A stretch of 64,000 bases of DNA, from contig JBAZJG010000001.1 in assembly GCA_041651455.1 (NCBI GenBank), positions 146,535 to 210,534 of the forward strand. The letters run 5' to 3'. The DNA comes from Candidatus Omnitrophota bacterium (GTDB taxonomy: Bacteria > Omnitrophota > Gorgyraeia > Pluralincolimonadales > Pluralincolimonadaceae). Positions 1 through 64,000 of the stretch are shown here, one piece after another; the stretch's first letter is position 1; every line of letters begins with the position of its first letter. The notes below the pieces were generated by a model. The model was not told the DNA's origin. It did no database searches and saw only the letters and a program-made list of their open reading frames with translations. The position numbers were made by a program, and so were the translations under genes.

Positions 1-46
1 CATAGTAAAGTTTTCCGGGTTATTCCTGATACCGGTCATAACCTGG

Positions 47-1237
47 GTGTTATACATCTGCAGGAAGGAGAAAGCAATATTTACACGCTTCAAGTATGCG
101 TGGATATACCCTTCGGTAGTCGGAGCCGCCGCCGTGTTATTCGCTGTTATCCTGCTCTGCGGGTATGTTCGCAAGTCGACTGGTATGACATGGTGCGACG
201 AGTACGGGCTATGGGGAGGGATAGTGCAGAGCAGGATAGGCATTATTGCGGTATTGATCGGGGCCCTGTCATTATTTCTATCGGCGGTATTCAAAGTAAT
301 GAAGATCGGCGATGACATTAATTCATCGGCCATGATCGTTACCGCGTATTTCGTTCTCTTCGTAATGGTGTTCGGCTTTAGGTGGCTGGTTGACCCTTCC
401 CACCTGATATTGTCCTACGCGCCTCTCGGAGCGGTATCCACAGGATCCCCTTTTGCTGCCGCGATAGCGCAAAAAGGGCTTATCGCGGCTCTCTTTGATA
501 ATTTCGCGTATAAGGTGCGCATATTGGACCCTATTATTTTCTGGTTGTTCGTGATGTATATGGTCCTGGAATTAATATCCCTGCGTAACGGCGGTTGGTA
601 TACGGACAAACAATCGAAGAAGAGGATAGCGCTGCTTGTATTCTGCCTCCCCGCATTGTTGCTTATGGTATCTATGCTAAAGTTCGAAAAGCACCATATG
701 GTCCCATTCTTTGTCGTGATGAGCATCCTCTCCATGAAGGGGATATCAATGGCGTGGTCGTACGCCGTAAAGGCGAAATGGCTGAAGCCCGCCCTCGCCG
801 CCGTTTTTACGATACTGCTCGCGTATGATGTTTACGGTAACGCGGAGGTTACTGTCAGGGATTGCCTCGTCCGATCAAAACAGCAATATGATGTTTCGTA
901 TGAAGTCGATAAATGGCTCGAAGAGAACATCGATGAGGATGCTGTTATAGCCGCAGGGCATTATATCCATGTCTATATACCTCCGCGGTATAAGAACGTA
1001 AAGGTATTCGAAGGTTACGGCAAGGATAGCGTAAAGGAACTGCGGAACATCGTAAAGGTATATAAACCTTCTGCGATATACTACAATGCCGGACCGAGCG
1101 GGGCTGAACCGCTGCCATCAGTCGGGGAGATGTTGCCGGAGGTGAAAGTAAGGTTATTGAAGGAGTTTGACGGCTCGGGCAGGATGTACCAGCGCAAGCA
1201 GGGCGACAGGTTCCTTATATATGAAATCGTACGTTAA
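47..1237 (+). CDS. Polytopic membrane protein with C-terminal soluble domain. It may be the C-terminal portion of a GT-C-type glycosyltransferase. The frame is open to the window edge, so the gene may be 5'-truncated.
   Basis: GTG at 47. There is no in-frame stop between nt 2 and 47. Several hydrophobic helices are followed by a ~150-aa hydrophilic tail. Confidence 0.4.
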   Translation: MLYICRKEKAIFTRFKYAWIYPSVVGAAAVLFAVILLCGYVRKSTGMTWCDEYGLWGGIVQSRIGIIAVLIGALSLFLSAVFKVMKIGDDINSSAMIVTAYFVLFVMVFGFRWLVDPSHLILSYAPLGAVSTGSPFAAAIAQKGLIAALFDNFAYKVRILDPIIFWLFVMYMVLELISLRNGGWYTDKQSKKRIALLVFCLPALLLMVSMLKFEKHHMVPFFVVMSILSMKGISMAWSYAVKAKWLKPALAAVFTILLAYDVYGNAEVTVRDCLVRSKQQYDVSYEVDKWLEENIDEDAVIAAGHYIHVYIPPRYKNVKVFEGYGKDSVKELRNIVKVYKPSAIYYNAGPSGAEPLPSVGEMLPEVKVRLLKEFDGSGRMYQRKQGDRFLIYEIVR

Positions 1238-1249
1238 CGGGGGTAAAAA

Positions 1250-1966
1250 TTGAAAAAAAAGGATGCGGAAGTCGTCATACTGTGCGGCGGTATGGGCACG
1301 CGCATGAAAGAGGAGACGGAATACAGGCCCAAACCTATGGTCGAGATAGGCGGAAAACCGATCATCTGGCATATAATCAGGCACTATTCACAGTTCGGGT
1401 TCGACAGGTTCATACTGGCACTCGGGTATAAGGGCGACCAGATAAGGGAATATTTCTCAGGTGACGGGAACGTCGTCTGCGTCGAAACGGGGCTTAAGAC
1501 GCTGAAGGGCGGAAGGATAAAGAGATTGGAACCCTTCATCCAGGGTGAGCATTTCCATCTTACATACGGCGACGGGCTGAGCGATGTTGATATCGGCCGG
1601 CTTGAGGCGTTCCACAGGAAGCACGGCAAGATATGCACGGTCACGGCCGTCAGGCCGCCGTCCCGCTTCGGGGAGATGGTGATAAAAGGAAGCAAGGTCA
1701 AGGAGTTCGAGGAGAAACCGCAGCTTTCGACCGGCCATATAAACGGCGGATATTTCGTGTTCAAGAGGGAGATATTCGATTACCTGACGCCTTCGAAGGA
1801 CTGTGATTTCGAGTTCGGGCCGCTTCAGAAGCTGTCGAGGAAAGGGCAGATGATGGCATACCGGCATTACGGGTACTGGCAGTGCATGGATACGGTCAGG
1901 GACGCGGAGTACCTTAACAAGCTGTGGAAGTCGGGAGCCGCGCCGTGGAAGACATGGAAGAGATGA
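1250..1966 (+). CDS. rfbF: Glucose-1-phosphate cytidylyltransferase (CDP-glucose pyrophosphorylase)
   Basis: N-terminus VVILCGGMGTRMKEET...KPMVEIGGKPIIWHII is closely RfbF/DdhA-like. TTG start at 1250. Confidence 0.75.
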   Translation: MKKKDAEVVILCGGMGTRMKEETEYRPKPMVEIGGKPIIWHIIRHYSQFGFDRFILALGYKGDQIREYFSGDGNVVCVETGLKTLKGGRIKRLEPFIQGEHFHLTYGDGLSDVDIGRLEAFHRKHGKICTVTAVRPPSRFGEMVIKGSKVKEFEEKPQLSTGHINGGYFVFKREIFDYLTPSKDCDFEFGPLQKLSRKGQMMAYRHYGYWQCMDTVRDAEYLNKLWKSGAAPWKTWKR

Positions 1967-3021
1967 AAGAAAAACGTACGGTACTGGTGACCGGCAACGC
2001 CGGATATATAGGCACCGTCATGACGGGATATTTAAGGGACAGGTCGTACAAGGTGTACGGGCTGGATACATGCTATTTCTCGAACGACCTGCTTTATCCG
2101 GTGCCCGAGGGTTCGAGGCCCGACAGGCAGGCGGTAAAGGACATACGCGATGTTTGCGCTGCGGACCTTGAAGGCGTCGATGCGGTCGTGCACCTCGCCG
2201 CGTTATCGAACGACCCTCTCGGGGAGATAAACCCGGGGTTGACCGAAGAGGTAAATTTCAGGTCAACAATAAGGCTTGCGGGACTCTGCAAGGACGCCGG
2301 GGTAAAGAGGTTCATATTCGCCTCCTCATGCAGCATATACGGCATATCGGGTACAGACGCCCCGGTCGACGAGAAGGGGAAGCTCAATCCGGTAACGGCA
2401 TACGCAAAAGCGAAAGTACAGGCGGAGGAGGGCCTCTCCAAACTCGCGGGCGCTGATTTTCACCCCGTCTTCATGCGCAACGCCACGGTATACGGGCTGT
2501 CCCCGCGGCTAAGGCTGGACCTCGTGGTCAATAACCTGCTGGCCTGGGCATACCTTACGAAGGAAGTGGCGATAATGAGCGACGGCAAGCCGTGGAGGCC
2601 GATATTGCATATTGAGGATTTCTGCGCGGCGTTCGCGGCCGCGCTTGAAGCGCCGGAAGACAGGGTGCATAACGAGGCCTTCAACGTTGGGCAGGACTCG
2701 GAGAATTACCGGGTGAAGGATATCGCCGCCGAAGTGCAGAAAGCGGTGCCCGGATCGGAGGTAAGGATACTGAACAAGACAGGCGCGGACGAACGCAGTT
2801 ATAAGGTTGATTTCTCGAAAATAAATAGAGTGCTGCCGGAATTCAGGCCCCGTTGGGACCTTAAGGCCGGCATCGGGCAGCTCCTTGAGGCGTACGCAGG
2901 GTACGGGCTGACGCGCGAAGGGTTCGATTCCGAGAGATATTTCCGCATAAGGGCCATAAGGTCGCTGATGAAGGAAGGGAAGGTAGATAATAACCTGAAG
3001 ATAACGGGAGGTAAAAGATGA
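1954..3021 (+). CDS. NAD-dependent epimerase/dehydratase (extended SDR; CDP-sugar 4,6-dehydratase or epimerase class)
   Basis: TVLVTGNAGYIG Rossmann motif, SSCSIYG and a YxxxK motif. Alternative ATG at 1963 gives an ATGA overlap with the upstream stop. The track ORF starts at GTG 1924. Confidence 0.65.
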   Translation: MEEMKEKRTVLVTGNAGYIGTVMTGYLRDRSYKVYGLDTCYFSNDLLYPVPEGSRPDRQAVKDIRDVCAADLEGVDAVVHLAALSNDPLGEINPGLTEEVNFRSTIRLAGLCKDAGVKRFIFASSCSIYGISGTDAPVDEKGKLNPVTAYAKAKVQAEEGLSKLAGADFHPVFMRNATVYGLSPRLRLDLVVNNLLAWAYLTKEVAIMSDGKPWRPILHIEDFCAAFAAALEAPEDRVHNEAFNVGQDSENYRVKDIAAEVQKAVPGSEVRILNKTGADERSYKVDFSKINRVLPEFRPRWDLKAGIGQLLEAYAGYGLTREGFDSERYFRIRAIRSLMKEGKVDNNLKITGGKR

Positions 3022-3467
3022 TAGACGGCGTAAAGGTAATACCGCTTAAGAAGATATCGGACGAGAGGGGCACGATCATGCACATGCTGAAGAATACGGA
3101 CCCCCATTTCGAGCAGTTCGGCGAGGTATATTTCTCGACCGCTTATCCCGGCGTGATCAAGGGATGGCATGAGCATACGAAACAGGTCCAGTTCTACGCA
3201 GTCATAAAGGGGATGATCAAGCTCGTTATGTGCGACAACAGGCCGAAATCCCCCACATACAAGGAGCTGATGGAGGTCTGCATCGGTGACGATAATTACC
3301 AGCTTGTAAGGATACCTGCCGGCGTCATAAACGGATATAAGAACATCGGCACCGGCACCGTGATAGTTGCCAACTGCTCCACGCTGCCGCATGAGCCTAA
3401 TGAGATGCTCCGGTACGACCCTCACGGGGACAAGGTCCCTTACGAATGGAAAAGAATAGATAAGTAG
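3018..3467 (+). CDS. Small cupin-fold NDP-sugar epimerase/isomerase (RmlC/FdtA/WxcM-like)
   Basis: 149 aa. WHEHTKQVQFYAVIKG His-containing cupin core. GGAGG RBS. ATGA overlap with the upstream gene. Confidence 0.5.
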   Translation: MIDGVKVIPLKKISDERGTIMHMLKNTDPHFEQFGEVYFSTAYPGVIKGWHEHTKQVQFYAVIKGMIKLVMCDNRPKSPTYKELMEVCIGDDNYQLVRIPAGVINGYKNIGTGTVIVANCSTLPHEPNEMLRYDPHGDKVPYEWKRIDK

Positions 3468-3468
3468 G

Positions 3469-4368
3469 ATGCAGACCGTAGATTTTCTCGTTATAGGGGC
3501 GAACGGATTGGTGGGGAGGCGCGTCCTGTCATTGCTGAAGGCAAAAGGGGAAAGCGCGTCAGGTACATATAACAGGCGCGCCGAGGGCGGGCTCATTCCC
3601 TTTGATATAACGGATGGGGCATCGGCCAGGCGGATATTCAAGGACCTTGCGCCGAGACGGGTGTACCTTTGTGCTAACCTGCCAGGCGGAGTTGACTATT
3701 GCGAGAAAAACCCGGCGCAAGCCCGCAGGTTCTATTATGACGCGACCGTGAATATCGGTAACTTGTGCGGCGAGTCCGGCGCATCCCTAATATTCATCTC
3801 CACGGACTATGTATTTGACGGATCTAAGGGGCCTTATAAGGAGGAGGACGGAAAGAACCCCCTCAATCTTTACGGCCGGCTGAAGCTTGAGGCCGAGGAA
3901 TGGATCCGGAAAAACATGGAAAAGCACATAATAGCCAGGACAACAAATGTTTTCGGATGGGATCCGCAGACCGTAACGCCTAATTATGTAATGAACCTTT
4001 ACATGACTTTAAGGTCAAGCAAATTATTCAATGCGCCGTCATATCTATGGGGTAACCCGACGTACGCGGGGGACCTTGCAGCAGCGCTCATAGAACTGTC
4101 GGATTGTAATGCCTCGGGCATATTTCATGTGGTCGGCGGCAGTTTCGTGAACAGGTATGAGTGGGCTCTCGAGGCATGCAGGGCGCTGGAGCTGGATGCA
4201 GGGCTTATAAAAGAAGTCAAGGATCCCCCGCAGAACGCAGTTCCGCGCCCGTTAAAATCATGGCTTGGAACGGATAAATTCCGCGGCTCTTTCAAGACGG
4301 TATTGCATGGCATGAAGGAAGGCCTTGCTCTTATGAAGGAAGAGTCAGATAAGGACGATGGGAGATAA
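3469..4368 (+). CDS. RmlD-like NAD(P)H-dependent 4-keto-6-deoxyhexose reductase
   Basis: ISTDYVFDG...LNLYGRLKLEAEE matches the RmlD substrate-binding region. N-terminal GANGLVG Rossmann motif. Confidence 0.65.
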   Translation: MQTVDFLVIGANGLVGRRVLSLLKAKGESASGTYNRRAEGGLIPFDITDGASARRIFKDLAPRRVYLCANLPGGVDYCEKNPAQARRFYYDATVNIGNLCGESGASLIFISTDYVFDGSKGPYKEEDGKNPLNLYGRLKLEAEEWIRKNMEKHIIARTTNVFGWDPQTVTPNYVMNLYMTLRSSKLFNAPSYLWGNPTYAGDLAAALIELSDCNASGIFHVVGGSFVNRYEWALEACRALELDAGLIKEVKDPPQNAVPRPLKSWLGTDKFRGSFKTVLHGMKEGLALMKEESDKDDGR

Positions 4369-5263
4369 TTTGCCCCTATTCACGGTGGTCATCTCGACCT
4401 ATAACAGGAAGCACGTCCTGCCGCGCGCGATATCGAGCGTGCTGGGGCAGACGTGCGGGGATTTCGAGCTCATAGTGATAGACAATGGCTCCACGGACGG
4501 CACGGAGGCCGCCGTCAGCGCGATAAAAGACCCGAGGATAAAATACATCAGGAACCCAGAACCGACCTCATCCTGCGACGGGCCGCGCAACATGGGCATA
4601 GAAATGGCCAAAGGAAGCTACATCGCGTTCCTCGATGACGATGACATCTGGTATCCGCAGCGCCTCGAGAAAGTAAAAGAAGCGTTCGATAGCGACCCGG
4701 GAGTATCCGCCGTATGCCACAACGAGAACAGGAATTACAAGGGCAAAGTCGACAAGGTACTCGAGTACGGGCCTTGGTCCGATGATATATATGAGCGGTT
4801 GCTTTATGATGGCAACTGCCTCTCGTCCTGCGCGACGACCGTGAAGAAGGGTGTGTTCGACAGGTTGGGAGGTTTTGACCTGAGGCAGGAATACGCAGCT
4901 GCGGCGGACTACGATTTCTGGCTTCGGATGACGGGCAACGGAGCGAAGGTATGTTTCATTAAGGAACCCCTCGGCGAGTTTGGCTATACGGGTAAGAATT
5001 GGAGCTCGGCGGATCCAGCTTTCCAATCAAGGATAGCGGCGTTAATAAGGGACCATATCGTCAATCATGAGAACAAACCGGTAAGCGGCATATCAGATAA
5101 GGGTATGCTGCGGCTGATCAAATTGTACATCATAGCATCGAAGTCTTTTTTATCGGCATTCAGGATAACAGATGCGCTCAAATACCTGATGATGGCATCG
5201 CAGCTCACCGTTAAAAGACCTCATCTGATCGTAAAATTGCCGTCAGGGGGCGGGAGAAAATGA
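4358..5263 (+). CDS. Glycosyltransferase family 2
   Basis: VVISTYNRKHVL...LIVIDNGSTDGT...FLDDDDIWYP. GT-A fold with DxD. Confidence 0.7.
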   Translation: MGDNLPLFTVVISTYNRKHVLPRAISSVLGQTCGDFELIVIDNGSTDGTEAAVSAIKDPRIKYIRNPEPTSSCDGPRNMGIEMAKGSYIAFLDDDDIWYPQRLEKVKEAFDSDPGVSAVCHNENRNYKGKVDKVLEYGPWSDDIYERLLYDGNCLSSCATTVKKGVFDRLGGFDLRQEYAAAADYDFWLRMTGNGAKVCFIKEPLGEFGYTGKNWSSADPAFQSRIAALIRDHIVNHENKPVSGISDKGMLRLIKLYIIASKSFLSAFRITDALKYLMMASQLTVKRPHLIVKLPSGGGRK

Positions 5264-6408
5264 AGAAACGCATGGCTATCGCTATAATATCGTGCTGCGC
5301 AGTTATAGCGGTTGTTTTCCCGTTTGCGATGCTTGCAAACAAGTATACTGCATATTTCGCCTACAAGGAAATAACCTATAAGACTATGGCCGATAGTATA
5401 GCCGGCGGGCCGGGTGGGCCCGAAGAAGAAGCGACTCGCATCAGCAGTTATCTTCACCGGCACTTGTTCACGCCTTTCGGGGCTCAGGCTGTAGATAAAG
5501 ACACCTATAACGATATCATCAGGGGAATAGCCTATTGTGACCAGAAAGCCTGGGGGATGTCCGCTTTTCTCGCGAAACGTGGTATAGACAGCAGGATGGT
5601 GATGACGGTAAATCCCGACGGCCAGTCTAACCATACCATTTTGGAGGTCGATATAGAGGAAGGATGGAGATATTATGATCCTCAGTACTCCCTTGTTATA
5701 CGCGGGAAGGACGATGAGCTTGCGTCATACAGTGATATATGCAGGGAACCGTCGCTACTGGTCAATTCTCACAGGATGCGCCTGCTGAAGAAGGCTTGCC
5801 CTGCGGAGTACGGGATTATTAGCAAGTACCTGGAAAAGAACGTGTTCAATCCGGGAATCATAAAACCGATAGTATGGAACAGCTCCGCCAAAAGCAAGGG
5901 AGGCGCAGCACGCGTTTTGTCGCGAGTATTAGATGTTTATGTCACGATCTTCGGTAGTAAATTTTCCCGCCTCTACCAGGATGCATATCTGGGCGTATAT
6001 TCCGGAAAGGGCGGCCATAATGCCGATTATCTGCTCGCGAGAAATTACGATATCTATGGAAGATATGATAAAGCGGTTCATTATTACAGGAAGTTCATCA
6101 GGAATTCTTCTTCAGATGACGAAAGGTATCCCGCTATGTTGTTCCTTTCGATCGTATATACAAAAAAAGGGGATTATAAAGCCGCGATTGACACCCTCAA
6201 GGCTATGATAGAGGAGACGGGGTCATCGAAATGGGCGTCGTCCATATATTATTGGCTCGGTTATAATTATGAGGCCCGGAATGAAGCGGAAAAAGCCGCT
6301 GATTGTTACAGAATCTCCATCAGGGAACACGTGAAGTCGGGGAACCCTTCTGACGCGATAAAACTGCTCGAACTGGATTCATTCGAAAGGCTTGCGGAAT
6401 TGGAATGA
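5260..6408 (+). CDS. Membrane-anchored transglutaminase-like (papain-like Cys-His-Asp) domain protein with C-terminal TPR repeats
   Basis: N-terminal TM helix. GIAYCDQKAWGMSAFLAKRGI...SNHTILEV...YYDPQY is the transglutaminase-like core. The C-terminus is TPR-like (YYRKFI..., YNYEARNEAEKAADCY). Confidence 0.55.
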   Translation: MKKRMAIAIISCCAVIAVVFPFAMLANKYTAYFAYKEITYKTMADSIAGGPGGPEEEATRISSYLHRHLFTPFGAQAVDKDTYNDIIRGIAYCDQKAWGMSAFLAKRGIDSRMVMTVNPDGQSNHTILEVDIEEGWRYYDPQYSLVIRGKDDELASYSDICREPSLLVNSHRMRLLKKACPAEYGIISKYLEKNVFNPGIIKPIVWNSSAKSKGGAARVLSRVLDVYVTIFGSKFSRLYQDAYLGVYSGKGGHNADYLLARNYDIYGRYDKAVHYYRKFIRNSSSDDERYPAMLFLSIVYTKKGDYKAAIDTLKAMIEETGSSKWASSIYYWLGYNYEARNEAEKAADCYRISIREHVKSGNPSDAIKLLELDSFERLAELE

Positions 6409-8234
6409 AGATAAAACCGTTTATCGTATCTTCAATTATATACGCATCGGCCTCGCTATTATTGCTTGTTAATGTGGCGGCTGGAGAAGGATTATACGAG
6501 AGCTGGGACACGGCCAGGTATATAGCCATATATTTGCTTATCTCGATACTGTATTTTACGAAGATAAGGTATTCTCGCGGGGTAAATATCGCAGAAGGAA
6601 TTATATCTTCCGTAATATTCAGCCTGGGAGCGATGCTTATAAGGATGAACGGCGTATTGCTGGACCTGTCATCTCCGATGAAGATACAGAAGGTATATTT
6701 CCTGGTCATGCTGTTCTCATTCATATGCTTAGTGTATGTTTTATCAATGAAAAATGCAGCTGCCGCGATTCGGCGGGCGCGCGGACACGGCTTCTACCTG
6801 ACGTTCCATTATATAGCGCTTATCCCGTATGCCATATATGAGTTGTGCGTGCAGGGAGGGTTTCGCGGTTGTATTGTATTGGGCGCCGCGCTAGGTATTT
6901 CGGTGGCGACTATATATTTATTGCGTATCAGGCGCATTCGCGAAGCGATAAAAGGGATGGCTTATTACCTTTGGGATGCAAAACGGTTTCTTGTGATCGT
7001 ATTTATATTCGCTATTGCGGCCAGGGTCATGTTCGCGTTCCAGCTCACAAGGAACCTTCCGGAGGGCTTTATGGAAGGCCCGGACACGCAGGAGATCCAC
7101 GATGAATCCGTCGAGTTGTCGAGGAACTGGGATATACTAGACGGCAAGCCGGTCTTCCTTAACCAGAAGGGTTCCGCGATAATATTCTACGCCGTTATAT
7201 ATAAGGTATTCGGCGCGGACCCTCTCTATGGCCGGCTCGCGGATGCGCTCCTCAACGCGCTATGCGTTCTGATGGCGTTCTATATCGCGGATAAACTGTT
7301 CGGGCGCGCCGCCGCAAGGATAGCCGCGCTGCTCGGGGCAGGCTACGGATACCTGATACAGTACGGGGTGTATATTGGGACGGAATCGATCGGGCTCTTT
7401 TCGCTGATGCTGTTCGTGTGCGGGATCATAGCGGCGGGGGAGTCAGGAGGGATATCCTGCGGGATATCCTGCGGGATAAGGTCGCATGCGCTCGCGGCGG
7501 TATCGGGGCTTGGCCTTGCAATATGCGTAATGGCCAGGTCGGAGTATTATTATGCGATAGTGCCTTCGCTCATATGGGCCGCCTGGTCGTTAAGGAGGCA
7601 AAAAGCTGCCATAGCGTCGTTCATAGTGAGCTTCGGAGTACTGGCGGCCTTATGGTCATGGAGGAACATGATTGCGTTCGGCGATTTTACCATCTCGCAA
7701 CTGCTGAGCCCCGCGTTCAAGGATGAATGGATGGGGCAGCTCTGGCAGTTCGAGAAAGGCAGGTTCGCGGAGGCTGGCATAGCGGTAACAGGCGTGGGGA
7801 GTATGTTCGCGCAGCTGCTCCTGCATCCGGAGGCCGCGTTCGGAATATTGATGCCGCACATCGCAAAAGGATTCTATAACTTCTGGGATTACAACGTATT
7901 CTTCACGCCGGCATTTATATTCCTTGAGCCGAAGAACTCCTGTTATAATATGACGCTGTGTTTGTACCTGTACATGTTCATGCTGCTCGGGATGCTGATC
8001 AGGCCATGCAGGAGGGGGGCGTCTCTTTTTCTCGCGTTCATCATAATCTTCAAGACGGTAAGCTACATATTCACTACTACGCCGACGTTTTATGAGAACG
8101 GCGCCGTCACGGCGCTATTCAAGGACTGGTACCGTTTCACGATAATCCCGTTCACTCATGTGTTCATGGGGGCCGGGATAGCGTGGCTGATATCAAGGGC
8201 GCGTGACGCAAAAACAGGGAAGGCAAAAGCATGA
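6405..8234 (+). CDS. Polytopic membrane protein. The C-terminal ~400 aa are GT-C-like (ArnT/PMT_2 layout). There is an extra ~200-aa N-terminal membrane domain.
   Basis: Periplasmic-loop acidic motif (GPDTQEIHDESVEL) followed by YAVIYKVFGADPLYGRLADALLNALCVLMAFYIADKLFG, as in GT39/GT83. Many TM helices. ATGA overlap with the upstream gene. Confidence 0.5.
   Translation: MKIKPFIVSSIIYASASLLLLVNVAAGEGLYESWDTARYIAIYLLISILYFTKIRYSRGVNIAEGIISSVIFSLGAMLIRMNGVLLDLSSPMKIQKVYFLVMLFSFICLVYVLSMKNAAAAIRRARGHGFYLTFHYIALIPYAIYELCVQGGFRGCIVLGAALGISVATIYLLRIRRIREAIKGMAYYLWDAKRFLVIVFIFAIAARVMFAFQLTRNLPEGFMEGPDTQEIHDESVELSRNWDILDGKPVFLNQKGSAIIFYAVIYKVFGADPLYGRLADALLNALCVLMAFYIADKLFGRAAARIAALLGAGYGYLIQYGVYIGTESIGLFSLMLFVCGIIAAGESGGISCGISCGIRSHALAAVSGLGLAICVMARSEYYYAIVPSLIWAAWSLRRQKAAIASFIVSFGVLAALWSWRNMIAFGDFTISQLLSPAFKDEWMGQLWQFEKGRFAEAGIAVTGVGSMFAQLLLHPEAAFGILMPHIAKGFYNFWDYNVFFTPAFIFLEPKNSCYNMTLCLYLYMFMLLGMLIRPCRRGASLFLAFIIIFKTVSYIFTTTPTFYENGAVTALFKDWYRFTIIPFTHVFMGAGIAWLISRARDAKTGKAKA
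7449..7478 (+). repeat. Perfect tandem 12-nt repeat (GGGATATCCTGC x2.5) inside the CDS, encoding GISCGISCGI
   Basis: Seen directly in the sequence at 7449-7478. Confidence 0.9.
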
Positions 8235-9190
8235 TAAAAGGCAGCAGAGTATTCCTGACGGGCGGGGCGGGGTTCATCGGTTCAGCACTGATAGGTCGGC
8301 TTATCGAAAACAACAAGGTCACCGTATATGATAACCTGCACCGGGACGCGCTCAAGCATACGGGTCTCGCCGAACACCCGAACCTGAAGTTCGTTCACGG
8401 GGACGTGCTCGACGCGGCGAGCGTCGAGAGGAGCATCGGTGATTCGGATATCATAGTCCACCTCGCGGCTATCGCCGGGGTCGATACCGTGCTTTCGATG
8501 CCGGTCAGGACGATGGAGGTGGCGCTGATAGGCTCGTATAACATGCTGAAGGCATGCGCCGGCCGCAAGGGGATAAAGAGGTTCATAGATTTCTCTACGA
8601 GCGAGGTATACGGCGCGGTCGCGAGGGACGTCAAGGAAAGCGATGCGACCCCGGTCGGCGCCGTAGGCGAGCCGAGATGGACGTACGCGGTAAGCAAGCT
8701 TGCCGCCGAGCATCTTGCGTTCAGCTATTACATGCAGCAGAAGCTGCCCGCCGTATCCATAAGGCCCTTTAACATATTCGGGCCTATGCAGGTGGGCGTT
8801 GGCGCTATACATATATTCATCAAGAAGGCGTTGAGGGGGGAGCCGATAACGCTCAATAACGGCGGCGGACAGGTAAGGTCGTGGTGCTATATTGACGACA
8901 TTGCGGACGCTGTCCTTCTTTGTATGGAGAAGGAAGCCGCCGTCGGGCAGGCGTTCAATATAGGCAACCCGCAGAACACCGTCACGATAAAGGAACTCGC
9001 GGAGATGGTAAAGAAGGTTACCGGGTCTGCGAGCGGCATAGTGCCGGTCAACAACGACCGCGCCGAGGTCGAAGTAAGGATACCCGATATAGAAAAAGCG
9101 AAGAAACTCCTGGGTTTCATGCCTAAGGTCGGGCTCGAGGAAGGCTTGTCCAGGACCGTCGACTGGTACAGAAAAGAACAGAAGGGGTGA
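8231..9190 (+). CDS. NAD-dependent epimerase/dehydratase (extended SDR)
   Basis: [27 protein letters not shown] motifs. Confidence 0.65.
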
Positions 9191-9194
9191 AGCG

Positions 9195-9713
9195 ATGAAA
9201 AGACCGGAATCCCACGGAAGCGGCGCATGCAAACGCTCGCAATTCGCGAAGATAGGCAAAGGAGTAGTGATCGAGAAAGGGGCGCTATTCTTCCATCCCG
9301 AGAATATCGAGATAGGGGATAACGTATATGTCGGGCATTACGCGATAATCAAGGGTTACTACAGGAACAGGATGAAGATAGGAAGCGGGACGTGGATAGG
9401 CCAGCAGGCGTTCCTGCACAGCGCTGGCGGCATCACGATCGGCAAAGGCGTGGGGATCGGACCGCATGTCCAGGTCCTGACATCGTCGCACGGAACCGGC
9501 GGCGCCGGGATCCCGGTAATGCGCAATAAGCTGGAATTCGAGCCTGTCATAATAGAGGACGGTTCGGATATCGGCACCGGGGCGGTCATACTGCCGGGAG
9601 TCAGGATCGGCAAGAACGCGATAATAGGCGCGGGAGCGGTGGTCACGAAGGATATCCCGGCATCATCGATCGCCGTCGGGAACCCGGCAAAGGTAATAAA
9701 GAAAAGGAAATGA
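9195..9713 (+). CDS. Hexapeptide-repeat (left-handed beta-helix) sugar O-/N-acetyltransferase
   Basis: Repeated [LIV]G hexapeptides: [47 protein letters not shown]. Confidence 0.7.
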
Positions 9714-10396
9714 AACCCGTCATCTCGGCCATAGTGATGGCATACAACGAGGCGGCGAGCATAGATGACACATGCCGCGAGATACACGGAGAATTATCCC
9801 GCATCGGAGACCCGTTCGAGCTCCTTATCATAGACGACGGCAGCACCGACGGGACGTCCGCGAAGGCCGACGCTATAGCTGTTTCACTGCCGTACTGCAG
9901 GGTCGTGCACCATGCGGTAAATTCGGGGCTCGGGGGCGTATACAGGACGGGCTTCTCGGCTGCAGCAGGTAATTATGTTACGTTCTTCCCGGCCGACGGG
10001 CAATTCCCCGCGGATATAATAGGGAAGTTCAGGCCCATGATGGCCGAATATGACATGGTACTCGGATACCTCCCGGAGAGGAAAGGGCAGGCGTTCGCGA
10101 AATTCCTGTCGAAGGCGGAGAGGTGCCTCTACGCCGCGCTGTTCGGAAAATTGCCGGTATTTCAGGGGGTAATGATGTTCAGGAGGGAACTGCCGGGTAT
10201 GTTCAGGCTGAAGTCATCCGGCAGGGGCTGGGCGGTCGTCATGGAGCTCATAATAAGGGTATCCCGCGCGGGTTTCAGGATAACGAGCGTCCCTACCGGA
10301 TACCGGCCGCGGAAAAGCGGCTCATCGAAGGTAAATAACCCGAGGAATATTATCGCAAACCTTCTCCAGGTCATCGTGCTAAGGTTCAATATATAA
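9710..10396 (+). CDS. GT2 polyprenyl-phosphate glycosyltransferase (DPM1-like, soluble)
   Basis: [11 protein letters not shown]...[12 protein letters not shown]. Short 228-aa DPM1-like architecture. Confidence 0.6.
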
Positions 10397-10397
10397 C

Positions 10398-11933
10398 ATG
10401 AAAAGGACCGTAGCCATAGCGCTGCTGTTGCTGATAAACCTTACGGCGCATTTCATGCCGTTCGAAAGGGCTGCGCTTGCTCCGGATGATTACGCGACGC
10501 TCGTAAGGTCGCTTCCGGCAGCGGAAGGCGGGGCCTCTCCCGTAAAGGCGTATGCCGACAGGCCCCTGAATTACGCGTTTTTGGCCTTTCAGGCAAAAAA
10601 CATAGGCGACAATGCCGGGCTTGCGTTCATCCTGCTGTTCCTGTCCGCCTGCGCGCTCCTGCTTGCCGTATTTATGCTGCTCGAAAGGATATTCGGGGAT
10701 ACAGCTGCGGCTTTCATAGGGGCGGCTGTATTCTGCCTGCTGCCGAACAAGCTTGAGACGTACCATACGCTTATATTCCTTAACATAAATCTCGTATCGC
10801 TTATATACGTCGTGAGTTTCGCGTTATTCATCGCACATGCCGGCACGGGCAGGAGGGGCGTCCTTCTTGCATCAGTGCTGTTGTACGCCGCGGGGATATT
10901 CTGGTACGAAGTGGGATTTTTCATGCCTTTGCTGATGTTATCCTATTGTTTCCTGGACAAGAGATGCAGGCCGGTATCGGTAATGCCTTTCATGGCGGCG
11001 GCGTTGTTTTATGCGGTCTACAGGTTCACGGGGGCTTACGGCATGGCCGCCGGGGCGGAAGGGCAGTCCCATTCCGTCTCATTGACTATGCTGCCGCTCA
11101 ACCTCAAGGAACTGTTCCATCATTATGCCGGCAGGTATGCGGCCCGCAGCGTATTATACGGTTTCTATAATTTCGCGGCTATGCAGACCGTATGGCTTGT
11201 CGCCGTATCGGCGGCGCTGATTGCGCTCATCGTTTCGGTGAGGTCCGCAGTCGCGGGCACTGGAACGCCGGAAATAAAAAAGGGCGTCCTGATGTTCGGG
11301 CTGGCAGCGTTCTTAACCATGATGCTGCCGATATTGTTCAATGACAAGGGAGGGATAGGCGGAAGGCACTTGATTCTTCCGTCGATAGGCGTGTCCATAA
11401 TGGCGGTGCCGGCGCTGATGTATGCGGGCAGGATGTGGAAACACATACTGATAGCGTTCATAGCGGTAATGTCGATCGTGGGAGCGGGGAATGCCTGGAC
11501 GCAGGTGGTCGCCTGCCGGATAAACGGCGCGGTGTTCGGGTATTTTAAGTCGAACATCCCGGCGCTGAGATCCGCAAAGGCCGTGGTAATAGATACGAAC
11601 AGTTTTGCCGAGAAGATCAAGTATACGCTGGTGAAGAGGGATTTCAACCTCTTTAACACATATTACGGCGCGCAGGCTTTCGAGGATTGGGGGCTCATAA
11701 GCATGGTAAGGTGGGCGGCAAAAGACAGAGGGAAAGAAGTATACATATCCATAAGCTCGCCGTATACCAAAAAGGGTGAGGTCAAGTTCTGCGTTTACGA
11801 ATATAAGGGATACCGTTCAAAGGACGTAAAGGACATACGCCTGCCCGCCGATGGGACGTTCGTGGTAGGAGCTAAAGAGGTATTCGGAGGCGATACGGAT
11901 GCAGGCATCAGAAAGCTGGGCATAAGGCAATGA
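10398..11933 (+). CDS. Polytopic membrane protein, GT-C-like glycosyltransferase candidate
   Basis: First-loop APDDYATL acidic motif then ...IGDNAGLAFILLFLSACALLLAVFMLLERIFG. More than 10 hydrophobic helices. C-terminal soluble domain. Confidence 0.45.
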   Translation: MKRTVAIALLLLINLTAHFMPFERAALAPDDYATLVRSLPAAEGGASPVKAYADRPLNYAFLAFQAKNIGDNAGLAFILLFLSACALLLAVFMLLERIFGDTAAAFIGAAVFCLLPNKLETYHTLIFLNINLVSLIYVVSFALFIAHAGTGRRGVLLASVLLYAAGIFWYEVGFFMPLLMLSYCFLDKRCRPVSVMPFMAAALFYAVYRFTGAYGMAAGAEGQSHSVSLTMLPLNLKELFHHYAGRYAARSVLYGFYNFAAMQTVWLVAVSAALIALIVSVRSAVAGTGTPEIKKGVLMFGLAAFLTMMLPILFNDKGGIGGRHLILPSIGVSIMAVPALMYAGRMWKHILIAFIAVMSIVGAGNAWTQVVACRINGAVFGYFKSNIPALRSAKAVVIDTNSFAEKIKYTLVKRDFNLFNTYYGAQAFEDWGLISMVRWAAKDRGKEVYISISSPYTKKGEVKFCVYEYKGYRSKDVKDIRLPADGTFVVGAKEVFGGDTDAGIRKLGIRQ

Positions 11934-13273
11934 AAAGGCTCTCGGTAAGGTTCCTGGCGGTCTGCGTAATGTTCGGCGCGTCGTATCTCATATCGCCGGG
12001 CCTCGCGGTATGCATATTGCTGTCCTCGGTGTTCTTTTACGCGATCCGAAGGAATACGGGCGAAGAGGACAGGAGGTTCGTATTATTCGTCTTATCGGTC
12101 GCTATCCTTATTAGGGCTGCGACACTAATTACGTTACAGTACAAGTGTATCTCGATGAACCAGCTGGATATATTCGGTGACGCGCAGGATAATATAATAC
12201 AGGGGATAAATATCAGCGAGTCCATCAGGCATATAAGGGACATCCCCGTGACGTTCCAATCGATTCTATCTAGCAGGTACAATACGCATTCGATGACCAT
12301 ATTCAACGGTATGTACTTCCTGCTGCTCGGTAACGATATCGTGTCGCTGAAATATATCAATGTGCTGGCGATATGCGCTACGGCTTGGTTGGCATATGAC
12401 ATCGCGAAGAAAATATATTCTTCAACGGCCGGCAGGATAGCGCTTATGATCGTGCTGTTCTGGCCAACGTCATTCCTGTGGTCGGTCACGGACCTTAAGG
12501 AAAGTCACCTGCTTTTCGCTATAACCTGCTCGTTTTGGCTGCTGTACAAGGCGGAAAGTGAAAAGGGAGTGCTCAGGAAGATGGCGTTAACGGGGATGTC
12601 GGTGCTGTTCGCGTCCTATTTCGTGTTATTGAAGGTAAAGCTAATGATGCCTATATTTGTCCTGTCCGTGGCGCTGATAGCATTGCATAGGATATTGTAT
12701 TACGGATTCTCGAAGAACGCTGCCTTGTCAAGGAAAATGCTATATTTATCGGTCATCCCTTTAACGGTCATCTTCATATCGTTCGGCGGATGGATACAGC
12801 AGGCCATCAGGGAAATGTACGCGCTCATAATCCATTATCATATAGGGTTCCTTAACAGCGGCGGGTGGAATATTGACCTGATAGGAGACCAGGCACAGAA
12901 CCATTTTACGATACAATTTATAATTAGTTATATCTCGAAGGCGTGGTTATTTTTCCTTTTTGAACCGCTTCCATGGCACTTTTATTCGTTCTCCCTTATG
13001 GTTACTTACCCGATGATGATCGCATGGTATATCATCGTGGCGTATTCTGTTATCGGTATCGGGAGGATATATTACACGGGAAAAACAAAGAAGATATTTG
13101 CAATGATCGTATTCACGGTTATATATGTCACGGTCGTCGGGATGTCTGTGGCGAATATCGGGACCTTAATACGTTTCAGGGATGTAATTGTACCTATAGT
13201 CGCGGTATTCGCGGGGATAGGGCTGTCAGGGGTGTCGCGGGCGAAGGAGGAGAGATGCAGGAACATACGATAA
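11930..13273 (+). CDS. Polytopic membrane protein, GT-C-like glycosyltransferase or polymerase candidate
   Basis: LDIFGDAQDN loop motif then a hydrophobic core (YFLLLGNDIVSLKYINVLAICATAWLAYDIAKKIY). ~12 predicted helices. Confidence 0.4.
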   Translation: MKRLSVRFLAVCVMFGASYLISPGLAVCILLSSVFFYAIRRNTGEEDRRFVLFVLSVAILIRAATLITLQYKCISMNQLDIFGDAQDNIIQGINISESIRHIRDIPVTFQSILSSRYNTHSMTIFNGMYFLLLGNDIVSLKYINVLAICATAWLAYDIAKKIYSSTAGRIALMIVLFWPTSFLWSVTDLKESHLLFAITCSFWLLYKAESEKGVLRKMALTGMSVLFASYFVLLKVKLMMPIFVLSVALIALHRILYYGFSKNAALSRKMLYLSVIPLTVIFISFGGWIQQAIREMYALIIHYHIGFLNSGGWNIDLIGDQAQNHFTIQFIISYISKAWLFFLFEPLPWHFYSFSLMVTYPMMIAWYIIVAYSVIGIGRIYYTGKTKKIFAMIVFTVIYVTVVGMSVANIGTLIRFRDVIVPIVAVFAGIGLSGVSRAKEERCRNIR

Positions 13274-14706
13274 GGAAGGCCTTGATACCGGCGGCCGGGA
13301 AAGGCATAAGGGCATATCCTAAGAGCAGGTATATTCCGAAGACACTCCTCGAGATAGAAGGAAAACCCCTGATCGAGAATAATATAGCGATATTGAGGGA
13401 CCAGCTAGGGATAAAGGACATTACCGTAATCGTGGGGCACCTTGCCGATAAGATAAAGGCACGGCTCGGGGATGGGAGCCGGCTTGGGGTGTCGGTAAAG
13501 TACGTGGATTGCGGCGATCCCGACGAGGGCCTCGCGAAAGGCATACTGCTGGCAGAGAAGGAGTTCAACGAGCCGTTCATATGTATGCTGGGCGATGAGT
13601 ACTACTTCGGCTCCAACCATTCCGGGCTCGCGAAGATCCCTGCGGATGCCGGCTATGTCTGCGCGGTCAAACATTCGTCCGACATAAAGTCCATCAAGAA
13701 AAATTATAACGTCGAGATAGAGGGCGGGTTCGTCAGCAGGATAATCGAGAAGCCGGCCGAGATCAGGCAATGGAACCTCGGGTGCGGGACATACCTGCTT
13801 AGGCCCGAGATATTCGGCCTGATACGCAGGACAAAGCCGTCCCACAGGAGCCATAAGGTCGAATTCATGGATTCGCTCGACCTCGCCGTGCAGGAAGGCG
13901 CGAAGGTGAAGCCGTACTACCTCGAAGGCATATACTATAACATCAATACCATCGAAGACGTGAACCAGTGCAATTATGATATCCGTTCGCTGAATTTCGG
14001 CAAATACAAGGTAAGCGTCGTGATACCCGCGCATAATGAGGAAGCGACCATAGCTACCGTCATCGAGGACCTGCGGCAGCACGTCGACGAGGTGCTTGTA
14101 GTCAATAACGGCTCGAACGACAGGACCTCCGAGGTCAGCAGGAAGGCCGGCGCGAGAGTCGAGGAGGTCTCGTTGAAGGGCTACGGCGACACTATAAAGC
14201 ACGGCCTCGAAAAGGCGTCCGGCGACATATTCATCGTGACCGAGGCGGATTATTCGTTCCGGTCTAAGGATATAGGCAAGTTCCTCGAGTACATAAAAGA
14301 TGCCGACATGGTCATTGGCACGCGGACGACGCGGCAGCTCGTTGAACAGGGGGCGAACATGAGCCTGATGCTGCTGCTCGGGAACCTTGTATACGCGAAG
14401 ATAGTCGAGATCCTCTGGTGGGGCATCGACCCGCCGCGTTTTACCGATGTCGGCTGCACCTACAGGGCCATTTGGAAGAGCTCTTTCGAGAAGATAAAAG
14501 GCGACCTGAGGTCTACGGGGCCGGAATTTTCCGTCGAGATGATGATAAAGACGCTCAAATACAAACTGCGCGTCCTTGAGATACCGATATCGTATTACCC
14601 GCGCCTCGAAGGCGTATCGAAACATTCGAAGAACTGGTTCGGCATCCTGAGGACCGCCTCGAGGATGATGCGCCTTATAATAAGAGAAAGGCTGGACAAC
14701 AGGTGA
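13255..14706 (+). CDS. Two-domain fusion: an N-terminal sugar-1-phosphate nucleotidyltransferase domain and a C-terminal GT2 (DPM1-like) domain
   Basis: LIPAAGKGIRAYPKSRYIPKTLLEIEGKPLI is the NTP-transferase G-loop. From ~aa 250: VSVVIPAHNEEATI...LVVNNGSNDRTSE...TEADYSF, a GT2 domain. ATG at 13255 with an AAGGAGG RBS. The longer 12973 start is rejected because it overlaps the upstream membrane-protein gene for 300 nt. Confidence 0.6.
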   Translation: MQEHTIRKALIPAAGKGIRAYPKSRYIPKTLLEIEGKPLIENNIAILRDQLGIKDITVIVGHLADKIKARLGDGSRLGVSVKYVDCGDPDEGLAKGILLAEKEFNEPFICMLGDEYYFGSNHSGLAKIPADAGYVCAVKHSSDIKSIKKNYNVEIEGGFVSRIIEKPAEIRQWNLGCGTYLLRPEIFGLIRRTKPSHRSHKVEFMDSLDLAVQEGAKVKPYYLEGIYYNINTIEDVNQCNYDIRSLNFGKYKVSVVIPAHNEEATIATVIEDLRQHVDEVLVVNNGSNDRTSEVSRKAGARVEEVSLKGYGDTIKHGLEKASGDIFIVTEADYSFRSKDIGKFLEYIKDADMVIGTRTTRQLVEQGANMSLMLLLGNLVYAKIVEILWWGIDPPRFTDVGCTYRAIWKSSFEKIKGDLRSTGPEFSVEMMIKTLKYKLRVLEIPISYYPRLEGVSKHSKNWFGILRTASRMMRLIIRERLDNR

Positions 14707-16151
14707 AGCGCGCGATAAGGAAAGCGCTGCTCTGCTATCCGCCGGTGGGGCTGTTCCAGAGGGGCGAGGAGAGGTGCCAGGCGGATATCGAGGGCTCGGC
14801 GACACAGGCGCCTCATGCACCGAACGACCTCGGGTATATCGCAGCGTGCCTCGGGAGGCTCGGGACCGGATGCGTCATAAGGGATTATCCGGCCGAGGGG
14901 ACGACCGAAGAGGCGGTACTGGAAGAGGTAAAGGCATACTCGCCGGACCTTGTGCTTATCAGTACGACTACGCCTACGTTCCCCGAGGATGTCCGGTTCC
15001 TCGAAAAAGTGAAGTCGGCGCTGCCGGGCGCGTTTACCGTCGCGAAGGGAAGCTGTTTCTGCTCGCTTCCTCTGGATGAACTGCGGAAGAGCGAATACAA
15101 GCCGCTCGACGCTGCCATTTACGGGGAAGCCGAGTTCATAATAGAAGACCTTGTGAATGCTCTCGCAGCGGGCGAGCCTATCGACGGCATAAGCGGGATA
15201 ATAGTAAATATAGGCGATAGGGGTGCGGCAAGGACCGCGCGCCCCCAGTTCCGCGAAGACCTCGATTCCCTTCCGTTCCCGGCGAGGGGCCTGATGAATA
15301 ACGGGCTCTACAGGAACCCGCTTACCGGCAGGCCGATGGCTACGATCCTTGTGTCCCGCGGGTGCCCGTCCCAGTGCATATTCTGCCTAACCCCGGTCAT
15401 ATCCGGGCATAAGTTCAGGAAGAGGTCCGTCGGCAACGTCCTCGATGAGATAAGGGATTGCGTCAAGAATTACGGCATCAGGGATTTCTTCTTCCGCGCC
15501 GACACCTTTACCATGGATAATGGATACGTGAAACAGCTGTGCGGCAGGATAATCGGGGAAGGCCTCAAGATAACATGGGTGGCCAACAGCAGGGCCGACG
15601 TCGTGGACAAGGAACTGCTCGCGGTGATGAAAGCGGCGGGATGCGCGCTCGTAGCGTTCGGGTTCGAGTCCGGCAACGAGGATATACAGCGCAAGGTCAA
15701 GAAGAACGCTTCCGCGGATGACGCGCGCCGCGCGGTAAGGTTATGCAAGGAAGCCGGCCTGAAGACACTCGGGTTCTTTATGATAGGTTTCCCTTGGGAC
15801 GACGAGAAGACGGTAGAGGACACGGCCGCTCTCGCAAGGGAGCTCGACTGCGATTTCATAGAAGTGCATATAGCGCTGCCGTTCGAGGGCACGGAGCTTA
15901 ACGACATATGCCGGGACCTCGGGCTAATAAAGGAGACATCGGTCGGGTACAACTATTTCTCCAATCCGTACGGCGGCGGGACACTGCACCTTAGCAGTGA
16001 ACGCCTGGTGCAACTCAGGAAGGATATCATAAAGAGGCAGTACCTGCGGCTGCCGTACATATTCCGCATGCTTACGAACTGCGGCTCTTTTTATGAATTC
16101 ATGAACTATATAAAGTACGGTTTCAGGCTCATCGGAAAGGTCGCGCGTTGA
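14703..16151 (+). CDS. B12-binding-domain radical SAM enzyme (class B; probable cobalamin-dependent methyltransferase)
   Basis: N-terminal B12-binding-like Rossmann domain. CPSQCIFC (CxxxCxxC) radical SAM motif. GTG start overlapping the upstream stop (GTGA). Confidence 0.7.
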   Translation: MKRAIRKALLCYPPVGLFQRGEERCQADIEGSATQAPHAPNDLGYIAACLGRLGTGCVIRDYPAEGTTEEAVLEEVKAYSPDLVLISTTTPTFPEDVRFLEKVKSALPGAFTVAKGSCFCSLPLDELRKSEYKPLDAAIYGEAEFIIEDLVNALAAGEPIDGISGIIVNIGDRGAARTARPQFREDLDSLPFPARGLMNNGLYRNPLTGRPMATILVSRGCPSQCIFCLTPVISGHKFRKRSVGNVLDEIRDCVKNYGIRDFFFRADTFTMDNGYVKQLCGRIIGEGLKITWVANSRADVVDKELLAVMKAAGCALVAFGFESGNEDIQRKVKKNASADDARRAVRLCKEAGLKTLGFFMIGFPWDDEKTVEDTAALARELDCDFIEVHIALPFEGTELNDICRDLGLIKETSVGYNYFSNPYGGGTLHLSSERLVQLRKDIIKRQYLRLPYIFRMLTNCGSFYEFMNYIKYGFRLIGKVAR

Positions 16152-17278
16152 GGAAGATATCGTTACCGGCATATGAGGCCTCGCGCTGCCGCCTGTACGC
16201 GCTGGGCAGGAACGCGATGTATGCCGCGTGCAGGGCCTTCGGCCTGAAGGAGGGCGACGAAATATTGACGCCCGCATTCGATTGCGACGGGTCCCTGCAG
16301 CCGTTCAGGGCGCTCGGGCTGAAACTGAAGTTTTACCGCTCGGACCCGTACACCTTCGAGGCGGATACGGGCGATATGGAGAAAAGGATGGGACCGTCAA
16401 CAAGGATGGTCCACGTAATCAACCATTTCGGGATGCCCCAGCCGTGGGGCAGGATAAAGGGGATCTGCGGGGCCTTAAGGGTCCCTGTCATGGAGGACTG
16501 CGCATATTCGCTGTTCTCAGACGGATTCGGAACGAACGGCGACGCCGCGATATTCTCGCTGAGGAAGAACCTGCCGATGGTAGACGGCGGGATGCTCCGT
16601 ATGAACAACGGAAATTTCGCGCTGGGCCGTCAGGCAGAACGCGCGCCTCTGTTCTACAGGACGGAATCGGCAAATGTCCTGACATTGATCAAATCGGCCA
16701 TGGGATATTATAAGGCGCCCGAAGGGCTCAGGCGTATTCTAAGGAAGGCCAATCCCGCGGTGGAACCTCCTCCGCCTTTGTATTCGGAGAAGGAGAAAGG
16801 GTATCCCGAGTGGCCCCTGCGCGACCATACGGGGGAAGAGTTTAGCTGCGGCTATGAAAGGCCCATCTCCGCGCTGGCGAGGTTCCAGCTGGAAGGCCTG
16901 CCGGAAGGATATTATAAAAATGCCGCGGAGACGAAACGGCGTTATTATTCGGAGCTCGCCGGGAAGTTCGCCGGATTGAACGGGATACGGGTTCTCTGGC
17001 CGGAACTTCCGGAAGGCATAGTCCCTTTTTGCCTTTCCGTATTAATTAACCGGGACAGGGACCGCATTTTCGCGGAATTGAGGAAGAAATATGATGTGAT
17101 GGCCTGGCCGACGCTTTCGCGGGAAGTCATCGACCGGCTTGGCGAATACCCGGAAGTGGAGATCCTCGGCAGGAAGGTCCTGCAGTTCAACCTGTCGGCA
17201 GACAAGGTCATGAGGCGGGATTACCCGCAGTATATAGGCAGGCTCGCGGACGATTTTACCGCGTTAACGGTGAGATAG
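16148..17278 (+). CDS. DegT/DnrJ/EryC1-type PLP-dependent sugar aminotransferase-like protein with a shortened N-terminus
   Basis: GRNAMYAACRAFGLKEGDEILTPAFDCDGSL...LKLKFY matches the DegT GRSAL...GDEVI.P.FTF motif but begins at aa ~18. A possible catalytic Lys is in FSLRKNLP. TTG start (TTGA overlap). Confidence 0.5.
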   Translation: MRKISLPAYEASRCRLYALGRNAMYAACRAFGLKEGDEILTPAFDCDGSLQPFRALGLKLKFYRSDPYTFEADTGDMEKRMGPSTRMVHVINHFGMPQPWGRIKGICGALRVPVMEDCAYSLFSDGFGTNGDAAIFSLRKNLPMVDGGMLRMNNGNFALGRQAERAPLFYRTESANVLTLIKSAMGYYKAPEGLRRILRKANPAVEPPPPLYSEKEKGYPEWPLRDHTGEEFSCGYERPISALARFQLEGLPEGYYKNAAETKRRYYSELAGKFAGLNGIRVLWPELPEGIVPFCLSVLINRDRDRIFAELRKKYDVMAWPTLSREVIDRLGEYPEVEILGRKVLQFNLSADKVMRRDYPQYIGRLADDFTALTVR

Positions 17279-18379
17279 ATGGAATACCGCTGGATCGAGG
17301 ATATAGAGGATTTCAGGAAGATAGCGGGAGAATGGGACATGCTCGCCTCCAGCGGAGACTCGCACCCTTTCCTGCTTTCGGATTTCATAATAACGTGGTG
17401 GAAGTACTTCGGGAAAGGCAAGAAACTCAGGATATTCGTCGTCGAAGAGGGCGGTAAGGTCAAAGGAGGCCTGCCGTTATGCCTGAACAGGGGCGGCGCA
17501 AGGGAGGGTTTCGCGGATTTCCTCCATTACATAGGAGAGGTCGCCGCGAATTACACGGAGCCGCTTTATTCAAACGGGAAGCAGGAGATATTCCCGTTGC
17601 TGGCCCTAGCGCTTTCAGAGAGGAACGACTGGGATGTTTTTTGCCTGACCGATATCAGGGAAGGCAACCGGTTCCTGAAGGAGCTCAAAGGCGCAACGGG
17701 GCAGAAGGGTTGTTCGATATTCCTCATAAGCGACCATATGAACTACGCGATCGACCTTGGCAAGGGGCTTGAAAGCTACCTCTCGTCCTTATCTCCTAAA
17801 CTAAAGAGGGACCTGAGGTCGAAGCGAAAGCATCTCACGCAGAAATGCGGGGCGATAACGCTCGAAAGGGCCTCGGGCGAAAAGGAAGTAGGGGCAAGCG
17901 CCGCCCTTTACAAGGAGTTCTCAAGGGAAGCGTTCGCAGCGAGGAACAGGAAGAGCAATTTCGAGAACGACAAATACGCGGATTTCTTCGGGGAATTCCT
18001 CGTCCTGATGGAAAAGGCCGGCCGTCTGGACGCGCACCTGCTCAAGGCGGGAGATACCGTGCTTGCTATTAGCTTCGCGTACAGGTTCGGCAGGGGTTTC
18101 AACTGGGTCCTTACGGCGTTCGATTACAAATATAAATATTACAGGCCGGGATATATCCTCATAGAGGAATTATTGAAGGAGATATGCGACAGGGGCGAGA
18201 CATATTACAACTGGTACGGGCACGGGCGCTTTTACAAGGACCAGCTCTGCAACCTGCTTGAGCCCCTGTATAAGGTAATGATGGTAAGGAAGACGTTAAA
18301 AGGTTCGTCGTACCTGCTGTCGCAAAAAGCCAAGAAGGCGGTCAAGTACCTGAAAGGGCTGGTCGACGGTGCAAAATAA
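17279..18379 (+). CDS. GNAT-fold acyltransferase of the CelD/BcsL (FemAB-like, Acetyltransf_6) type
   Basis: 366 aa. The C-terminal core LTAFDYKYKYYRPGYILIEELLKEICDRGETYYNWYGHG is typical of this family. Confidence 0.5.
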   Translation: MEYRWIEDIEDFRKIAGEWDMLASSGDSHPFLLSDFIITWWKYFGKGKKLRIFVVEEGGKVKGGLPLCLNRGGAREGFADFLHYIGEVAANYTEPLYSNGKQEIFPLLALALSERNDWDVFCLTDIREGNRFLKELKGATGQKGCSIFLISDHMNYAIDLGKGLESYLSSLSPKLKRDLRSKRKHLTQKCGAITLERASGEKEVGASAALYKEFSREAFAARNRKSNFENDKYADFFGEFLVLMEKAGRLDAHLLKAGDTVLAISFAYRFGRGFNWVLTAFDYKYKYYRPGYILIEELLKEICDRGETYYNWYGHGRFYKDQLCNLLEPLYKVMMVRKTLKGSSYLLSQKAKKAVKYLKGLVDGAK

Positions 18380-19340
18380 CCCGGTACGCCGCCGCCTGCG
18401 CAGGGATTACCATGCGGTGAGGCGCGTCGTCACGCATGTAAAAAATGCGCTTACGGACCCTTCGCCGAAACTCATAGTCCTTACATACCACAGGATATTG
18501 CCTGACTCAGGGCACAATCCGCTTAATACGGCCGTGTCTGAGCGCACCTTCATAAGGCATGTCGAGGGCGTTGCAAGGAAAGCGGGCATAATATCGCTGT
18601 CGGACGCGGCCGAACAGTGCAGGACCGGCCGCATCAAGCGGGCCCTGCAGGCGGTAATAAGCTTTGACGACGGGTATTCGGATAATTACGGGACGGCCTT
18701 CCCGTTATTGAAACGCAAGGGCTTGCCGGCGGTATTCTCCGTTTCGACCGGTTATATCGGCGCAGGCCGCCCGCTGTGGGATTCCGACGTGATAATGAGG
18801 ATAATCCGCGGTAATATAGGCCGCATAGACGCCGGAGGTTTCACTGCCGCAAGAGGCATGCCGGAATCGGCGTGTTCTTTCGCGTTCAGGGTCTTTGATG
18901 AGCTGAAGTCGAAGGACTTCACGGTGATAGGGAAAGTCCTGGAATTCCTGGTGGAGAAGGACCCGGGATACAGCAACGAAGAAGGGCACTGCATGACGTG
19001 GGAGCAGGTAAAGGAACTGTCCGATGCCGGGATGGAGATAGGGTCGCACGCAGTGACCCACAGGTCCCTCGCGAGGATACCTTTCGCTGAAGCGGAGTTC
19101 GAGGTGAACGCAAGCAAGGCCGAGATAGAGAAGAGGACCGGAAGGCGTTGCGCCCATTTCGCGTTCCCATTCGGGAGCGCAAGGGATTATAACGCAGGAC
19201 TGATAGAATGCGTAAAGAAGGCCGGGTACGGGACCTGCCTGCTCAATATACACGGCTACAACAGGATGACCGATGGCGTTTTCGCGCTGAAGAGGGCTAT
19301 AATGGAAGAAGATACGGACGTGAGGTTCATACTTGGCTGA
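18369..19340 (+). CDS. Polysaccharide deacetylase (NodB/CE4 domain)
   Basis: ISFDDGYSDNY...PAVFSV NodB motifs 1-2. HAVTHRSL is the His motif. GTG start. Confidence 0.65.
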   Translation: MQNNPVRRRLRRDYHAVRRVVTHVKNALTDPSPKLIVLTYHRILPDSGHNPLNTAVSERTFIRHVEGVARKAGIISLSDAAEQCRTGRIKRALQAVISFDDGYSDNYGTAFPLLKRKGLPAVFSVSTGYIGAGRPLWDSDVIMRIIRGNIGRIDAGGFTAARGMPESACSFAFRVFDELKSKDFTVIGKVLEFLVEKDPGYSNEEGHCMTWEQVKELSDAGMEIGSHAVTHRSLARIPFAEAEFEVNASKAEIEKRTGRRCAHFAFPFGSARDYNAGLIECVKKAGYGTCLLNIHGYNRMTDGVFALKRAIMEEDTDVRFILG

Positions 19341-20403
19341 AAATATGATGCCGGAAGTGGATGTCATGATCCTGAGCTATCTCCATTACGGAAGGCTTCA
19401 GAAATGCGCCGATTCCGTATTGGCGTCCACCTACCCGAACCTGAAACTGGTCATTGCCGATAACGGATCGGGGCCGAATGTCATCGCTGCCGTAAAGGAG
19501 AGGTATTCAGGGAATCCGAAAGTGGCCATAATAGAGAACAGGGAAAACCTCGGTTACGCCGAAGGCAATAACGTCGCGTTAAGGGCGACCGAAGGCAAAT
19601 ACTGCGTGATCCTCAACAACGACGCGATAGTCGACCGTAACTGGCTCGAGCCGATGGTCGAATATCTCGACAGGAACGCGAAAGCCGGCGCATGCCAGCC
19701 GAAGATACTCGATATAAAGGACCCGCGCAGGTTCGAGCATTCCGGCGCCGCCGGAGGGTACCTGGACAGGTACGGCTATCCGTTCATGAGGGGGAGGCTG
19801 TTCGATACGCTCGAGAACGACGAGGGCCAGTATGACGACCACGCGTCGCTCGACTGGTGCTCCGGGACCGCGTTCATGGCCAGGCGCGAAGTGCTCGGCA
19901 AAGTAGGCCTTTTCGACCCGATATTTTTCATGTATGGCGAAGAGAACGACCTCTGCTGGAGGATAAAGCGCTGCGGATATGACATCGCATTCGTGCCGAG
20001 GTCCAAGGTCTATCACGAGGGCATGGGCTCTATAGGGAAACGCCCGCTTTTCAAGCTGCACCTTAACTACAGGAACAATATAATTCTGCTCATGAAAAAT
20101 CTCAGCATAGCCCAGCTGGCCGTAAGGCTTCCGGTAAGGATGGCGCTGGATGCCGTGAATATCCTGTATTTTATATTCAGTAAACCAATGAGTTTCAGGT
20201 TTGTCAGCATCATCTGGGCTTATTGTGAGCTTGCGATCATGCTGCCTCGCGTAATCAGCGCCAGAATACGCACGCAGCGCCTGTTCCGCGAGCTGGGCAG
20301 CGAAAGCGCCCCTCAATACCCGATGTACCGGATAAGCGTCGTATTCCAGTATTTCCTGATGGGCAGGAAAAAGTTCAGCCAGCTGAAATTAAGGAGAACG
20401 TAA
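19333..20403 (+). CDS. Glycosyltransferase family 2
   Basis: VMILSY...LKLVIADNGSG...ILNNDAIV. DxD region around DRYGYP. TTG at 19333. Alternative ATG at 19345. Confidence 0.7.
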   Translation: MAENMMPEVDVMILSYLHYGRLQKCADSVLASTYPNLKLVIADNGSGPNVIAAVKERYSGNPKVAIIENRENLGYAEGNNVALRATEGKYCVILNNDAIVDRNWLEPMVEYLDRNAKAGACQPKILDIKDPRRFEHSGAAGGYLDRYGYPFMRGRLFDTLENDEGQYDDHASLDWCSGTAFMARREVLGKVGLFDPIFFMYGEENDLCWRIKRCGYDIAFVPRSKVYHEGMGSIGKRPLFKLHLNYRNNIILLMKNLSIAQLAVRLPVRMALDAVNILYFIFSKPMSFRFVSIIWAYCELAIMLPRVISARIRTQRLFRELGSESAPQYPMYRISVVFQYFLMGRKKFSQLKLRRT

Positions 20404-20404
20404 T

Positions 20405-21343
20405 ATGAATACGGGCCTTTCTATCGTTGTCCCGACGTATAACGAGGAAGATTCCATCGTTAAGCTGCATTCAAGGATAAAGGAAGCCCTCCGAGGCAAG
20501 GTAAAATACGAGATCATATTTGTCGATGACGGTAGTACCGACGGGACATACGGGATCCTGGACAAGCTGAACCGCGAAGACCCGGACGTAAAGGCCGTAA
20601 AGCTCTCGAGGAATTTCGGGCATGAGATAGCGACGTCCGCAGGGCTCAGGTATGCATCGGGAGAGGCCGTAGTCGTGATGGACTCCGACCTGCAGCATCC
20701 TCCCGAGACGATAAATGAACTGCTGGAGAAAATGAAGGAAGGTTATGATATCGTCTTCGCGGTGAGGCGCAACAGGGAAGCCGGGTCCGCGCTTAAAAAA
20801 TTCTGCTCGAAGGCCTTCTACGGCGTATTGGGCAGGCTGTCGGAGGTCAAACTGCCGGATGACGTGACGGATTTCATGATACTTAACAGGAAGGCGGTCG
20901 ACGCGTTCCTTAAGCTCAGGGAAAAGAGCCGATTCTTCAGGGCTATGATCTCATGGATGGGCTTCAGGACGGCATTCGTGCCGTTCGAGGAAGGAAAGAG
21001 GAGCAGCGGCAGCTCGAAATACGGCCTGCGTAAGCTCGCGGGCCTCTCGGTTGACGTAGTGACGGGATATTCGATAAAACCGCTGGCGTTCGTTTCGTGG
21101 GCAGGGGCCATAATTTCGGCGGCAAGCTTCGCGCTGCTGCTTTTCTACTTGGTTAAGACGATATTCTACGGCGCGTCCATGCCGGGTTATGCGTCGATGA
21201 TGATAACTATATTGTTCATAGGCGGCATTCAACTGCTGTCTATCGGGATAATAGGACAGTATATCGGCAGGATATACAAGGAGACGCAGAAGAGGCCGTT
21301 ATACCTCGTCGGCAGCCTTATAGGACTGGAAGAAAAGGAATGA
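20405..21343 (+). CDS. GT2 polyprenyl-phosphate hexose synthase (GtrB/ArnC-like, with C-terminal TM helices)
   Basis: LSIVVPTYNEEDSI...[12 protein letters not shown]...KLSRNFGHEIATSAGL...VMDSDLQHPPE. Two C-terminal hydrophobic helices. Confidence 0.7.
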   Translation: MNTGLSIVVPTYNEEDSIVKLHSRIKEALRGKVKYEIIFVDDGSTDGTYGILDKLNREDPDVKAVKLSRNFGHEIATSAGLRYASGEAVVVMDSDLQHPPETINELLEKMKEGYDIVFAVRRNREAGSALKKFCSKAFYGVLGRLSEVKLPDDVTDFMILNRKAVDAFLKLREKSRFFRAMISWMGFRTAFVPFEEGKRSSGSSKYGLRKLAGLSVDVVTGYSIKPLAFVSWAGAIISAASFALLLFYLVKTIFYGASMPGYASMMITILFIGGIQLLSIGIIGQYIGRIYKETQKRPLYLVGSLIGLEEKE

Positions 21344-23055
21344 CGCGTAAGAAGGCCGCCCTGCTATTGGCCGTCGTGATGATGGCGGCATTCCACATCT
21401 CCGCGAGCATTGCGCAGATGTCCAACAAGTTCGACGACGAACCAGCCGCAGGGCCGTTCGGCGGGATACGCCTGCATTACCTGAATGTCCTTAACTTCGA
21501 TTTCTCGCACGGGGTGTCGGCGCAGGATGGCACGTCGCATATACTGGACAATTTCATCAAGTCGGCGGTCAGCGGAACGCACGGGCTCCTTGATTTTGCG
21601 CACTGGTACGCATACGCGGGCATATACGACATGCTCGGGATACCGGTGAACGAGTTCTGGCTTTTGTTCGCGCAGACCGTGGTGATGTTCTGCGGCCTCA
21701 TGTTGATGGCATACGCGGTATACAGGCTCTACGATGATGCAGTAGCGGCGCTGGTATTCCTGGCGATAACGTCCCAGGCGTATGTGCAGCACTCCATCAG
21801 TTTCTATATAATACCGGTGAATACGTTATATGAAGGCCTCTTGCTTCTCTCGATATATTTTTACGACTGGAAGGAGAAGGGGTTTGCGCGGAAAATCCCG
21901 CTGCTCGTGATGTTATTCATAAACTCGGCCTGCGGCAATGTGATAAAAATGCCGGTATACCTGTATTTCGCATGGGCCGCGGCGTATAAACGGGACAATT
22001 ACGGGCCGCTTGGCTCGGCCAGGGAATACTTCGTAAAGAATCCCGCGAACCTGACGCTTGCGGTCCCGGTCATTGCCGCGGCCGTCGCGCACCTCTATGT
22101 ATACAAGAGGATAGGAGAGAGCAACCTGGGGCTTTTGGGCTGGGTCTCGCAGAAGATAGGCATAGGAGCTCCGCTCGTATCGAAATTCGCAGCGATAGGA
22201 AGTTCGCTGAAGAGCATGTTGCTGTCAGGCATGTGGCAGTGGTGGGCGTTTGCAGCCCTTGCGGCATTTTACGCGATAGCCGTAATGCGGGGGAAGAAAC
22301 AAACACCGCTGCTGTTATTTCCCGTCGTATATTACCTGTATCTCATAAATCTTGAGCCGTATTCGGCGATGCTTCCCTACATGATTATTGCGTCTATAGC
22401 GATAGCGCAGGCCTTCAGGATGGCATCCGATAAAACACGGAATGCGGCCGCGAGGTATGCTTCGACAGCGGCAGTCGCGGTCTTTACGGCATACATACTT
22501 TCGGTTTCGGCATCTGCGAACGTGGCTTCCCTCGTTTCGCCGAGGCAACGGTCACCCAATTACCTGAAGAGCGTCGGTTATTACCTTAGGGAGCATATGA
22601 GCAAGGATGATAAGATCGCAAGCTTGCTCGACCAGAGGGAGAACATCCTGAACGAATATTATTACGGAAAGAACTTCTTCAAGAGCCCGGTATTCGGGAA
22701 ATATATCTATGACATGAGGAACATTTCGGAGCCGCCATCTTCAACGAACCCGGTGGCCGAAGGCGAGGCGGACATGGAATTCCCTTTTTATGTCGTATCT
22801 GCGTCGTGTTATAAAAAGGACGCGGGATATGCCTCATTTGTAGATAGGCTCGCAAAGAAATACTCTCTCAAGAAGGTCGCCGATATCGCCTCGGGCGGCA
22901 CCGTCTACGCGTCGGTGTATTCTTCGAGGCCTCTGCAATACGAGAGGTTAGAGGCCGAGAATGCCAATGGGAAATTTGATAGGAAATACGCAAATTTAAA
23001 GAAACTGTTCTACAACAGGCATGTCGGCGTAGCCTCGACCTGGGGGTTCTATTGA
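21340..23055 (+). CDS. Polytopic membrane protein, GT-C-like glycosyltransferase candidate (GtrC/ArnT-type partner of the upstream GtrB-like gene)
   Basis: KFDDEP first-loop acidic motif then ...AYAGIYDMLGIPVNEFWLLFAQTVVMFCGLMLMAYAVYRLY. More than 10 helices and a C-terminal soluble domain. ATGA overlap. Confidence 0.45.
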   Translation: MTRKKAALLLAVVMMAAFHISASIAQMSNKFDDEPAAGPFGGIRLHYLNVLNFDFSHGVSAQDGTSHILDNFIKSAVSGTHGLLDFAHWYAYAGIYDMLGIPVNEFWLLFAQTVVMFCGLMLMAYAVYRLYDDAVAALVFLAITSQAYVQHSISFYIIPVNTLYEGLLLLSIYFYDWKEKGFARKIPLLVMLFINSACGNVIKMPVYLYFAWAAAYKRDNYGPLGSAREYFVKNPANLTLAVPVIAAAVAHLYVYKRIGESNLGLLGWVSQKIGIGAPLVSKFAAIGSSLKSMLLSGMWQWWAFAALAAFYAIAVMRGKKQTPLLLFPVVYYLYLINLEPYSAMLPYMIIASIAIAQAFRMASDKTRNAAARYASTAAVAVFTAYILSVSASANVASLVSPRQRSPNYLKSVGYYLREHMSKDDKIASLLDQRENILNEYYYGKNFFKSPVFGKYIYDMRNISEPPSSTNPVAEGEADMEFPFYVVSASCYKKDAGYASFVDRLAKKYSLKKVADIASGGTVYASVYSSRPLQYERLEAENANGKFDRKYANLKKLFYNRHVGVASTWGFY

Positions 23056-23056
23056 T

Positions 23057-24001
23057 ATGGCTCTGATAAGCGTAGTCATACCCACATACAACAGGGCCGG
23101 TTACCTCAAGGAAGCGGTAGACAGCGTCCTCGCGCAGACGCATAAGGATATCGAGGTGATCGTCGTGGATGACAGTTCCACCGACAGGACAGCGGGTGTA
23201 GCCGCATCGTTCGGAGAAAGGATCAGGTATATACTCCAGGACAACCGTGAGCGAGGAGCGGCAAGGAACAGGGGAATAAAGGATTCAAAAGGTGAGTATG
23301 TCGCGTTCCTTGATTCCGACGACCTTTGGCTGCCGGAGCATCTTGAGTCGTGCCTGTGCGCGTGCGAGTCGTCTGGAGCGGAGGTCTCTTATTCGGGCTC
23401 ATACCTTATAGACGAGTCCGGCGGGACCATAGGAAAGCTTGAGGCGTCATCGTTCGGGAAAGACCCGCTGCGGGAGATGGTCGCAGGTTATTCGTCGCGC
23501 GGATGCAACGCCTCGTCCTGCCTCGTTAATAAGAGCGCGTTCGGGAAGGCGGGATATTTCAGCGAGAAGAGGGAACTCTCCGGATCTGAGGATTGGGAGA
23601 TGTGGGCAAGGCTTGCGTCATGCTGCCGGATGGCCTTTACGGGGGATTATACGGCGAAGGTCAGGTTCCATCCGGGGAAATCATCTATAGTCCCCGAGCG
23701 GATGGCCGGGTCTATGAAGCTTGCGCTGGATATGGCCTTCGGGAACGAAATGCTCGCGCCGAAGATCGAAGGCCTGAAAGGAAAAGCATATTCGCGTCTG
23801 TATACGGTGACCGCCATCAATTATTATGCCGCCGGAAGGATGAAGGACGCAAGGCGATACCTTGCGCTTGCATTGCGGAGCCGCCCGGCTGCGTTAGCCG
23901 AGGATCCTCTCGTGGCATATACATTCCTTAGGAGTATTCTCGGAGCGCGTGCGGCAACGGCGCTCAGGAATGCGAAATGGGGGACGGACAAACGGGCATG
24001 A
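23057..24001 (+). CDS. Glycosyltransferase family 2
   Basis: ISVVIPTYNRAGYL...VIVVDDSSTDRT...VAFLDSDDLW. Confidence 0.7.
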   Translation: MALISVVIPTYNRAGYLKEAVDSVLAQTHKDIEVIVVDDSSTDRTAGVAASFGERIRYILQDNRERGAARNRGIKDSKGEYVAFLDSDDLWLPEHLESCLCACESSGAEVSYSGSYLIDESGGTIGKLEASSFGKDPLREMVAGYSSRGCNASSCLVNKSAFGKAGYFSEKRELSGSEDWEMWARLASCCRMAFTGDYTAKVRFHPGKSSIVPERMAGSMKLALDMAFGNEMLAPKIEGLKGKAYSRLYTVTAINYYAAGRMKDARRYLALALRSRPAALAEDPLVAYTFLRSILGARAATALRNAKWGTDKRA

Positions 24002-25233
24002 AGGTCCTCTTTATAACATATAACGGCGCGACCGAACCTCTGATAAGGTCCCAGGGCATACCATACCTGAAGGGCTTATCGAAGAAAGGCGTCGGATGCG
24101 CGATAATGAGCTTCGAGAAATCGCGGCCCGACGCGGCATCAGGTCTGCTTGAGGATGAATTAAGGGAATCGGGCATAACATGGAAGAAGCTCAGGTACCA
24201 TAAAAGCCCCTCGCTTCCGGCCACGGTATTTGATATACTTACCGGTATTGCCGCAGGCGTAAAGCTGGCGATATCCCATAAGGCGGACATTATACATGCG
24301 CGGGCGACGGTCCCGGCCGTAATGGCATATGCCATAGCCTCTATCACGAGGAAGAAGTTCGTGTATGACGAGAGGGGCCTCATGGCGGAGGAATACGCCG
24401 ACGGCGGTATCTGGAAGAGGGACGGTTTCATATACAGGGCCGTACGGCGTATCGAGAAATACCTCCTGTTGAAAGCCGAAGCCGTCGTGGTCCTTACGGA
24501 GAACATAAGGAAATTCCTTGTCGACGGGGATTACCTCGGCGGCGGTGGCAAAGGGCTCAACATACACGTGATACCGTGCTGTGTTGACCTGGAGAAGTTC
24601 AAAAGCCCCGATACGGAAAGACAGGCACTAAGGGAGAGGATAGCCCCGGGTTTTGGCGGCAGGTTCATGTTCATTTATACCGGCTCCATAGGCACATGGT
24701 ACATGCCTTCTGAGATGCTTGATTTTATCGCGGCGGCCAAGGAAGAGATCCCGGGTGCTTGCATGATGTTCGTCACTCATATAGATAAGGAAGCGGTCAT
24801 CAGGGAGAGGGATAAAAAGGGCCTTACGTCCGGGGACGTTATAGTAACGGGCGCAGAGTATGACAGGATGCCGGAATACCTGTGCGCAGCCGATGCCGGC
24901 ATATTCTTCATCAGGCCCGTCCTGTCGAAGAGGTCTTCGTGCCCGATAAAGTTCGCGGAATACCTTTCGTGCGGGCTGCCTGTGGTAATAAACTCCGGCA
25001 TAGGCGATACCGTGCAGACGGTGGAGGAGAACTCCGCCGGTGCCGTGGTCAAGGGATTCAGCCGCATGGAATATAAGGAAGCTGCGCGAAGGATCGCCTC
25101 GATAGCGGCCGAGGGCCCGGAGGCATCAAAACGCTGCCGCAAAGCTGCCGAGAGCGGTTTTTCGCTCGGTTCGGGAGTAGAAAAATATATGGATGTTTAC
25201 GATAGCGTGTTTAAAACTAGGAAAGGGAATTAA
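23998..25233 (+). CDS. Glycosyltransferase family 4 (GT-B)
   Basis: MKVLFITYNGATEP. C-terminal GT4 nucleotide-binding region (FAEYLSCGLPVVINS...GDT). ATG 23998 overlaps the upstream stop (ATGA). The longer 23977 start is rejected. Confidence 0.65.
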   Translation: MKVLFITYNGATEPLIRSQGIPYLKGLSKKGVGCAIMSFEKSRPDAASGLLEDELRESGITWKKLRYHKSPSLPATVFDILTGIAAGVKLAISHKADIIHARATVPAVMAYAIASITRKKFVYDERGLMAEEYADGGIWKRDGFIYRAVRRIEKYLLLKAEAVVVLTENIRKFLVDGDYLGGGGKGLNIHVIPCCVDLEKFKSPDTERQALRERIAPGFGGRFMFIYTGSIGTWYMPSEMLDFIAAAKEEIPGACMMFVTHIDKEAVIRERDKKGLTSGDVIVTGAEYDRMPEYLCAADAGIFFIRPVLSKRSSCPIKFAEYLSCGLPVVINSGIGDTVQTVEENSAGAVVKGFSRMEYKEAARRIASIAAEGPEASKRCRKAAESGFSLGSGVEKYMDVYDSVFKTRKGN

Positions 25234-26111
25234 TGATGAAAAAGAAAGCCATGGTCACCGGAGCGAACGGGATGCTCGCGGACGCATTATGCCCGCTGCT
25301 CATAAAGAACGGTTACGAGCTCATACTTACCGATATCGCAGGCGAGGAAGGTATAACGAAATGCGATATCAGGGACATAAACGGCATGCTATCAGTCGTG
25401 AAGGAGGCGCGTCCCGAGATAATATTCCATCTCGCCGCGGAGACCGACGTCGACAAGTGCGAGCTCCAGCCGGAGCACGCTTACGCGACGAACTGGCAGG
25501 GGACGGAGAATATCGCGCAGATCTGCAAGGAACTGGATATTGCGATGGTGTACATAAGCACGGGCGCCGTATTTGACGGCGAGAAGGAAGGCGGGTATAA
25601 AGAGACGGACAAGCCCAACCCGATAAGCATATACGGCATGAGCAAGCTCAAAGGCGAGGAATCCGTACGGTCGCTTCTTAAAAGGTACTTTATCGTGCGC
25701 GCCGGATGGATGATCGGCGGGCATAACAAGGACAAGAAGTTCGTGTGGAAGATAGTCCAGCTCCTGAACACCAAGAAGGAGATATCGGTCGTCACGGATA
25801 AGACGGGAAGCCCGACATTCACTACGGATTTCTCGCAGGGCATAGTAGATATAGTCAAGAGCGGGAAATACGGGCTTTACCACTGCGTGAATAAAGGGAT
25901 ATGCACTCGGTATGACATAGCCGTGAAGATCGCCGAATTCCTCGGCAGGAAGGACGTCGTGATAAAGCCGGTCACATCGGACGCTTTCCCGCTTCCCGCG
26001 CCAAGAGGCAAGTCCGAGGCGATGCTGAACAATAACCTCTCGAAGCTCGGCCTGGACAAGACGAGGCCGTGGCAGGACGCGCTGAAGGAGTACCTGAAAG
26101 CCATAAAATGA
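25233..26111 (+). CDS. RmlD-like NAD(P)H-dependent sugar-nucleotide reductase (second copy)
   Basis: VTGANGMLADAL Rossmann motif. YISTGAVFDGEKEGGYKETDKPNPISIYGMSKLKGEE. SPTFTTDFSQGIVDIV. Confidence 0.6.
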   Translation: MMKKKAMVTGANGMLADALCPLLIKNGYELILTDIAGEEGITKCDIRDINGMLSVVKEARPEIIFHLAAETDVDKCELQPEHAYATNWQGTENIAQICKELDIAMVYISTGAVFDGEKEGGYKETDKPNPISIYGMSKLKGEESVRSLLKRYFIVRAGWMIGGHNKDKKFVWKIVQLLNTKKEISVVTDKTGSPTFTTDFSQGIVDIVKSGKYGLYHCVNKGICTRYDIAVKIAEFLGRKDVVIKPVTSDAFPLPAPRGKSEAMLNNNLSKLGLDKTRPWQDALKEYLKAIK

Positions 26112-27211
26112 GAGTCCTTTTCCTGGAACCGTATCCTACGGAAGGGCCCAGCAGCAGGTACAGGGTCGAGCAGTATATACCTTACCTGAGGCAGAACGGC
26201 ATCGACTGCGAAGTAAGGCCGTTCGTTAGTTCTCCGTTTTACAGGATACTGTACAAGAAGGGGATGTATCTCAGGAAGCTTGCGTATTTTGCAGCCGGCA
26301 CGTTCAGGAGGATGTCAGACCTGTTTACCGCGTTCTCGTCCGATGCGGTTTTTATACACCTTGAGGCGTTCCCATTCGGTCCGCCGGCCATCGAATGGCT
26401 TCTCGCCGCGGCAGGAAAGAAGATAATATACGACCTCGACGACGCGATATACCTCGGTGCGGCGAGCAGTACGAACAGCTTTCTGAAAGGGCTGAAATGC
26501 CCGTGGAAGATACCGAAGATAATAGCGATGAGCAGGCGCGTAATAACCTGCAACGAATATCTTGCTGAATACGCATCAAAGTATAATAAGAACGTGACGG
26601 TCATACATACATCGGTCGACACCGAGAAATTTAGGCCAACAGGCCGTCCCGCAGGCCAGTCCGGAGGACGGCCTGAGGGCCAGATAACAATAGGATGGAT
26701 AGGCAGCCACAGCACCGCGAAGTATCTCGAATCGCTGAAGGGTGTTTTTGAAGAGCTCGTGAAAAGGGGTTTTAAGTTCAGGCTGAAGATCATAGGCGCA
26801 TCAGGCAGGATCATGGAGGTGCCGGGAGCCGAGGTCATATACAAGGATTGGAGCCTGAAGGATGAGATAGCCGAATTCCAGTCGATAGATATAGGCGTCT
26901 ATCCTCTTACGGATGACGAATGGACCGCAGGCAAGACGGGGTTCAAGACGATACAGTATATGAGCGTCGGCATACCGTGCGTCGCTTCGAACGCGAGCCC
27001 TAACAGGGTGATAATAGAGGAAGGCAGGAACGGTTTTCTCGCGAAGGACGCGGGAGAATGGGTCGAGAAATTATCAATACTTATCGGGGATTCCGGATTA
27101 AGGCGAAGGATAGGCGAAGCCGGCCGCAGGACCGTCCTGGAAAGGTATTCGCTCGAGGTCAACGCTCCTAAGATAATGGGGATAATCAAGACAACGGCGG
27201 GAGAGGAATAA
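26108..27211 (+). CDS. Glycosyltransferase family 4 (GT-B)
   Basis: ATGA overlap start. MRVLFLEPYP. C-terminal SVGIPCVASNASPNRVIIEEGRNGFLA (E-x7-E-like region). Confidence 0.65.
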   Translation: MRVLFLEPYPTEGPSSRYRVEQYIPYLRQNGIDCEVRPFVSSPFYRILYKKGMYLRKLAYFAAGTFRRMSDLFTAFSSDAVFIHLEAFPFGPPAIEWLLAAAGKKIIYDLDDAIYLGAASSTNSFLKGLKCPWKIPKIIAMSRRVITCNEYLAEYASKYNKNVTVIHTSVDTEKFRPTGRPAGQSGGRPEGQITIGWIGSHSTAKYLESLKGVFEELVKRGFKFRLKIIGASGRIMEVPGAEVIYKDWSLKDEIAEFQSIDIGVYPLTDDEWTAGKTGFKTIQYMSVGIPCVASNASPNRVIIEEGRNGFLAKDAGEWVEKLSILIGDSGLRRRIGEAGRRTVLERYSLEVNAPKIMGIIKTTAGEE

Positions 27212-27213
27212 CC

Positions 27214-29121
27214 ATGTGCGGGATCTGCGGTATCATAGACATCTCCGGAAGGCCTGTCAACGCAGATACTGTAAAAGCCATGTGCTCGGAGATGAAGCAC
27301 AGGGGCCCTGACGACGAAGGGATATACCTGAACGCGGCTTGCGAACGCAGCTCCGGCAGAGGCCCCTCTGCCGCGCTCGGACACAGGAGGCTGAGCATCA
27401 TTGACCTCTCGTCGTGCGCGAAGCAGCCGATGTCAAACGAGGACGGTTCGGTATGGCTTGTCCTGAACGGCGAGATATATAATTACAACGAACTGAGGCC
27501 CGGGCTTGAGAGCAAGGGCCATAAGTTCAGGTCGCATTCCGATACAGAAACGCTCGTGCACCTGTACGAGGAGTACGGCGGGAAATGCGTCGACAAGCTC
27601 AGGGGGATGTTCGCGTTCGCGATCTGGGATGATAATAAGAAGGAGCTTTTTGCGGCCAGGGACAGGGTCGGGAAGAAGCCGTTCGTATACCAGCATAAGG
27701 ACGGAAGGTTCGTGTTCGCGTCGGAGTTCGCGGCGCTCCTGAAGAGCGGCGAGATATCACGGAAAGTAAGCGATGACGCGATACACTATTACATGAGCCT
27801 CGGTTACGTCCCGGCCCCGGCGTCGGCGCTGGAAGGCGTAAACAAGCTGCCGCCGGCCCATTGCCTTACGCTTTCAAAATCCGGCCTGAAGGTGGAACGT
27901 TACTGGGAACTGGATTATTCCAGGAAGCTGAAGATAAGCGAGGAAGACGCCGCCGCCGAGGTCAAAAGGCTTTCGGAGGAAGCAGTAAAGATAAGGCTGT
28001 TCAGTGACGTACCGCTCGGAGCGTTCCTTAGCGGAGGGGTCGACTCAAGCTGCGTAGTGGCGATGATGAGCAAGCTCTCCCCGGGAAAGGTCAGGACCTT
28101 TACGATAGGCTTCGAGGAGAAGGACTACAGCGAACTCGAATACGCAAGGAAGATATCCGGCATTTTCGGCACCGAACACCGCGAGTTTATCGTGAAGCCG
28201 AACGCGCTCGATATAATAGGCATGCTCGCGGAAAGGTACGGCGAACCGTATGCCGACTCTTCGTGCATACCGACATACTACGTATCGAAGGAGACGCGCG
28301 CATTCGTGACGGTCGCCCTGAACGGAGACGGCGGCGACGAATCCTTCGCCGGATACGAACGTTACCAGGCGATGAGCGCGGCGGAAAAGATCCGCGGCCT
28401 CGGGATGGGCGCGGCGGCCAGGGCTGCCTCGTCTTTATTGCCGGACTCTACGAACCCTAAAGACCTGGCGCGCAGGGCCAGGAGGTTCCTGACTAACGCC
28501 GGCCTGCCCGCGGCCGAAAGGTATTTGAGGTGGGTAGGAATTGCAGGGGAGGTGAAACCGGAGAAACTGTATTCCGGGGACTACCTCGGCCGGATAGATA
28601 AGGCCGGCCCGTTGCGCCTTTTAAAACCGTATATAGACGGCAAGTCGTGCCCGGAGTTCCTCGACAGGCTGCTGAAGGCCGACGTAAATACGTCGCTGCC
28701 GAACGACCTGCTCGTAAAGGTCGATATCGCGGGCATGGCAGCGTCGCTCGAAGGGCGTTCGCCGTTCCTCGACCATAAACTTATGGAATTTGCGGCTTCG
28801 CTTCCCTCGTCCTATAAGATAAAAGGAAACACCAAGAAGTACATACTTAAGAAGGCCTTCTCAGGGGTGATACCCGACGATATATTATCGAGGAGGAAGA
28901 TGGGTTTCGGCGTGCCGGTAAGCGCGTGGTTCAGGGGGGAGCTTAAGGGCATGCTGACGGAGACGCTTCTTTCAAGGGCGTCGCTATCGAGGGGATATTT
29001 CAGGCAGGAGGCGGTAAAAGGGATGGTCGATAACCATACCTCCGGAAGGAAGGATTATTCGTTCCAGTTGTGGGCTATGTTGATGCTCGAGCTGTGGCAT
29101 AAGAGGTTCATCGACGGATGA
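27214..29121 (+). CDS. asnB: Asparagine synthetase B-type glutamine amidotransferase (WbpS-like, in the glycan cluster)
   Basis: MCGICGI N-terminal Ntn-Cys. SGGVDSS PP-loop. Full-length 635 aa. Confidence 0.8.
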   Translation: MCGICGIIDISGRPVNADTVKAMCSEMKHRGPDDEGIYLNAACERSSGRGPSAALGHRRLSIIDLSSCAKQPMSNEDGSVWLVLNGEIYNYNELRPGLESKGHKFRSHSDTETLVHLYEEYGGKCVDKLRGMFAFAIWDDNKKELFAARDRVGKKPFVYQHKDGRFVFASEFAALLKSGEISRKVSDDAIHYYMSLGYVPAPASALEGVNKLPPAHCLTLSKSGLKVERYWELDYSRKLKISEEDAAAEVKRLSEEAVKIRLFSDVPLGAFLSGGVDSSCVVAMMSKLSPGKVRTFTIGFEEKDYSELEYARKISGIFGTEHREFIVKPNALDIIGMLAERYGEPYADSSCIPTYYVSKETRAFVTVALNGDGGDESFAGYERYQAMSAAEKIRGLGMGAAARAASSLLPDSTNPKDLARRARRFLTNAGLPAAERYLRWVGIAGEVKPEKLYSGDYLGRIDKAGPLRLLKPYIDGKSCPEFLDRLLKADVNTSLPNDLLVKVDIAGMAASLEGRSPFLDHKLMEFAASLPSSYKIKGNTKKYILKKAFSGVIPDDILSRRKMGFGVPVSAWFRGELKGMLTETLLSRASLSRGYFRQEAVKGMVDNHTSGRKDYSFQLWAMLMLELWHKRFIDG

Positions 29122-29133
29122 GTGAGGGTAAAA

Positions 29134-30978
29134 ATGCTTAAGAACCATGACATAATATGCATATCTTCGATCGACTGGGATTTTATATGGCAGGGGCACC
29201 AGGAGATCATGTCCGCGTTCGCCGCGAACGGCAACCGCATCCTGTTCATCGAGAACACGGGAGTGCGCGCTCCGAAGATAAGGGACATATCCCGCCTGCG
29301 TAAAAGGTTCAAGGATTACTTCAGGGGCGTCAAGGGAATCAGGGAAGAGGCGAAGAACCTTTATATATACTCCCCTATAGTCCTGCCGTTCCCGTACTCT
29401 CGAATAGCGAGGATGGTCAATAAGTTCATCCTGCTTTCGGTCATCAAGAAATGGATGAGGGCGATGAATTTCGCGAACCCGGTCATATGGACGTTCCTCC
29501 CTACGGGGACCGCGATGGATATCATAGAGAATATAGACAAGAAGCTGCTGATATATTATTGCATAGATAATTTCGCGGTCAGCTCCGCAGCCGCGAAGAA
29601 GATAATCGCGTACGAAAAAAAGCTTATAGGCATCGCGGACCGCGTGTTCGTGACGTCGCAGGCGCTGTATGACCACTGCGCGAGGTTCAACGATAACGTG
29701 ACGCTCTTCCCGTTCGGAGTGAACATAGAAAATTTCGAGAAGGTCAGGAAGGAGCGGACGGAGATACCCGCGGAGCTGAAGGACTTGAAGCCGCCGGTCA
29801 TCGGTTATGTCGGAGGGGTGCACAAGTGGATAGATTTCGAGCTTGTCAAATATGCCGCTTCCGCGCATCCGGAGATGCAGTTCGTCTTCGTGGGTCCGGT
29901 GCAAACGGACGTGTCGCAGCTGTCCGGCTGTCCCAACATCCGCCTTTTAGGCGGACGCAAGCATTCCGAGCTTCCGAACCTCGTGAAGCATTTTACCGCG
30001 GCCGTAATACCTTACCTGTTGACCGAATATACGAAGAACGTATACCCGACAAAGCTTAACGAATACCTTGCAATGGGAAAGCCGGTAATATCATCATATC
30101 TTCCCGAGGTGGATACCTTCAACGGGAGGTATGGCGGTATCGTATATATTGGCAGGGACAAACAGGAGTTCTCATCGTTGTTGTCCAGGGCGATAGCTGA
30201 GGATAACGACGCCCTGAAGGAGAAAAGGATATCGGCGGCGTCGGAGAACAGCTGGAAGTCGCGCATAGAACTAATGAGCGCGGCCATAGAAGAAGCTATT
30301 GAGGAGAAAACAAAGAAGAGCGAAGCCGGCTGGAAGGACAGCCTCGCGGGATTGTTTGCCGCGGCAACGCGCAGGATCGCGCGGCCGGTAGTATATATCG
30401 CCGCGGCACTGCTGTTGGTATTCTGCACACCCGCGGTATGGTTCCTTGCGGAGCCGTTGAAGATAAGCGAGCAGCCTCAAAAGGCCGACGCGATAGTTGT
30501 ATTCGCCGGAGGCACCGGGGAATCGGGAAAGAGAGGGCAAGGATACGAAGAGAGGGTCGAATACGCGGTCGAACTTTATAAGAAAGGCTATGCGGAAAAC
30601 ATTGTATTCTCGTCGGGATATTCATATGCGATAAAGGAAGTCGATATCATGAAAGCGTTGGCGGTGTCGATGGGAGTGCCCGCAAGCGCGATTACGTTGG
30701 AAGACAGGTCCGGATATACGTATGAATTCGTGAAGAACACGAACGATATCGTGCGCAGGAACGGCTGGAAGAAGATACTGCTCGTCAGTTCACCTTATCA
30801 TATGAGGCGCGCCTCGCTGGTTTATGGTAAACTGGGAGGAAGCATAGACGTCATATATACGCCTATCAGGGACAGCAAGTTCTATAAGCACGGGTTCGGT
30901 GCGTCCCCGAGGCAGATAAAGGGCATTTTACACGAGTATGCGGGAATAGTATATTACCTGGTAAAGGGGTATATCTAA
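29134..30978 (+). CDS. Fusion: N-terminal GT-B glycosyltransferase domain, a TM helix, and a C-terminal DUF218 (YdcF/SanA/ElyC-like) domain
   Basis: Rossmann-like GT-B halves (ICISSIDWDF..., VIGYVGGVHKWIDFELV..., LAMGKPVISS). Hydrophobic segment VVYIAAALLLVFCTPAVWF. Then ADAIVVFAGGTG...IVFSSGY...LVSSPYHMRRA, typical DUF218. ATG 29134 with a GAGGG RBS. GTG 29122 is an alternative. Confidence 0.55.
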   Translation: MLKNHDIICISSIDWDFIWQGHQEIMSAFAANGNRILFIENTGVRAPKIRDISRLRKRFKDYFRGVKGIREEAKNLYIYSPIVLPFPYSRIARMVNKFILLSVIKKWMRAMNFANPVIWTFLPTGTAMDIIENIDKKLLIYYCIDNFAVSSAAAKKIIAYEKKLIGIADRVFVTSQALYDHCARFNDNVTLFPFGVNIENFEKVRKERTEIPAELKDLKPPVIGYVGGVHKWIDFELVKYAASAHPEMQFVFVGPVQTDVSQLSGCPNIRLLGGRKHSELPNLVKHFTAAVIPYLLTEYTKNVYPTKLNEYLAMGKPVISSYLPEVDTFNGRYGGIVYIGRDKQEFSSLLSRAIAEDNDALKEKRISAASENSWKSRIELMSAAIEEAIEEKTKKSEAGWKDSLAGLFAAATRRIARPVVYIAAALLLVFCTPAVWFLAEPLKISEQPQKADAIVVFAGGTGESGKRGQGYEERVEYAVELYKKGYAENIVFSSGYSYAIKEVDIMKALAVSMGVPASAITLEDRSGYTYEFVKNTNDIVRRNGWKKILLVSSPYHMRRASLVYGKLGGSIDVIYTPIRDSKFYKHGFGASPRQIKGILHEYAGIVYYLVKGYI

Positions 30979-30993
30979 AAAGGAGCGGGCAAA

Positions 30994-31485
30994 ATGAAGA
31001 TGATAGACGAGAAGGGAAGGATCTTCGGAAAGCTTAACATAATTGATTTCATCTTTGTTGTCCTGCTATTGAGCGTCATCCCGGTATTTTATTACGGCAA
31101 CAGGCTTACGGCAATGAAGAAGCCGGCGGTAAAGAGGTACGAGAAGGTCATCGCCGAGATTAAATTCCTGAAAATAATGCCAGAACTGGCGTCGGTGATC
31201 AGGGAGGGGGATATCGACAAGGATTCTGGGGGAGACACGGCCGGCGTTCTTAAAAAGATTATCTCCAGCAAGAACAGCCAGTTCGTGGCGATGGGCAATA
31301 GTGAGCAGGTTATAATCATGGAAGACCCGATGACGAGAGATGTACAGGCGTCCTTCGAGCTGAACTGTGTAAACGATAACGGCGTGCTCAGTTTTGAGGG
31401 GTATCCCGTAAAGATCGGAAGCGATATCGCATTCACTACCGACCTCTATAGCATGCAGGGTATTGTAGTGAAGATAGAGAGATGA
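30994..31485 (+). CDS. Hypothetical small protein with an N-terminal TM anchor
   Basis: Strong AAAGGAG RBS. IIDFIFVVLLLSVIPVFYY hydrophobic helix. No recognisable catalytic motif. Confidence 0.4.
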   Translation: MKMIDEKGRIFGKLNIIDFIFVVLLLSVIPVFYYGNRLTAMKKPAVKRYEKVIAEIKFLKIMPELASVIREGDIDKDSGGDTAGVLKKIISSKNSQFVAMGNSEQVIIMEDPMTRDVQASFELNCVNDNGVLSFEGYPVKIGSDIAFTTDLYSMQGIVVKIER

Positions 31486-31907
31486 ATAAGGGTAGAGCGG
31501 CCGGAAGCGGGCTGATAAGAACTGCCTACTATATTTGGGGCTTCTACGGCCGTTGCGTCGATCGTTTTGAATCGGTATTCCTGCAAAGCTTTGCGATGAA
31601 GATGTTAAAGGGGTCTGCGGATATGATGTCAGCATGCCTGGAAGGAAGTATTTTATTGAGGATGTCAAGGGCATCGAACAGATACGTTTATTCAGATAGT
31701 GCGTTGTTCGGGAACATAAAGAAATTGTTCTGCCGCTGTGAAACCCTGATGGAATCATATTATGAAGGAAGCGGTTTTCAGAGTATTGCGGCAGAGATTA
31801 ATACCCTTTTCACTGTTCTTGATGGATTCCTGTCCGGGGTCCGATGGGACAGAATGAAGGGTAGCAGTAAGATTATCGGTATCTTGAAAAGATGCGGCAG
31901 AAAATAA
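31482..31907 (+). CDS. Hypothetical protein (141 aa)
   Basis: ATGA-coupled to the upstream ORF. Codon usage is consistent with neighbours. No recognisable domain. Confidence 0.35.
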   Translation: MNKGRAAGSGLIRTAYYIWGFYGRCVDRFESVFLQSFAMKMLKGSADMMSACLEGSILLRMSRASNRYVYSDSALFGNIKKLFCRCETLMESYYEGSGFQSIAAEINTLFTVLDGFLSGVRWDRMKGSSKIIGILKRCGRK

Positions 31908-33085
31908 AGGTATTAAGGATAATCGCCCGCCTTAACGTAGGCGGGCCCGCCATACATACGATCCTTTTGACGTCGGCACTGAACGACGCGGAGTATGCCT
32001 CGGTCCTTGTCTGCGGGAACGTGGACAGGTCCGAGAAGGATATGTCCTACCTTGCGGATACAAAAGGGGTCAAGCCGGTCATAATCCCGGAGCTGTGCAG
32101 GAGCATAAACCCGGTAAAGGACCTGCGGGCGTTTATTGCCATATTCAGGGCCATAAAGGAATTCAAGCCGGATATAGTCCATACCCACACAGCTAAGGCG
32201 GGGGCGTTAGGAAGGGCCGCGGCGGTGCTTGCCGGCGTCCCGGTAAGGATACATACTTTCCACGGCCATATATTCGACGGATATTTCAGCAAGCTGCAGG
32301 CGGCGGTATTTCTCGCGATAGAGAGGGTTCTGGCCTGTTTCACGAAATATATAATTGTCGTCAGCGAGGCGCAAAAGTCCGATATAGCGGAAAAATACCG
32401 TATTGCCGGCGAAAACAAGATAAAAGTCGTCCCTCTCGGCTTGGAACTGGAAAAATACGCGGCAATCGGCGGAAGGGACGGGAATCTGAGGAAGGAGCTT
32501 GGCATCGGAGACGGCGCTGTCCTGGTCTCCATAATAGGCAGGCTTGTCCCCGTAAAGAACCACAGGATGTTCGTCGACGCGGCGAAGATAGCGTTGTCGG
32601 GGACGCCCGCCCCGGACATGAGGTTCGTTATAGTGGGAGACGGGGAAGAAAGGACAGAGTTGGAGGCTTATGCGGCCGGCGCCGGTTTGGAGGGCAGGAT
32701 CGTGTTTCACGGGTGGAAGGAGGATATGGCCGGCGTCTATGCGGATTCGGATATAGTAGCCCTCACGTCTTTGAACGAGGGTACTCCCGTGGCATTGATA
32801 GAGGCCCTGGCCTCAGGGAGGCCGGTTGTTTCGACCGATGTGGGCGGCGTAAGGGATGTAGTGCAGGACGGCAGGACCGGATACCTCGTCGCATCCGGAG
32901 ATGCCCGGACGTTTGCTGGAAAGCTCTGTGAGCTCGCGGCCGACTCCTCGAAACGCGCATCGTTCGGGGCGGCGGGAAAGGCCTCGGTAATGGGGAAGTA
33001 TTCAAGCGAGAGGCTCATATCCGACATAAAACGGCTTTACACAGATTCGCTTATAGATTATAATAAGGGCAAAAAAGGAGTATGA
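31892..33085 (+). CDS. Glycosyltransferase family 4 (GT-B)
   Basis: KVLRIIARLNVGGPAIH N-terminus. C-terminal EGTPVALIEALASGRPVVSTDVGG. Confidence 0.65.
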   Translation: MRQKIKVLRIIARLNVGGPAIHTILLTSALNDAEYASVLVCGNVDRSEKDMSYLADTKGVKPVIIPELCRSINPVKDLRAFIAIFRAIKEFKPDIVHTHTAKAGALGRAAAVLAGVPVRIHTFHGHIFDGYFSKLQAAVFLAIERVLACFTKYIIVVSEAQKSDIAEKYRIAGENKIKVVPLGLELEKYAAIGGRDGNLRKELGIGDGAVLVSIIGRLVPVKNHRMFVDAAKIALSGTPAPDMRFVIVGDGEERTELEAYAAGAGLEGRIVFHGWKEDMAGVYADSDIVALTSLNEGTPVALIEALASGRPVVSTDVGGVRDVVQDGRTGYLVASGDARTFAGKLCELAADSSKRASFGAAGKASVMGKYSSERLISDIKRLYTDSLIDYNKGKKGV

Positions 33086-33089
33086 ATAA

Positions 33090-34055
33090 GTGCATTATCT
33101 CATAACGGGCGGCGCCGGCTTTATAGGATCCCACCTGACCGATAAGCTGATAAAGGAAGGGCACAGAGTCACGGTGCTCGACGACCTGTCTACGGGAAAG
33201 GTCGATAACGTAAGGCATCTCGAAGGGAACCCCGATTTCAAGCTTGTAGTTGGGACTATTCTGGATGAGTTCCTCGTAGATAAGCTGGCGGAGCGCTGCG
33301 ACGCGATATTCCACCTCGCGGCGGCGGTGGGAGTGGAGCTTATAGTCAACCATCCCCTGGAATCGCTTACCACTAACATAAAAGGGAGCGAGATAGTCCT
33401 CGGGATGGCGTGCCGATACCATAAAAAAGTGCTGATAACCTCCACGTCGGAGATATACGGGAAGAATACCCAGGGCCCGCTGAAAGAGGACCAGGACAGG
33501 ATTCTCGGATCGCCGTTGAAGTCGAGATGGAGCTATTCCACGGCTAAGGCGGTCGACGAGATGCTCGCCTATACATACTGGAAGACGAAGGATGTCCCGG
33601 CGGTAATAGTCCGCCTTTTTAATACCGTGGGCCCGAGGCAGTCCGGGATGTACGGTATGGTCGTCCCGAGGTTCGTCAGGCAGGCGGTCGAAGGCAAGGA
33701 CATCACCGTATACGGCTCGGGAAAACAGTCAAGATGCTTCCTGCACGTGAAGGATGTCGTCTCCGCACTACCGAAACTGATAGAAGAGCCCAAGGCCTAC
33801 GGCCAGGTATTCAATATAGGCAGCCAGGAAGAAGTCACGATAGAAGGCCTTGCGCGTAAGGTCATCGAGATAACAAAGAGCAGGTCCAGGGTCGTAAATA
33901 TCCCTTATGAAAAAGCGTATGAAGAAGGTTTCGAGGACATGGAGAGAAGGGTGCCCGATACCACGAAGATACGCAACCTGATCGGATTCAACCCCACCGC
34001 AGACCTAAAGACGATAATAGAGGACGTTGTAGGTTATATAAAAGGGAACAAGTAA
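33090..34055 (+). CDS. NAD-dependent epimerase/dehydratase (UDP-glucuronate decarboxylase / UXS-like extended SDR)
   Basis: GTG start 10 nt after an [35 protein letters not shown] motifs. Confidence 0.65.
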   Translation: MHYLITGGAGFIGSHLTDKLIKEGHRVTVLDDLSTGKVDNVRHLEGNPDFKLVVGTILDEFLVDKLAERCDAIFHLAAAVGVELIVNHPLESLTTNIKGSEIVLGMACRYHKKVLITSTSEIYGKNTQGPLKEDQDRILGSPLKSRWSYSTAKAVDEMLAYTYWKTKDVPAVIVRLFNTVGPRQSGMYGMVVPRFVRQAVEGKDITVYGSGKQSRCFLHVKDVVSALPKLIEEPKAYGQVFNIGSQEEVTIEGLARKVIEITKSRSRVVNIPYEKAYEEGFEDMERRVPDTTKIRNLIGFNPTADLKTIIEDVVGYIKGNK

Positions 34056-34058
34056 CCA

Positions 34059-35849
34059 GTGGCTTATGTTTACCTTTTTTTAACCGCTTTTTCAATAGCG
34101 TTCCTTGCGACCCCGGTCGTTAAGGCGGCGGCATGCCGCCTCGGTATCGTCGCGAAGCCGAAAGAAGACAGGTGGCATAAGAAAGTGATACCGCTGATGG
34201 GCGGCATCGCGATATTCGCGGCGTTCATGGCGACCTACCTTGTATTCATGCGCGGCGGGAAGATCAATATGGGGCTCGTAGTGGGCGGCACATCGATATT
34301 CCTGCTTGGTGTTGTAGACGATATCAGGGGCCTGAGCCCCCAGTCGAAGCTTGTCGGGCAGATCATATGCGCCTCGCTGGCAGTGATGTTCGGCGTCTCG
34401 ATAAAGGTAATACCGTTCGCCGCGATATCGGTCCCGCTTACGATCCTCTGGATGGTCGGGATCACGAATTCATTCAACCTTCTTGATAACATGGACGGGC
34501 TGTCGGCGGGCGTTACGGCGATAGCGTCGTTGACGATCTTCGCATGCTCGCTCGCGCTGCACAATTACGAGATAGCGATGGTATCGCTGATAATGGCCGG
34601 CGCCTCGCTCGGTTTCCTGCCGCATAATTTCTATCCCGCGAGGATCTTTATGGGCGACTGCGGCGCGATGTTCCTCGGTTTTACGCTGTCGGCGCTTACG
34701 ATAATGGGCACATGGAAAGAGGTCTCGCACCTTTTCCTCGTCCTGCTCGTCCCTGTGCTCGCGCTGGCCGTCCCGATATTCGATACGCTCTTCGTCGCTA
34801 TAACGCGCACGATAGACGGCAGGTCTGTCGCAAAAGGCGGCAAGGACCATACGTCGCACAGGATGGTCTTCCTCGGATGGCAGGAGAGGAAGGCGGTCAT
34901 GGTGCTTTACTCGATATCGATCCTGTTCGGCGCCGCGGCATATATATCGCTCCACGTGAAGATATACGTAAGCGCCGTCATTATGTCGCTGCTCGTGCTG
35001 GTCATCTCGGTGTTCGCGATATTCCTGAACCATTCCACTATGTCAAGGCGCTCATCGAGGCAGCCCGGCGATAAAGAAGTCTCGTTTTACAAGAACGAAT
35101 CCGAGCTGATAGAAGCCCTGGTAAAATACAAGAGGGTCATATTCGAGGTAATATGCGATTTCATCCTGATATGCCTCGCGTACATGTCGAGCTATATAAT
35201 GAGGTACGAGGGGATAATAGACCATTATAATTTCGGGCTTATAGCTAAATCGCTGCCGATAATTATCGTGATAAAGCTGCTGGCCTTTTCCGTAAGCGGC
35301 GTATACGGGAACATCTGGCGGTATATAGGGCTCAACGAGTTGATCAATATCGTGAAGGGCATAACATTGGGCTCTATAGCGTCGGTCGTGGTCATGGTCA
35401 TCGCATTCAGGTTCGAAGGATTTTCGAGGATGATATTCGTACTCGACGCGATGGTCCTGCTGATACTGATGTCGGCCGTAAGGATAGCTTTCAGGATATT
35501 CAGGGAACAGCTGTTCGTCTCATTCGAAGGCCAGGGCAGGAGGGTCCTCATATTCGGCGCCGGGGACGCGGGTGACGCGTTCCTGCGCGAGATAAGGAAG
35601 AACAGGTCGCTGAACTACCGCCCGATAGGTTTTATCGACGACGACCTCTCGAAACAGGGACGAAGGATACAGGCCGTCCCGGTGCTCGGCGTGAGGTCGG
35701 ATATACCGAGGCTCGTGGAGGAGAAGAATATAGACGAGATAATTCTTGCGATCCCGTCCGCGGACAATAAGACCAAGGATGATATTGAAGCCATATGCAG
35801 GGAGAGCGGCGCGGAGTACCACCAGATAAGCGGGATATACCTTAAGTGA
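34059..35849 (+). CDS. Fusion: WecA/MraY-family polyprenyl-phosphate N-acetylhexosamine-1-phosphate transferase (PNPT) with the WbpM/PglF-type N-terminal 4-TM plus Rossmann-like (CoA-binding-like) domain
   Basis: NSFNLLDNMDGLSAG is the PNPT signature. The C-terminal 260 aa have TM helices then RVLIFGAGDAGDAFLREIRKNRSLNYRPIGFIDDDLSKQGRRIQAVPVLG...IILAIPSA. GTG start. Confidence 0.65.
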   Translation: MAYVYLFLTAFSIAFLATPVVKAAACRLGIVAKPKEDRWHKKVIPLMGGIAIFAAFMATYLVFMRGGKINMGLVVGGTSIFLLGVVDDIRGLSPQSKLVGQIICASLAVMFGVSIKVIPFAAISVPLTILWMVGITNSFNLLDNMDGLSAGVTAIASLTIFACSLALHNYEIAMVSLIMAGASLGFLPHNFYPARIFMGDCGAMFLGFTLSALTIMGTWKEVSHLFLVLLVPVLALAVPIFDTLFVAITRTIDGRSVAKGGKDHTSHRMVFLGWQERKAVMVLYSISILFGAAAYISLHVKIYVSAVIMSLLVLVISVFAIFLNHSTMSRRSSRQPGDKEVSFYKNESELIEALVKYKRVIFEVICDFILICLAYMSSYIMRYEGIIDHYNFGLIAKSLPIIIVIKLLAFSVSGVYGNIWRYIGLNELINIVKGITLGSIASVVVMVIAFRFEGFSRMIFVLDAMVLLILMSAVRIAFRIFREQLFVSFEGQGRRVLIFGAGDAGDAFLREIRKNRSLNYRPIGFIDDDLSKQGRRIQAVPVLGVRSDIPRLVEEKNIDEIILAIPSADNKTKDDIEAICRESGAEYHQISGIYLK

Positions 35850-37324
35850 GCGCCGGGAAAAGCAGGGTATGTTCCGGATGCGACAAATTCATAGAGTACC
35901 TGCTCTACACGCTCTTCTTCTTCATCTCATCGTCAAAGAGCGTCCTCGAAGTGTTCGCTACGATAGCTATCCTCATATGGTTATTCAAGAAATCCTATGA
36001 ACTAAGGGAGCGGATAAGGGCAAAGGCGGAATCGTTCAGCATGACGCGTGCAAGCGCAAGATCTTCCGTCATCTTCGCGCTTATAGGCGTCCTGACGATG
36101 GTAATGGTCTATGTCGCTATCGTGGTCACGATGGGGATAGCTACAAAACATACCGCGCCCGGCGTTAACCTTCTGGCGCCCGCACATTTCATTCCTATCG
36201 TGCTGATCGCGGCGGTCCTGCTGGCGATGTTCTATATAGTCATATCCTCGGTCATGCACTCCTTGCGACTGGATGCCGGCATAAAGGCGTCGTCCGTCTG
36301 CTACCTGCTCGTGGCTATAATCACGTCGGCATTTACCACCGGAAATCTTGCCATAAGCGCAGGGGCCCTTATGTTCAAGACGATGGAATATTTCCTGCTG
36401 TTTATCGTGATAGCGGATGTCATAAATACGAGGGAGAAGCTAGCGCGTTCCGTACTGGCCTTCATATTCCCGGCATCGATAGTGGGACTGGACGGCCTCT
36501 ATCAGTATTATTCCGGCCACGACCTGTTCAGGCATTTCCCGCTCTTCGAGAAGATAAAGGTCACCGCTACTTTCAAGTTCTCGAACAGCGCGGGAACCTT
36601 CTTCGCAACGGTACTGCCGCTTCCGCTTTCGCTATTCATGATGAACACATTCCGAGGCAGTAAGAGGGCGCTGCTTGCGGTTTCGATCGCCGTCATATTC
36701 GCGTGCCTGATGCTGACACAGGCAAGGGCCGCCTGGCTCGGGTTCGCCTCCGCCTTCATATTCCTCTGCGTTATTTCCGGCAAGAAGAGGTTCTATGCGC
36801 TGCTCGCATCGTTACTGGTAGTAGTAGCGCTGCTTGCCGTCGCCGGGCCGCAATCGCTGAAGGACCAGATAGGTTCGCTTGTGAATATAGGAAGGGACCA
36901 GTCGAGCAAGGACAGGCTTCTGATCTGGGAGACGGGCTGGAGGATGTTCATGGACAGGCCTGTATTCGGGCACGGGCTGGGAACGTTCATGAGCGTCTTT
37001 GAAAAATACAGGCCGGCAGGATACAGCGAGATCGTTTATGCGCATAACTGCCTGCTGCAGGTGGCGGCGGAAACGGGTATTGCCGGCGTCCTCGCGTCCT
37101 TATGGATAGCGGCAGCAATGTTCATATCGGGATTGAAGAATTATTTCAGGGAAAAGGACGTTTCTACAAGGGCAGCGTATATAGGGTTCATCGGCGGCCT
37201 GCTCGCAACGATGGTCAACAGCCTTTTTGACACAAACCTGTATTCACTTCCGCTGGCAGTCCTGTTCTGGTCGGTCGCTGGGTTGTCGGTGGCTAAGACT
37301 GAATACGGACAGCCGGAAAATTGA
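35846..37324 (+). CDS. O-antigen ligase / Wzy_C-domain polytopic membrane protein (WaaL-like)
   Basis: AAWLGFASAFIFL...RLLIWETGWRMFMDRPVFGHGLGTF is the characteristic Wzy_C periplasmic loop. GTG start (GTGA overlap). Confidence 0.6.
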   Translation: MSAGKSRVCSGCDKFIEYLLYTLFFFISSSKSVLEVFATIAILIWLFKKSYELRERIRAKAESFSMTRASARSSVIFALIGVLTMVMVYVAIVVTMGIATKHTAPGVNLLAPAHFIPIVLIAAVLLAMFYIVISSVMHSLRLDAGIKASSVCYLLVAIITSAFTTGNLAISAGALMFKTMEYFLLFIVIADVINTREKLARSVLAFIFPASIVGLDGLYQYYSGHDLFRHFPLFEKIKVTATFKFSNSAGTFFATVLPLPLSLFMMNTFRGSKRALLAVSIAVIFACLMLTQARAAWLGFASAFIFLCVISGKKRFYALLASLLVVVALLAVAGPQSLKDQIGSLVNIGRDQSSKDRLLIWETGWRMFMDRPVFGHGLGTFMSVFEKYRPAGYSEIVYAHNCLLQVAAETGIAGVLASLWIAAAMFISGLKNYFREKDVSTRAAYIGFIGGLLATMVNSLFDTNLYSLPLAVLFWSVAGLSVAKTEYGQPEN

Positions 37325-38301
37325 AACCTCAAAACATCCTTCTCATAAGGACCGACAGGATTGGGGAGTTCATCCTGACGACGCCCGCAATAAGTGCTTT
37401 CCGCGCAGGATTCCCCGACGCCAGGATAACACTTGCCGTATCCGAGGCTTCATACGAGGCGGCGGAAGGTAATCCCTCCGTAGACTCAATAATAAAGCTA
37501 GATCCCCAAAGCGACCTTGATTCACCGGCCAAAATGGCAAGGTTCATAATCTCGTTGAGGAAGCAGCGGTACGAGATGTGCGCGGTATTCAACCCGAACA
37601 AAGCGGTGAATGCCGCCGTATTCCTTGCGGGTATACCGGTAAGGATAGGGTATGACAGGAAGCTGGGATTTCTGCTGAACAGGGCCATAGAAGACAAAAA
37701 ATACCTGTGCGAAAAGCACGAGGTGGAATATAACCTCGACATCGCAAAGGCCGCGGGAATAGACGCGAAGCCGTCAAGGCCGGTATTTACGGTAAGTGCG
37801 GAGGACGAAAAGGCCGCGGCGCGCATTGTTGAAGAGAACGGTATCCATGCGGGAGAGAAATTCATAGCCGTGCATCCCGGCACGAGCAATCCCGAGAAAC
37901 TCTGGCCGGCCGAGAGATTCGGACGGCTTTGCGCGATGATTGAAAATGAAGCAGGCGCCAGCGCTGTCCTTGTCGGCGGGAAGGAGGAGAAGCCCATATC
38001 CCTCGAAGCGACCAAATGCTCAGGGAAACGGCTTTCCGATCTTACGGGGAAACTGGGGCTGAAGGAATTCGGCTCGGTCCTCAAGAAAGCAAAGGCGCTA
38101 ATATCCTGCGATTCGGGTCCGGTGCATATATCGGCCGCAGTTGGGACCCCGGTCATCGCATTGTTCGGGGAATCGAGGAAAGGCGGCTCATCCGTAAGGT
38201 GGGGGCCGTACGGCCGGGGGCACACGGTCATAGGCAGGCCAATGGTATGCGACATAACGGTCGAGGAAGTGTTCGAGGCGGTCAAAGGGATAAATGGCTA
38301 A
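37321..38301 (+). CDS. Glycosyltransferase family 9 (ADP-heptose:LPS heptosyltransferase-like)
   Basis: ILLIRTDRIGEFILTTPAISA. C-terminal GKLGLKEFGSVLKKAKALISCDSGPVHISAAVGTPVIALFG. TTG start (TTGA overlap). Confidence 0.7.
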   Translation: MKPQNILLIRTDRIGEFILTTPAISAFRAGFPDARITLAVSEASYEAAEGNPSVDSIIKLDPQSDLDSPAKMARFIISLRKQRYEMCAVFNPNKAVNAAVFLAGIPVRIGYDRKLGFLLNRAIEDKKYLCEKHEVEYNLDIAKAAGIDAKPSRPVFTVSAEDEKAAARIVEENGIHAGEKFIAVHPGTSNPEKLWPAERFGRLCAMIENEAGASAVLVGGKEEKPISLEATKCSGKRLSDLTGKLGLKEFGSVLKKAKALISCDSGPVHISAAVGTPVIALFGESRKGGSSVRWGPYGRGHTVIGRPMVCDITVEEVFEAVKGING

Positions 38302-39379
38302 GCAAAGGAAAATACTGATAATTAACCCGTTCGGCATCGGAGATGTGCTGTTCACGACGCCGGTCATAGAGTCGATAAAGCATGAGATAAAGGACTGCAG
38401 TATCGGATACCTCTGCAACCGCAGGACGGAACCGGTGCTGAGAGCCAACCCGAATGTCGAATGGGTATTCGTATACGAAAAGGATGAATTCAGGGAGCTC
38501 CGGAGGAAGTCGTTGTTCGGCTATATAAGGAAGCTGGTGTCCTTTATGATGGACATAAGGAGGAAAGGGTTCGATACCTCAATAGACCTCTCGCTTAACA
38601 GGGAATATGGCCTTATATGCCTGCTCGCGGGAATAAAGGAAAGGATAGGTTTCAATTACAGGAACAGGGGGTCATATCTTACAAAGAAGACCGATATTGA
38701 AGGCTACAGCGGAAAGCATGTCATCGAATATTATCTCGGCCTTCTGGAATCGGCGGGGATCAAACCTTCAGTGAAGAATATCGCCCTGTATATACCGGAT
38801 GAAGACAGGCAATGGGCGAAGAGATTCCTTGGCTCCAACGGTTTTATCGAAGGCGAGGTACTTGTTGGAATCGCCCCCGCCGGCGGGGAGAGCTGGGGCA
38901 AGGATGCCGGGATAAAGCATTGGAGGAGCGACGGCTATGCCGCGGCCGCCGACAGGCTTATAGAGGAAGCCAAGGCGAAAGTAATATTGCTTGGCAGCGC
39001 CGGTGAATCGTCTATCTGCGACGGGATCAAGGCCTCTATGCGCAACAGGCCGATCGAGGCGTACGGCAAGACGTCGTTGCTGCAGGCTGCTGCGTTGATG
39101 GCAGCATGCAGGCTCGTGATAGCGAATGACGGGGGCCCCCTTCATCTGGCCGTGGGCGCCGGGACACGGACTGTCGGGATATTCGGGCCGGTTGACGAGA
39201 ATGTTTACGGGCAATACCCGCGCGATTACGGCCGCCATAAGGCCGTGAAGGAGGAGATGTCGTGCCGCCCGTGCTACAGGGATTTCAGGATGAAGGATTG
39301 CGCCGAAAGGGTATGCCTGAGCAGGATAGAACCGGAAACGGTGTTCAAGGCGGCAATGGAGGCCCTGCAGAAAGGATGA
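38294..39379 (+). CDS. Glycosyltransferase family 9 (heptosyltransferase-like), second copy
   Basis: KILIINPFGIGDVLFTTPVI. LVIANDGGPLHLAVGAGTRTVGIFGP. Confidence 0.7.
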   Translation: MAKQRKILIINPFGIGDVLFTTPVIESIKHEIKDCSIGYLCNRRTEPVLRANPNVEWVFVYEKDEFRELRRKSLFGYIRKLVSFMMDIRRKGFDTSIDLSLNREYGLICLLAGIKERIGFNYRNRGSYLTKKTDIEGYSGKHVIEYYLGLLESAGIKPSVKNIALYIPDEDRQWAKRFLGSNGFIEGEVLVGIAPAGGESWGKDAGIKHWRSDGYAAAADRLIEEAKAKVILLGSAGESSICDGIKASMRNRPIEAYGKTSLLQAAALMAACRLVIANDGGPLHLAVGAGTRTVGIFGPVDENVYGQYPRDYGRHKAVKEEMSCRPCYRDFRMKDCAERVCLSRIEPETVFKAAMEALQKG

Positions 39380-40209
39380 GACTCGCACTGATATTCAATA
39401 AGGACAGGGAAGACACGATCGGCTGTTATTTTGAGTCGGCGGCAAGGTCGCTCGGGATCGATTTCGGGCATTTCTGGACAAACGACCCGAATATACCGGC
39501 GGGATACGACCTTTATTTAAGGATAGACCACGGAGATTATAAATACGACATACCCGCCCACCTGAAACCATGCGCATTCTATGCGATAGATACGCACCTC
39601 GAGAAACCGTACAGGAAGATAAGGGCGCAGGCCGCGCACTACGATTATCTTTTTTGCGCGCAGAAGACGGGGGCGACGAAACTGAGCAAGGATACCGGAA
39701 AGGCCGCGGTGTGGGTGCCGATCGCCTGCGACCCGGATAAGCACTTGGACCTTGGCATAGAGAGAAGGTTCGATATCGCGTTCGTCGGCACCGAAGGAAA
39801 GAAGAACCCGAGGGGAGAGCTGCTAAAACGGCTTGCCGTCAGGTATCCCGACAGTTTTATAGGCAGGGCGGATTCAGGCCTGATGTCTAACATATACAGC
39901 AGCGCGAAGATCGGGTTCAACTATTCGATAAACAACGATATTAATATGAGGATGTTCGAGGTGCTTTCATGCGGAGCGATGCTCTTGACGAACGTCATTA
40001 AGGATAACGGTTTCGAGGAGCTGTTTTCAGACGGGAAAAACGCCGTCGTATACAGGGATGAGGCGGACCTTTTAAGGAAGGCGGATTATTTCCTCAATGA
40101 CCCGGCAATGAGGCAGAAGATTGCCGGGGAAGGGCATAGTCTCGCCGTTTCAGAGTATACGTATAGTAAACGGCTCGCCCAAATGCTGGAGGCGAGCGGA
40201 TGGAAGTAA
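39376..40209 (+). CDS. CgeB-like / DUF3880-type GT-B glycosyltransferase
   Basis: ATGA overlap start. The C-terminal region NMRMFEVLSCGAMLLTN...YRDEADL resembles CgeB-family proteins. Confidence 0.45.
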   Translation: MRLALIFNKDREDTIGCYFESAARSLGIDFGHFWTNDPNIPAGYDLYLRIDHGDYKYDIPAHLKPCAFYAIDTHLEKPYRKIRAQAAHYDYLFCAQKTGATKLSKDTGKAAVWVPIACDPDKHLDLGIERRFDIAFVGTEGKKNPRGELLKRLAVRYPDSFIGRADSGLMSNIYSSAKIGFNYSINNDINMRMFEVLSCGAMLLTNVIKDNGFEELFSDGKNAVVYRDEADLLRKADYFLNDPAMRQKIAGEGHSLAVSEYTYSKRLAQMLEASGWK

Positions 40210-41192
40210 AGTGCGACCTTGTGCTGCTGAGCTGGAATAACCTCGCGATACTAAAGAAGTGCGTCGAATCGATTTTGCGGTGCACGAAAGTGCGCTGCCG
40301 GCTCATTATAGTTGATAACGCGTCCACGGAACACGGCCTGAAGGAGTACCTGATCGCGCTGAAAGGCAACGAATATATCACGGTAGAGGCCATATTCAAC
40401 TGCGTGAACGAGGGTTTCGCGCGCGGCATGAATAAGGGCCTCAAAGCGTCTGATGCGGAGTATGCCTGCATCCTGAACAATGATATTATCGTGACGGAAG
40501 GATGGCTATCGGAGATGATCAAGGTCGCCGGGAGCGACGCCTCGATAGGGATAGTAAACCCGTCATCGAATAACTTCGGCGCAAGTAAGCGTGTCGGCTC
40601 CGGCGGATGGGTAGAGATGAACGCAGGGGTGGGATTCTGCATGCTGATAAAACGCGAAGTCATAAGGAAGATCGGTTATCTCGACGATGAGTTCGGCTAC
40701 GCTTATTTCGAGGATACAGATTACAGCCGCCGCGCGCAGGCGGCGGGATACAAATGCGTGATGGCGAAGGGATGTTATGTATTCCACGAGGAAGGCAGGT
40801 CGGGGAAGTTCCTCAGGGACAAGAAACGGACATTCGACAGGAGCGCGGGGATCTTCGCGTTGAAATGGGGAAAAGTGTCGCGGGTCGTGTATATATTGTC
40901 GCGGAATGACGCAGGGCGGATGGATAAGATGGCAGAGAGCGTCAGGCATGAACTCGGCAACCATAACCGGATATGGCTCTTCATAGAGAAGGGGCTCGAG
41001 ACCGGCCCGCTCCCTGAGCACCTCGACCTCATGGTGCAGGAAAAGCCCAAAAACTTCTTTAAATTGAAATCATTTTGGAATATCATAAAAAAGAAGAAAA
41101 GCTTCGACAGGATCTACACGGCAGACCCCGCGCTAAGGACCGCGCTTTCCGCGTACGGACTGGTCCGTAATTCGAAAATAAAGAGGATATGA
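40200..41192 (+). CDS. Glycosyltransferase family 2
   Basis: LVLLSWNNLAIL...LIIVDNASTE...ILNNDIIV...FEDTDYS. Confidence 0.65.
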   Translation: MEVKCDLVLLSWNNLAILKKCVESILRCTKVRCRLIIVDNASTEHGLKEYLIALKGNEYITVEAIFNCVNEGFARGMNKGLKASDAEYACILNNDIIVTEGWLSEMIKVAGSDASIGIVNPSSNNFGASKRVGSGGWVEMNAGVGFCMLIKREVIRKIGYLDDEFGYAYFEDTDYSRRAQAAGYKCVMAKGCYVFHEEGRSGKFLRDKKRTFDRSAGIFALKWGKVSRVVYILSRNDAGRMDKMAESVRHELGNHNRIWLFIEKGLETGPLPEHLDLMVQEKPKNFFKLKSFWNIIKKKKSFDRIYTADPALRTALSAYGLVRNSKIKRI

Positions 41193-41193
41193 T

Positions 41194-41970
41194 TTGGAAA
41201 AGATACCCGTATCGGTCGTCGTCATAGTCAGGAACGAAGAGAAGCGTCTCGCGCAGTGCCTCGAGAGCGCGGCATGGTCCGACGATATCGTTATAGTCGA
41301 CGACATGAGCACCGACAGGACGGTAGAGATAGCGCGCCGGTATACGGACAGGGTCTTCGAGAAGAAGATGGAGGTGGAAGGAACCCACCGGAATTACGCG
41401 TATTCGCTGGCACGCAACGAATGGGTCCTGAGCCTCGACGCAGATGAGGTCGTCACGCCGGAATTGGCGTCGGAGATATCGCAGGTCGTTAAGGGCGATG
41501 CCGCGGGCAAGCTGGACGAATATGTAGTATTCGCCATACCTCTCAGGAATTTTGTAGGCAAGTACTGGGTGCGCCATGGAGGATGGTATCCCGCATATAA
41601 GGACAGGCTTTTCCGGAAAGGGCGTTTCAAATACGAAGAAGCGGGGGTGCATCCACGTGTCATATATGAGGGAAGGTGCGGACGGCTGAAGTCGGACATA
41701 ATCCATTATTCATACGAGGATTTCTCGGAGCTTGTCGCATCCATGAACGGGCAGACCACGAAAGAAGCGCAAAAGTGGGTGTCGGACGGCAGGAAGATGA
41801 CCCTCGGTAAGGCCCTTTGGAGGGCGTTCGACAGGTTCTACCGCTGTTATTTCACGAAGAAAGGCGGGCGCGACGGCGTTATAGGGCTGATGATCGCGGT
41901 CAACAGCGGCATCTACCAGGTGCTCAGCTATGCGAAATACTGGGAGACAAATGCAAGAACCAAGACTTAG
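41194..41970 (+). CDS. Glycosyltransferase family 2, WaaE/KdtX-like (LPS core type)
   Basis: VSVVVIVRNEEKRLAQCLES...IVIVDDMSTDRT...LSLDADEVV. TTG start after an AAGAGGA RBS. Confidence 0.6.
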   Translation: MEKIPVSVVVIVRNEEKRLAQCLESAAWSDDIVIVDDMSTDRTVEIARRYTDRVFEKKMEVEGTHRNYAYSLARNEWVLSLDADEVVTPELASEISQVVKGDAAGKLDEYVVFAIPLRNFVGKYWVRHGGWYPAYKDRLFRKGRFKYEEAGVHPRVIYEGRCGRLKSDIIHYSYEDFSELVASMNGQTTKEAQKWVSDGRKMTLGKALWRAFDRFYRCYFTKKGGRDGVIGLMIAVNSGIYQVLSYAKYWETNARTKT

Positions 41971-42721
41971 CGTCGTGATACTTACGAAGAACGCCGAGGA
42001 TTGCGTAGGCGCGTGCCTTGAAAGCGTGAAGTGGGCGGACGAGATAATAATCGTCGACGGCTTCTCCACCGACGGGACGCTCGATATCTGCAGGAAATAT
42101 ACCGGCAGGATAATACAGAGCGAGTTCAAGGGTTTCGCGCAGGAGAGGAACAAGGGGATAGATAATTCAAAGGGTGACTGGGTCCTGCAGCTCGACGCGG
42201 ATGAGGTCGTTACACCCGGGCTCGCTGCGGCGCTTAAAAAAGCCATGTCCGCATCCGGGGAGATTGCCGGATACAAGTTCAGGAGGAAGAACTATTTCCT
42301 CGGCCGTCCGATGAGGTACGGGGGATGGTACCATTATTCGGCGCATTTCTTCAAAAAAGGGTGCGGAAGGTATGAGGGCCTCATACACGAGAGGCTGAAG
42401 CTGACTGGCCCGCAAGGCGTCATCGAAGAGGAGATAGAGCACCGGCCGTTCAAGTCGATGGAACAGTTCATCGAGAGGCAGAACAGGTATACGGGTTACG
42501 AGGCGATGGATATACTGAACGAAAAATGGGTCCTTCCCGAAAAGGAGGTCATGTACAACCTCAAGGTGAAGCCGCTGAAGTTGTTCTGGAAGTTGTACGT
42601 TAAGAAGCAGGGATTCAGGGAAGGCAGGATAGGGCTCATATTTTCCGTCATGTATTCGTACGTGCATTTCATGAAATGGGCAAAATACTGGGAGCTGACG
42701 TATGGCAAGAAAGCAGCATAA
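41951..42721 (+). CDS. Glycosyltransferase family 2, WaaE/KdtX-like, tandem paralogue of the preceding gene
   Basis: LSVVILTKNAEDCVGACLES...IIIVDGFSTDGT...LQLDADEVV. ATG 41951 with a GGGAG RBS. The track start 41930 is possible. Confidence 0.6.
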   Translation: MQEPRLSVVILTKNAEDCVGACLESVKWADEIIIVDGFSTDGTLDICRKYTGRIIQSEFKGFAQERNKGIDNSKGDWVLQLDADEVVTPGLAAALKKAMSASGEIAGYKFRRKNYFLGRPMRYGGWYHYSAHFFKKGCGRYEGLIHERLKLTGPQGVIEEEIEHRPFKSMEQFIERQNRYTGYEAMDILNEKWVLPEKEVMYNLKVKPLKLFWKLYVKKQGFREGRIGLIFSVMYSYVHFMKWAKYWELTYGKKAA

Positions 42722-43295
42722 GGTCATATTCCTCGACAGGGACGGCGTCATAAATGTCGACCCCGAGTTCATAAACGAGTATATGTATGTGACGAAGTGG
42801 GAGGAGTTCAGGTTCATCCCGCGCGCGAAGCAGGCGATGAAGAAGCTCGCCGACAACGGTTATTCCGTATACATAATCTCGAACCAGGCGGGCATAGGCA
42901 AGGGGTATTTTACCTTGAACGCGCTGTCGGATATCACGAGGAAGATGCGCTCCGAGATAAGGAAAGCAGGCGGCAGGATAGCGGGTGCCTACTATTGCCC
43001 GCACAGAAAAGAGCAGCGGTGCGCGTGCAGGAAACCGAAAACGGGCCTTTTCAGAAAGGCGTTGAAACGCGGAAAGATCGATTTCGGAGGCACGTATTTC
43101 ATCGGGGACAATATCAGGGATGTGGTAGCCGGGAAGGCCATCGGCTGCGCCACGATACTCGTCCTCTCGGGCAAGACGAAGAGATCTGACGTGAAACGAA
43201 ACTCGGCAAAGTGGGAAGCGAAGCCGGATTTCATCAAACGCGACTTGTATGACGCGGTGAACCTGGTCCTTAGGAGGGACGAGAAAAGAACATGA
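42702..43295 (+). CDS. gmhB: D-glycero-D-manno-heptose 1,7-bisphosphate phosphatase (HAD family, GmhB-type)
   Basis: VIFLDRDGVIN is HAD motif I. CPHRKEQRCACRKPKTG is the GmhB Zn-binding Cys cluster. GDNIRD is motif IV. Confidence 0.7.
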   Translation: MARKQHKVIFLDRDGVINVDPEFINEYMYVTKWEEFRFIPRAKQAMKKLADNGYSVYIISNQAGIGKGYFTLNALSDITRKMRSEIRKAGGRIAGAYYCPHRKEQRCACRKPKTGLFRKALKRGKIDFGGTYFIGDNIRDVVAGKAIGCATILVLSGKTKRSDVKRNSAKWEAKPDFIKRDLYDAVNLVLRRDEKRT

Positions 43296-44419
43296 AGATA
43301 TTCATAGTCCATGCGCCGGCCGGAGCCGGGCACAAGAGCGCCGCATTCGCAATAAAGGACGCATTCGATAAGGCCAAGACGGGGCATGACGTTAGGGTCA
43401 TCGATTCGCTCGAGTATATGAACTGGTTCTTCAGGAAGACGTATATATGGGGGTATAACTTCATGGTTTCGAGGGCCCCGTTCCTCTGGAGCTTCTCGTT
43501 CTACCTGACGGATTTCAAGCCGATACGGCCGCTCATAAGGTCGATAAGGCGAATGACAAATTTCCTTAACGGCTATGCGTTCTATAAGTTCATACGAAAG
43601 GAGAACCCCGATTGCATAGTGTCGACGCATTTCCTGTCGACGGAGATAATATCGAACCTTAAACTGTCGAAGATGTACGGCGGTGAGCTGATAACCGTCA
43701 TTACCGATTACGGCGTGCATGATTTCTGGATATCCGCGCAGGTGGACATATACGTCGTAGCGTCGGAATATACGAAGAAAGAGCTTGTATCTAAGGGCAT
43801 ACCCGCCGAGAGGATCAGGGTCCTCGGCATCCCGGTGCAGGAGAAGTTCACCCGCAGGTGGGAGAGGGGCGAAGCCGCGAGCAACCTGGGACTCAAGGAG
43901 GGATTGTTCACGGTCCTTATAATAGGAGGCGGCCTCGGGGTTGGACCGATTCCGCAGATGGTCGAGACGATATCGAAGACGCAGGAGCCGTTCCAGATCA
44001 TGGTGGTCTGCGGCAAGAACGAGGCGCTGCGCAGGCATATAGAAGGGATAGCCAAGGGGTCGAAGACGGCGATGAAGATCTACGGTTTCGCCGATAACGT
44101 GAACGAGCTTATGGACGCATCCGATGTCATGATATCGAAACCCGGAGGGCTCAGCATCTCCGAGGCGATGGTAAAGGGGGTGCCGGTCATAGTGAACACT
44201 TTCATTCCCGGCCAGGAAGAGAATAACCTGATGTTCCTTGAAAAGAACGGCGTAGGTATCGGGACGAAGACGATCGCCGAGACCCTTGATAAGCTGGAGT
44301 ACCTGTTCAGGCACAAGGAAGTGCTTGAAACGATGCGGTCTAAAGCGAAACAGCTCGGTAAGCCCTCATCGGCCGGCGATATAGCCCTTCTCGTCCTGCA
44401 GACTGTGGAGAAGAGATGA
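43292..44419 (+). CDS. GT28 glycolipid synthase (MGDG-synthase N-domain plus Glyco_tran_28_C; diacylglycerol glycosyltransferase-like)
   Basis: APAGAGHKSAAFAI N-terminus. ISKPGGLSISEAMVKGVPVI C-terminal region. AGGAGG RBS. Confidence 0.6.
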   Translation: MKIFIVHAPAGAGHKSAAFAIKDAFDKAKTGHDVRVIDSLEYMNWFFRKTYIWGYNFMVSRAPFLWSFSFYLTDFKPIRPLIRSIRRMTNFLNGYAFYKFIRKENPDCIVSTHFLSTEIISNLKLSKMYGGELITVITDYGVHDFWISAQVDIYVVASEYTKKELVSKGIPAERIRVLGIPVQEKFTRRWERGEAASNLGLKEGLFTVLIIGGGLGVGPIPQMVETISKTQEPFQIMVVCGKNEALRRHIEGIAKGSKTAMKIYGFADNVNELMDASDVMISKPGGLSISEAMVKGVPVIVNTFIPGQEENNLMFLEKNGVGIGTKTIAETLDKLEYLFRHKEVLETMRSKAKQLGKPSSAGDIALLVLQTVEKR

Positions 44420-45084
44420 GCAAGGCCGGATCGAGGAAAGAACTGCTCGATATCGTAAAGGGCGTCAAGTCATATATAGAACTCGAGAGGAATGGCGGGG
44501 TGGATTCGATCATGGTCGCGGCGCCGGCGGGAAAAGCAGGGCTTTCCGATATAAAGTCGGAAGTATTCCGCTGCAAGGCATGCCCTCTCTATAGGACAAA
44601 GACGAATTACGTATTCTCAGACGGCAGCGACAATGCCAGGCTGATGTTCGTGGGCGAGGCCCCCGGGGCGGACGAAGACGCGCAGGGCGTACCGTTCGTA
44701 GGAAGGGCCGGGCAGCTGCTTACCAAGATGATAGAGGCGATGGGGCTCAGGAGGCAGGAAGTATATATATGCAATGTCCTTAAATGCCGCCCCCCCGAGA
44801 ACAGGAGCCCTCTTCCCGAAGAGGTTAAGGCCTGTAAGGGCTACCTGATGCGGCAGATCGAGCTCGTATCGCCTAAGGTCATATGCTGCCTCGGAAAACA
44901 TGCAGCTCAGGCGCTGCTCGATATGGATGTCCCCATTACAAAGGTCAGGGGGAAGGAAATGGAATTCAACGGGAGGATCATGATACCGACCTACCATCCC
45001 GCATACCTGCTCAGGAACCCGCCGGCGAAGAAAGAGGTCTGGGAAGACCTGAAGAAGATCATGAAAATATTATCGGAGGATTGA
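44416..45084 (+). CDS. Uracil-DNA glycosylase, family 4 (Fe-S type)
   Basis: CKACPL...[12 protein letters not shown]...FVGRAGQLL...[11 protein letters not shown] motifs. Confidence 0.8.
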
Positions 45085-45085
45085 T

Positions 45086-47092
45086 TTGGCGTCGAAGGAT
45101 TATGCCGAGATAGCCGTGGGGCTTCCCGTGAGGAAGCCCTTTCATTACCGGATACCTCCCGAGCTTGCCGGTATGGCCGAAGCCGGTAAAAGGGTTTGGG
45201 TGCCTTTCGGGCCGAGGAAACTCGTCGGTTATATAACGGGTTTTACCGACAGGCCTGGCGTCGAAGGCATAAAGGACATAATATCCGTAATAGACAGCGA
45301 AGGCCCGGCCATTAGTTCCGAGCTGCTGTTGCTGACGAAATGGATATCGGAATATTACCACTCCTCGTGGGGCGAGGCGATAGAGGCAGCATTGCCGGGC
45401 CCGCTGAAAAAAGGCAAGATAAAAGCAGCGCCGAGGAATCCCGCGCCCGAAGAGGAATATAAACCCACCAGGAATCTCAAGCTTACGCAGGAGCAGGCCT
45501 CCGCGCTTAAACCCATCCTCGAATCGGTATCCAAAGGGAAGAGCGACGTCTACCTGCTTCACGGTATTACCGGCAGCGGAAAGACCGAGGTTTACCTGCA
45601 GTCGATCGAGTACGCGCTCGGGCAGGGGAAGGGCGCAATAGTACTTGTCCCTGAGATATCGCTTACGCCGCAGACGGTCGAGTGGTTCAAGTCGAGGTTC
45701 GGAGGGATCGTCGCGGTCCTGCACAGCCGGTTGCTCGAGACGGAAAGGTTCGTGGAATGGAAGAAACTTAAGGATGGGAAGGCGAGGATAGCGGTCGGAG
45801 CGCGTTCGGCGATATTCGCGCCGGTGGCCGACCTCGGGCTCATAGTCATCGACGAGGAACATGAGACCTCGTACAAACAGGATGACGCGCCCCGCTATAA
45901 CGCGAGGGACGTCGCGATCGAAAGGGCTCGGATAACCGGAGCGGCCGTCATTCTCGGCGGCGCAACCCCGTCGGTAGAGACCTACCGGAAAGCCCTGAGC
46001 GGCGAATATAAGCTGTTGAGGATGGCGGAGCGCATAGAAAAGAGGTCCCTCCCGAAGGTCGATATCATTGATATGCGCCAGGAGATGATAGACACAAAGG
46101 GCAACAGGATATTCTCTCGCGCGCTGGAGCATGCAGTATCGCAGGTGCTTAACAAGGGCGGGCAGGTGATGCTGCTGATGAACCGCCGCGGGTTTTCCAC
46201 ATTCGTGAACTGCAAGAGATGCGGATATACGGTCAAGTGCAGGCACTGCAGCGTATCGATGACATACCATTACGACACGAAGAAACTGAACTGCCATTAC
46301 TGCAATTATGAGTCGCTGCCTCCGGAGAAGTGCCCGAAATGCCGGAACGGCCAGATGCAATATTACGGTGCGGGGACGCAGAAGGTGGAGAGCGAGGCCT
46401 CTCGCATTTTTCCGGCCGCGCGCATAGCGAGGATGGATACCGACTCGACGGCAAAAAGGGGCTCCCACAGGCAGATACTCGGGGATTTCAGGAAACACAG
46501 GATAGATATCCTTATAGGCACGCAGATGATAGCAAAAGGCCACGATTTCCCGCGCGTCATGCTTGTCGGGGTGATATCTGCGGACACTGCGCTGAACCTT
46601 CCGGATTTCAGGTCGGGAGAGAGGACCTTTAACCTGCTGACCCAGGTGGCCGGAAGGGCGGGCCGCGGGCCCGAGCCCGGCAGGGTGATCGTACAGACGT
46701 TCTCACCCGAGCATTACGCAGTAGAGAAGAGCGTTACCCATGATTATGCGGGCTTCTTTGAGCAGGAGATAAAGTTCAGGAAGGAGCTCGGTTATCCGCC
46801 TTTCAGCCATATCGTCGATATAAAGCTCAGGGGAAGGAATGAGGATAGGGTCATTAGGGCGGCGCATGACCTCGCGTCGCTTCTCGGGCCGTTCATAGAG
46901 GGCAAGGATGCCGCGCTCGTCGGTCCGGCGCCGGAGTTCATCGCGAGGATAAAAGGACAATACAGGTGGAGCATGTTCCTGAAGGGCGCAAGGCCGGACG
47001 AGATGTGCGTTTATATAGACAAAGCGCTTGCGTTGCTGAAAGGGAAGTCCGGGGTCACAATAACAGTAGACGTTGACCCGGTGGGATTGTGA
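45086..47092 (+). CDS. priA: Primosomal protein N' (PriA helicase)
   Basis: GITGSGKTEVYL Walker A. Cys-rich CKRCGY...CRHCS...CHYC...CPKC zinc-binding region. TTG start after a GGAGGA RBS. Confidence 0.85.
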   Translation: MASKDYAEIAVGLPVRKPFHYRIPPELAGMAEAGKRVWVPFGPRKLVGYITGFTDRPGVEGIKDIISVIDSEGPAISSELLLLTKWISEYYHSSWGEAIEAALPGPLKKGKIKAAPRNPAPEEEYKPTRNLKLTQEQASALKPILESVSKGKSDVYLLHGITGSGKTEVYLQSIEYALGQGKGAIVLVPEISLTPQTVEWFKSRFGGIVAVLHSRLLETERFVEWKKLKDGKARIAVGARSAIFAPVADLGLIVIDEEHETSYKQDDAPRYNARDVAIERARITGAAVILGGATPSVETYRKALSGEYKLLRMAERIEKRSLPKVDIIDMRQEMIDTKGNRIFSRALEHAVSQVLNKGGQVMLLMNRRGFSTFVNCKRCGYTVKCRHCSVSMTYHYDTKKLNCHYCNYESLPPEKCPKCRNGQMQYYGAGTQKVESEASRIFPAARIARMDTDSTAKRGSHRQILGDFRKHRIDILIGTQMIAKGHDFPRVMLVGVISADTALNLPDFRSGERTFNLLTQVAGRAGRGPEPGRVIVQTFSPEHYAVEKSVTHDYAGFFEQEIKFRKELGYPPFSHIVDIKLRGRNEDRVIRAAHDLASLLGPFIEGKDAALVGPAPEFIARIKGQYRWSMFLKGARPDEMCVYIDKALALLKGKSGVTITVDVDPVGL

Positions 47093-47102
47093 GGATACGC
47101 AA

Positions 47103-47705
47103 TTACTGGTTCTCGAAATTGCCCTTTAGCGTTTTTATAGCGTCGAGTTCCTTTATGCCGTGCTCGGCTTCCATGTCGTTCGGGTTGGCCTTCAGCGCAG
47201 CGCTGTAGTAGGCCCTGGCCTTATCGTAATTCTCCATGGTCCTGTAAAGCCCCGCGAGTTTTTTCAATGACGCAAAATCCGCATTATTAATTAACGGTAC
47301 GCCTTCTAGTATCTTTATTGCGTTCCAAGTCTGTCCTTCGCTGATGAAGCAATCGGCTATGGCATTTAAGATGGTGCCGTTTCCGGGGTCGGCCCTCATG
47401 GCTTTCTCGTAGGTATATATCGCCTGCGAGGTCTTGCCTGTCTTGCGCATCGAAAGGGCCTGCATATTAAGGATCCCGGACGTAATCTTCCCGACCAGCA
47501 AGGTAAATATGTTGGAATGGCGTTTGCTGTTCTCCCAGAGCGAGAACCACAAATAATAGCGTGCTTCCGCGAAATCCTCTTTCAGTGCGAGCGCGGCCCC
47601 GAAGAGCTCGATCGCATAAGCATAATTCTCCCTTTGTATCGCAGCAATACCCTTGTCATAGTAATCCCTTATTTCTTTTGGAATGTTTTGCGGGGCATCG
47701 TTCAT
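47103..47705 (-). CDS. TPR-repeat protein
   Basis: It is the only clear minus-strand gene. Repeated A..Y/W..G...A TPR consensus. AAGGAG RBS and a promoter-like element upstream. Confidence 0.6.
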   Translation of the reverse strand: MNDAPQNIPKEIRDYYDKGIAAIQRENYAYAIELFGAALALKEDFAEARYYLWFSLWENSKRHSNIFTLLVGKITSGILNMQALSMRKTGKTSQAIYTYEKAMRADPGNGTILNAIADCFISEGQTWNAIKILEGVPLINNADFASLKKLAGLYRTMENYDKARAYYSAALKANPNDMEAEHGIKELDAIKTLKGNFENQ

Positions 47706-47725
47706 TAAAAGGCTCCTTTTAGAGA

Positions 47726-47755
47726 ATTATAGCCCTTTTTGCGGAGGGGTGTCAA
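47726..47755 (-). promoter_or_regulatory. Sigma70-like promoter for the TPR gene: TTGACA, 18-nt spacer, TATAAT (read on the minus strand)
   Basis: Plus-strand tgtcaa at 47750-47755 and attata at 47726-47731. The spacing is appropriate and the ATG is at 47705. Confidence 0.4.
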
Positions 47756-47803
47756 CCCTTTTTTGGAATTGGATTTTCAGACGATTTATAGTAGAATAAT
47801 GCC

Positions 47804-48298
47804 ATGCCTACATTGAAGATAAGGAAATATCCGGACCCGGTGCTCAGGAAGAAAGCCGCCGCCGTAAAAGAAGTTACGGACGCCGAGAGGCGTCTCGTAG
47901 AGGAGATGATAGAGACGATGAAGGTCTCCGACGGCGTAGGGCTCGCCGCAAACCAGGTGGGGGTACTGAAAAGGGTGTTCGTCTTCAACCCTTCCCCGGA
48001 TGGATGGCGCGCCGACGCGATGATCAACCCGGTCATACTGAAGAGGCGCGGCAGCGAGTGCAAGGAAGAAGGATGCCTCAGCCTGCCAGGGGTGAACGGC
48101 GTCGTGCGAAGGAGCACTTATATCGTGGTCGAAGGCCTGGATATAAAGGGAAAGCCCGTATGCTACGAGGCGAAAGGCCTGCTCGCGAGGGTATTCCAGC
48201 ATGAGATAGACCACCTTGACGGGGTCGTATTCATAGACAGGCTGAACCCGATCAAGCGCATGATGGCGAAACGCAGCTTAAAAAAAGAATCCGCATGA
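47804..48298 (+). CDS. def: Peptide deformylase
   Basis: GVGLAANQVG, EGCLSLP, QHEIDHLDG motifs. Confidence 0.9.
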   Translation: MPTLKIRKYPDPVLRKKAAAVKEVTDAERRLVEEMIETMKVSDGVGLAANQVGVLKRVFVFNPSPDGWRADAMINPVILKRRGSECKEEGCLSLPGVNGVVRRSTYIVVEGLDIKGKPVCYEAKGLLARVFQHEIDHLDGVVFIDRLNPIKRMMAKRSLKKESA

Positions 48299-49230
48299 AG
48301 ATAGTATTCCTGGGGACGTCGGAATTCGCGGTCCCAAGCCTGAAAAAACTCAATAGCACATACGGGATAACCGCGGTCATCACGAAGCGGGACAAGCCCC
48401 AGGGAAGGCGCCTTGTCAGCGCTCCGTCGCCGGTAAAGGCGGCCGCGCAGGAGCTTGGGCTGCCGGTATCCTCGGTAGAAGGGTTACCGGCCGATAAGGC
48501 CGCCGAAGCGCTCTCAGGTTACGGCGCGGACATATTCATAGTGATTGCTTACGGGCAGATACTCCCGGCGAAGATACTGTCGCTGCCTAATATGGGTTCC
48601 GTAGGCCTGCACGCGTCGTTGCTGCCGAAATACAGGGGGCCGTCCCCGATAAACTGGGCGATAATCAACGGCGAGACGGAGACCGGCGTTACAGTATTCC
48701 GGCTTAACGAGAGGATGGACGCGGGAGAGATAGTCTCGCAGTGTCAGGTGGAGATACTTCCGGACGATAACACGCAGACGCTTTCCGGAAAGCTTGCAGC
48801 TGCGGGCGCGGAGCTTCTTTCGGGTTCAGTCGGGGATATAGCATCGGGCAAGGCGGTTTTTACGGAGCAGGACGCGAAGGAAGCGACGGTCACCGGTAAA
48901 CTTAAGAAGGAAGAGGGAAGGATCGACTGGTCTCAGCCTGCCGCCGCTGTACATAACAGGATAAGGGGATTATACGGATGGCCGGGTGCTTTTTCCGTGC
49001 TTTCCGGCAAGACCCTGAAGATATGGAGCTCCGGATTGCCGGGGACCGCAGAGGTCAAGCCATCCGGCCCGGGAAGGATAGCGGCCATAGACAAGGACGG
49101 CATAACGGTAAGCTGCGGCGAAGGGTCGGTCATCATAATAGAATTGCAGGCGGAGGGTGGCAGGCGAATGAGGGCTTCCGAATACGCGCTGGGGCATAAC
49201 GTCCGTACAGGCGACAGTTTTGTCAAATGA
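48295..49230 (+). CDS. fmt: Methionyl-tRNA formyltransferase
   Basis: KIVFLGTSEFAVPSL. HASLLPKYRGPSPINWAIINGE. ATGA-coupled to def. Confidence 0.9.
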   Translation: MKIVFLGTSEFAVPSLKKLNSTYGITAVITKRDKPQGRRLVSAPSPVKAAAQELGLPVSSVEGLPADKAAEALSGYGADIFIVIAYGQILPAKILSLPNMGSVGLHASLLPKYRGPSPINWAIINGETETGVTVFRLNERMDAGEIVSQCQVEILPDDNTQTLSGKLAAAGAELLSGSVGDIASGKAVFTEQDAKEATVTGKLKKEEGRIDWSQPAAAVHNRIRGLYGWPGAFSVLSGKTLKIWSSGLPGTAEVKPSGPGRIAAIDKDGITVSCGEGSVIIIELQAEGGRRMRASEYALGHNVRTGDSFVK

Positions 49231-49231
49231 C

Positions 49232-49259
49232 TTGCATTGGTGCATAATTGTGATATAAT
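49232..49259 (+). promoter_or_regulatory. Sigma70-like promoter: TTGCAT, 16-nt spacer, extended -10 TGaTATAAT
   Basis: ttgcat at 49232-49237 and tgatataat at 49251-49259, about 30 nt upstream of the ATG at 49289. Confidence 0.45.
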
Positions 49260-49288
49260 ATTTTCCTGTTTATCCAAAACCTACATAT

Positions 49289-50608
49289 ATGATCAACAAT
49301 AAAGTCGCGCCAAGCGAATTAATTCGTCGGGATTTCCAGCACTTAAAAGAGACCGAGGAATTAAATACAACGAGTGAGATAGCGGACCTGTTGTTCGTCC
49401 AATCTCTCGAAGGAAGGGCCCATAACGGTGCGGGCGCCTTCCAGAAGAGCTTTTATGTCAATACTACGATAGACGACATCGTGAAGGCGCTCAGGCTTGA
49501 CCCGGACAAAGTGAAGTCAAGGCGCCAGATGCTCATTGACGATATCGCCCGGTTCGTTGACGATACCATAAAGGGCAAGCCGAGGCTCAGGCTCGTAAAT
49601 GAGAAGGGAGAGCCGTTCATAGGCGTGCCGGACCTGCTCGAGATAGAGGTCAACGCCGCGGACGTGCTTAAAGGGATATATATCGGAGGGCTTAGGGACG
49701 ATCCGGGGCCCCGGGCGGCCGCGGAAGAGAAGTACGGGATCACGATCGGATACGGGAAATGCTACCCGGTGAACATCGACGTCATGGAAAAGATGGCGCT
49801 TGACGGCGAGGTGCTCGCTCACCGCGAGAATGCCGGCTCTATAGAGGCGTTCAAGAGGGCCGGGCTCATAATCCAGGAGGAAGACCTGGGCAAGACAGCT
49901 CCCGAGAAGATCAGGTATCTTTATATACGCCATAAGATAGGTCCCGGCCAGTCCGACGACGGCGCACTTGTCGCGAGCGGGATGATCTACAACAAGGACG
50001 TAGCGCTCGGGATATTCCTCGCGGATGCCATAGATACGCTGGAAAAATATGTGCACGCGTATAAGGACCAGGACGATGAGCTGGGTTACCGGATACAGAA
50101 GGATTTCAAGGGGCTCAACGTCACGATGGACGAGGTGCTCGAGATAACGTACCTGGCGGCTGTGCCCGAAGAGCTGGACGCGCAGACGCCGGACAGCTCA
50201 TTGAGGTATTTCCTTACGATAGACAGGCAGGCCGGGCAATGCGCGCTGCAGAGCCATTTTAATTTCATCGACAAGAAGCCGTATTTCCCGATGTTCATAA
50301 GTTTCAACAGGGTCCTGTCGACGGAATTCTACGCTTATATCAGGAACAAGGTCATGGCGCTGAGGAACCTCAAGGCCGTCGTGACCTCGGATACGGTGCT
50401 GAAAGGGCTCGAGGCCCCCGTAGACGATTTCCTGAAGCGATCCGCCGTGATAGTGAAGTCCGGTGTATCGCTGAAGGATGCCGTCGCGAAGATGCGCTCG
50501 AGCGGCGCGGAATTTCTCGTGATTCAGGATGACTGCAATACGGTGCAGGGGGTCATATCGATGAACGACCTTCTTAAGCTGATGATGGAAAACGGGAGAA
50601 AGGACTGA
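49289..50608 (+). CDS. Hypothetical protein with a C-terminal CBS domain
   Basis: 439 aa. The last ~60 aa (VKSGVSLKDAVAKMRSSGAEFLVIQDDCNTVQGVISMNDLLKLM) are CBS-like. The N-terminal 370 aa have no recognisable motif. Confidence 0.5.
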   Translation: MINNKVAPSELIRRDFQHLKETEELNTTSEIADLLFVQSLEGRAHNGAGAFQKSFYVNTTIDDIVKALRLDPDKVKSRRQMLIDDIARFVDDTIKGKPRLRLVNEKGEPFIGVPDLLEIEVNAADVLKGIYIGGLRDDPGPRAAAEEKYGITIGYGKCYPVNIDVMEKMALDGEVLAHRENAGSIEAFKRAGLIIQEEDLGKTAPEKIRYLYIRHKIGPGQSDDGALVASGMIYNKDVALGIFLADAIDTLEKYVHAYKDQDDELGYRIQKDFKGLNVTMDEVLEITYLAAVPEELDAQTPDSSLRYFLTIDRQAGQCALQSHFNFIDKKPYFPMFISFNRVLSTEFYAYIRNKVMALRNLKAVVTSDTVLKGLEAPVDDFLKRSAVIVKSGVSLKDAVAKMRSSGAEFLVIQDDCNTVQGVISMNDLLKLMMENGRKD

Positions 50609-51642
50609 TGCCCGAGTTCAGGAAAGACCCGATAATCGGAAGGTGGGTCATAGTCGCGACCGAGAGGGCACGCAGGCCGAGCGATTTCGTTCCGCATTCG
50701 GTGTCGGAGGAGAAATATACCGAGCCGGAATGCCCGTTCTGCGAAGGCAAGGAAGACAAAACACCGCCTCCCGAGATCTATGCGATAAGGGACCCCGGCA
50801 CAAAACCGGGTTCGCCCGGCTGGAAGGTCAGGGTAGTCCCGTCGGTCTCGCCGGTCCTGAAGATAGAAGGCAAGATAGAGCGCCGCGGCAGGGGCATATA
50901 CGACGTCATCAACGGCATAGGCGCGCACGAGATAATAGTCGAAACGCCGCAGCACATATATAACATGGCAGACCTTCCCGAAGAGCAGATCACCTGCGCG
51001 ATAACGGCTTATATAGAACGCATGACGGACCTCGGTAGGGACCCCCGTTTCAAGTACGCTCTCCTGTTCAAAAATTACGGGTCCGCAGCGGGTTCCGGAA
51101 AGGTAAGGCACGCGCACTCTCAGCTTATAGCGATGCCGGTCAACCCGATAAGGCTGAAAGACGAGCTTGTCGGCTCGAGGCAGTATTTCGAATATAAGGA
51201 ACGCTGCATATTCTGCGATATCATAAAGCAGGAGACGGATACCGGCAAGAGGATCGTGGCCGATATAGACGGATTCCTCGCGTTTGCGCCGTTCGCGTCG
51301 AGGTTCCCGTTCGAGATGTGGGTGCTCCCAAAGAAGCACAGCTCTGATTTCTGCAACCTCACGAAGGACAAAAGGGCGGACCTTGCAAGGATACTGAAGG
51401 TCGTCCTCACCAAATTGAAGAAGGCGCTGGTGGACCCACCGTACAATATAATACTGCATACGGCGCCGTTCAGGGTGCCGAAAGCCGGGTACTGGAGGAC
51501 GATAGAAGAGGATTTCCACTGGCATATCGAGATAATGCCGAGGCTTACGAGGGTAGCAGGTTTCGAATGGGGCAGCGGTTTCTATATCAACCCGACGCCT
51601 CCCGAGGACGCTGCGAAATACCTTAACGAGATGGAAATATAA
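50608..51642 (+). CDS. galT: GalT-type HIT-family hexose-1-phosphate nucleotidyltransferase / NDP-sugar phosphorylase, copy 1
   Basis: CPFCEG zinc knuckle. HAHSQL is the HxHxQ active site. ~340 aa class I GalT length. Confidence 0.75.
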   Translation: MPEFRKDPIIGRWVIVATERARRPSDFVPHSVSEEKYTEPECPFCEGKEDKTPPPEIYAIRDPGTKPGSPGWKVRVVPSVSPVLKIEGKIERRGRGIYDVINGIGAHEIIVETPQHIYNMADLPEEQITCAITAYIERMTDLGRDPRFKYALLFKNYGSAAGSGKVRHAHSQLIAMPVNPIRLKDELVGSRQYFEYKERCIFCDIIKQETDTGKRIVADIDGFLAFAPFASRFPFEMWVLPKKHSSDFCNLTKDKRADLARILKVVLTKLKKALVDPPYNIILHTAPFRVPKAGYWRTIEEDFHWHIEIMPRLTRVAGFEWGSGFYINPTPPEDAAKYLNEMEI

Positions 51643-52641
51643 ATGGCCGAGCTGAGAAGGGATCCTATAACGGGAAGATGGGTCATCATCGAGATAGACA
51701 GGGCGAAGAACCCGTCCGATTACGAGGTCGAGCCGCATAAGAAGAGGGAAGGCATATGCCCGTTCTGCCCCGGCAACGAGCGCATGACGCCTCCGGAGAT
51801 ATTCGCGCACCGCGAGGGCGCAGCGAAGCCGAACGAGCCGGGCTGGCAGACGCGCGTAATACCGAACAAGTTCCCTGCGTTGAGGGTAGAAGGCGACCTC
51901 GACAGGATCGGGATCGGCATGTACGATATGATGAACGGCATCGGCGCCCATGAGGTCATAATAGAGAATCCCGACCACAACAAAGAGCTTTGCGACCTGA
52001 TGGACCACGAGGTCGAACAGGTCATATGGGCGTACCGCAACAGGAGCCTCGACCTCATTGGAGACAAGCGTTTCAAATACATTTTGATATTCAAGAATTA
52101 CGGTGTATCGGCCGGCGCGTCGCTCGAGCACCCGCATTCGCAGCTTATCGCGCTGCCGATAATCCCGAAGAGGGTCGTGGAGGAGCTGCGCTGGTCGGAA
52201 AGGTATTACGATTACAGGGAGAGATGCGTCTTCTGCGACATGATACACCAGGAGATAGACGAAAGGGAAAGGGTCATTACGGAGAACAAGAGCTTCATCG
52301 CGTTCGCGCCGTTCGTCTCGAGGTTCCCTTTCGAATTCTCGATATTCCCGAAGATACACAGCGCGGAGTTCAGCTATATACAAAAGGAAGAAGTAGTGGA
52401 CCTCGCGAGGATACTGAAGGAGACCCTTTTAAGGATGAAGATCGCGCTGAAGGACCCTTCATATAATTTTATCGTACATACGTCGCCCATAGATTCAAAA
52501 GAACGCGTGGATTACCACTGGCATATCGAGATAATGCCGAGGCTCGGCAGGACGGCCGGCTTCGAATGGGGGACAGGATTTTATTTGAACCCGACGCCGC
52601 CGGAGATAGCGGCCTGGGCTTTAAGGGAAGTGTCACTGTAA
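51643..52641 (+). CDS. galT: GalT-type HIT-family hexose-1-phosphate nucleotidyltransferase / NDP-sugar phosphorylase, copy 2 (tandem paralogue)
   Basis: CPFCPG. HPHSQL. About half the residues are identical to copy 1 by eye. Confidence 0.75.
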   Translation: MAELRRDPITGRWVIIEIDRAKNPSDYEVEPHKKREGICPFCPGNERMTPPEIFAHREGAAKPNEPGWQTRVIPNKFPALRVEGDLDRIGIGMYDMMNGIGAHEVIIENPDHNKELCDLMDHEVEQVIWAYRNRSLDLIGDKRFKYILIFKNYGVSAGASLEHPHSQLIALPIIPKRVVEELRWSERYYDYRERCVFCDMIHQEIDERERVITENKSFIAFAPFVSRFPFEFSIFPKIHSAEFSYIQKEEVVDLARILKETLLRMKIALKDPSYNFIVHTSPIDSKERVDYHWHIEIMPRLGRTAGFEWGTGFYLNPTPPEIAAWALREVSL

Positions 52642-52655
52642 AATGTTAAAAGGAC

Positions 52656-52696
52656 ATCCGCCCTGTGGGCGGATACAATTCGCCCCCTTTGGGGGC
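52656..52696 (+). terminator. Two adjacent GC-rich stem-loops (ATCCGCCC-tgt-GGGCGGAT and GCCCCC-ttt-GGGGGC) between galT copy 2 and gap. Possible terminator or 5'-leader structure.
   Basis: Perfect inverted repeats read directly. There is no strong T-tract after either hairpin. Confidence 0.3.
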
Positions 52697-52714
52697 TCAT
52701 TAGGGAGGTAAGAA

Positions 52715-53767
52715 ATGGCGGTAAAGGTAGGTATCAACGGTTTCGGAAGGATAGGTCGTCTTGTAGCCAGGGCAATTCTCGAGAAGAAGAGCAAGGACCT
52801 GGAACTCGTAGCAATCAATGATATAACCGATTCAAAAACGAACGCATACCTGTTCCAGTATGATTCGGTCCACGGAAGGTTCCCCGGCATCGTCAAGGCG
52901 GTTTCCGAGGACACGATCTCCGCCGACGGCAAGATGATAAAGGTGCTCGCCAAGAGGGACCCGGGCGAGCTGCCGTGGAAAGACCTCGGTGTTGAGATCG
53001 TAGTCGAGTCGACAGGACTCTTCACCATCAAGAAGGACGGCGTGAACAAGAAGGGCAAGGAAGTAAAGGGCGCCGAGAACCATATAACGAAAGGCGGGGC
53101 GAAGAAGGTCATCATATCTGCACCTGCGCAGGATGAGGACATCACCATTGTCATGGGCGTCAATGACGACAAGTACGACCCGAAGGCGCATAACGTCATC
53201 TCGAACGCGTCATGCACGACGAACTGCCTCGCGCCTATCACGAAGGTGCTCAACGACAAATACGGCATCGTCAAGGGGCTCATGACGACGATCCACGCAT
53301 ATACGAACGACCAGAGGGTTCAGGACCAGGCTCACTCCGACCTGCGCAGGTCGCGCGCCGCGGCGGTATCGATGATACCGACGACGACGGGCGCCGCGAA
53401 GGCGATATCGCTGGTCATACCCGAACTTAAGGGCAAGCTCGACGGTTTCTCGATGAGGGTCCCGGTCGCGAACGTCTCTGTGGTCGACCTGACCTGCCAG
53501 CTTTCGAAGAAAGCGACAGCGGAAGAGATAAACGCGGCGCTGAAGGCGGCTTCGGAAGGCGCGATGAAGGGCATACTCGGATACACCGAAGACCCGGTCG
53601 TCTCGGTAGACTTCAACCATTGCGCGCTGAGCTCGATCGTCGACGCGAAGAGCACTAAGGTCATGGGTGACGACCTAATCAAGGTCCTCTCGTGGTATGA
53701 CAATGAGTGGGGCTACTCGAACAGGGTCGTGGATCTTTGCGAGTATATCGTAAAGAAAGGCCTTTAA
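52715..53767 (+). CDS. gap: Glyceraldehyde-3-phosphate dehydrogenase
   Basis: [21 protein letters not shown] active-site Cys. Confidence 0.9.
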
Positions 53768-53786
53768 GGACAGGAGCCGACGATAA

Positions 53787-55019
53787 ATGGACAAACTGAC
53801 AATAAAGGACCTTGACCTCAAGGGAAAACGCGTGATCATGCGCGTGGACTTCAACGTCCCTCTGGATGACAAATTGAGCATCACGGACGATACGAGGATC
53901 AGGGCGACGGTACCTACTATAAAATACGCGCTGGATAAGGGCGCGAAACTTGTGCTGATGAGCCATCTCGGCAGGCCGGACGGCAAGGCCGTAGCGAAAT
54001 ACAGCCTGGCCCCATGCGCCGATAGGTTAAGCAATCTGCTCGGCAAACCCGTAAAGATGGCGAAGGACTGCGTAGGCCCGGAAGTAAAGGCGACGGCCGA
54101 CGCGCTCAAGCCCGGCGAATGCATGCTGCTTGAGAACCTGCGTTTCCACGCAGAAGAGGAAGCCAACGATGCCGGTTTCGCGAAAGAGCTCGCGGGCCTC
54201 GGCGACGTATATGTCAACGACGCGTTCGGCACAGCGCACCGCGCGCATGCCTCGACCGAGGGTGTGACGAAGTACCTGAAATCAGCCTCAGCGGCGGGAT
54301 TCCTCCTCGAGAAAGAGATAGAGTACCTCGAGGGCAAGGTCAGTAACCCGGCGAAGCCGTTCGTGACTATACTTGGCGGCGCGAAGGTATCGGACAAGAT
54401 AGGCGTCATAGATAATCTGCTCAACAAAGCGGATTCTATACTTATCGGCGGCGGTATGGCGTATACTTTCTATGCCGCGCAGGGAAAATCGATCGGCGCA
54501 TCCAAGGTGGAGAAGGACAAGATAGAGGTCGCGAAGTCCCTTCTCGAGAAGGCAAAGCAGAAGAAGGTCAACATCGTGCTTCCGGTGGATAACGTTATTG
54601 CCGACAAGTTCGACGCCAACGCAAACACCAAGACGGTAGGCGACCAGATACCCGACGGTTGGATGGGTCTGGATGTCGGCCCGAAGACGGTCGAGGCCTT
54701 CAAGGCCGTGCTCAAGGGCGCTAAGACGATCGTCTGGAACGGCCCTCTCGGGGTCTTCGAGATGGATAAGTTCTCGAAGGGCACCGAGGAAGTCGCGAAA
54801 TACATCGCTTGCCTGTCCGGCGGAAGCAGCTCTTGCTGCTCATGCTGCGGCGGCGGAGCCAAGGTGATATCCATAATCGGCGGCGGAGATACGGCCGCGG
54901 CCGTGGCAAAGTTCAAATTGGAAGATAAGATGACGCATATATCGACCGGCGGCGGCGCATCGCTCGAGTACCTTGAGGGCAAGGTCCTTCCCGGCATAAA
55001 AGCGTTGACGGATAAATAA
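53787..55019 (+). CDS. pgk: Phosphoglycerate kinase (with an unusual Cys/Ser/Gly-rich ~15-aa insertion near the C-terminal domain)
   Basis: [34 protein letters not shown]. Confidence 0.9.
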
Positions 55020-55020
55020 T

Positions 55021-55779
55021 ATGAGAAAACCGATAATCGCAGGGAACTGGAAGATGTACAAGACCTCGGGCGAGGCGCTCGAACTTGTAAACGGCCTAAA
55101 AGCGGAACTGAAAGGCGAGTCGGCAGTCGATATTGTCGTCTGCCCTCCGTTCACCGCAATAGCTAAGGTCGCGGACGCGCTGAAGGGGTCGAACATCGGC
55201 TACGGCGCCCAGGACATGTATTGGGAGGAAGAGGGCGCGTTCACCGGCGAGGTCGCGCCGAAGATGATAACGGATCTCGGCTGCGGGTATTGCATAATAG
55301 GGCATTCCGAGCGCAGGACCTATTTCCATGAGACGAACGATACGGTAAATAAGAAGGTCAAGGCAGCCCTGAAGCACGGGCTTACGCCGATAATGTGCGT
55401 CGGAGAGCGGCTCGAAGAGCGCGATTCCGGCAAGACGTTCGATGTCGTGAAGGACCATGTCGAAGGCGGGCTGGCCGGCCTCACAAAAGAGGACGCGGTG
55501 AAAGTCATTATCGCCTACGAACCGGTCTGGGCGATAGGCACCGGCAGGACGGCAACGCCTGAGCAGGCTCAGGAAGTCCACAAGTTTATCCGCGACCTGC
55601 TTAAGAAGATGTTCGGTGAGGAGATATCCTCGAAGGTAAGGATACAGTACGGCGGAAGCGTGAAGCCGGATAACGTAAAAGCGATCATGGCGGGGCCGGA
55701 TATCGACGGCGCGCTGGTCGGCGGCGCGAGCCTTAAGGTAAAGGATTTCGCCGAGATAGTCAGACAGAGCAAAAGGTAA
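55021..55779 (+). CDS. tpiA: Triosephosphate isomerase
   Basis: IAGNWKM. IGHSERR. AYEPVWAIGTG. Confidence 0.9.
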   Translation: MRKPIIAGNWKMYKTSGEALELVNGLKAELKGESAVDIVVCPPFTAIAKVADALKGSNIGYGAQDMYWEEEGAFTGEVAPKMITDLGCGYCIIGHSERRTYFHETNDTVNKKVKAALKHGLTPIMCVGERLEERDSGKTFDVVKDHVEGGLAGLTKEDAVKVIIAYEPVWAIGTGRTATPEQAQEVHKFIRDLLKKMFGEEISSKVRIQYGGSVKPDNVKAIMAGPDIDGALVGGASLKVKDFAEIVRQSKR

Positions 55780-55796
55780 AGGAGCAGCGTAATAAG

Positions 55797-56150
55797 ATGT
55801 ATGGAGTATTGATAGCATTGCACGTGATCTCGTGCCTGGTTCTTATAATGGTCATATTGCTGCAGGCGGGCAAAGGCGGCGGTATATCGGAGACGTTCGG
55901 CGGAAGCGGCGGGCTGCAGTCGATGCTCGGCACGAAGGCCTCATCGTTCCTGACAAAGGCGACGGCGGCTTGCGCTGTATTGTTCCTCGCGACATCTTTG
56001 ACGCTTGCGCTCGTATCCATGAACAAGAGCGGCTCGATAGTGGAAAAGGAATTGTCGAAGCCTGGCGCCGAGGCGCAGACCGCGGTGCCGGCGACTAAGC
56101 CCGCAGCGGAAGTGCCTGCGGCCGCAGGGGAAGAAGCTCCTAAAAAGTAG
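55797..56150 (+). CDS. secG: Preprotein translocase subunit SecG
   Basis: LLQAGKGGG...FGG motif. Two TM helices. Conserved position after tpiA. Confidence 0.75.
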   Translation: MYGVLIALHVISCLVLIMVILLQAGKGGGISETFGGSGGLQSMLGTKASSFLTKATAACAVLFLATSLTLALVSMNKSGSIVEKELSKPGAEAQTAVPATKPAAEVPAAAGEEAPKK

Positions 56151-56165
56151 ACAGGAGAGCAAGAT

Positions 56166-57761
56166 ATGCATATAAAAATATCCCGATTTGTCGGGATATT
56201 TTTATTTATAGTTTGGGGCCATGCACCGTTAGGATGGTCCCAGTATGGCGATGCGATTGTCACCGCCTCGATAGGCGACGCGAGCACGCTTATCCCCATA
56301 CTCGCATCGGATTCGTCCTCGGCAGAAATATGCGGCCTCATCTATAACGGCCTTATAAAATATGATAAAAACCTGAACCTTGAAGGCGAGCTCGCAGAAA
56401 GCTGGGAGATCAAGGACGGGGGCCTCGTAATAATATTCCATTTGCGTAAAGGTGTAAGGTGGCATGACGGAGAGCCCTTCACCGCTCGCGACGTGGAGTT
56501 CACCTACCTGAAACTCATCGATCCGAATGTAAAGACGCCCTACAGCGGCGATTTCGAAAGGGTAAAGTCGCTTGAGGTACTCGATGAACATACCGTAAAG
56601 GTGACCTACAAGGAGCCTTTCTCACCCGGATTATCGAGCTGGGGCATGGGCATCATGCCGAAGCATCTTCTCGAAAATGAGGACCTGAGCAGCACGAAAT
56701 ACGCGCGCGACCCCGTCGGCACCGGGCCTTACCGTTTCAAGGAGTGGAAGACGGGCGAGAAGATAGTCCTTGTCTCGAACCCGGATTATTACGAAGGGCG
56801 GCCGTTCATCAACAGGTATATATACAGGATAATACCAGACCAGGCAACGACGTTCCTCGAGCTGCAGACTCAGGGCGTGGACCAGATCGGACTTACGCCG
56901 CTGCAGTATTCCCGTCAGACGGATACGCCATTCTTCAGGAAATATTACAGGAAATACAAATATCCGTCGTTCGGGTATGCTTATATGGGCCTCAACCTCA
57001 GGGACGCGAAATTCTCCGACGCGAGGGTCAGGCTCGCGCTCGACTACGCCATCGACAAGGACGAGATAATTACCGGGGTCCTGCTGGGCCTCGGGCGCGT
57101 ATCGACGGGCCCATTCCCGCCGGAGTCGTGGGCGTGCAATAAGGATATAAAGCCGGTTCCATACGATCCGGTTAAGGCAAAGGAACTGTTGAGGGAAGCG
57201 GGATGGGAAGACCGCGACGGAGACGGCATCCTAGACAAGGACGGGCAGAAATTCAAATTTACCATTATGACGAACCAGGGCAACGATCCGAGGAAGACCG
57301 CGTCCGAGATAATACAGCGCAGGCTCAGGGATATCGGCATCGAGGCCGAGGTCAGGATAATCGAATGGGCGACGTTCCTTTCGGAATTCATAGATAAAGG
57401 CAAGTTCGAGGCCGTAATAATGGGCTGGAGCCTTTCGAGGGACCCGGACTGCTACGACATATGGCATTCGTCGAAGACGCGACCCGGAGAATTCAATTTT
57501 GTCGGATACAATAACGCTGAAGTGGACAAGCTGCTGCTCGAGGGCCGCAGGGAGTACGGCCAGGAGAAAAGGCGTGAGATATATAACAGGATAAACAAGC
57601 TGATATTCGACGACCACCCGTACATATTCCTTTATGTCCCCGATGCCCTGCCTATAGTCCACGAAAGGTTCAAGGGGATAGAGCCCGCGCCGGCCGGCAT
57701 CGGTTATAATTTCATCAAATGGTACGTCCCGAAGCGGGAACAGAGGTACACGAGATGGTGA
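56166..57761 (+). CDS. ABC transporter substrate-binding protein, family 5 (peptide/nickel type)
   Basis: N-terminal signal peptide. SBP_bac_5-like core over 531 aa. Confidence 0.8.
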
Positions 57762-58732
57762 ATTATATAGCGAGAAGGCTAATAGGGATACTCCCTGTGC
57801 TGATCGGCATAACGCTGATCACTTTTTTCGTGATCCACCTGTCGCCCGGCAAACCGACGCGCCTGCAGGCGGAGATGTCGCCTAAGATATCCCTCGAGGC
57901 GCGCGAGAAGCTGGACAAGCTCTACGGGCTCGACAAACCCGTGCATATCCAGTATTGGGAATGGGTCAGGAGGCTCGCAAGGTTCGACCTTGGAAAGTCC
58001 TTCGTTGATGACAGGCCGGTATCGCAAAAAATAGGCGAGAGGCTCCCCGTCACGATAGCTATAAACGTTCTGTCGCTCGCGCTGATATTTTTGGCTGCCG
58101 TCCCGATAGGCATAACAAGCGCCGTAAAGGAGGGTACCGCATACGACAGGATATCCACCGTATTCGTCTTCATCGGTTTCGCTATGCCGACGTTCTGGCT
58201 CGCATTGCTTTTAATGAACCTTTTCGGCGTCCATCTCGGATGGCTTCCGATATCCGGGATAAAATCGATAGATTTCGAGGATTATAACCTGCTGGAAAAA
58301 TTCATGGACCTGGCAAGGCATCTCGCGCTTCCGGTCTTCGTATCGGCGTTCGTCGGGCTCGCGGGGATATCGCGCTACATGAGGACGAGCATGCTCGAGG
58401 TGCTCAACAAGGATTTCATTAGGACCGCCCGGGCGAAGGGCCTGCCCGAGAATATAGTCATATATAAACACGCGCTAAAGAATGCGCTGCTTCCCATAGT
58501 AACGATAATAGGGTTATCAATCCCGGGGCTGATAGGCGGCAGTGTCATATTCGAATCGATATATGCGATACCCGGAATGGGCAAGCTCTTTTACGATTCG
58601 GTAATGGCAAGGGATTACCCTGTCATAATGGGCGTGCTATTCATCGGCGCGATCCTGACGCTCATCGGCAACCTGGTCGCGGATGTCGTATATGCGTACG
58701 TCGACCCAAGGATAAGGGTTTCGGGAAGATGA
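57755..58732 (+). CDS. ABC transporter permease (DppB/OppB-like)
   Basis: The ATG at 57755 overlaps the upstream stop. BPD_transp_1 EAA-like region [11 protein letters not shown]. Confidence 0.8.
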
Positions 58733-59541
58733 AGAACCTTAACAGGCTCACGGTATTCGGCATTATTGTCGTGGTCGTAATGGCGGCCGCCGCGCTCTTC
58801 GCGCCGTTCATAGCGGAACATGACCCGGGTGCTATAGAACTTGGGAGCGTGCTTATGCCGCCGTCCGCAGAACATATAATGGGCACTGACTCGCTCGGGA
58901 GAGACCTCTTCAGCAGGATGGTCTACGGCGCGAGGATATCGCTTAGCGTCGGTTTCGTCGCTGTAGGAATATCGGTAATTGCGGGCGTAATCTTCGGTTC
59001 GCTTGCCGGTTATTACGGGGGCTGGATAGACAGCGTGATATCCCGGTTCATAGACATAATGCTCTGTTTCCCGACGTTCTTCCTGATACTCGCGACCATA
59101 GCCGTTCTCGGCCCGGGGATATGGAACATAATGGTGATAATAGGGCTTACGAGCTGGATGGGAGTCGCGCGGCTCATCAGGGCGGAGATATTGAGTTTAA
59201 GGGAGAGGGAATTCGTAGAGGCGGCACGCGCTGTCGGCGCGAGCGATTTCAGGATAATAACGCGGCATCTTATACCGAACGGCCTCGGCCCGGTGCTCGT
59301 CAGTGCGACGCTCGGCGTGGCGGGCGCGATACTCACGGAATCGGGCCTGAGCTTCCTCGGGCTTGGGGTACAGCCGCCGGTCCCGAGCTGGGGAAATATA
59401 CTTACAGAGGCGAAATCGACGCTCGGAATAGCATGGTGGATAACGGTCTTCCCGGGCCTCGCAATACTCATTACGGTGCTGGGCTATAACCTTCTCGGGG
59501 AAGGCCTGCGCGAACATTTCAACCCCCACAGGAAACAATGA
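58729..59541 (+). CDS. ABC transporter permease (DppC/OppC-like)
   Basis: [15 protein letters not shown] motif. 6 TM helices. Confidence 0.8.
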
Positions 59542-60338
59542 GCAGAGAACCCCTTTTAGAGATAAAAGGCCTGCGGCTGGATTTCAGCCAGGAAGGGAAG
59601 GTCATCGAGGCGGTCCGCGGGGCCGACCTGAAGGTCTTCGAAGGCGAGATCCTAGGCCTCGTCGGGGAATCAGGTTCCGGAAAATCCGTCACAGCGCTTT
59701 CAATAACCGGCCTTCAGCCTAAGGCGGCCTCGGTCAGGTCGGGAAGCATAATATTCGACGGAATGGAGCTGTTGGGCATGACCGAAGAGGGCCTGAGGAA
59801 GATAAGGGGCGCAAAGATATCATACGTATTCCAGGATCCTGCAACCTCGCTGAACCCCGTGTTTACGATAGGAGAACAGCTTATCGAAGCCGTTACGCTG
59901 CACCGGGAGGCCTCGGGAGCGGGCGCGTTCGATATAGCCGTATCGTCGCTGAAGGATGTCGGGATGCCGTCCCCGGAGGAACTGATGCACGCTTATCCGC
60001 ACCAGCTCTCGGGAGGCATGAGGCAGAGGGCCATGATAGCGATGGCTATCTCATGCAAGCCAAAGCTCTTGATCGCCGACGAGCCGACGACGGCACTTGA
60101 CGTGACCGTGCAGGCGCAGATACTCGATCTCCTTGTAAAACTTAAAGAGGATATGAAGCTTACGGTCATATTGATAACGCACGACCTGTCGATAGTATCG
60201 CAGGTCGCCGAAAAGACCGCCGTAATGCAGCAGGGAAAGATAGTCGAATACGGGGATACCGAGCTCGTATACAGGAAGCCGTCGCATCCTTATACGAAAA
60301 AACTTATAGATTGCATACCGAGGATGGGAAAGGGATAA
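59538..60338 (+). CDS. ABC transporter ATP-binding protein (DppD/OppD-like)
   Basis: GESGSGKS Walker A. LSGGMRQR signature. Confidence 0.85.
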   Translation: MSREPLLEIKGLRLDFSQEGKVIEAVRGADLKVFEGEILGLVGESGSGKSVTALSITGLQPKAASVRSGSIIFDGMELLGMTEEGLRKIRGAKISYVFQDPATSLNPVFTIGEQLIEAVTLHREASGAGAFDIAVSSLKDVGMPSPEELMHAYPHQLSGGMRQRAMIAMAISCKPKLLIADEPTTALDVTVQAQILDLLVKLKEDMKLTVILITHDLSIVSQVAEKTAVMQQGKIVEYGDTELVYRKPSHPYTKKLIDCIPRMGKG

Positions 60339-60339
60339 G

Positions 60340-61323
60340 ATGCCGGCGCTATTGTCCGTCGAGGGCGTAAAGAAATATTTCCCGGTCGAGAGGGGGCTCG
60401 CCAAAAGAATCGTCGGGACCGTCAGGGCGGTCGACGGGGTCTCGTTCGAGATAAACAAGGGCAGGACCCTCGGGCTCGTCGGGGAATCCGGATGCGGAAA
60501 AACGACATTATCGCGGATAATACTGAACCTTGTAAAGCCCACGGCCGGCAATGTGGTATTCGAAGGCGTCCGGATAAGCGGCATGCCGCAGGACAGGATG
60601 AGGCCGCTGAGGAAGGTCCTGCAGGCGGTCTTCCAGGACCCGTATAATTCGCTTAACCCCAGGATGAAGATAGGCGAGATACTTGCCGAACCGTTGCTCG
60701 TGCACGGACTCGGCAACCCGGCCAGGAGGAAAGAGCTCATCTCCGCGTCGCTGTCGAGGGTCGGATTGCAGCCGGGATACGTAAACAGGTATCCGCACCA
60801 GTTCAGCGGAGGAGAGAGGCAGAGGATAGGCATCGCAAGGGCGCTGATGACCGCCCCGAAGCTCGTCATATGCGACGAGCCGGTATCTTCGCTCGACCTC
60901 TCTATACAGGCGCAGATACTCGAACTGCTTGCGTCCGTGCAGAAGGAGTCGGGGCTATCGTACCTGTTCATATCCCATGACCTTCGCGTGATAGAGTCGA
61001 TATCCGACGACGTGGTAGTCATGTACCTCGGAAGGGTCTTTGAGAGCGCGCCTACCGGCGAGCTCTATGCGCAGCCCCTGCACCCGTATACCGAAGCGCT
61101 CTTCTCGGCCGTGTCGATCGGGCCTGAAAGGAAGAAGAGGAAACTTACGGTAAAAGGGGAGCCGCCATCGCCGATATCCCCGCCCCAGGGATGCAAATTC
61201 CATCCGCGCTGCCCGTACGCGGAACCGAAATGCAGGGTCGAGGAACCCGTTTTGGAGGAAGCAGGGCCCGGGCATTTTGTAGCATGCCCTCCGAGGGTAA
61301 GGCATTTCCGGCAGGGCAAATGA
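60340..61323 (+). CDS. ABC transporter ATP-binding protein (DppF/OppF-like)
   Basis: GESGCGKTT Walker A. FSGGERQR signature. C-terminal oligopeptide-type extension with Cys residues. Confidence 0.85.
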   Translation: MPALLSVEGVKKYFPVERGLAKRIVGTVRAVDGVSFEINKGRTLGLVGESGCGKTTLSRIILNLVKPTAGNVVFEGVRISGMPQDRMRPLRKVLQAVFQDPYNSLNPRMKIGEILAEPLLVHGLGNPARRKELISASLSRVGLQPGYVNRYPHQFSGGERQRIGIARALMTAPKLVICDEPVSSLDLSIQAQILELLASVQKESGLSYLFISHDLRVIESISDDVVVMYLGRVFESAPTGELYAQPLHPYTEALFSAVSIGPERKKRKLTVKGEPPSPISPPQGCKFHPRCPYAEPKCRVEEPVLEEAGPGHFVACPPRVRHFRQGK

Positions 61324-61325
61324 GA

Positions 61326-61354
61326 TTGCTTTTTTGGCCGCGTTCTTATATAAT
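61326..61354 (+). promoter_or_regulatory. Possible sigma70-like promoter (TTGCTT, 17-nt spacer, TATAAT) upstream of marC
   Basis: ttgctt at 61326-61331 and tataat at 61349-61354. AAGGGGA RBS before the ATG at 61375. Confidence 0.3.
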
Positions 61355-61374
61355 GGACGGGAAAGGGGAAAAAT

Positions 61375-62004
61375 ATGATCAGCGGGATACTTAAGATACT
61401 GTCGCCGATAGCGCCTTTCGTTCTTACTTTCATACCCGTATTCATGGCGGTGAACGCGTTCGGGAACCTGCCGCTCTACCTGATGCTGACAGAAGGCATG
61501 AAGCCCGAAGCGCGCCAAAAAGTGATCCTGAACAGTATATTTATAGCGACGATGGTCGCCCTTGGATTCATGTTCCTCGGTAACCTGGTGCTGCGGCTCA
61601 TGGGCGTGACCGTCCCGGATTTCAGGATAGCCGGCGGCGTGCTGCTTCTTGTCCTTTCGGTGCACTTGCTGCTGCCGGGGGAGGACAAGAGGGCGAAACC
61701 TACGACGGATATCGGCGTATTCCCATTGGGTACGCCCCTGATAACAGGCCCGGCAGTGCTTACGACCATACTGATACTCCGGGAAGCGTACGGGCTCATA
61801 CCCACGGTCATATCGGTCATATTAAACATGCTTTTGATGTGGCTTGTGCTCGCGAAGGCGGACCTTTTCATAAAGGTCCTCGGAAAGGGCGGTTCGAGGG
61901 CGCTGGCCAAGGTGTCGGATATATTCCTGGCCGCAATAGCGGTCATGATGATACGGATAGGCATAACCGAGATAGTAGCGGCGTTTACATTGGTAAAAAA
62001 ATAA
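61375..62004 (+). CDS. MarC-family (UPF0056 / NAAT) integral membrane protein
   Basis: 209 aa with 6 TM helices. N-terminal FIPVFMAVNAFGNLPLYL motif is typical of MarC. Confidence 0.7.
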   Translation: MISGILKILSPIAPFVLTFIPVFMAVNAFGNLPLYLMLTEGMKPEARQKVILNSIFIATMVALGFMFLGNLVLRLMGVTVPDFRIAGGVLLLVLSVHLLLPGEDKRAKPTTDIGVFPLGTPLITGPAVLTTILILREAYGLIPTVISVILNMLLMWLVLAKADLFIKVLGKGGSRALAKVSDIFLAAIAVMMIRIGITEIVAAFTLVKK

Positions 62005-62005
62005 T

Positions 62006-63235
62006 ATGAAGAATGTGGTAGCGTTCATAATGGCCGGCGGAAAGGGCGAGAGGTTGTATCCGCTCACCCGCGACCGCACCAAGCCCGCAGTCCCGTTCGG
62101 CGGGATTTACAGGATCATAGATATCACGCTGTCGAACTGCATAAATTCGGATATACGCAGGATACACGTGCTGCTGCAGTATAAGTGCAATTCACTGATC
62201 AGGCATCTCAGGCTAGGATGGAATATCTTTGACGCCGAACTCGGCGAGTATATCGACATTGTCCCGGCGCAGATGAGGACAGGCGATACCTGGTATATGG
62301 GCACCGCGGATTCCATATTCCAGAACCTGTATTTCATAGAGACCGAGAAGCCGGAATACGTGCTGATACTTGCGGGCGACCATATATACAAGATGGACTA
62401 TTCCGAGATGGTCGAATACCATAAGGCGAAAGGCGCGGACTGCACGGTCGCGGTCGTCGAGGTGAACAAGAAGGAAGCTCGCCATTTCGGGATCGTCGAG
62501 GTAGACCGCAACGAGAGGATACAAGGTTTTGAGGAGAAACCGCAGGTCCCCTCGAAGACGATCCCCGGCGACCAGGAACATGTCTATGCCTCCATGGGGA
62601 TATACGTTTTCAGCACGAACGTGCTCAAGGAAGAGCTCGGAATAGACGCCCAGAAGGCCGACAGCAAGCACGATTTCGGCAGAAACATACTCCCGTCGAT
62701 GGTCGCGAGGAAAGCGAAGGTATTCGCCTACAATTTCAAGGACGAGAACAAGAAGGAAGCCAAGTACTGGCGTGATATAGGGACGCTTGACGCGTTCTTT
62801 GACGCGAATATGGACCTCGTGAACGTGACGCCGGTATTCAACCTTTACGATAACGAATGGCCGATAAGGACGTATATGGAGAAGTTCCCGCCGGCGAAGT
62901 TCGTTTTCGCCGGGGGCGATGACGGGATGCGCATAGGCGTCGCGCTTGATTCGATGGTAGCCAACGGCTGCATAATCTCGGGCGGGCGCGTAGAGCGTTC
63001 GATACTCTCCAACAACGTCAGGATAAACAGCTATTCGAGCGTTATGGATTCGATAATAATGGAAGGCGTGGATATAGGACGGAACGCGAAGATCAGGCGG
63101 GCGATAGTGGACAAGGATGTAAAGATCCCGTCCGGTACCGAGATAGGTTACGATCTCGAGGAAGACAAGAAGAGGTTCACGGTGACGGAGTCCGGGCTTG
63201 TCGTCGTCGCAAAAGGGACGGTCATCGAGAGATAG
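62006..63235 (+). CDS. glgC: Glucose-1-phosphate adenylyltransferase
   Basis: FIMAGGKGERLYPLT...PAVPFGG..YRIID. C-terminal left-handed beta-helix. Confidence 0.85.
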   Translation: MKNVVAFIMAGGKGERLYPLTRDRTKPAVPFGGIYRIIDITLSNCINSDIRRIHVLLQYKCNSLIRHLRLGWNIFDAELGEYIDIVPAQMRTGDTWYMGTADSIFQNLYFIETEKPEYVLILAGDHIYKMDYSEMVEYHKAKGADCTVAVVEVNKKEARHFGIVEVDRNERIQGFEEKPQVPSKTIPGDQEHVYASMGIYVFSTNVLKEELGIDAQKADSKHDFGRNILPSMVARKAKVFAYNFKDENKKEAKYWRDIGTLDAFFDANMDLVNVTPVFNLYDNEWPIRTYMEKFPPAKFVFAGGDDGMRIGVALDSMVANGCIISGGRVERSILSNNVRINSYSSVMDSIIMEGVDIGRNAKIRRAIVDKDVKIPSGTEIGYDLEEDKKRFTVTESGLVVVAKGTVIER

Positions 63236-63931
63236 ATGCGGCGCAATAAAGTCGTCGGCGTGAGGGACCTGCTGTTGGAAAGGTTCGGCCGGCTGAAGAT
63301 CGCGGCCGAAGGCGATGCGGCAGGGGAACTCGTCAAGACCATCCTTTCACAGAATACCTCGGATATAACCTCGCTTCGGGCGTTCGGTAACCTGAAAAGG
63401 CGTTTCCGGAGCTGGGAAGGCCTCAGGAAGGCCCCGCTGCCTGCGATAAAGCGGGAGATAAGGATTGCGGGGCTCTCTAACATCAAGGCGCCGAGGATAA
63501 AGGGCGCGCTTAACGAGATAAAGAAGCGCACGAATTCTCTGAGCCTCGAATTCCTGAAAGACAGGGGGCTCGACGAAGGTTACAGGTTCCTCAGGTCTAT
63601 ACAAGGTGTCGGGCCGAAGACGGCCGCAGTCGTGTTGTTATTTTCTTTTGGGAAGCCGATAATGCCGGTAGACACGCATATATTCAGGATAATGAAGCGG
63701 CTGGGTTTTATAAGCCCGGGCGCGACACGGGAGAAAGCGCAGGAGTACCTTACTTCGGAGTCCCCGGCGCATGCCATAAAGGAGTTCCACCTGCACCTTA
63801 TCATGCTCGGCAGGCAGGTATGCACTGCGCGCGAGCCGAAATGCCCGGCGTGCAACCTGAAGAAAATGTGCAAATATTACGGAGACAGGAATGGAAGACA
63901 AGGCGTTAAGGATAGGAAAAAAAGAATTTAG
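63236..63931 (+). CDS. nth: Endonuclease III-like HhH-GPD DNA glycosylase with a 4Fe-4S cluster loop
   Basis: LRSIQGVGPKTAAVVL is the HhH-GPD motif. CTAREPKCPACNLKKMC is Cx6Cx2Cx5C. Confidence 0.7.
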   Translation: MRRNKVVGVRDLLLERFGRLKIAAEGDAAGELVKTILSQNTSDITSLRAFGNLKRRFRSWEGLRKAPLPAIKREIRIAGLSNIKAPRIKGALNEIKKRTNSLSLEFLKDRGLDEGYRFLRSIQGVGPKTAAVVLLFSFGKPIMPVDTHIFRIMKRLGFISPGATREKAQEYLTSESPAHAIKEFHLHLIMLGRQVCTAREPKCPACNLKKMCKYYGDRNGRQGVKDRKKRI

Positions 63932-64000
63932 ATCGAGGCTGCTTGTCGGGACCGGCAAGTATGCCGCGTTCGATATAATGGAAAAGGCGCTGGAGGCATC
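63891..64000 (+). CDS. thiG: Thiazole synthase ThiG, 5' part only (runs off the window)
   Basis: MEDKALRIGKKEFRSRLLVGTGKYAAFDIMEKALEA is the ThiG N-terminal consensus (SRLLVGTGKY). GGAG RBS at 63881. Overlaps the nth end by 41 nt. Confidence 0.6.
   Translation, partial: MEDKALRIGKKEFRSRLLVGTGKYAAFDIMEKALEA

Follow-up and report, generated by a model that had tools for sequence, protein, structure and literature searches.

A radical SAM gene and a putative amino sugar trio in an Omnitrophota surface-glycan locus: possibly two cassettes side by side

The window, a stretch of 64,000 nucleotides from the uncultured Candidatus Omnitrophota bacterium, contains a ~43 kb surface-glycan locus of the LPS/O-antigen type, inside which a tightly packed array of 17 genes spans positions 9710-30978 (Table 1). 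An ORF check located at 14703-19340, all on the + strand, the four array genes singled out by the initial annotation, whose reading of the setting as a glycan locus and whose four domain assignments (Pfam profile search) hold. Full-length homologues at up to 91-97% identity exist for all four proteins, which identifies the ORFs as real genes and rules out a chance-ORF reading. The description of the genes as all overlapping is accurate for the radical SAM (rSAM) and DegT-like genes, where stop and start codons share 4 nt, and for the acyltransferase and CE4 genes (11 nt), whereas the DegT-like and acyltransferase genes merely abut (TAG, ATG; zero overlap); the CE4 gene also shares 8 nt with the GT2 gene that follows it.

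Table 1. Genes of the array discussed in the text, with positions in the window
Feature	Position	Strand	Size or remark
Small GT2, AglJ/PpgS-like	9710-10396	+	Pfam, NCBIfam
Polytopic membrane protein	10398-11933	+	9 hydrophobic segments
Polytopic membrane protein	11930-13273	+	~9-12 hydrophobic segments
Sugar-1-phosphate nucleotidyltransferase-GT2 fusion	13255-14706	+	Partner gene of rSAM
rSAM enzyme, N-terminal B12-binding-type domain, HpnJ-like	14703-16151	+	482 aa
Short DegT-family PLP enzyme, probable sugar aminotransferase (trio gene 1)	16148-17278	+	376 aa
FemX-like tandem-GNAT acyltransferase, Pfam Acetyltransf_6 (trio gene 2)	17279-18379	+	366 aa
Cytoplasmic CE4 (NodB-homology) de-N-acetylase (trio gene 3)	18369-19340	+	323 aa
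GT2	19333-20403	+	Pfam, NCBIfam
ArnC/PgfS-like membrane-anchored GT2	20405-21343	+	PgfS 281.5 bits, ArnC 191.2 bits, both sub-cut-off
Polytopic membrane protein	21340-23055	+	Pfam, NCBIfam
GT2	23057-24001	+	Pfam, NCBIfam

The rSAM enzyme matches the Pfam models Radical_SAM (86.1 bits, cut-off 29.5) and B12-binding (35.4 bits, cut-off 32.1); the B12-binding domain is thus found on profile search, as the class-B assignment requires, though marginally, and many homologues carry no precomputed B12-binding match. The predicted CxxxCxxC motif corresponds to C221/C225/C228, invariant across the family alignment, and no transmembrane segment is predicted. The best curated NCBIfam family is HpnJ (full length, 211 bits, cut-off 577.6), followed by BchE (142 bits) and AprD4 (120 bits, cut-off 500), none of which is a methylase (PMC9204698). 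By sequence, the closest solved relative is AprD4 (PDB 6fd2, 101.7 bits), a match limited to residues 178-412, the rSAM core, and AprD4 does not bind cobalamin (PMC12931638). The initial annotation had proposed C-methylation of a sugar on the premise that methylases form the majority of characterised class-B rSAMs (PMC12931638); because the nearest curated families, HpnJ, BchE and AprD4, include no methylase, C-methylation is possible and not favoured.

The DegT-like protein does display the N-truncation ascribed to it, with ~45-60 fewer N-terminal residues than solved DegT enzymes and a DegT_DnrJ_EryC1 match (53.5 bits) confined to profile positions 49-191 of 360. The short form is common to the whole coherent family (360-400 aa), which rules out gene damage as its cause, and the TTG start at 16148 matches an ATG start in the close relative L086. 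Residue K140, the counterpart in alignment of the Schiff-base lysine in TlmJ, is invariant, together with D117, in 20 family members, and the AlphaFold model (pLDDT 89.8) matches sugar aminotransferases over its whole length (TM 0.60-0.67). The protein is probably a sugar aminotransferase.

The acyltransferase, whose homologues some sources name 'CelD/BcsL family', matches Acetyltransf_6 (67.2 bits) and, under the cut-off, FemAB (15.3 bits). Two methods give a FemX/MprF-type tandem GNAT fold with a clear gap to acetyl-CoA GNATs, and the closest structural relatives are all aminoacyl-tRNA users, including Sbb17 (functional homologue Orf11), which aminoacylates an amino sugar from Gly-tRNA (PMC12945691). 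These relatives favour a sugar amine as the acceptor and an aminoacyl rather than an acetyl group as the moiety transferred. Similarity to the FemX fold is no proof of aminoacyl-tRNA use, and the related Caulobacter protein HfsK is described as a 'putative acyltransferase' of unknown donor (PMC5362036). The CE4 deacetylase (Polysacc_deac_1, 72.4 bits) preserves its metal/catalytic residues D100, D101, H227 and H231 in all 15 orthologues compared, finds IcaB/PgaB-type enzymes among PDB structures, and is predicted to possess neither signal peptide nor transmembrane segment. That an aminotransferase, an acyl-transfer enzyme and a deacylase together serve an amino sugar, as initially suggested, is a reasonable view of these three genes.

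The nucleotidyltransferase-GT2 fusion, which lies outside the 14703-19340 interval first annotated, comprises NTP_transferase (54.9 bits) and Glycos_transf_2 (74.2 bits) domains. Its true start codon, an ATG at 13255, follows an AAGGAGG sequence. In NCBIfam, the first half comes closest to AglF/Arch_glmU, and the GT2 half to AglJ (102.6 bits), dolichyl-phosphate hexose transferase and PpgS, all of them scoring below the model cut-offs. None of the polytopic membrane proteins of the window could be recognised as a GT-C enzyme, the protein at 11930-13273 reaching 20.3 bits on PMT_2 (cut-off 26.1), and no flippase was identified in the window.

The four genes had been read as one module, and the block does occur, though together only within one Omnitrophota-like clade (L001, L002, L088, L123, L124), whereas elsewhere rSAM and trio are separable: the trio is widely conserved in loci that have no rSAM (L083, L084, L090, L096, L097, L108, L109, L112, L116), and of the 79 genome loci of the wider rSAM family, 76 have no trio. 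The rSAM gene lies directly upstream of the DegT-like gene in L001, L002, L088 and L123, a methyltransferase gene separates the two in L124, and B12-type rSAMs of two other subfamilies, recruited independently, adjoin DegT-like genes in L081 and L100. The clade-wide adjacency and these two recruitments hint at a functional link between rSAM and trio that a division into two cassettes underplays. Within the trio, 21 of the 31 loci that could be evaluated have the acyltransferase gene behind the DegT-like gene, and the CE4 gene, less constant than the other two, follows in ~14. Genes for an RmlA-like transferase, a 4,6-dehydratase, a cupin, an RmlD-like reductase and a GT2 regularly precede the trio, and the block downstream of it (19333-24001) keeps its order in L001, L085, L086, L088 and L112.

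The fusion lies upstream of the rSAM in L001, L002, L003, L088 and L123, and both are missing from L086, whose DegT-like protein is 85% identical, and from L112; in both loci the order reads membrane protein, DegT-like, acyltransferase, CE4, GT2, GT2. In the window and in L001, L002, L088 and L123, fusion and rSAM are inserted at the identical place. The pairing is not absolute, given that L124 carries the rSAM beside the trio but has no fusion. In L043 and L057, the gene immediately before the rSAM is an orthologue of the small GT2.

In the wider rSAM family, a polyprenyl-phosphate-sugar synthase gene of UbiA or GT2 type is found at most four genes away in 43 of the 79 loci, including (i) a UbiA-type polyprenyl-phosphate phosphoribosyltransferase-like gene in 29 (NF008977, 206.5 bits vs cut-off 234), (ii) an AglJ/PgfS/ArnC-like GT2 in 15, and (iii) both in one. 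The associated loci belong to no fewer than four distinct clades in the tree of the family, and since the synthases have two unrelated folds, chance is hard to invoke. The sugar donor of the UbiA type is PRPP and not an NDP-sugar, so that the feature common to both contexts is a lipid-phosphate-sugar product. The gene order in L045 is UbiA, GtrA-like, rSAM, SDR and PMT_2-like, and in L068 a significant PMT_2 GT-C adjoins a PgfS-like GT2. In the other 36 loci, ~8 of them cut by contig ends, neither a lipid-sugar synthase nor an informative common neighbour was found nearby.

Several known systems resemble parts of the locus. In the Arn pathway (ArnB, ArnA, ArnC, ArnD, ArnT), a DegT aminotransferase, N-acyl protection and GT2 loading onto undecaprenyl phosphate are followed by deacylation of the lipid-linked sugar by a CE4-type enzyme and then by a GT-C transferase. 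The GT2 at 20405-21343 resembles ArnC (cut-off 529), but there is no orthology: the window CE4 does not match the ArnD model, ArnA is lacking, and the acyltransferase is FemX-like and not a formyltransferase. AprD4 from apramycin biosynthesis, which works together with the reductase AprD3, acts on an amino sugar, although no reductase adjoins the rSAM in the window. FemX, FemA, FemB and Orf11 (Sba18/Sbb17) are aminoacyl-tRNA-dependent transferases sharing the fold type of the acyltransferase, with a putative K320/K305 equivalence; sequence searches detect no similarity to the solved members, which belong to peptidoglycan or antibiotic settings whereas the acyltransferase sits in a surface-glycan one. 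In the Caulobacter holdfast system, a single polysaccharide precursor is modified by HfsK, a soluble FemX-like GNAT, and by the cytoplasmic CE4 deacetylase HfsH; homologues of HfsK are associated with EPS loci in different phyla (PMC5362036). On the HfsH model the window CE4 scores weakly (19.7 bits), and HfsK, of unknown donor and acceptor and with c-di-GMP control via its C-terminus, has no described DegT-like partner, unlike the trio.

In the hopanoid side-chain pathway of Burkholderia and Methylobacterium (HpnI/HpnK/HpnJ), a GT2 adds N-acetyl-hexosamine to the lipid, a deacetylase frees the amine, and the B12-domain rSAM HpnJ then remodels the lipid-linked glucosamine (PMC13459092, PMC9204698). 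The window also combines a GT2, a deacetylase and an rSAM nearest to HpnJ, although the rSAM score falls far under the HpnJ cut-off, and no hopanoid genes were found in the window. The CE4 family differs from that of HpnK, and the rSAM chemistry is probably not that of HpnJ, because a polyprenyl-phosphate sugar with a contracted ring would no longer have the character of a glycosyl donor. Three-component systems of extracytoplasmic glycosylation comprise a UbiA-type polyprenyl phosphoribofuranose synthase, a phosphatase and a GT-C, plus ORF13 or DprE1/DprE2 (PMC11127046). The rSAM family, adjoining UbiA/GT2-type synthases, GtrA-like and PMT_2/GT-C proteins, occupies the auxiliary-enzyme position, although the enzymes known in that position are epimerases of the SDR or FAD/SDR kind. 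Cytoplasmic remodelling of polyprenyl-phosphate sugars before export is established for SDR and DprE1/E2 epimerases (PMC11127046), and the searchable literature reports no rSAM in this role.

We give about even credence to an arrangement of two independent functional cassettes side by side, one (A, fusion and rSAM) remodelling a lipid-linked sugar and the other (B, the trio) making an aminoacylated amino sugar; genes, domains, catalytic residues, fold similarities, and presence/absence and neighbourhood patterns are observed, whereas every substrate and reaction is inferred. In cassette A, the fusion would activate a sugar-1-phosphate and load the sugar on polyprenyl phosphate at the cytoplasmic membrane face, whereupon the soluble HpnJ-like rSAM would remodel the lipid-linked sugar by radical chemistry, with keto-sugar formation (by oxidation or dehydration), epimerisation, deoxygenation and C-methylation as candidates, and the modified sugar would be flipped across the membrane to decorate the glycan. 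In cassette B, the trio probably makes an amino sugar to which an amino acid is attached: the short DegT-type PLP enzyme would convert a keto sugar, most simply the NDP-4-keto-6-deoxyhexose from the dehydratase pathway in the same locus, into an amino sugar, the FemX-like enzyme would move an amino acid from aminoacyl-tRNA to the sugar amine, and the cytoplasmic CE4 would strip N-acetyl from the precursor, freeing a second amine or tuning charge.

A single pathway, in which a B12-dependent rSAM C-methylates the amino sugar of the trio to give a C-methylated, N-acylated amino sugar, appears unlikely. It accords with the above-cut-off B12-binding domain, the methylase majority among class-B rSAMs, the 4-nt overlap and conserved adjacency with the DegT-like gene, and the rSAMs of L081 and L100. 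The methylase MoeK5 acts on a lipid-linked sugar. In a published similarity network, HpnJ falls into one cluster with Fom3 and MoeK5, both methylases (PMC9204698). Its difficulties are the non-methylase top curated matches, the best solved relative being a dehydratase without cobalamin binding (PMC12931638), the marginal B12 score with so many unmatched homologues, and the mutual dispensability of trio and rSAM family in most loci, a close relative included.

Quite improbable is a scheme in which the rSAM turns a hydroxyl of the lipid-linked sugar into a keto group by oxidation or dehydration, the keto intermediate then being resolved by a partner enzyme: an SDR reductase in some lineages, yielding an epimer or deoxy sugar as an anaerobic counterpart of DprE1/DprE2, and in the clade of the window the short DegT-like aminotransferase, yielding an amino sugar on the lipid carrier. 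The kinship with AprD4 and its reductase partner, the L045 order with rSAM then SDR between UbiA-type synthase and PMT_2-like protein, and SDR genes near the rSAM in ~6 of 42 associated loci and in Brocadia and Omnitrophota loci fit such a scheme, as do the shared stop and start codons and a DegT-like protein without the canonical N-terminal segment of NDP-sugar aminotransferases, which could reflect a non-nucleotide-sugar substrate. The SDR partner is, however, not general, and the DegT-like family mostly occurs without the rSAM, beside a classical 4,6-dehydratase pathway already supplying keto sugars. Mere adjacency is similarly improbable: cassettes shuffled in a hypervariable locus, with the rSAM acting elsewhere, e.g. 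on polyprenyl or another lipid, and acyltransferase and CE4 tuning the N-acetylation of a GlcNAc polymer via acetyl-CoA, as proposed for HfsK/HfsH, likewise a FemX-like protein and a cytoplasmic CE4 on one polysaccharide (PMC5362036). Cassette presence/absence varies between close relatives, hypervariability is described for the LPS and capsule loci of Omnitrophota (bioRxiv 10.64898/2026.06.07.730766), isoprenoid lipids are substrates of several B12-type rSAMs (PMC13459092), and 36 rSAM loci have uninformative context; against this, the rSAM is tied to sugar-lipid synthases of two folds, the acyltransferase is linked more closely to the DegT-like gene than to CE4, and a large structural gap separates aminoacyl-tRNA enzymes from acetyl-CoA GNATs.

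The genes combine ordinary glycan tailoring with a widespread, uncharacterised rSAM family that is apparently tied to lipid-linked sugars.

The radical SAM enzyme (rSAM), DegT-like, FemX-like acyltransferase and CE4 deacetylase genes are four consecutive + strand open reading frames, found exactly where the initial annotation had placed them and with domain calls that profile searches upheld for all four; because full-length homologues exist for each protein, with identity up to 91-97%, they are genuine genes. The description of the genes as all overlapping holds for the rSAM/DegT-like (4 nt) and acyltransferase/CE4 (11 nt) pairs but not for the DegT-like and acyltransferase genes, which abut (TAG then ATG); the CE4 gene and the next GT2 gene share 8 nt. 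Segment prediction finds hydrophobic segments in none of the four proteins, which are therefore considered cytoplasmic. The genes sit in a tightly packed + strand array of 17 genes (9710-30978), part of a locus that extends to about 42.7 kb and is followed by the housekeeping genes UDG, PriA, Def and Fmt. As had been proposed, this is a glycan locus, of the LPS/O-antigen type, encoding (i) a 6-deoxyhexose pathway comprising a nucleotidyltransferase, a 4,6-dehydratase, a cupin and an RmlD-like reductase; (ii) many GT2 and GT4 enzymes, an AsnB-type amidotransferase and a WecA/MraY-type initiating transferase; and (iii) a Wzy_C/O-antigen-ligase-like protein and two GT9 heptosyltransferases. Promoter and terminator scans of the window returned counts no higher than those of shuffled sequence, so the operon is proposed from gene packing only.

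Features of the window, with predicted protein length and the profile source of the assignment
Feature	Window coordinates	Strand	Length	Source
rSAM with B12-binding-type domain	14703-16151	+	482 aa	Pfam
DegT-like PLP enzyme	16148-17278	+	376 aa	Pfam
FemX-like acyltransferase	17279-18379	+	366 aa	Pfam Acetyltransf_6
CE4 deacetylase	18369-19340	+	323 aa	Pfam Polysacc_deac_1
Transglutaminase-core and TPR protein	5260-6408			
13-segment membrane protein	6405-8234			PMT_2, sub-threshold
Protein with no family match	8282-9259	-	325 aa	

The genes at 5260-9259 stand between the 6-deoxyhexose genes and the remainder of the locus; two of the relative loci, L081 and L116, have the deoxyhexose genes immediately 5' of the DegT-like/acyltransferase/CE4 trio or one membrane-protein gene away. 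A GT4 glycosyltransferase-DUF218 fusion of 618 aa (29122-30978) is conserved close to the trio in L081 and L090. Every 2-kb bin of the window (1-64000) shows positive GC skew and the + strand carries nearly all genes, which would fit the entire window being the leading strand of a single replication arm. The near-identical relatives (87-91%; locus L001 and proteins P0002, P0005 and P0242) are labelled Planctomycetia, Omnitrophica/Omnitrophota or Dehalococcoidales depending on the source, so not all of these MAG labels can be correct.

The four genes had been read as one module, a reading that their relatives speak against. The comparison covered 80 genome loci, with an alignment of the rSAM family, and 38 metagenome loci, with an alignment of the DegT-like family, together with individual contigs. 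The complete succession of a nucleotidyltransferase-GT2 fusion, rSAM, DegT-like, acyltransferase and CE4 genes occurs in L001 (91% identity), L002 (64%), L088 (62%) and L123 (64%), with a variant in L124 (62%) in which the fusion is absent, a TylF-type methyltransferase is inserted and the acyltransferase gene is present twice in tandem. On the other hand, the fusion and the rSAM are both absent from L086, whose DegT-like protein is 85% identical to that of the window and whose locus is otherwise the same, the DegT-like gene lying directly 3' of the second membrane protein; L112 (56%) has the same arrangement, likewise without fusion and rSAM. Because both genes are missing from two loci that keep the trio, their gain or loss appears to be coupled and to be independent of the trio. 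Nine loci have the trio in unchanged order but no rSAM (L083, L084, L090, L096, L097, L108, L109, L112 and L116), down to ~40% identity, and among the 31 loci having enough downstream sequence the acyltransferase gene is found 3' of the DegT-like gene in 21 and the CE4 gene in about 14. A literature search for the trio found nothing. The split is less than clean, since B12-type rSAMs of three subfamilies adjoin DegT-like genes, namely the window clade, an HpnJ-like protein in L081 (189 bits) and a Sden_1168-like protein in L100 (286 bits); some interplay is conceivable, with the rSAM, for example, providing the sugar of the aminotransferase or altering it further. The probable functional partner of the rSAM is the upstream fusion gene; for both cassettes, every substrate and reaction is one that we infer. 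For annotation, the lesson is that the supposed module should be divided, the rSAM going with the upstream fusion and the trio forming a separate, portable cassette.

The rSAM matches PF04055 (Radical_SAM) at 86.1 bits (cut-off 29.5), and the family alignment shows no variation in its cluster motif C221xxxC225xxC228. A B12-binding domain is present, PF02310 scoring 35.4 bits, marginally above the cut-off of 32.1, over positions 13-120 of the 121-position profile; a precomputed B12-binding match is lacking for many homologues, and the N-terminal domain is highly conserved across the family. Such a match is no proof of B12 use, because AprD4 and ArsL relatives sit in the B12-rSAM similarity network yet bind no cobalamin (PMC12931638). 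The best curated NCBIfam model is HpnJ (TIGR03471; 211.3 bits full-length, against a cut-off of 577.6), followed by BchE (142 bits) and AprD4 (120 bits); within this set of NCBIfam models, those of methylases or putative methylases rank below HpnJ, including PhpK (111 bits), the MCR glutamine methylase (108), HpnR (86), TsrM (65) and KedN5 (24). The nearest solved relative is also AprD4, at 101.7 bits over the core only. For HpnJ and BchE, chemistry other than methylation is established or proposed (PMC9204698), and the step from a class B enzyme to a C-methylase, taken in the initial annotation, does not follow when the nearest curated relatives are not methylases and AprD4 works without cobalamin. 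Methylation may nonetheless occur, since a published network groups HpnJ with the methylases Fom3 and MoeK5 (PMC9204698). The window enzyme is set apart from HpnJ by its score below the HpnJ cut-off and by its context, no hopanoid genes occurring among the annotated genes of the window. An HpnJ-type ring contraction was rejected on chemical grounds, as a polyprenyl-phosphate sugar would thereby be expected to lose its glycosyl-donor function.

The gene neighbourhoods of the rSAM family, which was screened by pattern and tblastn with at least 559 species-level genomes passing, point to lipid-linked sugars. Among 79 loci, a UbiA-family gene (206.5 bits against the decaprenyl-phosphate phosphoribosyltransferase model, cut-off 234) lies within four genes of the rSAM in 29, usually directly upstream, an AglJ/PgfS/ArnC-like GT2 lies nearby in 15, and one or other kind of synthase is found in 43. 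Further neighbours are a sugar-1-phosphate nucleotidyltransferase (19 loci), a second rSAM paralogue (14) and a large polytopic membrane protein (11), while a minority of loci also have PMT_2 GT-C proteins, SDRs and methyltransferases. The synthase associations are spread over at least four separate clades of a neighbour-joining tree of the family. The two kinds of partner have unrelated folds and use different donors (PRPP and NDP-sugar, respectively); what is common to them is the product, a polyprenyl-phosphate monosaccharide. The 36 loci that lack a lipid-sugar synthase have no common neighbour, the most frequent being a second rSAM (8) and CTP_transf_1 (6).

No UbiA-type gene was found in the window. 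As a mechanical ORF the fusion would begin at 12973, with a 300-nt overlap with the membrane-protein gene before it; translation almost certainly begins instead at the ATG at 13255, which follows an AAGGAGG ribosome-binding site, and yields a 483-aa protein. Its GT2 domain (13255-14706) and those at 9710-10396 and 20405-21343 have AglJ, PpgS, PgfS or ArnC as nearest families, all below cut-off. From the gene neighbourhoods, the rSAM would act on the lipid-linked sugar produced by the adjacent fusion; in L124 the rSAM is present without it. In a relaxed-threshold Pfam search, the membrane proteins at 11930-13273 and 6405-8234 match PMT_2 at 20.3 and 17.4 bits, under the cut-off of 26.1, and hhalign comparison of the window membrane proteins with a Clostridia GT-C-like family and with one another gave probabilities <2%. 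PMT_2 is significant in some related loci, including that of the cultured Diplocloster agilis (L068), which comprises a UbiA gene, the rSAM, a PgfS-like GT2 and the PMT_2 protein.

These neighbourhoods match the three-component polyprenyl-phosphate glycosylation systems, in which cytoplasmic auxiliary enzymes remodel a lipid-linked sugar before export, the known enzymes in that role being SDR and DprE1/E2 epimerases only (PMC11127046). A compact array in a Halarcobacter MAG (L045, 7602-12328) comprises a UbiA-type phosphoribosyltransferase, a GtrA-like protein (a weak match, seen in this locus only), the rSAM, an SDR and a PMT_2-like protein; it is similar to the arabinose-donor pathway of mycobacteria, with rSAM and SDR in the place of DprE1/DprE2. 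An SDR reductase accompanies the rSAM in only about 6 of 42 associated loci, and a DprE1/E2-like role for the two together is a minority hypothesis. A literature search for an rSAM tied to polyprenyl-phosphate sugars found nothing.

Two variations on the family were observed. In Clostridia MAGs (L046, L052, L065, L067, L070, L076, L079 and L080), two tandem rSAM paralogues lie between the gene for a 620-aa polytopic membrane protein and a pair of genes for a PgfS-like GT2 and a nucleotidyltransferase, together a conserved five-gene unit of gut Clostridia. In addition, two contigs binned as Nanoarchaeota (L040 and L061) carry rSAM relatives at 43% identity; either the family crosses domains or these contigs are mis-binned.

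Concerning the trio, the DegT-like protein matches PF01041 at 53.5 bits (cut-off 19.8) over profile positions 49-191 of 360 only. The N-terminal truncation noted in the initial annotation is real: the protein is about 45-60 residues short compared with solved members, its residues 6-24 aligning with their chain residues 50-66, and the gene has no upstream extension because 16148 is the first start codon past an in-frame stop. The AlphaFold model (pLDDT 89.8) matches sugar aminotransferases over the whole length (Foldseek TM 0.60-0.67), K140 aligns with the Schiff-base lysine of TlmJ, and all 20 sequences compared have K140 and D117, the latter in the place of the aspartate paired with the PLP ring nitrogen. 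The family is well conserved at 360-400 aa, with its own motifs PAFDCDG, INHFGMPQPW and PPPLYSD, and the 4,6-dehydratase pathway found in the same loci provides the context for a putative NDP-keto-sugar substrate. The simplest reading of alignment and model is that the protein represents a separate subfamily of aminotransferases and is active.

The acyltransferase matches PF13480 (Acetyltransf_6) at 67.2 bits, with FemAB (PF02388) at 15.3 bits, under its cut-off of 24; a phmmer search gave no PDB sequence match, and a 29-sequence profile retrieved only spurious TLR2 matches from the PDB. Its AlphaFold model (pLDDT 91.3) displays a tandem-GNAT fold nearest to FemX, FemA and MprF, aminoacyl-tRNA-dependent transferases being the nearest folds by two methods. 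FemX-type catalysis relies on one lysine, and Orf11-type enzymes aminoacylate an amino-sugar amine using Gly-tRNA (PMC12945691); the single invariant lysine of the present family, K320 in the C-terminal GNAT domain, is a candidate counterpart of FemX K305. Whether the acceptor is a sugar or a peptide had been left undecided: judged from the predicted fold, a sugar amine is the likelier acceptor and an aminoacyl group, rather than acetyl, the likelier cargo. Tandem duplicates of the gene are found in L002 (12938-15287) and L124 (10595-12901) and, by analogy with FemA/FemB, could mean that two amino acids are added one after the other. In L123 the region 5' of the module (1-4213) encodes an AMP-binding acyl ligase, a small carrier protein (weak PP-binding match) and a cyclase-family protein, which suggests an extra acyl substituent on the glycan of that lineage.

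The CE4 deacetylase matches PF01522 at 72.4 bits, with its Asp-Asp motif (D100 and D101) and metal-binding H227 and H231 invariant in the orthologue alignment. It resembles IcaB/PgaB-type enzymes, with only the first 102 positions of the PgaB model matched, at 65.8 bits (cut-off 321.9). A search for an export signal revealed no hydrophobic N-terminal segment, so the enzyme should act on a cytoplasmic-face precursor, like NodB, HfsH and ArnD and unlike the secreted PgaB/IcaB-type polymer deacetylases, whose extracytoplasmic location it does not share. Among polysaccharide pathways, the nearest precedent in function is provided by HfsK (FemX-like) and HfsH (cytoplasmic CE4) of Caulobacter (PMC5362036). 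The PEP-CTERM-associated FemAB/deacetylase families and ArnD were rejected as homes for the acyltransferase and CE4, with no NCBIfam match.

Of the C-methylated, N-acylated amino sugar originally envisaged, the tailoring of an N-acylated amino sugar is reasonable, the product of the trio probably being N-aminoacylated, whereas C-methylation is weakened by the probable assignment of the rSAM to the fusion and by relatives that are not methylases. In kind, this is ordinary glycan tailoring, but two of the subfamilies involved are uncharacterised, and for the widespread rSAM family we found no description of a link to lipid-phosphate sugars. We advance as a possible, rather than a probable, account that this family, present in at least 559 species-level genomes of many phyla, mostly anaerobes, serves polyprenyl-phosphate glycosylation as an auxiliary enzyme so far unrecognised, performing radical remodelling of the lipid-linked monosaccharide before export (O2- and flavin-independent epimerisation of the DprE1/DprE2 type, deoxygenation or C-methylation on the carrier), and that the FemX-like enzyme extends tRNA-dependent aminoacylation to the amino sugars of surface glycans.

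Amino-acid substituents on O-antigen amino sugars have long been known and their biosynthesis is, to our knowledge, largely unassigned; aminoacyl-tRNA-dependent glycan aminoacylation, if true, would identify an enzyme for them. If the rSAM does act on polyprenyl-phosphate sugars, it would represent a new enzyme class for extracytoplasmic glycan decoration from lipid-linked monosaccharides, a pathway type only lately seen as general, and would explain donor diversification in strict anaerobes without flavin or oxygen-linked oxidases.

What the first reader, a model, noticed from the sequence alone, without database searches (positions are those of the whole stretch)
29134..30978. GT-B glycosyltransferase fused through a TM helix to a DUF218 (YdcF/ElyC/SanA) domain
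The first ~400 aa look like a GT4/GT1-type two-Rossmann glycosyltransferase. After one hydrophobic helix comes a DUF218 domain (AIVVFAGGTG...VFSSGY...LVSSPYHMRRA). DUF218 proteins (ElyC, SanA) are implicated in envelope/undecaprenyl-linked intermediate homeostasis, but their biochemical activity is unresolved. A covalent fusion to a cytoplasmic GT would directly tie DUF218 to a specific glycan assembly step.
Basis: partly seen in the sequence, partly recalled or inferred. Interest (0 to 1): 0.5.

Follow-up and report, generated by a model that had tools for sequence, protein, structure and literature searches.

The report
Sugar-transferase fused to periplasmic DUF218 domain
This is a real, conserved membrane protein that joins a cytoplasmic sugar-adding enzyme to a SanA/ElyC-type DUF218 domain predicted to face the periplasm; it sits in a surface-polysaccharide gene cluster and gives a testable clue to what the still-unexplained DUF218 domain does.

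Summary

It is not a one-off or an assembly artefact. All 240 listed hits from two homology searches share this ~600-650 aa architecture. It occurs in 178 species-representative genomes (Omnitrophota, Acidobacteriota, Nitrospinota, Alphaproteobacteria and others) and persists down to 28% identity.

Charge bias places the GT in the cytoplasm and DUF218 in the periplasm, as in SanA and ElyC. The three residues essential in SanA (T125/H149/E182) correspond to T529/H556/E601. However, His is replaced by Asn in about 30% of the family.

The gene always lies co-directionally in polysaccharide clusters containing a WecA-type initiating transferase, Wzy_C/WaaL-like protein, GT4s and an AsnB-type amidotransferase. 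Unfused relatives of the GT lack both the TM helix and any DUF218 neighbour.

Best reading: a pathway-dedicated two-sided protein whose DUF218 half acts on, or senses, the flipped lipid-linked glycan. The biochemical mechanism remains inferred. The family is present in databases under generic names but is undescribed in the literature searched. Interest is moderate.

The parts
29134..30978 (+). Whole gene: 614-aa GT-B / TM helix / DUF218 fusion protein, stop codon included
   Evidence: Continuous ORF. Pfam and NCBIfam hits. More than 200 full-length homologues.
29124..29128 (+). Shine-Dalgarno-like GAGGG, 5 nt upstream of the ATG. It lies directly after the AsnB stop codon (29119-29121), suggesting tight operon coupling.
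   Evidence: Sequence read.
29134..29748 (+). GT-B N-terminal Rossmann-like (acceptor-side) domain, residues 1-205. It carries invariant motifs: C9-I-S-S-I-D-W, W19-Q-G-H-Q and E40-N-T-G-x-R.
   Evidence: AF2 model with alternating beta/alpha elements. Invariant columns. This is the most conserved region of the protein, with mean pairwise identity 0.62.
29749..30252 (+). GT-B C-terminal (nucleotide-sugar) domain, residues 206-373. It contains G227-G228-x-H230-K231 and a variant N302-x7-E310 in place of the GT4 EX7E motif. K307 and E310 are invariant.
   Evidence: Pfam Glyco_trans_1_4 and Glycos_transf_1. TuaH-like over residues 139-382. Foldseek hits to MshA, PglA, BshA, WaaG, PimA and GumK. 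Residue counts.
30253..30381 (+). Terminal GT helix plus linker, residues 374-416. It has invariant W374 and W400, and a basic stretch (R413-R414, R417) just before and at the membrane entry.
   Evidence: AF2 shows a continuous helix over 374-430. Conservation. Unfused GT relatives end just after the W374 helix.
30382..30453 (+). Single transmembrane helix, residues 417-440, predicted N-in/C-out. Its outer-leaflet half is nearly invariant (F430, T432, P433, W436, A439).
   Evidence: Hydropathy peak 2.29. Net charge +3.46 before against +0.2 after the helix, with the bias in 98% of 201 members. Per-position conservation.
30454..30975 (+). Periplasmic DUF218 domain, residues 441-614. Invariant residues are P441-L442, G459-G460-x-G-E463, E473-R474, S-S-G-Y 493-496, P554-Y555, R559 and E601-Y602.
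30718..30720 (+). T529, the equivalent of SanA T125 (essential in SanA)
   Evidence: Alignment. Thr in 181 of 201 family members. Coordinates. SanA mutagenesis reported in PMC12176290.
30799..30801 (+). H556, the equivalent of SanA H149 (essential in SanA). It is His in the query but Asn in 60 of 201 family members.
30934..30936 (+). E601, the equivalent of SanA E182 (essential in SanA). It is invariant in the family.
27214..29121 (+). Context: AsnB-type glutamine amidotransferase immediately upstream, a recurrent neighbour of the fusion across phyla
   Evidence: Pfam. NCBIfam TIGR03108-like, 624 bits. Synteny.
30994..31485 (+). Context: DUF4330 protein with one N-terminal hydrophobic helix, directly downstream. 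Conserved in this position in Omnitrophota-type loci.
   Evidence: Pfam. Hydropathy. Present in 18 of 80 loci.
31892..33085 (+). Context: canonical GT4 glycosyltransferase
   Evidence: Pfam. Present in 44 of 80 loci.
34059..35849 (+). Context: WecA/MraY-type polyprenyl-phosphate sugar-phosphate transferase fused to a WbaP-N-terminal-like CoA_binding_3 region. This is the likely initiating enzyme of the pathway and the most consistent partner of the fusion.
   Evidence: Present downstream in 35 of 48 loci that have at least 8 kb of downstream sequence.
35846..37324 (+). Context: Wzy_C / O-antigen-ligase-like polytopic membrane protein
   Evidence: Pfam PF04932. Ten hydrophobic segments. Synteny.

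Best explanation
The gene encodes a bitopic inner-membrane protein with two working halves that serve one surface-glycan pathway.

Shown or strongly predicted:
- Residues 1-373 form a GT-B, GT4-like (TuaH-like) nucleotide-sugar glycosyltransferase on the cytoplasmic side.
- Its last helix continues through a basic linker into a single N-in/C-out TM helix (417-440).
- Residues 441-614 form a SanA/ElyC-type DUF218 domain sitting directly on the periplasmic face of the membrane.
- In this protein the Thr-His-Glu residues essential in SanA are intact (T529/H556/E601).

Inferred:
- The GT adds a sugar to a polyprenyl-diphosphate-linked oligosaccharide. That oligosaccharide is started by the neighbouring WecA-type transferase. 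The sugar may be a uronic acid, given the TuaH-like profile, the adjacent AsnB-type amidotransferase, and a UDP-sugar dehydrogenase next to one distant homologue.
- After flipping, the DUF218 domain engages the same lipid-linked glycan (or the released polyprenyl diphosphate) in the outer leaflet. It does so together with the conserved outer half of its TM helix.
- There it acts as a hydrolase- or transferase-like enzyme through the conserved Arg/Glu/Thr/His pocket. This trims or limits flux of that pathway, as SanA does for peptidoglycan and ElyC does for ECA.
- The fusion arose by adding a complete SanA-like module (TM helix plus DUF218) to the C-terminus of an otherwise soluble GT.

Topology: a single hydrophobic helix; net charge +3.46 before it against +0.2 after it, with the bias in 98% of 201 members.

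Kinship with the periplasmic paralogues: the triad aligns with SanA and ElyC but not with cytoplasmic YdcF. A profile of the fused domain scores ElyC 31 bits, SanA 30 bits and YdcF 15 bits.

Selection on the fusion: the same architecture appears in all 120 + 120 listed homologues, in 178 species representatives, and in about 49 of the top 150 50%-identity clusters, down to 28% identity. DUF218 is as conserved as the GT (0.55 against 0.51-0.62). The outer-leaflet half of the TM helix and the juxtamembrane segment are nearly invariant, while the inner half is not.

Pathway context: co-directional clusters with a WecA-type PNPT, Wzy_C, GT4s, an epimerase and AsnB in Omnitrophota, Acidobacteriota, Magnetococcus, Alphaproteobacteria and Flavobacteriales-labelled contigs.

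Origin of the module: unfused GT relatives (36-46% identity) stop right after the W374 helix, have no TM helix, and have no DUF218 neighbour.

Literature: SanA acts in the periplasm, and T125, H149 and E182 are each essential (PMC12176290). Loss of SanA raises peptidoglycan synthesis and lipid II availability. Loss of ElyC raises ECA (PMC8609368).
Against: - No biochemical activity is known for any DUF218 protein, so the enzymatic step is pure inference.
- The His equivalent to SanA H149 is Asn in 60 of 201 members, and 20 of those also lack T529. A Thr-His-Glu catalytic mechanism therefore cannot be universal in the family.
- The GT works without DUF218 in related clusters, for example AsnB-GT-GT4 in L086, so DUF218 is accessory.
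- No flippase was recognised by Pfam in the window. Several polytopic proteins have no hit.
- Donor and acceptor sugars are unknown, and the uronic-acid idea rests on weak profile similarity (TuaH 107 bits against a 550-bit cut-off) and on neighbours.
- Topology is predicted, not measured.
Confidence: 0.45

Rival explanations
1. Transmembrane feedback device. The periplasmic DUF218 domain is a ligand sensor rather than an enzyme. It binds the flipped intermediate or the finished periplasmic glycan and, through the continuous helix 374-430, switches the cytoplasmic GT off or on. The pathway would then regulate itself within one polypeptide.
For: - ElyC is proposed to give feedback regulation of ECA-PG synthesis according to periplasmic cyclic ECA levels (PMC8609368).
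- The SanA-essential His is Asn in 30% of the family, and Thr is also lost in a third of those, while E601, R559 and R474 stay invariant. That pattern fits a binding pocket better than a fixed catalytic triad.
- AF2 predicts one uninterrupted helix from the GT core through the membrane.
- Covalent linkage across the membrane is what a cis-regulatory device needs.
Against: - A single TM helix transmits signals poorly unless the protein oligomerises, and no evidence for oligomerisation was obtained.
- The linker and the inner half of the TM helix are the least conserved parts (identity 0.40), which is unexpected for a signal-transmitting element.
- SanA still works when released from its membrane anchor (ssDsbA-SanA; PMC12176290).
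Confidence: 0.25
2. Scaffold or tether. The DUF218 domain has no chemistry or sensing role of its own. It docks periplasmic or membrane partners (Wzy_C/WaaL-like protein, DUF4330, polymerase or ligase) so that the cytoplasmic GT is held in one assembly complex.
For: - SanA was reported to associate with PBP1B (PMC13046291).
- The outer half of the TM helix is conserved, which could be a protein-protein interface.
- DUF4330, a one-TM protein, is a fixed downstream neighbour in Omnitrophota.
Against: - The invariant residues are charged or glycine-rich loop residues typical of a small-molecule or phosphate pocket (G459-G460-x-G-E463, E473-R474, R559, E601). They are conserved across phyla whose neighbouring membrane proteins differ.
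- DUF4330 is absent outside Omnitrophota-type loci.
Confidence: 0.12
3. Cytoplasmic YdcF-like domain. The hydrophobic segment is not membrane-spanning, and the DUF218 domain is a cytoplasmic SAM- or nucleotide-binding accessory domain of the GT, as the automatic JGI name ('SAM-binding protein YcdF') implies.
- Sixteen of 200 full-length members do not reach the hydropathy threshold used.
Against: - Hydropathy of 2.29 over 19 residues and a strong positive-inside bias in 98% of members.
- The triad residues are shared with periplasmic SanA and ElyC but not with YdcF, which has C/M/R at those positions.
- The domain profile scores SanA and ElyC about 30 bits against 15 bits for YdcF.
Confidence: 0.04
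4. Artefact. Two adjacent genes (a GT and a SanA-like gene) have been merged by a sequencing or assembly frameshift.
For: None found.
Against: - The frame is uninterrupted.
- The same single-ORF architecture occurs in more than 240 independently assembled homologues from many studies and phyla, down to 28% identity.
- No split GT + DUF218 gene pair was found in five contexts of unfused relatives.
Confidence: 0.01

Closest known systems
SanA (E. coli b2144): bitopic inner-membrane DUF218 protein
   Same: Same module layout: one N-in TM helix followed directly by a periplasmic DUF218 domain. The essential residues T125/H149/E182 align with T529/H556/E601 (PMC12176290). A profile of the fused domain detects SanA at 30 bits.
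   Different: SanA is a 239-aa stand-alone protein linked to peptidoglycan and lipid II, and it is said to be mostly restricted to Enterobacterales. Here the module is the C-terminal third of a 614-aa protein, fused to a GT, in a WecA/Wzy_C polysaccharide cluster in Omnitrophota and other phyla. Similarity is distant, with no NCBIfam SanA or ElyC equivalog-level match. SanA also lacks the G459-G460-x-G-E463 loop.
ElyC (E. coli b0920): envelope biogenesis factor, DUF218
   Same: Periplasmic DUF218 with the same conserved Thr/His/Glu and Arg positions. ElyC is functionally tied to a WecA-initiated, Und-P-dependent glycan (ECA). That is the same type of pathway as the cluster here.
   Different: ElyC has two TM helices and no GT. 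The NCBIfam ElyC equivalog scores 21.4 bits against a cut-off of 205, so this protein is not an ElyC orthologue.
YdcF (E. coli b1414; PDB 3ca8): the only DUF218 protein with a solved structure
   Different: YdcF is cytoplasmic, has no TM helix, and lacks the Thr/His/Glu residues (C/M/R at those columns). Sequence identity is 17%.
GT4-type GT-B glycosyltransferases acting on lipid-linked or small acceptors (TuaH, PglA, WaaG, PimA, MshA, BshA; also GumK)
   Same: Two-Rossmann GT-B fold with a C-terminal helix crossing back over the N-domain. Pfam Glycos_transf_1 and Glyco_trans_1_4 hits are above threshold. The best NCBIfam hit is TuaH. The ribose-binding Glu (E310) and the basic residues (K231, K307) are conserved.
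   Different: Only 12-16% identity to solved GT4s. The first Glu of EX7E is an almost invariant Asn (N302). The N-terminal domain has its own invariant motifs. The protein is far below the TuaH equivalog cut-off. None of these enzymes carries a TM helix plus a periplasmic domain.
Unfused ~390-435 aa relatives of the GT half (e.g. P0149, P0151, P0157)
   Same: 36-46% identical over residues 1-395. One sits in the same AsnB-GT-GT4 arrangement (L086).
   Different: They end right after the W374 helix, have no TM helix and no DUF218 domain, and have no DUF218 gene nearby.

Membership tests
DUF218 (Pfam PF02698; YdcF/ElyC/SanA family) | Match to the family profile above the curated gathering score | tested here: met
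   89.2 bits against a cut-off of 27.6, E=2.8e-25, residues 452-604 covering profile positions 1-133 of 133.
DUF218 (Pfam PF02698; YdcF/ElyC/SanA family) | YdcF-like Rossmann-type alpha/beta fold | tested here: met
SanA/ElyC-type (membrane-anchored, periplasmic) DUF218 proteins | TM helix immediately N-terminal to the domain, with the domain on the periplasmic side | tested here: met
   Prediction only. There is a single helix at 417-440. Net charge over 15 residues is +3.46 before it against +0.2 after it, with the bias in 98% of 201 members. This has not been measured experimentally.
SanA/ElyC-type (membrane-anchored, periplasmic) DUF218 proteins | Thr-His-Glu residues shown essential in SanA (T125, H149, E182) | tested here: met
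   The query has T529, H556 and E601 at the aligned columns. Family-wide, Glu is invariant, Thr is kept in 181 of 201 members, and His is kept in only 141 of 201 with Asn in the other 60.
ElyC orthologues (NCBIfam NF007794 equivalog) | Score above the equivalog cut-off (205 bits) | tested here: not met
   21.4 bits, matching residues 473-566 only. It is a DUF218 family member, not an ElyC orthologue.
SanA/ElyC functional class | Limits flux of an undecaprenyl-phosphate-dependent glycan pathway | not testable with these tools
   This requires genetics or biochemistry. Only the genomic association with WecA-type, Wzy_C and GT genes is shown.
GT-B glycosyltransferases, GT4-like (Pfam Glycos_transf_1 clan) | Two-Rossmann GT-B fold and a profile match above threshold | tested here: met
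   AF2 pLDDT 86.4. 318 PDB hits with E<=1e-3, headed by GT4 enzymes. Glyco_trans_1_4 scores 38.7 against 27, and Glycos_transf_1 scores 30.4 against 26.4.
GT-B glycosyltransferases, GT4-like (Pfam Glycos_transf_1 clan) | Canonical E-x7-E motif of retaining GT4 enzymes | tested here: not met
   The motif reads N302-x7-E310. Position 302 is Asn in 55 of 59 members, and E310 is invariant (sequence). The protein is therefore filed as GT4-like, not as a proven GT4 member. This is a sequence reading, not a structural superposition.
TuaH (teichuronic acid biosynthesis, NCBIfam NF047676 equivalog) | Score above the equivalog cut-off (550 bits) | tested here: not met
   106.8 bits, E=1.1e-30, residues 139-382. 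This is the best-scoring named family, but only a distant relative.
PEP-CTERM/XrtA exopolysaccharide system glycosyltransferases (TIGR03087 stp1) and amidotransferase (TIGR03108) | Scores above the curated cut-offs | tested here: not met
   The target scores 26.7 bits against 316.65 for stp1. The neighbouring AsnB scores 623.9 against 816.9, and the neighbouring GT4 scores 194.7 against 409 for stp2. No exosortase was seen among the window genes scanned.

The most novel reading that the evidence does not exclude
The GT-TM-DUF218 protein is a one-polypeptide, cross-membrane control unit for glycan assembly. The periplasmic DUF218 domain reads, or destroys, the flipped polyprenyl-PP-linked product of its own cytoplasmic GT and thereby sets flux and lipid-carrier use. 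If so, DUF218 in general (SanA, ElyC) would be a lipid-linked-glycan-recognising module. The natural His-to-Asn subclade would mark a switch from catalytic to purely sensing members.
Probability: 0.2. Interest if true: 0.7.

Novelty: new variant of a known kind. Interest (0 to 1): 0.45.

Why it matters
DUF218 proteins (SanA, ElyC) are under active study as regulators of peptidoglycan and ECA synthesis, but no substrate, ligand or reaction is known. They have also been described as mostly confined to Enterobacterales.

This family helps in four ways:
- It shows a SanA-like module covalently coupled, across the membrane, to a glycosyltransferase of a WecA-initiated, Wzy_C-containing pathway, in at least eight phylum-level groups.
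- It narrows the likely ligand to a flipped polyprenyl-PP-linked glycan or its carrier.
- It supplies a set of invariant pocket residues (E463, E473-R474, R559, E601) and a natural His/Asn polymorphism with which to test the proposed catalytic triad.
- It provides compact constructs for biochemistry.

The finding does not itself reveal the reaction.

Tried and rejected
- Single-sequence PDB searches of each half found nothing useful. The DUF218 half gave only an ETF beta subunit at E=0.47, and the GT half gave no hits. Structure-based searches were needed.
- The AFDB50 fold search, intended to give named organisms with the same two-domain fold, was unavailable on the machine.
- I looked for a Rosetta-stone split gene pair (an unfused GT next to a stand-alone TM-DUF218). 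Five contexts of the closest unfused relatives showed none. Some apparent 'GT-only' or 'DUF218-only' hits are simply contig-end fragments (P0136 is marked 'partial'; P0266 clusters with a 615-aa member).
- Filing the cluster under the PEP-CTERM/XrtA EPS system was rejected, because all scores fall below the cut-offs and no exosortase was seen.
- Filing the protein as a TuaH or ElyC orthologue was rejected for the same reason.
- A paper-search hit in the polymorphic-toxin paper turned out to be DUF2185, not DUF218.
- I searched the window for a second DUF218 ORF and found none.
- I looked for columns that co-vary with the H556/N556 split and found none at the 80% level.
- Literature searches for any description of a GT-DUF218 fusion found none. 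Only a note that ElyC-like DUF218 genes occur in exopolysaccharide neighbourhoods turned up.
Full report

Yes. A single open frame runs from 29122 (GTG) or 29134 (ATG) to 30978 on the + strand, with no interruption near 30400. The ATG at 29134 is the probable start. A GAGGG motif lies 5 nt upstream, directly after the stop codon of the preceding gene, and homologues begin at the same methionine.

Pfam places a complete DUF218 domain at residues 452-604 (E=2.8e-25, 89.2 bits against a cut-off of 27.6, profile 1-133 of 133). It places the C-terminal Rossmann domain of a group-1 glycosyltransferase at residues 209-360. NCBIfam's best hit is TuaH (teichuronic acid biosynthesis; 1.1e-30 but only 107 of the 550 bits required), with a weak ElyC hit (21 of 205 bits). 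One strongly hydrophobic segment, residues 417-440, separates the two halves.

**2. Structure**

An AlphaFold2 model built on 59 family members is confident (mean pLDDT 86.4). It shows three elements:
- a two-Rossmann GT-B enzyme;
- a continuous helix from residue 374 to 430 that leaves the GT core and becomes the membrane span;
- a compact alpha/beta domain.

Foldseek against the PDB returns GT4-type enzymes that act on lipid-linked or small acceptors (MshA, PglA, BshA, WaaG, PimA), plus GumK, all at 12-16% identity.

In the GT, the ribose-binding Glu of the EX7E motif is invariant (E310). The first Glu of that motif is an almost invariant Asn (N302). I therefore call the enzyme GT4-like rather than a proven GT4 member.

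**3. Topology and kinship of the DUF218 half**

Across 201 family members, the 15 residues before the helix carry a mean net charge of +3.46 and the 15 after it +0.2. The bias points the same way in 98% of members, and most members have exactly one hydrophobic segment. By the positive-inside rule, this puts the GT in the cytoplasm and DUF218 in the periplasm. That is the layout reported for SanA, ElyC and YgjQ, but not for cytoplasmic YdcF (PMC3879167; PMC12176290).

I aligned the domain with the E. coli paralogues, taken from NC_000913.3. The three SanA residues whose alanine substitutions abolish function (T125, H149, E182; PMC12176290) fall on T529, H556 and E601. ElyC also has T/H/E at these positions, while YdcF has C/M/R. 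A profile of the fused domain scores ElyC at 31 bits, SanA at 30 bits and YdcF at 15 bits. The C-terminal 200 residues are therefore a complete SanA-like module: a TM helix plus a periplasmic DUF218 domain.

**4. Is it a one-off?**

No. Four surveys agree:
- A search of 5.8 billion proteins gave 3155 hits. The best 120 are all 594-647 aa, cover 96-100% of the query and carry both domains. Those with names are Candidatus Omnitrophota proteins labelled 'ElyC/SanA/YdcF family protein' or 'YcdF (DUF218)/glycosyltransferase'.
- Among GTDB species representatives, 178 genomes encode a relative. The best 80 are essentially full length (48-93% identity). They come from MAGs labelled Omnitrophota, Acidobacteriota/Vicinamibacterales, Nitrospinota, Methylomirabilota, Nitrospira, Cyanobacteriota, Woeseiaceae and Acidimicrobiia.
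- In an exhaustive search of 50%-identity cluster representatives, about 49 of the best 150 are full-length fusions, down to 28% identity. A 995-aa version carries an extra N-terminal GT4.
- A profile of the divergent branch again returned 120 proteins of the same architecture, from MAGs labelled Alphaproteobacteria, Flavobacteriales and Magnetococcus and from Tara Oceans data.

The window itself is probably from an Omnitrophota genome, with 93% identity and full synteny to L001 and L004.

**5. Conservation pattern**

DUF218 is as conserved as the GT. Mean pairwise identity is 0.55 for DUF218, 0.62 for the GT N-domain and 0.51 for the GT C-domain. The linker and the TM helix are at 0.40.

Within the TM helix, the cytoplasmic half is variable. 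The outer-leaflet half and the juxtamembrane segment are almost invariant: F430, T432, P433, W436, A439, P441 and L442. This suggests that the outer part of the helix and the domain form one functional surface at the periplasmic membrane face.

Invariant DUF218 residues are glycine-rich or charged: G459-G460-x-G-E463, E473-R474, S-S-G-Y 493-496, P554-Y555, R559 and E601-Y602. Such a set fits a pocket for a phosphate-bearing ligand. That last point is inference.

One unexpected result concerns the His equivalent to SanA H149. It is His in 141 members and Asn in 60 of the 201. All Asn forms come from Omnitrophota-type loci. All 20 losses of T529 lie inside that Asn group, while E601 never changes. 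The query itself has the full T/H/E set.

**6. Genomic context**

The gene sits in a co-directional block of about 43 kb (roughly 1250-44400) made up of sugar-nucleotide and polysaccharide genes.
- Immediately upstream is an AsnB-type amidotransferase.
- Downstream, in order, are DUF4330, a small unknown ORF, a canonical GT4, an epimerase/dehydratase, a WecA/MraY-type initiating transferase, a Wzy_C/O-antigen-ligase-like protein, and two heptosyltransferases.

In related loci every neighbour is on the same strand. The order FUSION-DUF4330-GT4-epimerase-WecA-like-Wzy_C-Hep recurs in Omnitrophota. Acidobacteriota and other phyla keep the FUSION, AsnB and WecA-like genes together. Of 48 loci with at least 8 kb of downstream sequence, 35 have the WecA-like gene, 31 the GT4, 29 the epimerase and 20 the Wzy_C.

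Three very distant members (35-40% identity to the query family) again lie beside AsnB. One of them also has a UDP-sugar dehydrogenase overlapping its start codon, followed by Wzy_C and a PF00953 transferase.

**7. How the fusion arose**

The nearest unfused relatives of the GT (36-46% identity, about 390-435 aa) end just after the helix that begins at W374. They have no hydrophobic segment and no DUF218 gene nearby in five contexts examined. One of these contexts has the same AsnB-GT-GT4 arrangement.

This gives two conclusions:
- The GT can work alone, as a soluble or peripheral enzyme.
- The linker-TM-DUF218 module was added as a unit. Only the covalent form was found; no split gene pair was seen.

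**8. Mechanism**

Shown or strongly predicted: the architecture, the topology, the kinship with SanA/ElyC-type DUF218, and the pathway association.

Inferred:
- The GT extends a polyprenyl-PP-linked oligosaccharide started by the WecA-type enzyme.
- The DUF218 domain then meets the same molecule, or its spent carrier, after flipping.
- There it acts enzymatically through the conserved pocket and limits or edits flux. This parallels the phenotypes of E. coli mutants: loss of SanA raises peptidoglycan synthesis and lipid II availability, and loss of ElyC raises ECA.

The main rival is a sensor model taken from the ElyC literature, in which ElyC gives feedback from periplasmic cyclic ECA (PMC8609368). 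The natural His-to-Asn and Thr-to-Ala replacements make this plausible for at least part of the family. The poorly conserved linker and inner TM half argue against signal transmission through the helix.

A pure scaffold role, a cytoplasmic YdcF-like role, and an assembly artefact are progressively less likely. The reasons are given under the rival explanations.

**9. Novelty and verdict**

Both domains are known families, and the fused proteins are already in public databases under generic automatic names. No paper in the searchable library describes or uses the fusion. The closest statement is that ElyC-like DUF218 genes occur in exopolysaccharide neighbourhoods (eLife 2025).

I rate it a new variant of a known kind. 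It is a solid, moderately interesting comparative-genomics lead on an open question, not a new type of system. All members found come from uncultured organisms, so heterologous work would be needed.

Noticed in passing
window 34059-35849 (+): This 596-aa protein combines a WecA/MraY-type phosphosugar transferase (PF00953; TIGR02380 over residues 5-326) with a C-terminal region. That region matches the non-catalytic N-terminal part of WbaP/WcaJ-type transferases (TIGR03025/03023 profile positions 2-220; CoA_binding_3 over residues 420-576). There is no Bac_transf catalytic domain. It is the most consistent neighbour of the GT-DUF218 fusion (35 of 48 loci).
   Followed up: partly
window 30799-30801 (H556) and family alignment: The residue matching SanA's essential H149 is Asn in 60 of 201 fusion-family members, all from Omnitrophota-type loci. 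Twenty of these also lack the Thr equivalent to SanA T125. Many Asn-type members also have GGVGETGSPGKSTIERARYA in place of GGVGESGKAGQGYEERV. One MAG (PEUD01; L014 and L023) carries two Asn-type copies.
   Followed up: partly
window 30994-31485 (+): A DUF4330 protein (163 aa, one N-terminal hydrophobic helix) always lies directly downstream of the fusion in Omnitrophota-type loci (18 of 80) and is absent in other phyla. Its function is unknown, and it may be a periplasmic partner.
   Followed up: partly
window 27214-29121 (+); L090, L091, L092: An AsnB-type glutamine amidotransferase recurs next to the fusion in very distant lineages. Its best NCBIfam match is the XrtA/PEP-CTERM amidotransferase TIGR03108, at 624 bits, below the 817-bit cut-off. 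In L091 a UDP-sugar dehydrogenase overlaps the fusion's start. Together these hint at an amidated uronic-acid sugar in the glycan.
   Followed up: partly
window 14703-16151 (+): A B12-binding radical SAM protein sits inside the polysaccharide cluster. Homologues recur, often in several copies, in 21 of 80 related loci.
   Followed up: no
window 47-1237, 6405-8234, 10398-11933, 11930-13273, 21340-23055 (+): Five polytopic membrane proteins (5-11 hydrophobic segments) in the cluster have no Pfam or NCBIfam hit, apart from a weak PMT_2 match for 11930-13273. They are candidates for the flippase, polymerase or GT-C-type enzymes that were otherwise not recognised.
   Followed up: partly
window 13270-14706 (+): A nucleotidyltransferase (NTP_transferase, residues 3-217) is fused to a GT2 glycosyltransferase (residues 249-374) in one ORF.
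   Followed up: no
window 50608-51642 and 51643-52641 (+): Two tandem paralogous galactose-1-phosphate uridylyltransferase-like (DUF4921/HIT-type) genes lie outside the polysaccharide cluster, next to GAPDH and PGK.
   Followed up: no
P0123 / P0125 (995 aa): A longer variant of the family carries an additional canonical GT4 domain at the N-terminus, giving GT4-GT-TM-DUF218. At 43-47% identity it is closer to the query than many two-domain members are.
   Followed up: partly
L004, L010, L012 and other loci: Several MAG records with full synteny to Omnitrophota loci are labelled 'uncultured Planctomycetia', 'Bifidobacteriaceae' or 'Eubacteriales' (binchicken co-assemblies). These taxon labels look unreliable, so the phylum counts for the family should be treated with care.
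   Followed up: no

Follow-up and report, generated by a model that had tools for sequence, protein, structure and literature searches.

The module formed by four transmembrane helices and a Rossmann-like domain (4TMH + PF13727) is found on two functionally unrelated classes of protein, the large monotopic phosphoglycosyl transferases (PGTs) and the PglF-like dehydratases. Dodge et al. (2024) termed this sharing puzzling and proposed a feedback based on UMP (PMC10942596). Uridine-nucleotide binding by the module has been shown for WbaP only, where the module binds UMP, UDP, and UTP and forms the dimer interface; UMP inhibits WbaP with an IC50 of 4 µM, and the authors argued that any PGT would be well served by feedback from UMP (PMC10942596). 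The WbaP dimer is made by a domain-swapped beta-hairpin.

In the openly accessible literature that we searched, no description was found of a polytopic PGT that carries the 4TMH + PF13727 module. Here, we describe such a protein from a Candidatus Omnitrophota bacterium. It is encoded in a window of 64,000 nucleotides, the whole stretch of DNA that was analyzed, and no further module-bearing gene was found in this window.

Architecture of the fusion protein

The gene begins with a GTG start codon in the open reading frame listing and encodes 596 amino acids. Its parts are as follows:

34059-35849, forward strand: the fusion gene, encoding a 596-amino-acid protein with two domains, a polytopic PGT and a 4TMH/PF13727 module
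34059-35054, forward strand: transferase domain (residues 1-332), an MraY/WecA-superfamily phosphoglycosyl transferase (PNPT) with 11 predicted TM helices
35055-35096, forward strand: linker (residues 333-346), charged and predicted to be disordered (pLDDT in the AF2 model below 50 across residues 325-352); a domain junction, no frameshift
35097-35519, forward strand: four-TM-helix bundle (residues 347-487), with helices at 347-382, 389-413, 425-450, and 457-487
35538-35846, forward strand: Rossmann-like domain (residues 494-596), five-stranded, the core of PF13727

The first-pass annotation had read this protein as a WecA/MraY-type transferase (residues 1-330), followed by a four-TM and Rossmann-like module (residues ~340-596) without a short-chain dehydrogenase/reductase (SDR) catalytic domain behind it. 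Our results support this reading. In the first half, Pfam Glycos_transf_4 (PF00953) matches residues 72-217 (E = 1.1e-35, 123.4 bits versus a gathering score of 27). This half has the MraY-like fold of 10-11 TM helices and the full motif set: the first cytoplasmic loop carries DD and the last one a His motif, and NxxNxxDxxDG (within NSFNLLDNMDGLSAG, residues 137-151) and (F)MGD are likewise present. The residues D87 D88, N137 N140 D143 D146 G147, D200, and H264 H267 align with the MraY motifs, and none of them varies among 45 sequences. With these motifs intact, the PNPT half is most likely an active UDP-sugar:undecaprenyl-phosphate (Und-P) transferase, as predicted from its sequence. It scores 106.9 bits against the WecA equivalog model TIGR02380 (UDP-GlcNAc:Und-P GlcNAc-1-P transferase; cut-off 326.05) and also falls under the cut-off of the MraY equivalog in NCBIfam, hence we call it 'WecA-like' at the superfamily level only.

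In the second half, Pfam CoA_binding_3 (PF13727) matches residues 420-576 (E = 2.1e-17, 64.1 bits versus a cut-off of 25). The TM bundle, with conserved residues P400, W420, Y422, R457, R475, and R479, can be aligned with the TM segment at the start of WbpM-type dehydratases and of the large monotopic PGT (Lg-PGT) models. Behind it lies a Rossmann-like fold with the expected signature, GxGxxG and an acidic DDD after beta-2. Its characteristic residues are GAGDAG (500-505, within RVLIFGAGDAGDAF, residues 494-507), RE (510-511), GFIDDD (524-529), K532, G544, and C580; the sequence motifs quoted in the first-pass annotation, among them IGFIDDD (523-529) and PVLG (541-544), are all present in the translation. 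Residues 366-589 also match positions 2-220 of the NCBIfam models TIGR03025, TIGR03023, and TIGR03022 (E = 6e-25 to 5e-16), in the N-terminal half of each model only and at 59-88 bits versus cut-offs of 295-411. Pfam searches of the fusion protein returned neither Bac_transf (PF02397) nor the SDR domain Polysacc_synt_2 (PF02719); the chain ends with residue 596, and its stop codon is overlapped by the gene that follows.

The structure of WbaP matches the fusion module at 17-20% sequence identity, and the closest solved fragment to the module is 3NKL. In the AF2 model, the WbaP-type beta-hairpin is absent: beta-5 (586-589) is followed by a short helix and then the chain end at 596. The WbaP mechanism of dimerization is therefore not applicable as such to the fusion protein. 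EpsZ likewise has no such hairpin, thus the hairpin is not a defining feature of the module. As for the origin of the module, pairwise tblastn searches against plasmids gave WbpM/CapD-type dehydratases only among the 100 matches listed from 506 matching records, and a derivation from Lg-PGTs (WbaP/WcaJ) was dropped. Identity to WbpM/PglF/CapD reached at most 31-33% by tblastn (best E 1e-25), and identity to P0201 was 37% by BLASTP. By these pairwise sequence comparisons, the module is of the WbpM/PglF/CapD dehydratase type rather than of the WbaP type.

Spread, operon, and triple fusions

Relatives with the same fusion are numerous. At least 120 clusters (43-94% identity) are about 590-600 amino acids long and have both Pfam domains, and the architecture occurs in Omnitrophota, Acidobacteriota, Desulfobacterota, Bacillota, and other phyla, with full-length fusions also in Acidobacteriota, Desulfobacterales, Heliomicrobium, Salinivenus, Chloroflexia, and Fibrobacterales. 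Among the best 150 representative clusters at 50% identity, 82 are PNPT-module proteins that end 0-48 amino acids past the module; the full proteins in the same set that begin with the module all carry Polysacc_synt_2 (19/19). In 110 PNPT-linked modules, whose mean pairwise identity is ~36%, conservation is 85-100% at GAGxxG, RE, GFxDDD, K532, G544, C580, and the TM-region residues, which speaks for selection on the module; 20 dehydratase-linked modules keep these positions too. The fusion gene thus encodes a genuine conserved two-domain protein. The deposited protein MFA5164106.1, a 'hypothetical protein' from a Candidatus Omnitrophota MAG, is identical to it. Proteins of this kind are widespread in Omnitrophota and mostly labeled 'hypothetical protein', and they now gain a functional annotation.

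The gene sits in a tightly coupled operon within a ~43-kb glycan island. Its neighbors are:

31892-33085, forward strand: GT4 glycosyltransferase; in relatives, too, a GT4 gene is repeatedly found ahead of the SDR/fusion pair
33090-34055, forward strand: UXS-like extended SDR of 321 amino acids (UDP-glucuronate decarboxylase family), the partner gene
35846-37324, forward strand: Wzy_C (O-antigen ligase/polymerase-like) membrane protein, whose start overlaps the fusion stop by 4 nt (GTGA)
37321-39379, forward strand: two GT9 heptosyltransferase-like genes (LPS core type) that continue the operon

Both the Wzy_C neighbor and the GT9 gene order are repeated at two related loci (L082 and L083). 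The stop codon of the UXS-like SDR lies 3 nt ahead of the fusion start. Human UXS1 is its best PDB match (1.4e-54, full length, residues 3-317), with STSEIYG, YSTAK, and RLFNTVGPR corresponding to STSEVYG, YDEGK, and RIFNTFGPR of the human protein, and by this full-length similarity and these motifs (catalytic T/S-E and Y-x3-K, and the conserved Arg motif) its product belongs to the UXS family. We rejected the idea that it is a split-off dehydratase domain, given the match to UXS1 versus 22-27% identity to the Polysacc_synt_2 domains tested.

A rare set of three proteins (P0123, P0128, and P0131; 936-975 amino acids) combines Glycos_transf_4, CoA_binding_3, and Polysacc_synt_2. These triple fusions belong to the family of the fusion protein, with which some 570 residues align collinearly at 44-46% identity, and their SDR domains score 139-178 bits versus 247-396 for the ordinary dehydratases tested. 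Two further proteins, P0222 and P0253, are fusions of Bac_transf, module, and SDR. A neighbor-joining tree of the modules nests the triple fusions among the two-domain proteins with weak bootstrap values: the triple clade was recovered in 51/100 replicates, two-domain proteins were monophyletic without the triples in 1/100, and the exact split of dehydratases from the rest appeared in 21/100 (87/100 when up to three strays were allowed). With support this weak, the tree does not set the triple fusions apart from the two-domain proteins, and either form may be ancestral.

Possible roles of the module

Taking all observations together, we favor, with moderate confidence, an initiating inner-membrane transferase that is equipped with a uridine-nucleotide-sensing or oligomerizing module. 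The analysis shows the architecture, the homology of both halves, the intact catalytic and signature residues, the spread across phyla, and the operon setting; the topology, sugar specificity, nucleotide binding, and regulatory role of the fusion protein are inferences. The transferase half would load undecaprenyl phosphate with a sugar-1-phosphate taken from a UDP-sugar and release UMP, so that an LPS/O-antigen-type glycan of the surrounding island would begin with the fusion transferase. The GT4, GT2, and GT9 neighbors would extend this glycan, and the downstream Wzy_C protein would ligate or polymerize it. The 11th transferase helix is predicted to leave the chain in the cytoplasm, hence the appended module could take its native orientation: the linker 333-346 would be cytoplasmic (loop 330-357 holds six K/R residues), the four TM helices would run from cytoplasm to cytoplasm, and the Rossmann-like domain would lie in the cytoplasm beneath the membrane. 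The module is the autonomous unit with which WbpM/PglF/CapD dehydratases and large monotopic PGTs begin. UMP is a product of polytopic PGTs as well. By analogy with WbaP, the module probably senses uridine nucleotides or oligomerizes; most likely it binds such nucleotides and tunes or oligomerizes the transferase, for example through a feedback by the UMP product that would protect the undecaprenyl-phosphate pool.

The conserved neighbor suggests a different role, possibly that of a docking unit. The module might mainly bring a soluble SDR that modifies nucleotide sugars to the initiating transferase, as in a metabolon. WbpM/PglF have their SDR in cis, and the triple fusions unite transferase, module, and SDR in one chain; in the two-domain family, docking in trans would be the part of the co-encoded UXS-like SDR, and its UDP-sugar product would reach the transferase or the neighboring GT4 enzyme at the membrane. 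We regard this as a tentative alternative, clearly less probable than the sensing or oligomerizing module. Of the 23 fusion genes scored, 13 have a UXS-like orthologue (335-715 bits) as their immediate upstream neighbor on the same strand, at loci labeled Omnitrophota, Acidobacteriota, Heliomicrobium, Desulfatitalea, and Thermodesulfobacteriota; among true unfused PNPT relatives, the count is 0/62. Two extra loci also fit: at L002 the SDR is one gene further upstream, and at L041 a frameshifted fusion had been scored as unfused. The SDR/fusion pair persists at another locus (L084) despite an otherwise different neighborhood. However, no UXS-like SDR lies within 8 kb at about one third of the fusion loci, and the unfused controls are phylogenetically distant, such that the association may reflect an inherited two-gene cassette rather than contact. 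In favor of docking, the upstream SDR is absent wherever a triple fusion supplies an SDR in cis, but this comparison has n = 3. That both PGT superfamilies occur fused to module plus dehydratase (in the three triple fusions, and in P0222 and P0253) is Rosetta-stone-type evidence for a joint action of PGT, module, and SDR; against docking, the upstream SDR is of another SDR subfamily.

A still more speculative proposal, to which we give slightly less credence, extends docking into a general principle. The 4TMH + PF13727 module would be a coupling unit that physically joins an initiating PGT, monotopic or polytopic, to a nucleotide-sugar-modifying SDR and renders the two responsive to uridine nucleotides. 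The free-standing WbpM and PglF dehydratases would have their module for docking on their cognate PGTs (WbpL and PglC), the triple fusions with either PGT type would be covalent versions of these complexes, and the two-domain family would recruit the UXS-like SDR in trans.

We consider it quite improbable that the module is an evolutionary remnant, left from a triple fusion after loss of the dehydratase and now inert ballast or a folding aid with no ligand or regulation. The intermingling of triple fusions and two-domain proteins in the module tree agrees with such an origin, and the low scores of the triple-fusion SDR domains are consistent with decay. Nevertheless, GAGxxG, DDD, K532, and the TM residues are kept across the 110 divergent sequences, and the complete module is retained in at least 82 representative clusters; a nucleotide-binding signature kept at such divergence is not expected of an inert relic.

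Lastly, the first-pass annotation had pointed to a possible frameshift at 35040-35100, and we found none: the reading frame is continuous, and 44 homologues of 581-608 amino acids bridge the junction collinearly in the alignment. An artifact, in which a sequencing or assembly frameshift or a truncated contig joined a PNPT gene to the beginning of an adjacent WbpM-like or WbaP-like gene, would draw on one 'full-length' tblastn match, in Ampullimonas, that proved to be two genes and on two relatives (L016 and L041) that look frameshifted, yet it is already refuted by conservation: more than 100 independent clusters from various samples and phyla share length and end point. The identical protein was also deposited from a 230-kb contig, and the downstream start overlaps the stop codon of an uninterrupted frame.

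Comparison with known systems

The fusion family adds a third class to the two known bearers of the module, that of non-homologous polytopic PGTs, with the module at the opposite chain end and no further catalytic domain. Two unrelated UMP-releasing transferase superfamilies are thus each joined to the module, which argues that it is autonomous and tied to the initiation step rather than to one chemistry. The two-domain proteins, transferase plus module only, are a natural minimal construct for probing the role of the module, and the triple fusions together with the conserved UXS-like neighbor point to testable PGT-dehydratase complexes in model organisms (WbpL-WbpM and PglC-PglF).

The fusion protein shares with WecA, WbpL, TagO, and MraY (PF00953) the fold with its core of 10-11 TM helices and the Mg2+/UDP-binding motifs DD, NxxNxxDxxDG, FMGD, and the His-rich loop. 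It differs from them by ~260 extra residues, which hold four TM helices and the Rossmann domain, and from WecA and MraY also in scoring beneath both equivalog cut-offs.

With WbpM/PglF/CapD (4TMH + PF13727 + Polysacc_synt_2), the likeness is confined to the module. The C-terminal 250 residues of the fusion protein are homologous to the N-terminal module of these dehydratases over the complete four-helix bundle as well as the Rossmann-like domain, with signature residues in common. The fusion protein has no Polysacc_synt_2 domain and is not a member of this family, and its module stands at the C-terminus of a transferase rather than at the N-terminus of a dehydratase.

Large monotopic PGTs such as WbaP, WcaJ, CpsE, and EpsZ (4TMH + PF13727 + Bac_transf) resemble the fusion protein in joining an initiating, UMP-releasing UDP-sugar:Und-P transferase to the module. 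By contrast, the fusion protein has a catalytic domain of the polytopic (MraY/WecA) superfamily, which is not related to theirs, and its module follows this domain instead of preceding it; this module is also less similar pairwise to theirs than to dehydratase-type modules. From WbaP, it differs further by the missing beta-hairpin.

In the wbpL-wbpM gene pair, the two components follow each other as they do in the fusion protein; in the latter, they are fused and the dehydratase part is gone. In the cultured Ampullimonas aquatilis (L020), a PNPT gene and a WbpM-like gene lie in frame with one stop codon between them, and this match was rejected as a cultured example of the fusion. The triple fusions are intermediate in architecture between the gene pair and the two-domain protein, and the two-domain family probably arose from a gene pair of the wbpL-wbpM type.

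Architecture and genomic setting of the fusion protein

The protein encoded at 34059-35849 joins a polytopic PGT of the WecA/MraY type (PNPT) to a module of four transmembrane (TM) helices and a Rossmann-like domain. The first-pass annotation had the reading frame, motifs and domain boundaries right. The start codon is GTG, and a profile search recovered both expected domains of the 596-aa product far above their gathering scores, namely Glycos_transf_4 at residues 72-217 (1.1e-35) and CoA_binding_3 (PF13727) at residues 420-576 (2.1e-17). Residues 5-326 align to the NCBIfam WecA model with 107 bits, under its cut-off of 326, and residues 366-589 align to positions 2-220, in the N-terminal halves only, of the large-PGT models TIGR03025, TIGR03023 and TIGR03022. 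No SDR domain follows the Rossmann-like domain, as annotated; the chain ends at residue 596.

The gene lies in a glycan-biosynthesis island (position 1 to about 42,700, nearly all forward strand), after which come housekeeping genes. Glycosyltransferases there include about ten GT2 genes or domains, several of the GT4/GT1 families and two GT9 heptosyltransferase-like genes; alongside them the island encodes nucleotidyltransferases, SDRs (RmlD-like and others), an AsnB-type amidotransferase, a DegT-like protein, a GNAT, a deacetylase, a B12-radical-SAM enzyme and a Wzy_C protein. Its features include:

12973-14706, forward: 577-aa protein with a nucleotidyltransferase domain (102-315), a GT2 domain (348-465) and an N-terminal extension of ~100 aa without a family match
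14703-19340, forward: tailoring genes (B12-binding radical SAM; DegT-like, partial match; Acetyltransf_6, a FemAB-like GNAT; polysaccharide deacetylase), suggesting an unusual sugar modification
27214-29121, forward: AsnB-type glutamine amidotransferase, also near the fusion gene in other Omnitrophota loci (L081, 2149-4029; L083, 3489-5402)
29122-30978, forward: 618-aa GT1-type (TuaH-like) glycosyltransferase with a C-terminal DUF218 behind a TM segment, an architecture also found upstream of the fusion in L083 (3-1871)
33090-34055: 321-aa extended SDR, its stop codon 3 nt ahead of the fusion start
34059-35849, forward: fusion gene, its stop codon overlapped by the Wzy_C gene start (GTGA)

No Pfam match at 1e-5 was obtained for the large ORFs 47-1237, 6405-8234, 10398-11933 and 21340-23055 (forward) or 42992-44314 and 50524-52383 (reverse). 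ORF 6405-8234 has 11 hydrophobic segments and ORF 10398-11933 has 9; either could encode a membrane protein like a polymerase, a flippase or a GT-C enzyme. Neither a Wzx flippase nor a UDP-glucose dehydrogenase was recognised by Pfam in the whole window. GC skew is positive in all 2-kb bins of 1-64000 (0.07-0.21) and 49 of the 58 called ORFs are on the forward strand, consistent with one replichore arm and a marked preference of genes for one strand.

We think it probable that the fusion protein is the island's initiating transferase and the module its regulatory or oligomerising nucleotide-binding unit. The enzyme is predicted to be a UDP-sugar:undecaprenyl-phosphate sugar-1-phosphate transferase that starts the island's glycan, and the module, by analogy, would face the cytoplasm, bind nucleotide, and regulate or oligomerise the transferase.

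The upstream SDR and triple fusions

The main alternative is a docking role: the module would bind the co-encoded SDR, and fusions of PNPT, module and dehydratase would be this complex in covalent form. We regard this as possible but unlikely; docking and regulation or oligomerisation are mutually compatible. The best solved relative of the upstream SDR is human UXS1, a UDP-glucuronate decarboxylase (1.4e-54, 189 bits; next 143 bits), and the full-length alignment keeps STSE(I/V)YG, Y-x3-K and R(L/I)FNT(V/F)GPR. Alongside the AsnB-type amidotransferase, this UXS-like SDR hints at uronic-acid nucleotide sugars feeding the island glycan; its product may supply the transferase or the neighbouring GT4. 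Its identity to Polysacc_synt_2 domains is only 22-27%, which rules out a WbpM domain split off from its protein.

Across all loci fetched, an SDR orthologue (335-715 bits) lies directly upstream on the same strand in 13 of 23 fusion genes scored, a count in which L082 and L083 stand for one and the same protein and L006 was too short upstream to score. None of 62 true unfused relatives has it, these controls being distant and mostly Bacillota TagO-like (63 were scored as unfused, but the only one with an SDR, L041, is a fusion broken by a frameshift). One gene separates the SDR from the fusion in L002, and fusion loci without the SDR often have a GT4 as the upstream gene. The pair occurs in loci labelled Omnitrophota, Acidobacteriota, Heliomicrobium, Desulfatitalea and Thermodesulfobacteriota; it is kept in L084 though the remaining neighbourhood is unrelated, and a relative of 48% identity (L082/L083) shares the gene order SDR, fusion, Wzy_C, GT9, GT9.

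Three triple fusions are among the module's closest relatives (representatives), all Glycos_transf_4 + CoA_binding_3 + Polysacc_synt_2: P0123 (936 aa), P0128 (975 aa) and P0131 (955 aa). Their alignment to the window protein is collinear over about 570 residues (44-46% identity), their SDR domains score 139-178 bits as against 247-396 bits in the ordinary dehydratases tested, and the UXS-like SDR is absent upstream at all three loci. Ampullimonas aquatilis LMG 28208, whose genome is complete (NZ_CP183834.1; L020, 7854-10880), has a PNPT gene (357 aa) and a WbpM-like gene (649 aa) in frame with one stop codon between them (...NQYQ*KLTMTQFK...), in the wbpL-wbpM order, and tblastn returned the pair as one continuous match; a single point mutation would give a triple fusion. 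In a weakly supported neighbour-joining tree of the modules, those of dehydratases cluster together and the triple fusions fall within the two-domain proteins (bootstraps: triple-fusion clade 51/100; two-domain monophyly without the triples 1/100; dehydratases versus the rest 21/100, or 87/100 allowing at most three strays).

Type and conservation of the module

The label 'WbpM/PglF-type' proved apt. Queried by tblastn against PLSDB plasmids, an annotated collection without the PNPT-module family, the module matched 506 records (best E-value 1e-25). Among the top 40 and 60 spread down the whole ranking, all annotated matches are 'nucleoside-diphosphate sugar epimerase/dehydratase', 'polysaccharide biosynthesis protein' or WbpM, and none is a large PGT; the alignments begin in the first 30 query residues and so cover the TM bundle. 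An exhaustive phmmer search of 1.84 billion representatives (50% identity), queried with the last 257 residues of the protein, returned 427 hits (E <= 1e-30). PNPT-module proteins ending 0-48 residues past the module make up 82 of the best 150, and all 19 module-first proteins with a following domain in this set carry Polysacc_synt_2.

A common signature is equally conserved in 110 PNPT-linked and 20 dehydratase-linked modules: P400, W420, Y422, R457, R475 and R479 in the membrane part, and G500-A-G502-x-x-G505, R510-E511, G524-F-x-D527-D528-D529, K532, G544 and C580 in the Rossmann part. This shared sequence pattern implies one common molecular function for the module in the two settings, and contradicts the improbable reading that it is a functionless relic.

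An artefactual fusion is practically excluded by the deposited identical protein (MFA5164106.1, 'hypothetical protein', on a 230,773-bp Omnitrophota MAG contig), by at least 120 clusters at 43-94% identity among 5.8 billion clustered proteins, and by a 45-sequence alignment that is collinear over the junction, which had been marked for a frameshift check and shows none, with invariant residues in both halves. A few fragments excepted, the clusters are ~590-600 aa with both Pfam domains, and the majority of those named are from Candidatus Omnitrophota. The fusion is shared by several phyla: full-length copies turned up, when GTDB species genomes were scanned, in Acidobacteriota (Pyrinomonadaceae, Blastocatellia, Terriglobales), Heliomicrobium, Desulfatitalea/Desulfobacterales, Salinivenus, Chloroflexia and Fibrobacterales, and P0109 (L084) is labelled Thermodesulfobacteriota. 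Two MAG copies seem frameshift-split, in Chloroflexia (L016, 7947-9771; 527 + 129 aa) and Blastocatellia (L041, 1368-3270; PNPT ORF overlapping module ORF), which could be sequencing errors or pseudogenes.

Comparison with known systems

UMP is released by polytopic PGTs too, so the UMP-feedback logic of WbaP carries over to the favoured regulatory role. The homologous domain of WbaP binds UMP, UDP and UTP and makes the dimer interface, WbaP is inhibited by UMP at 4 µM, and its authors consider UMP feedback suited to any PGT whatever the sugar (PMC10942596). [quoted passage not shown] P0222 (829 aa) and P0253 (890 aa), in which a small monotopic PGT (Bac_transf, residues 2-194) precedes the module and Polysacc_synt_2, are PglC-PglF-like covalent fusions and mirror the PNPT triple fusions on the monotopic side.

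Both the PNPT and the module were known already, and the fusion sequences are public, mostly unnamed. The module has been described only on large monotopic PGTs and PglF-like dehydratases, and its occurrence on two unrelated hosts was called puzzling (PMC10942596), and we found no mention in the searchable literature of its presence on a polytopic PGT. Rather than constituting a new system, PNPT-module proteins add a third, informative host to the two already described, and the two-domain protein is a natural minimal construct for experiments on what the module does. The fusion protein lacks the hairpin of WbaP, as does EpsZ.
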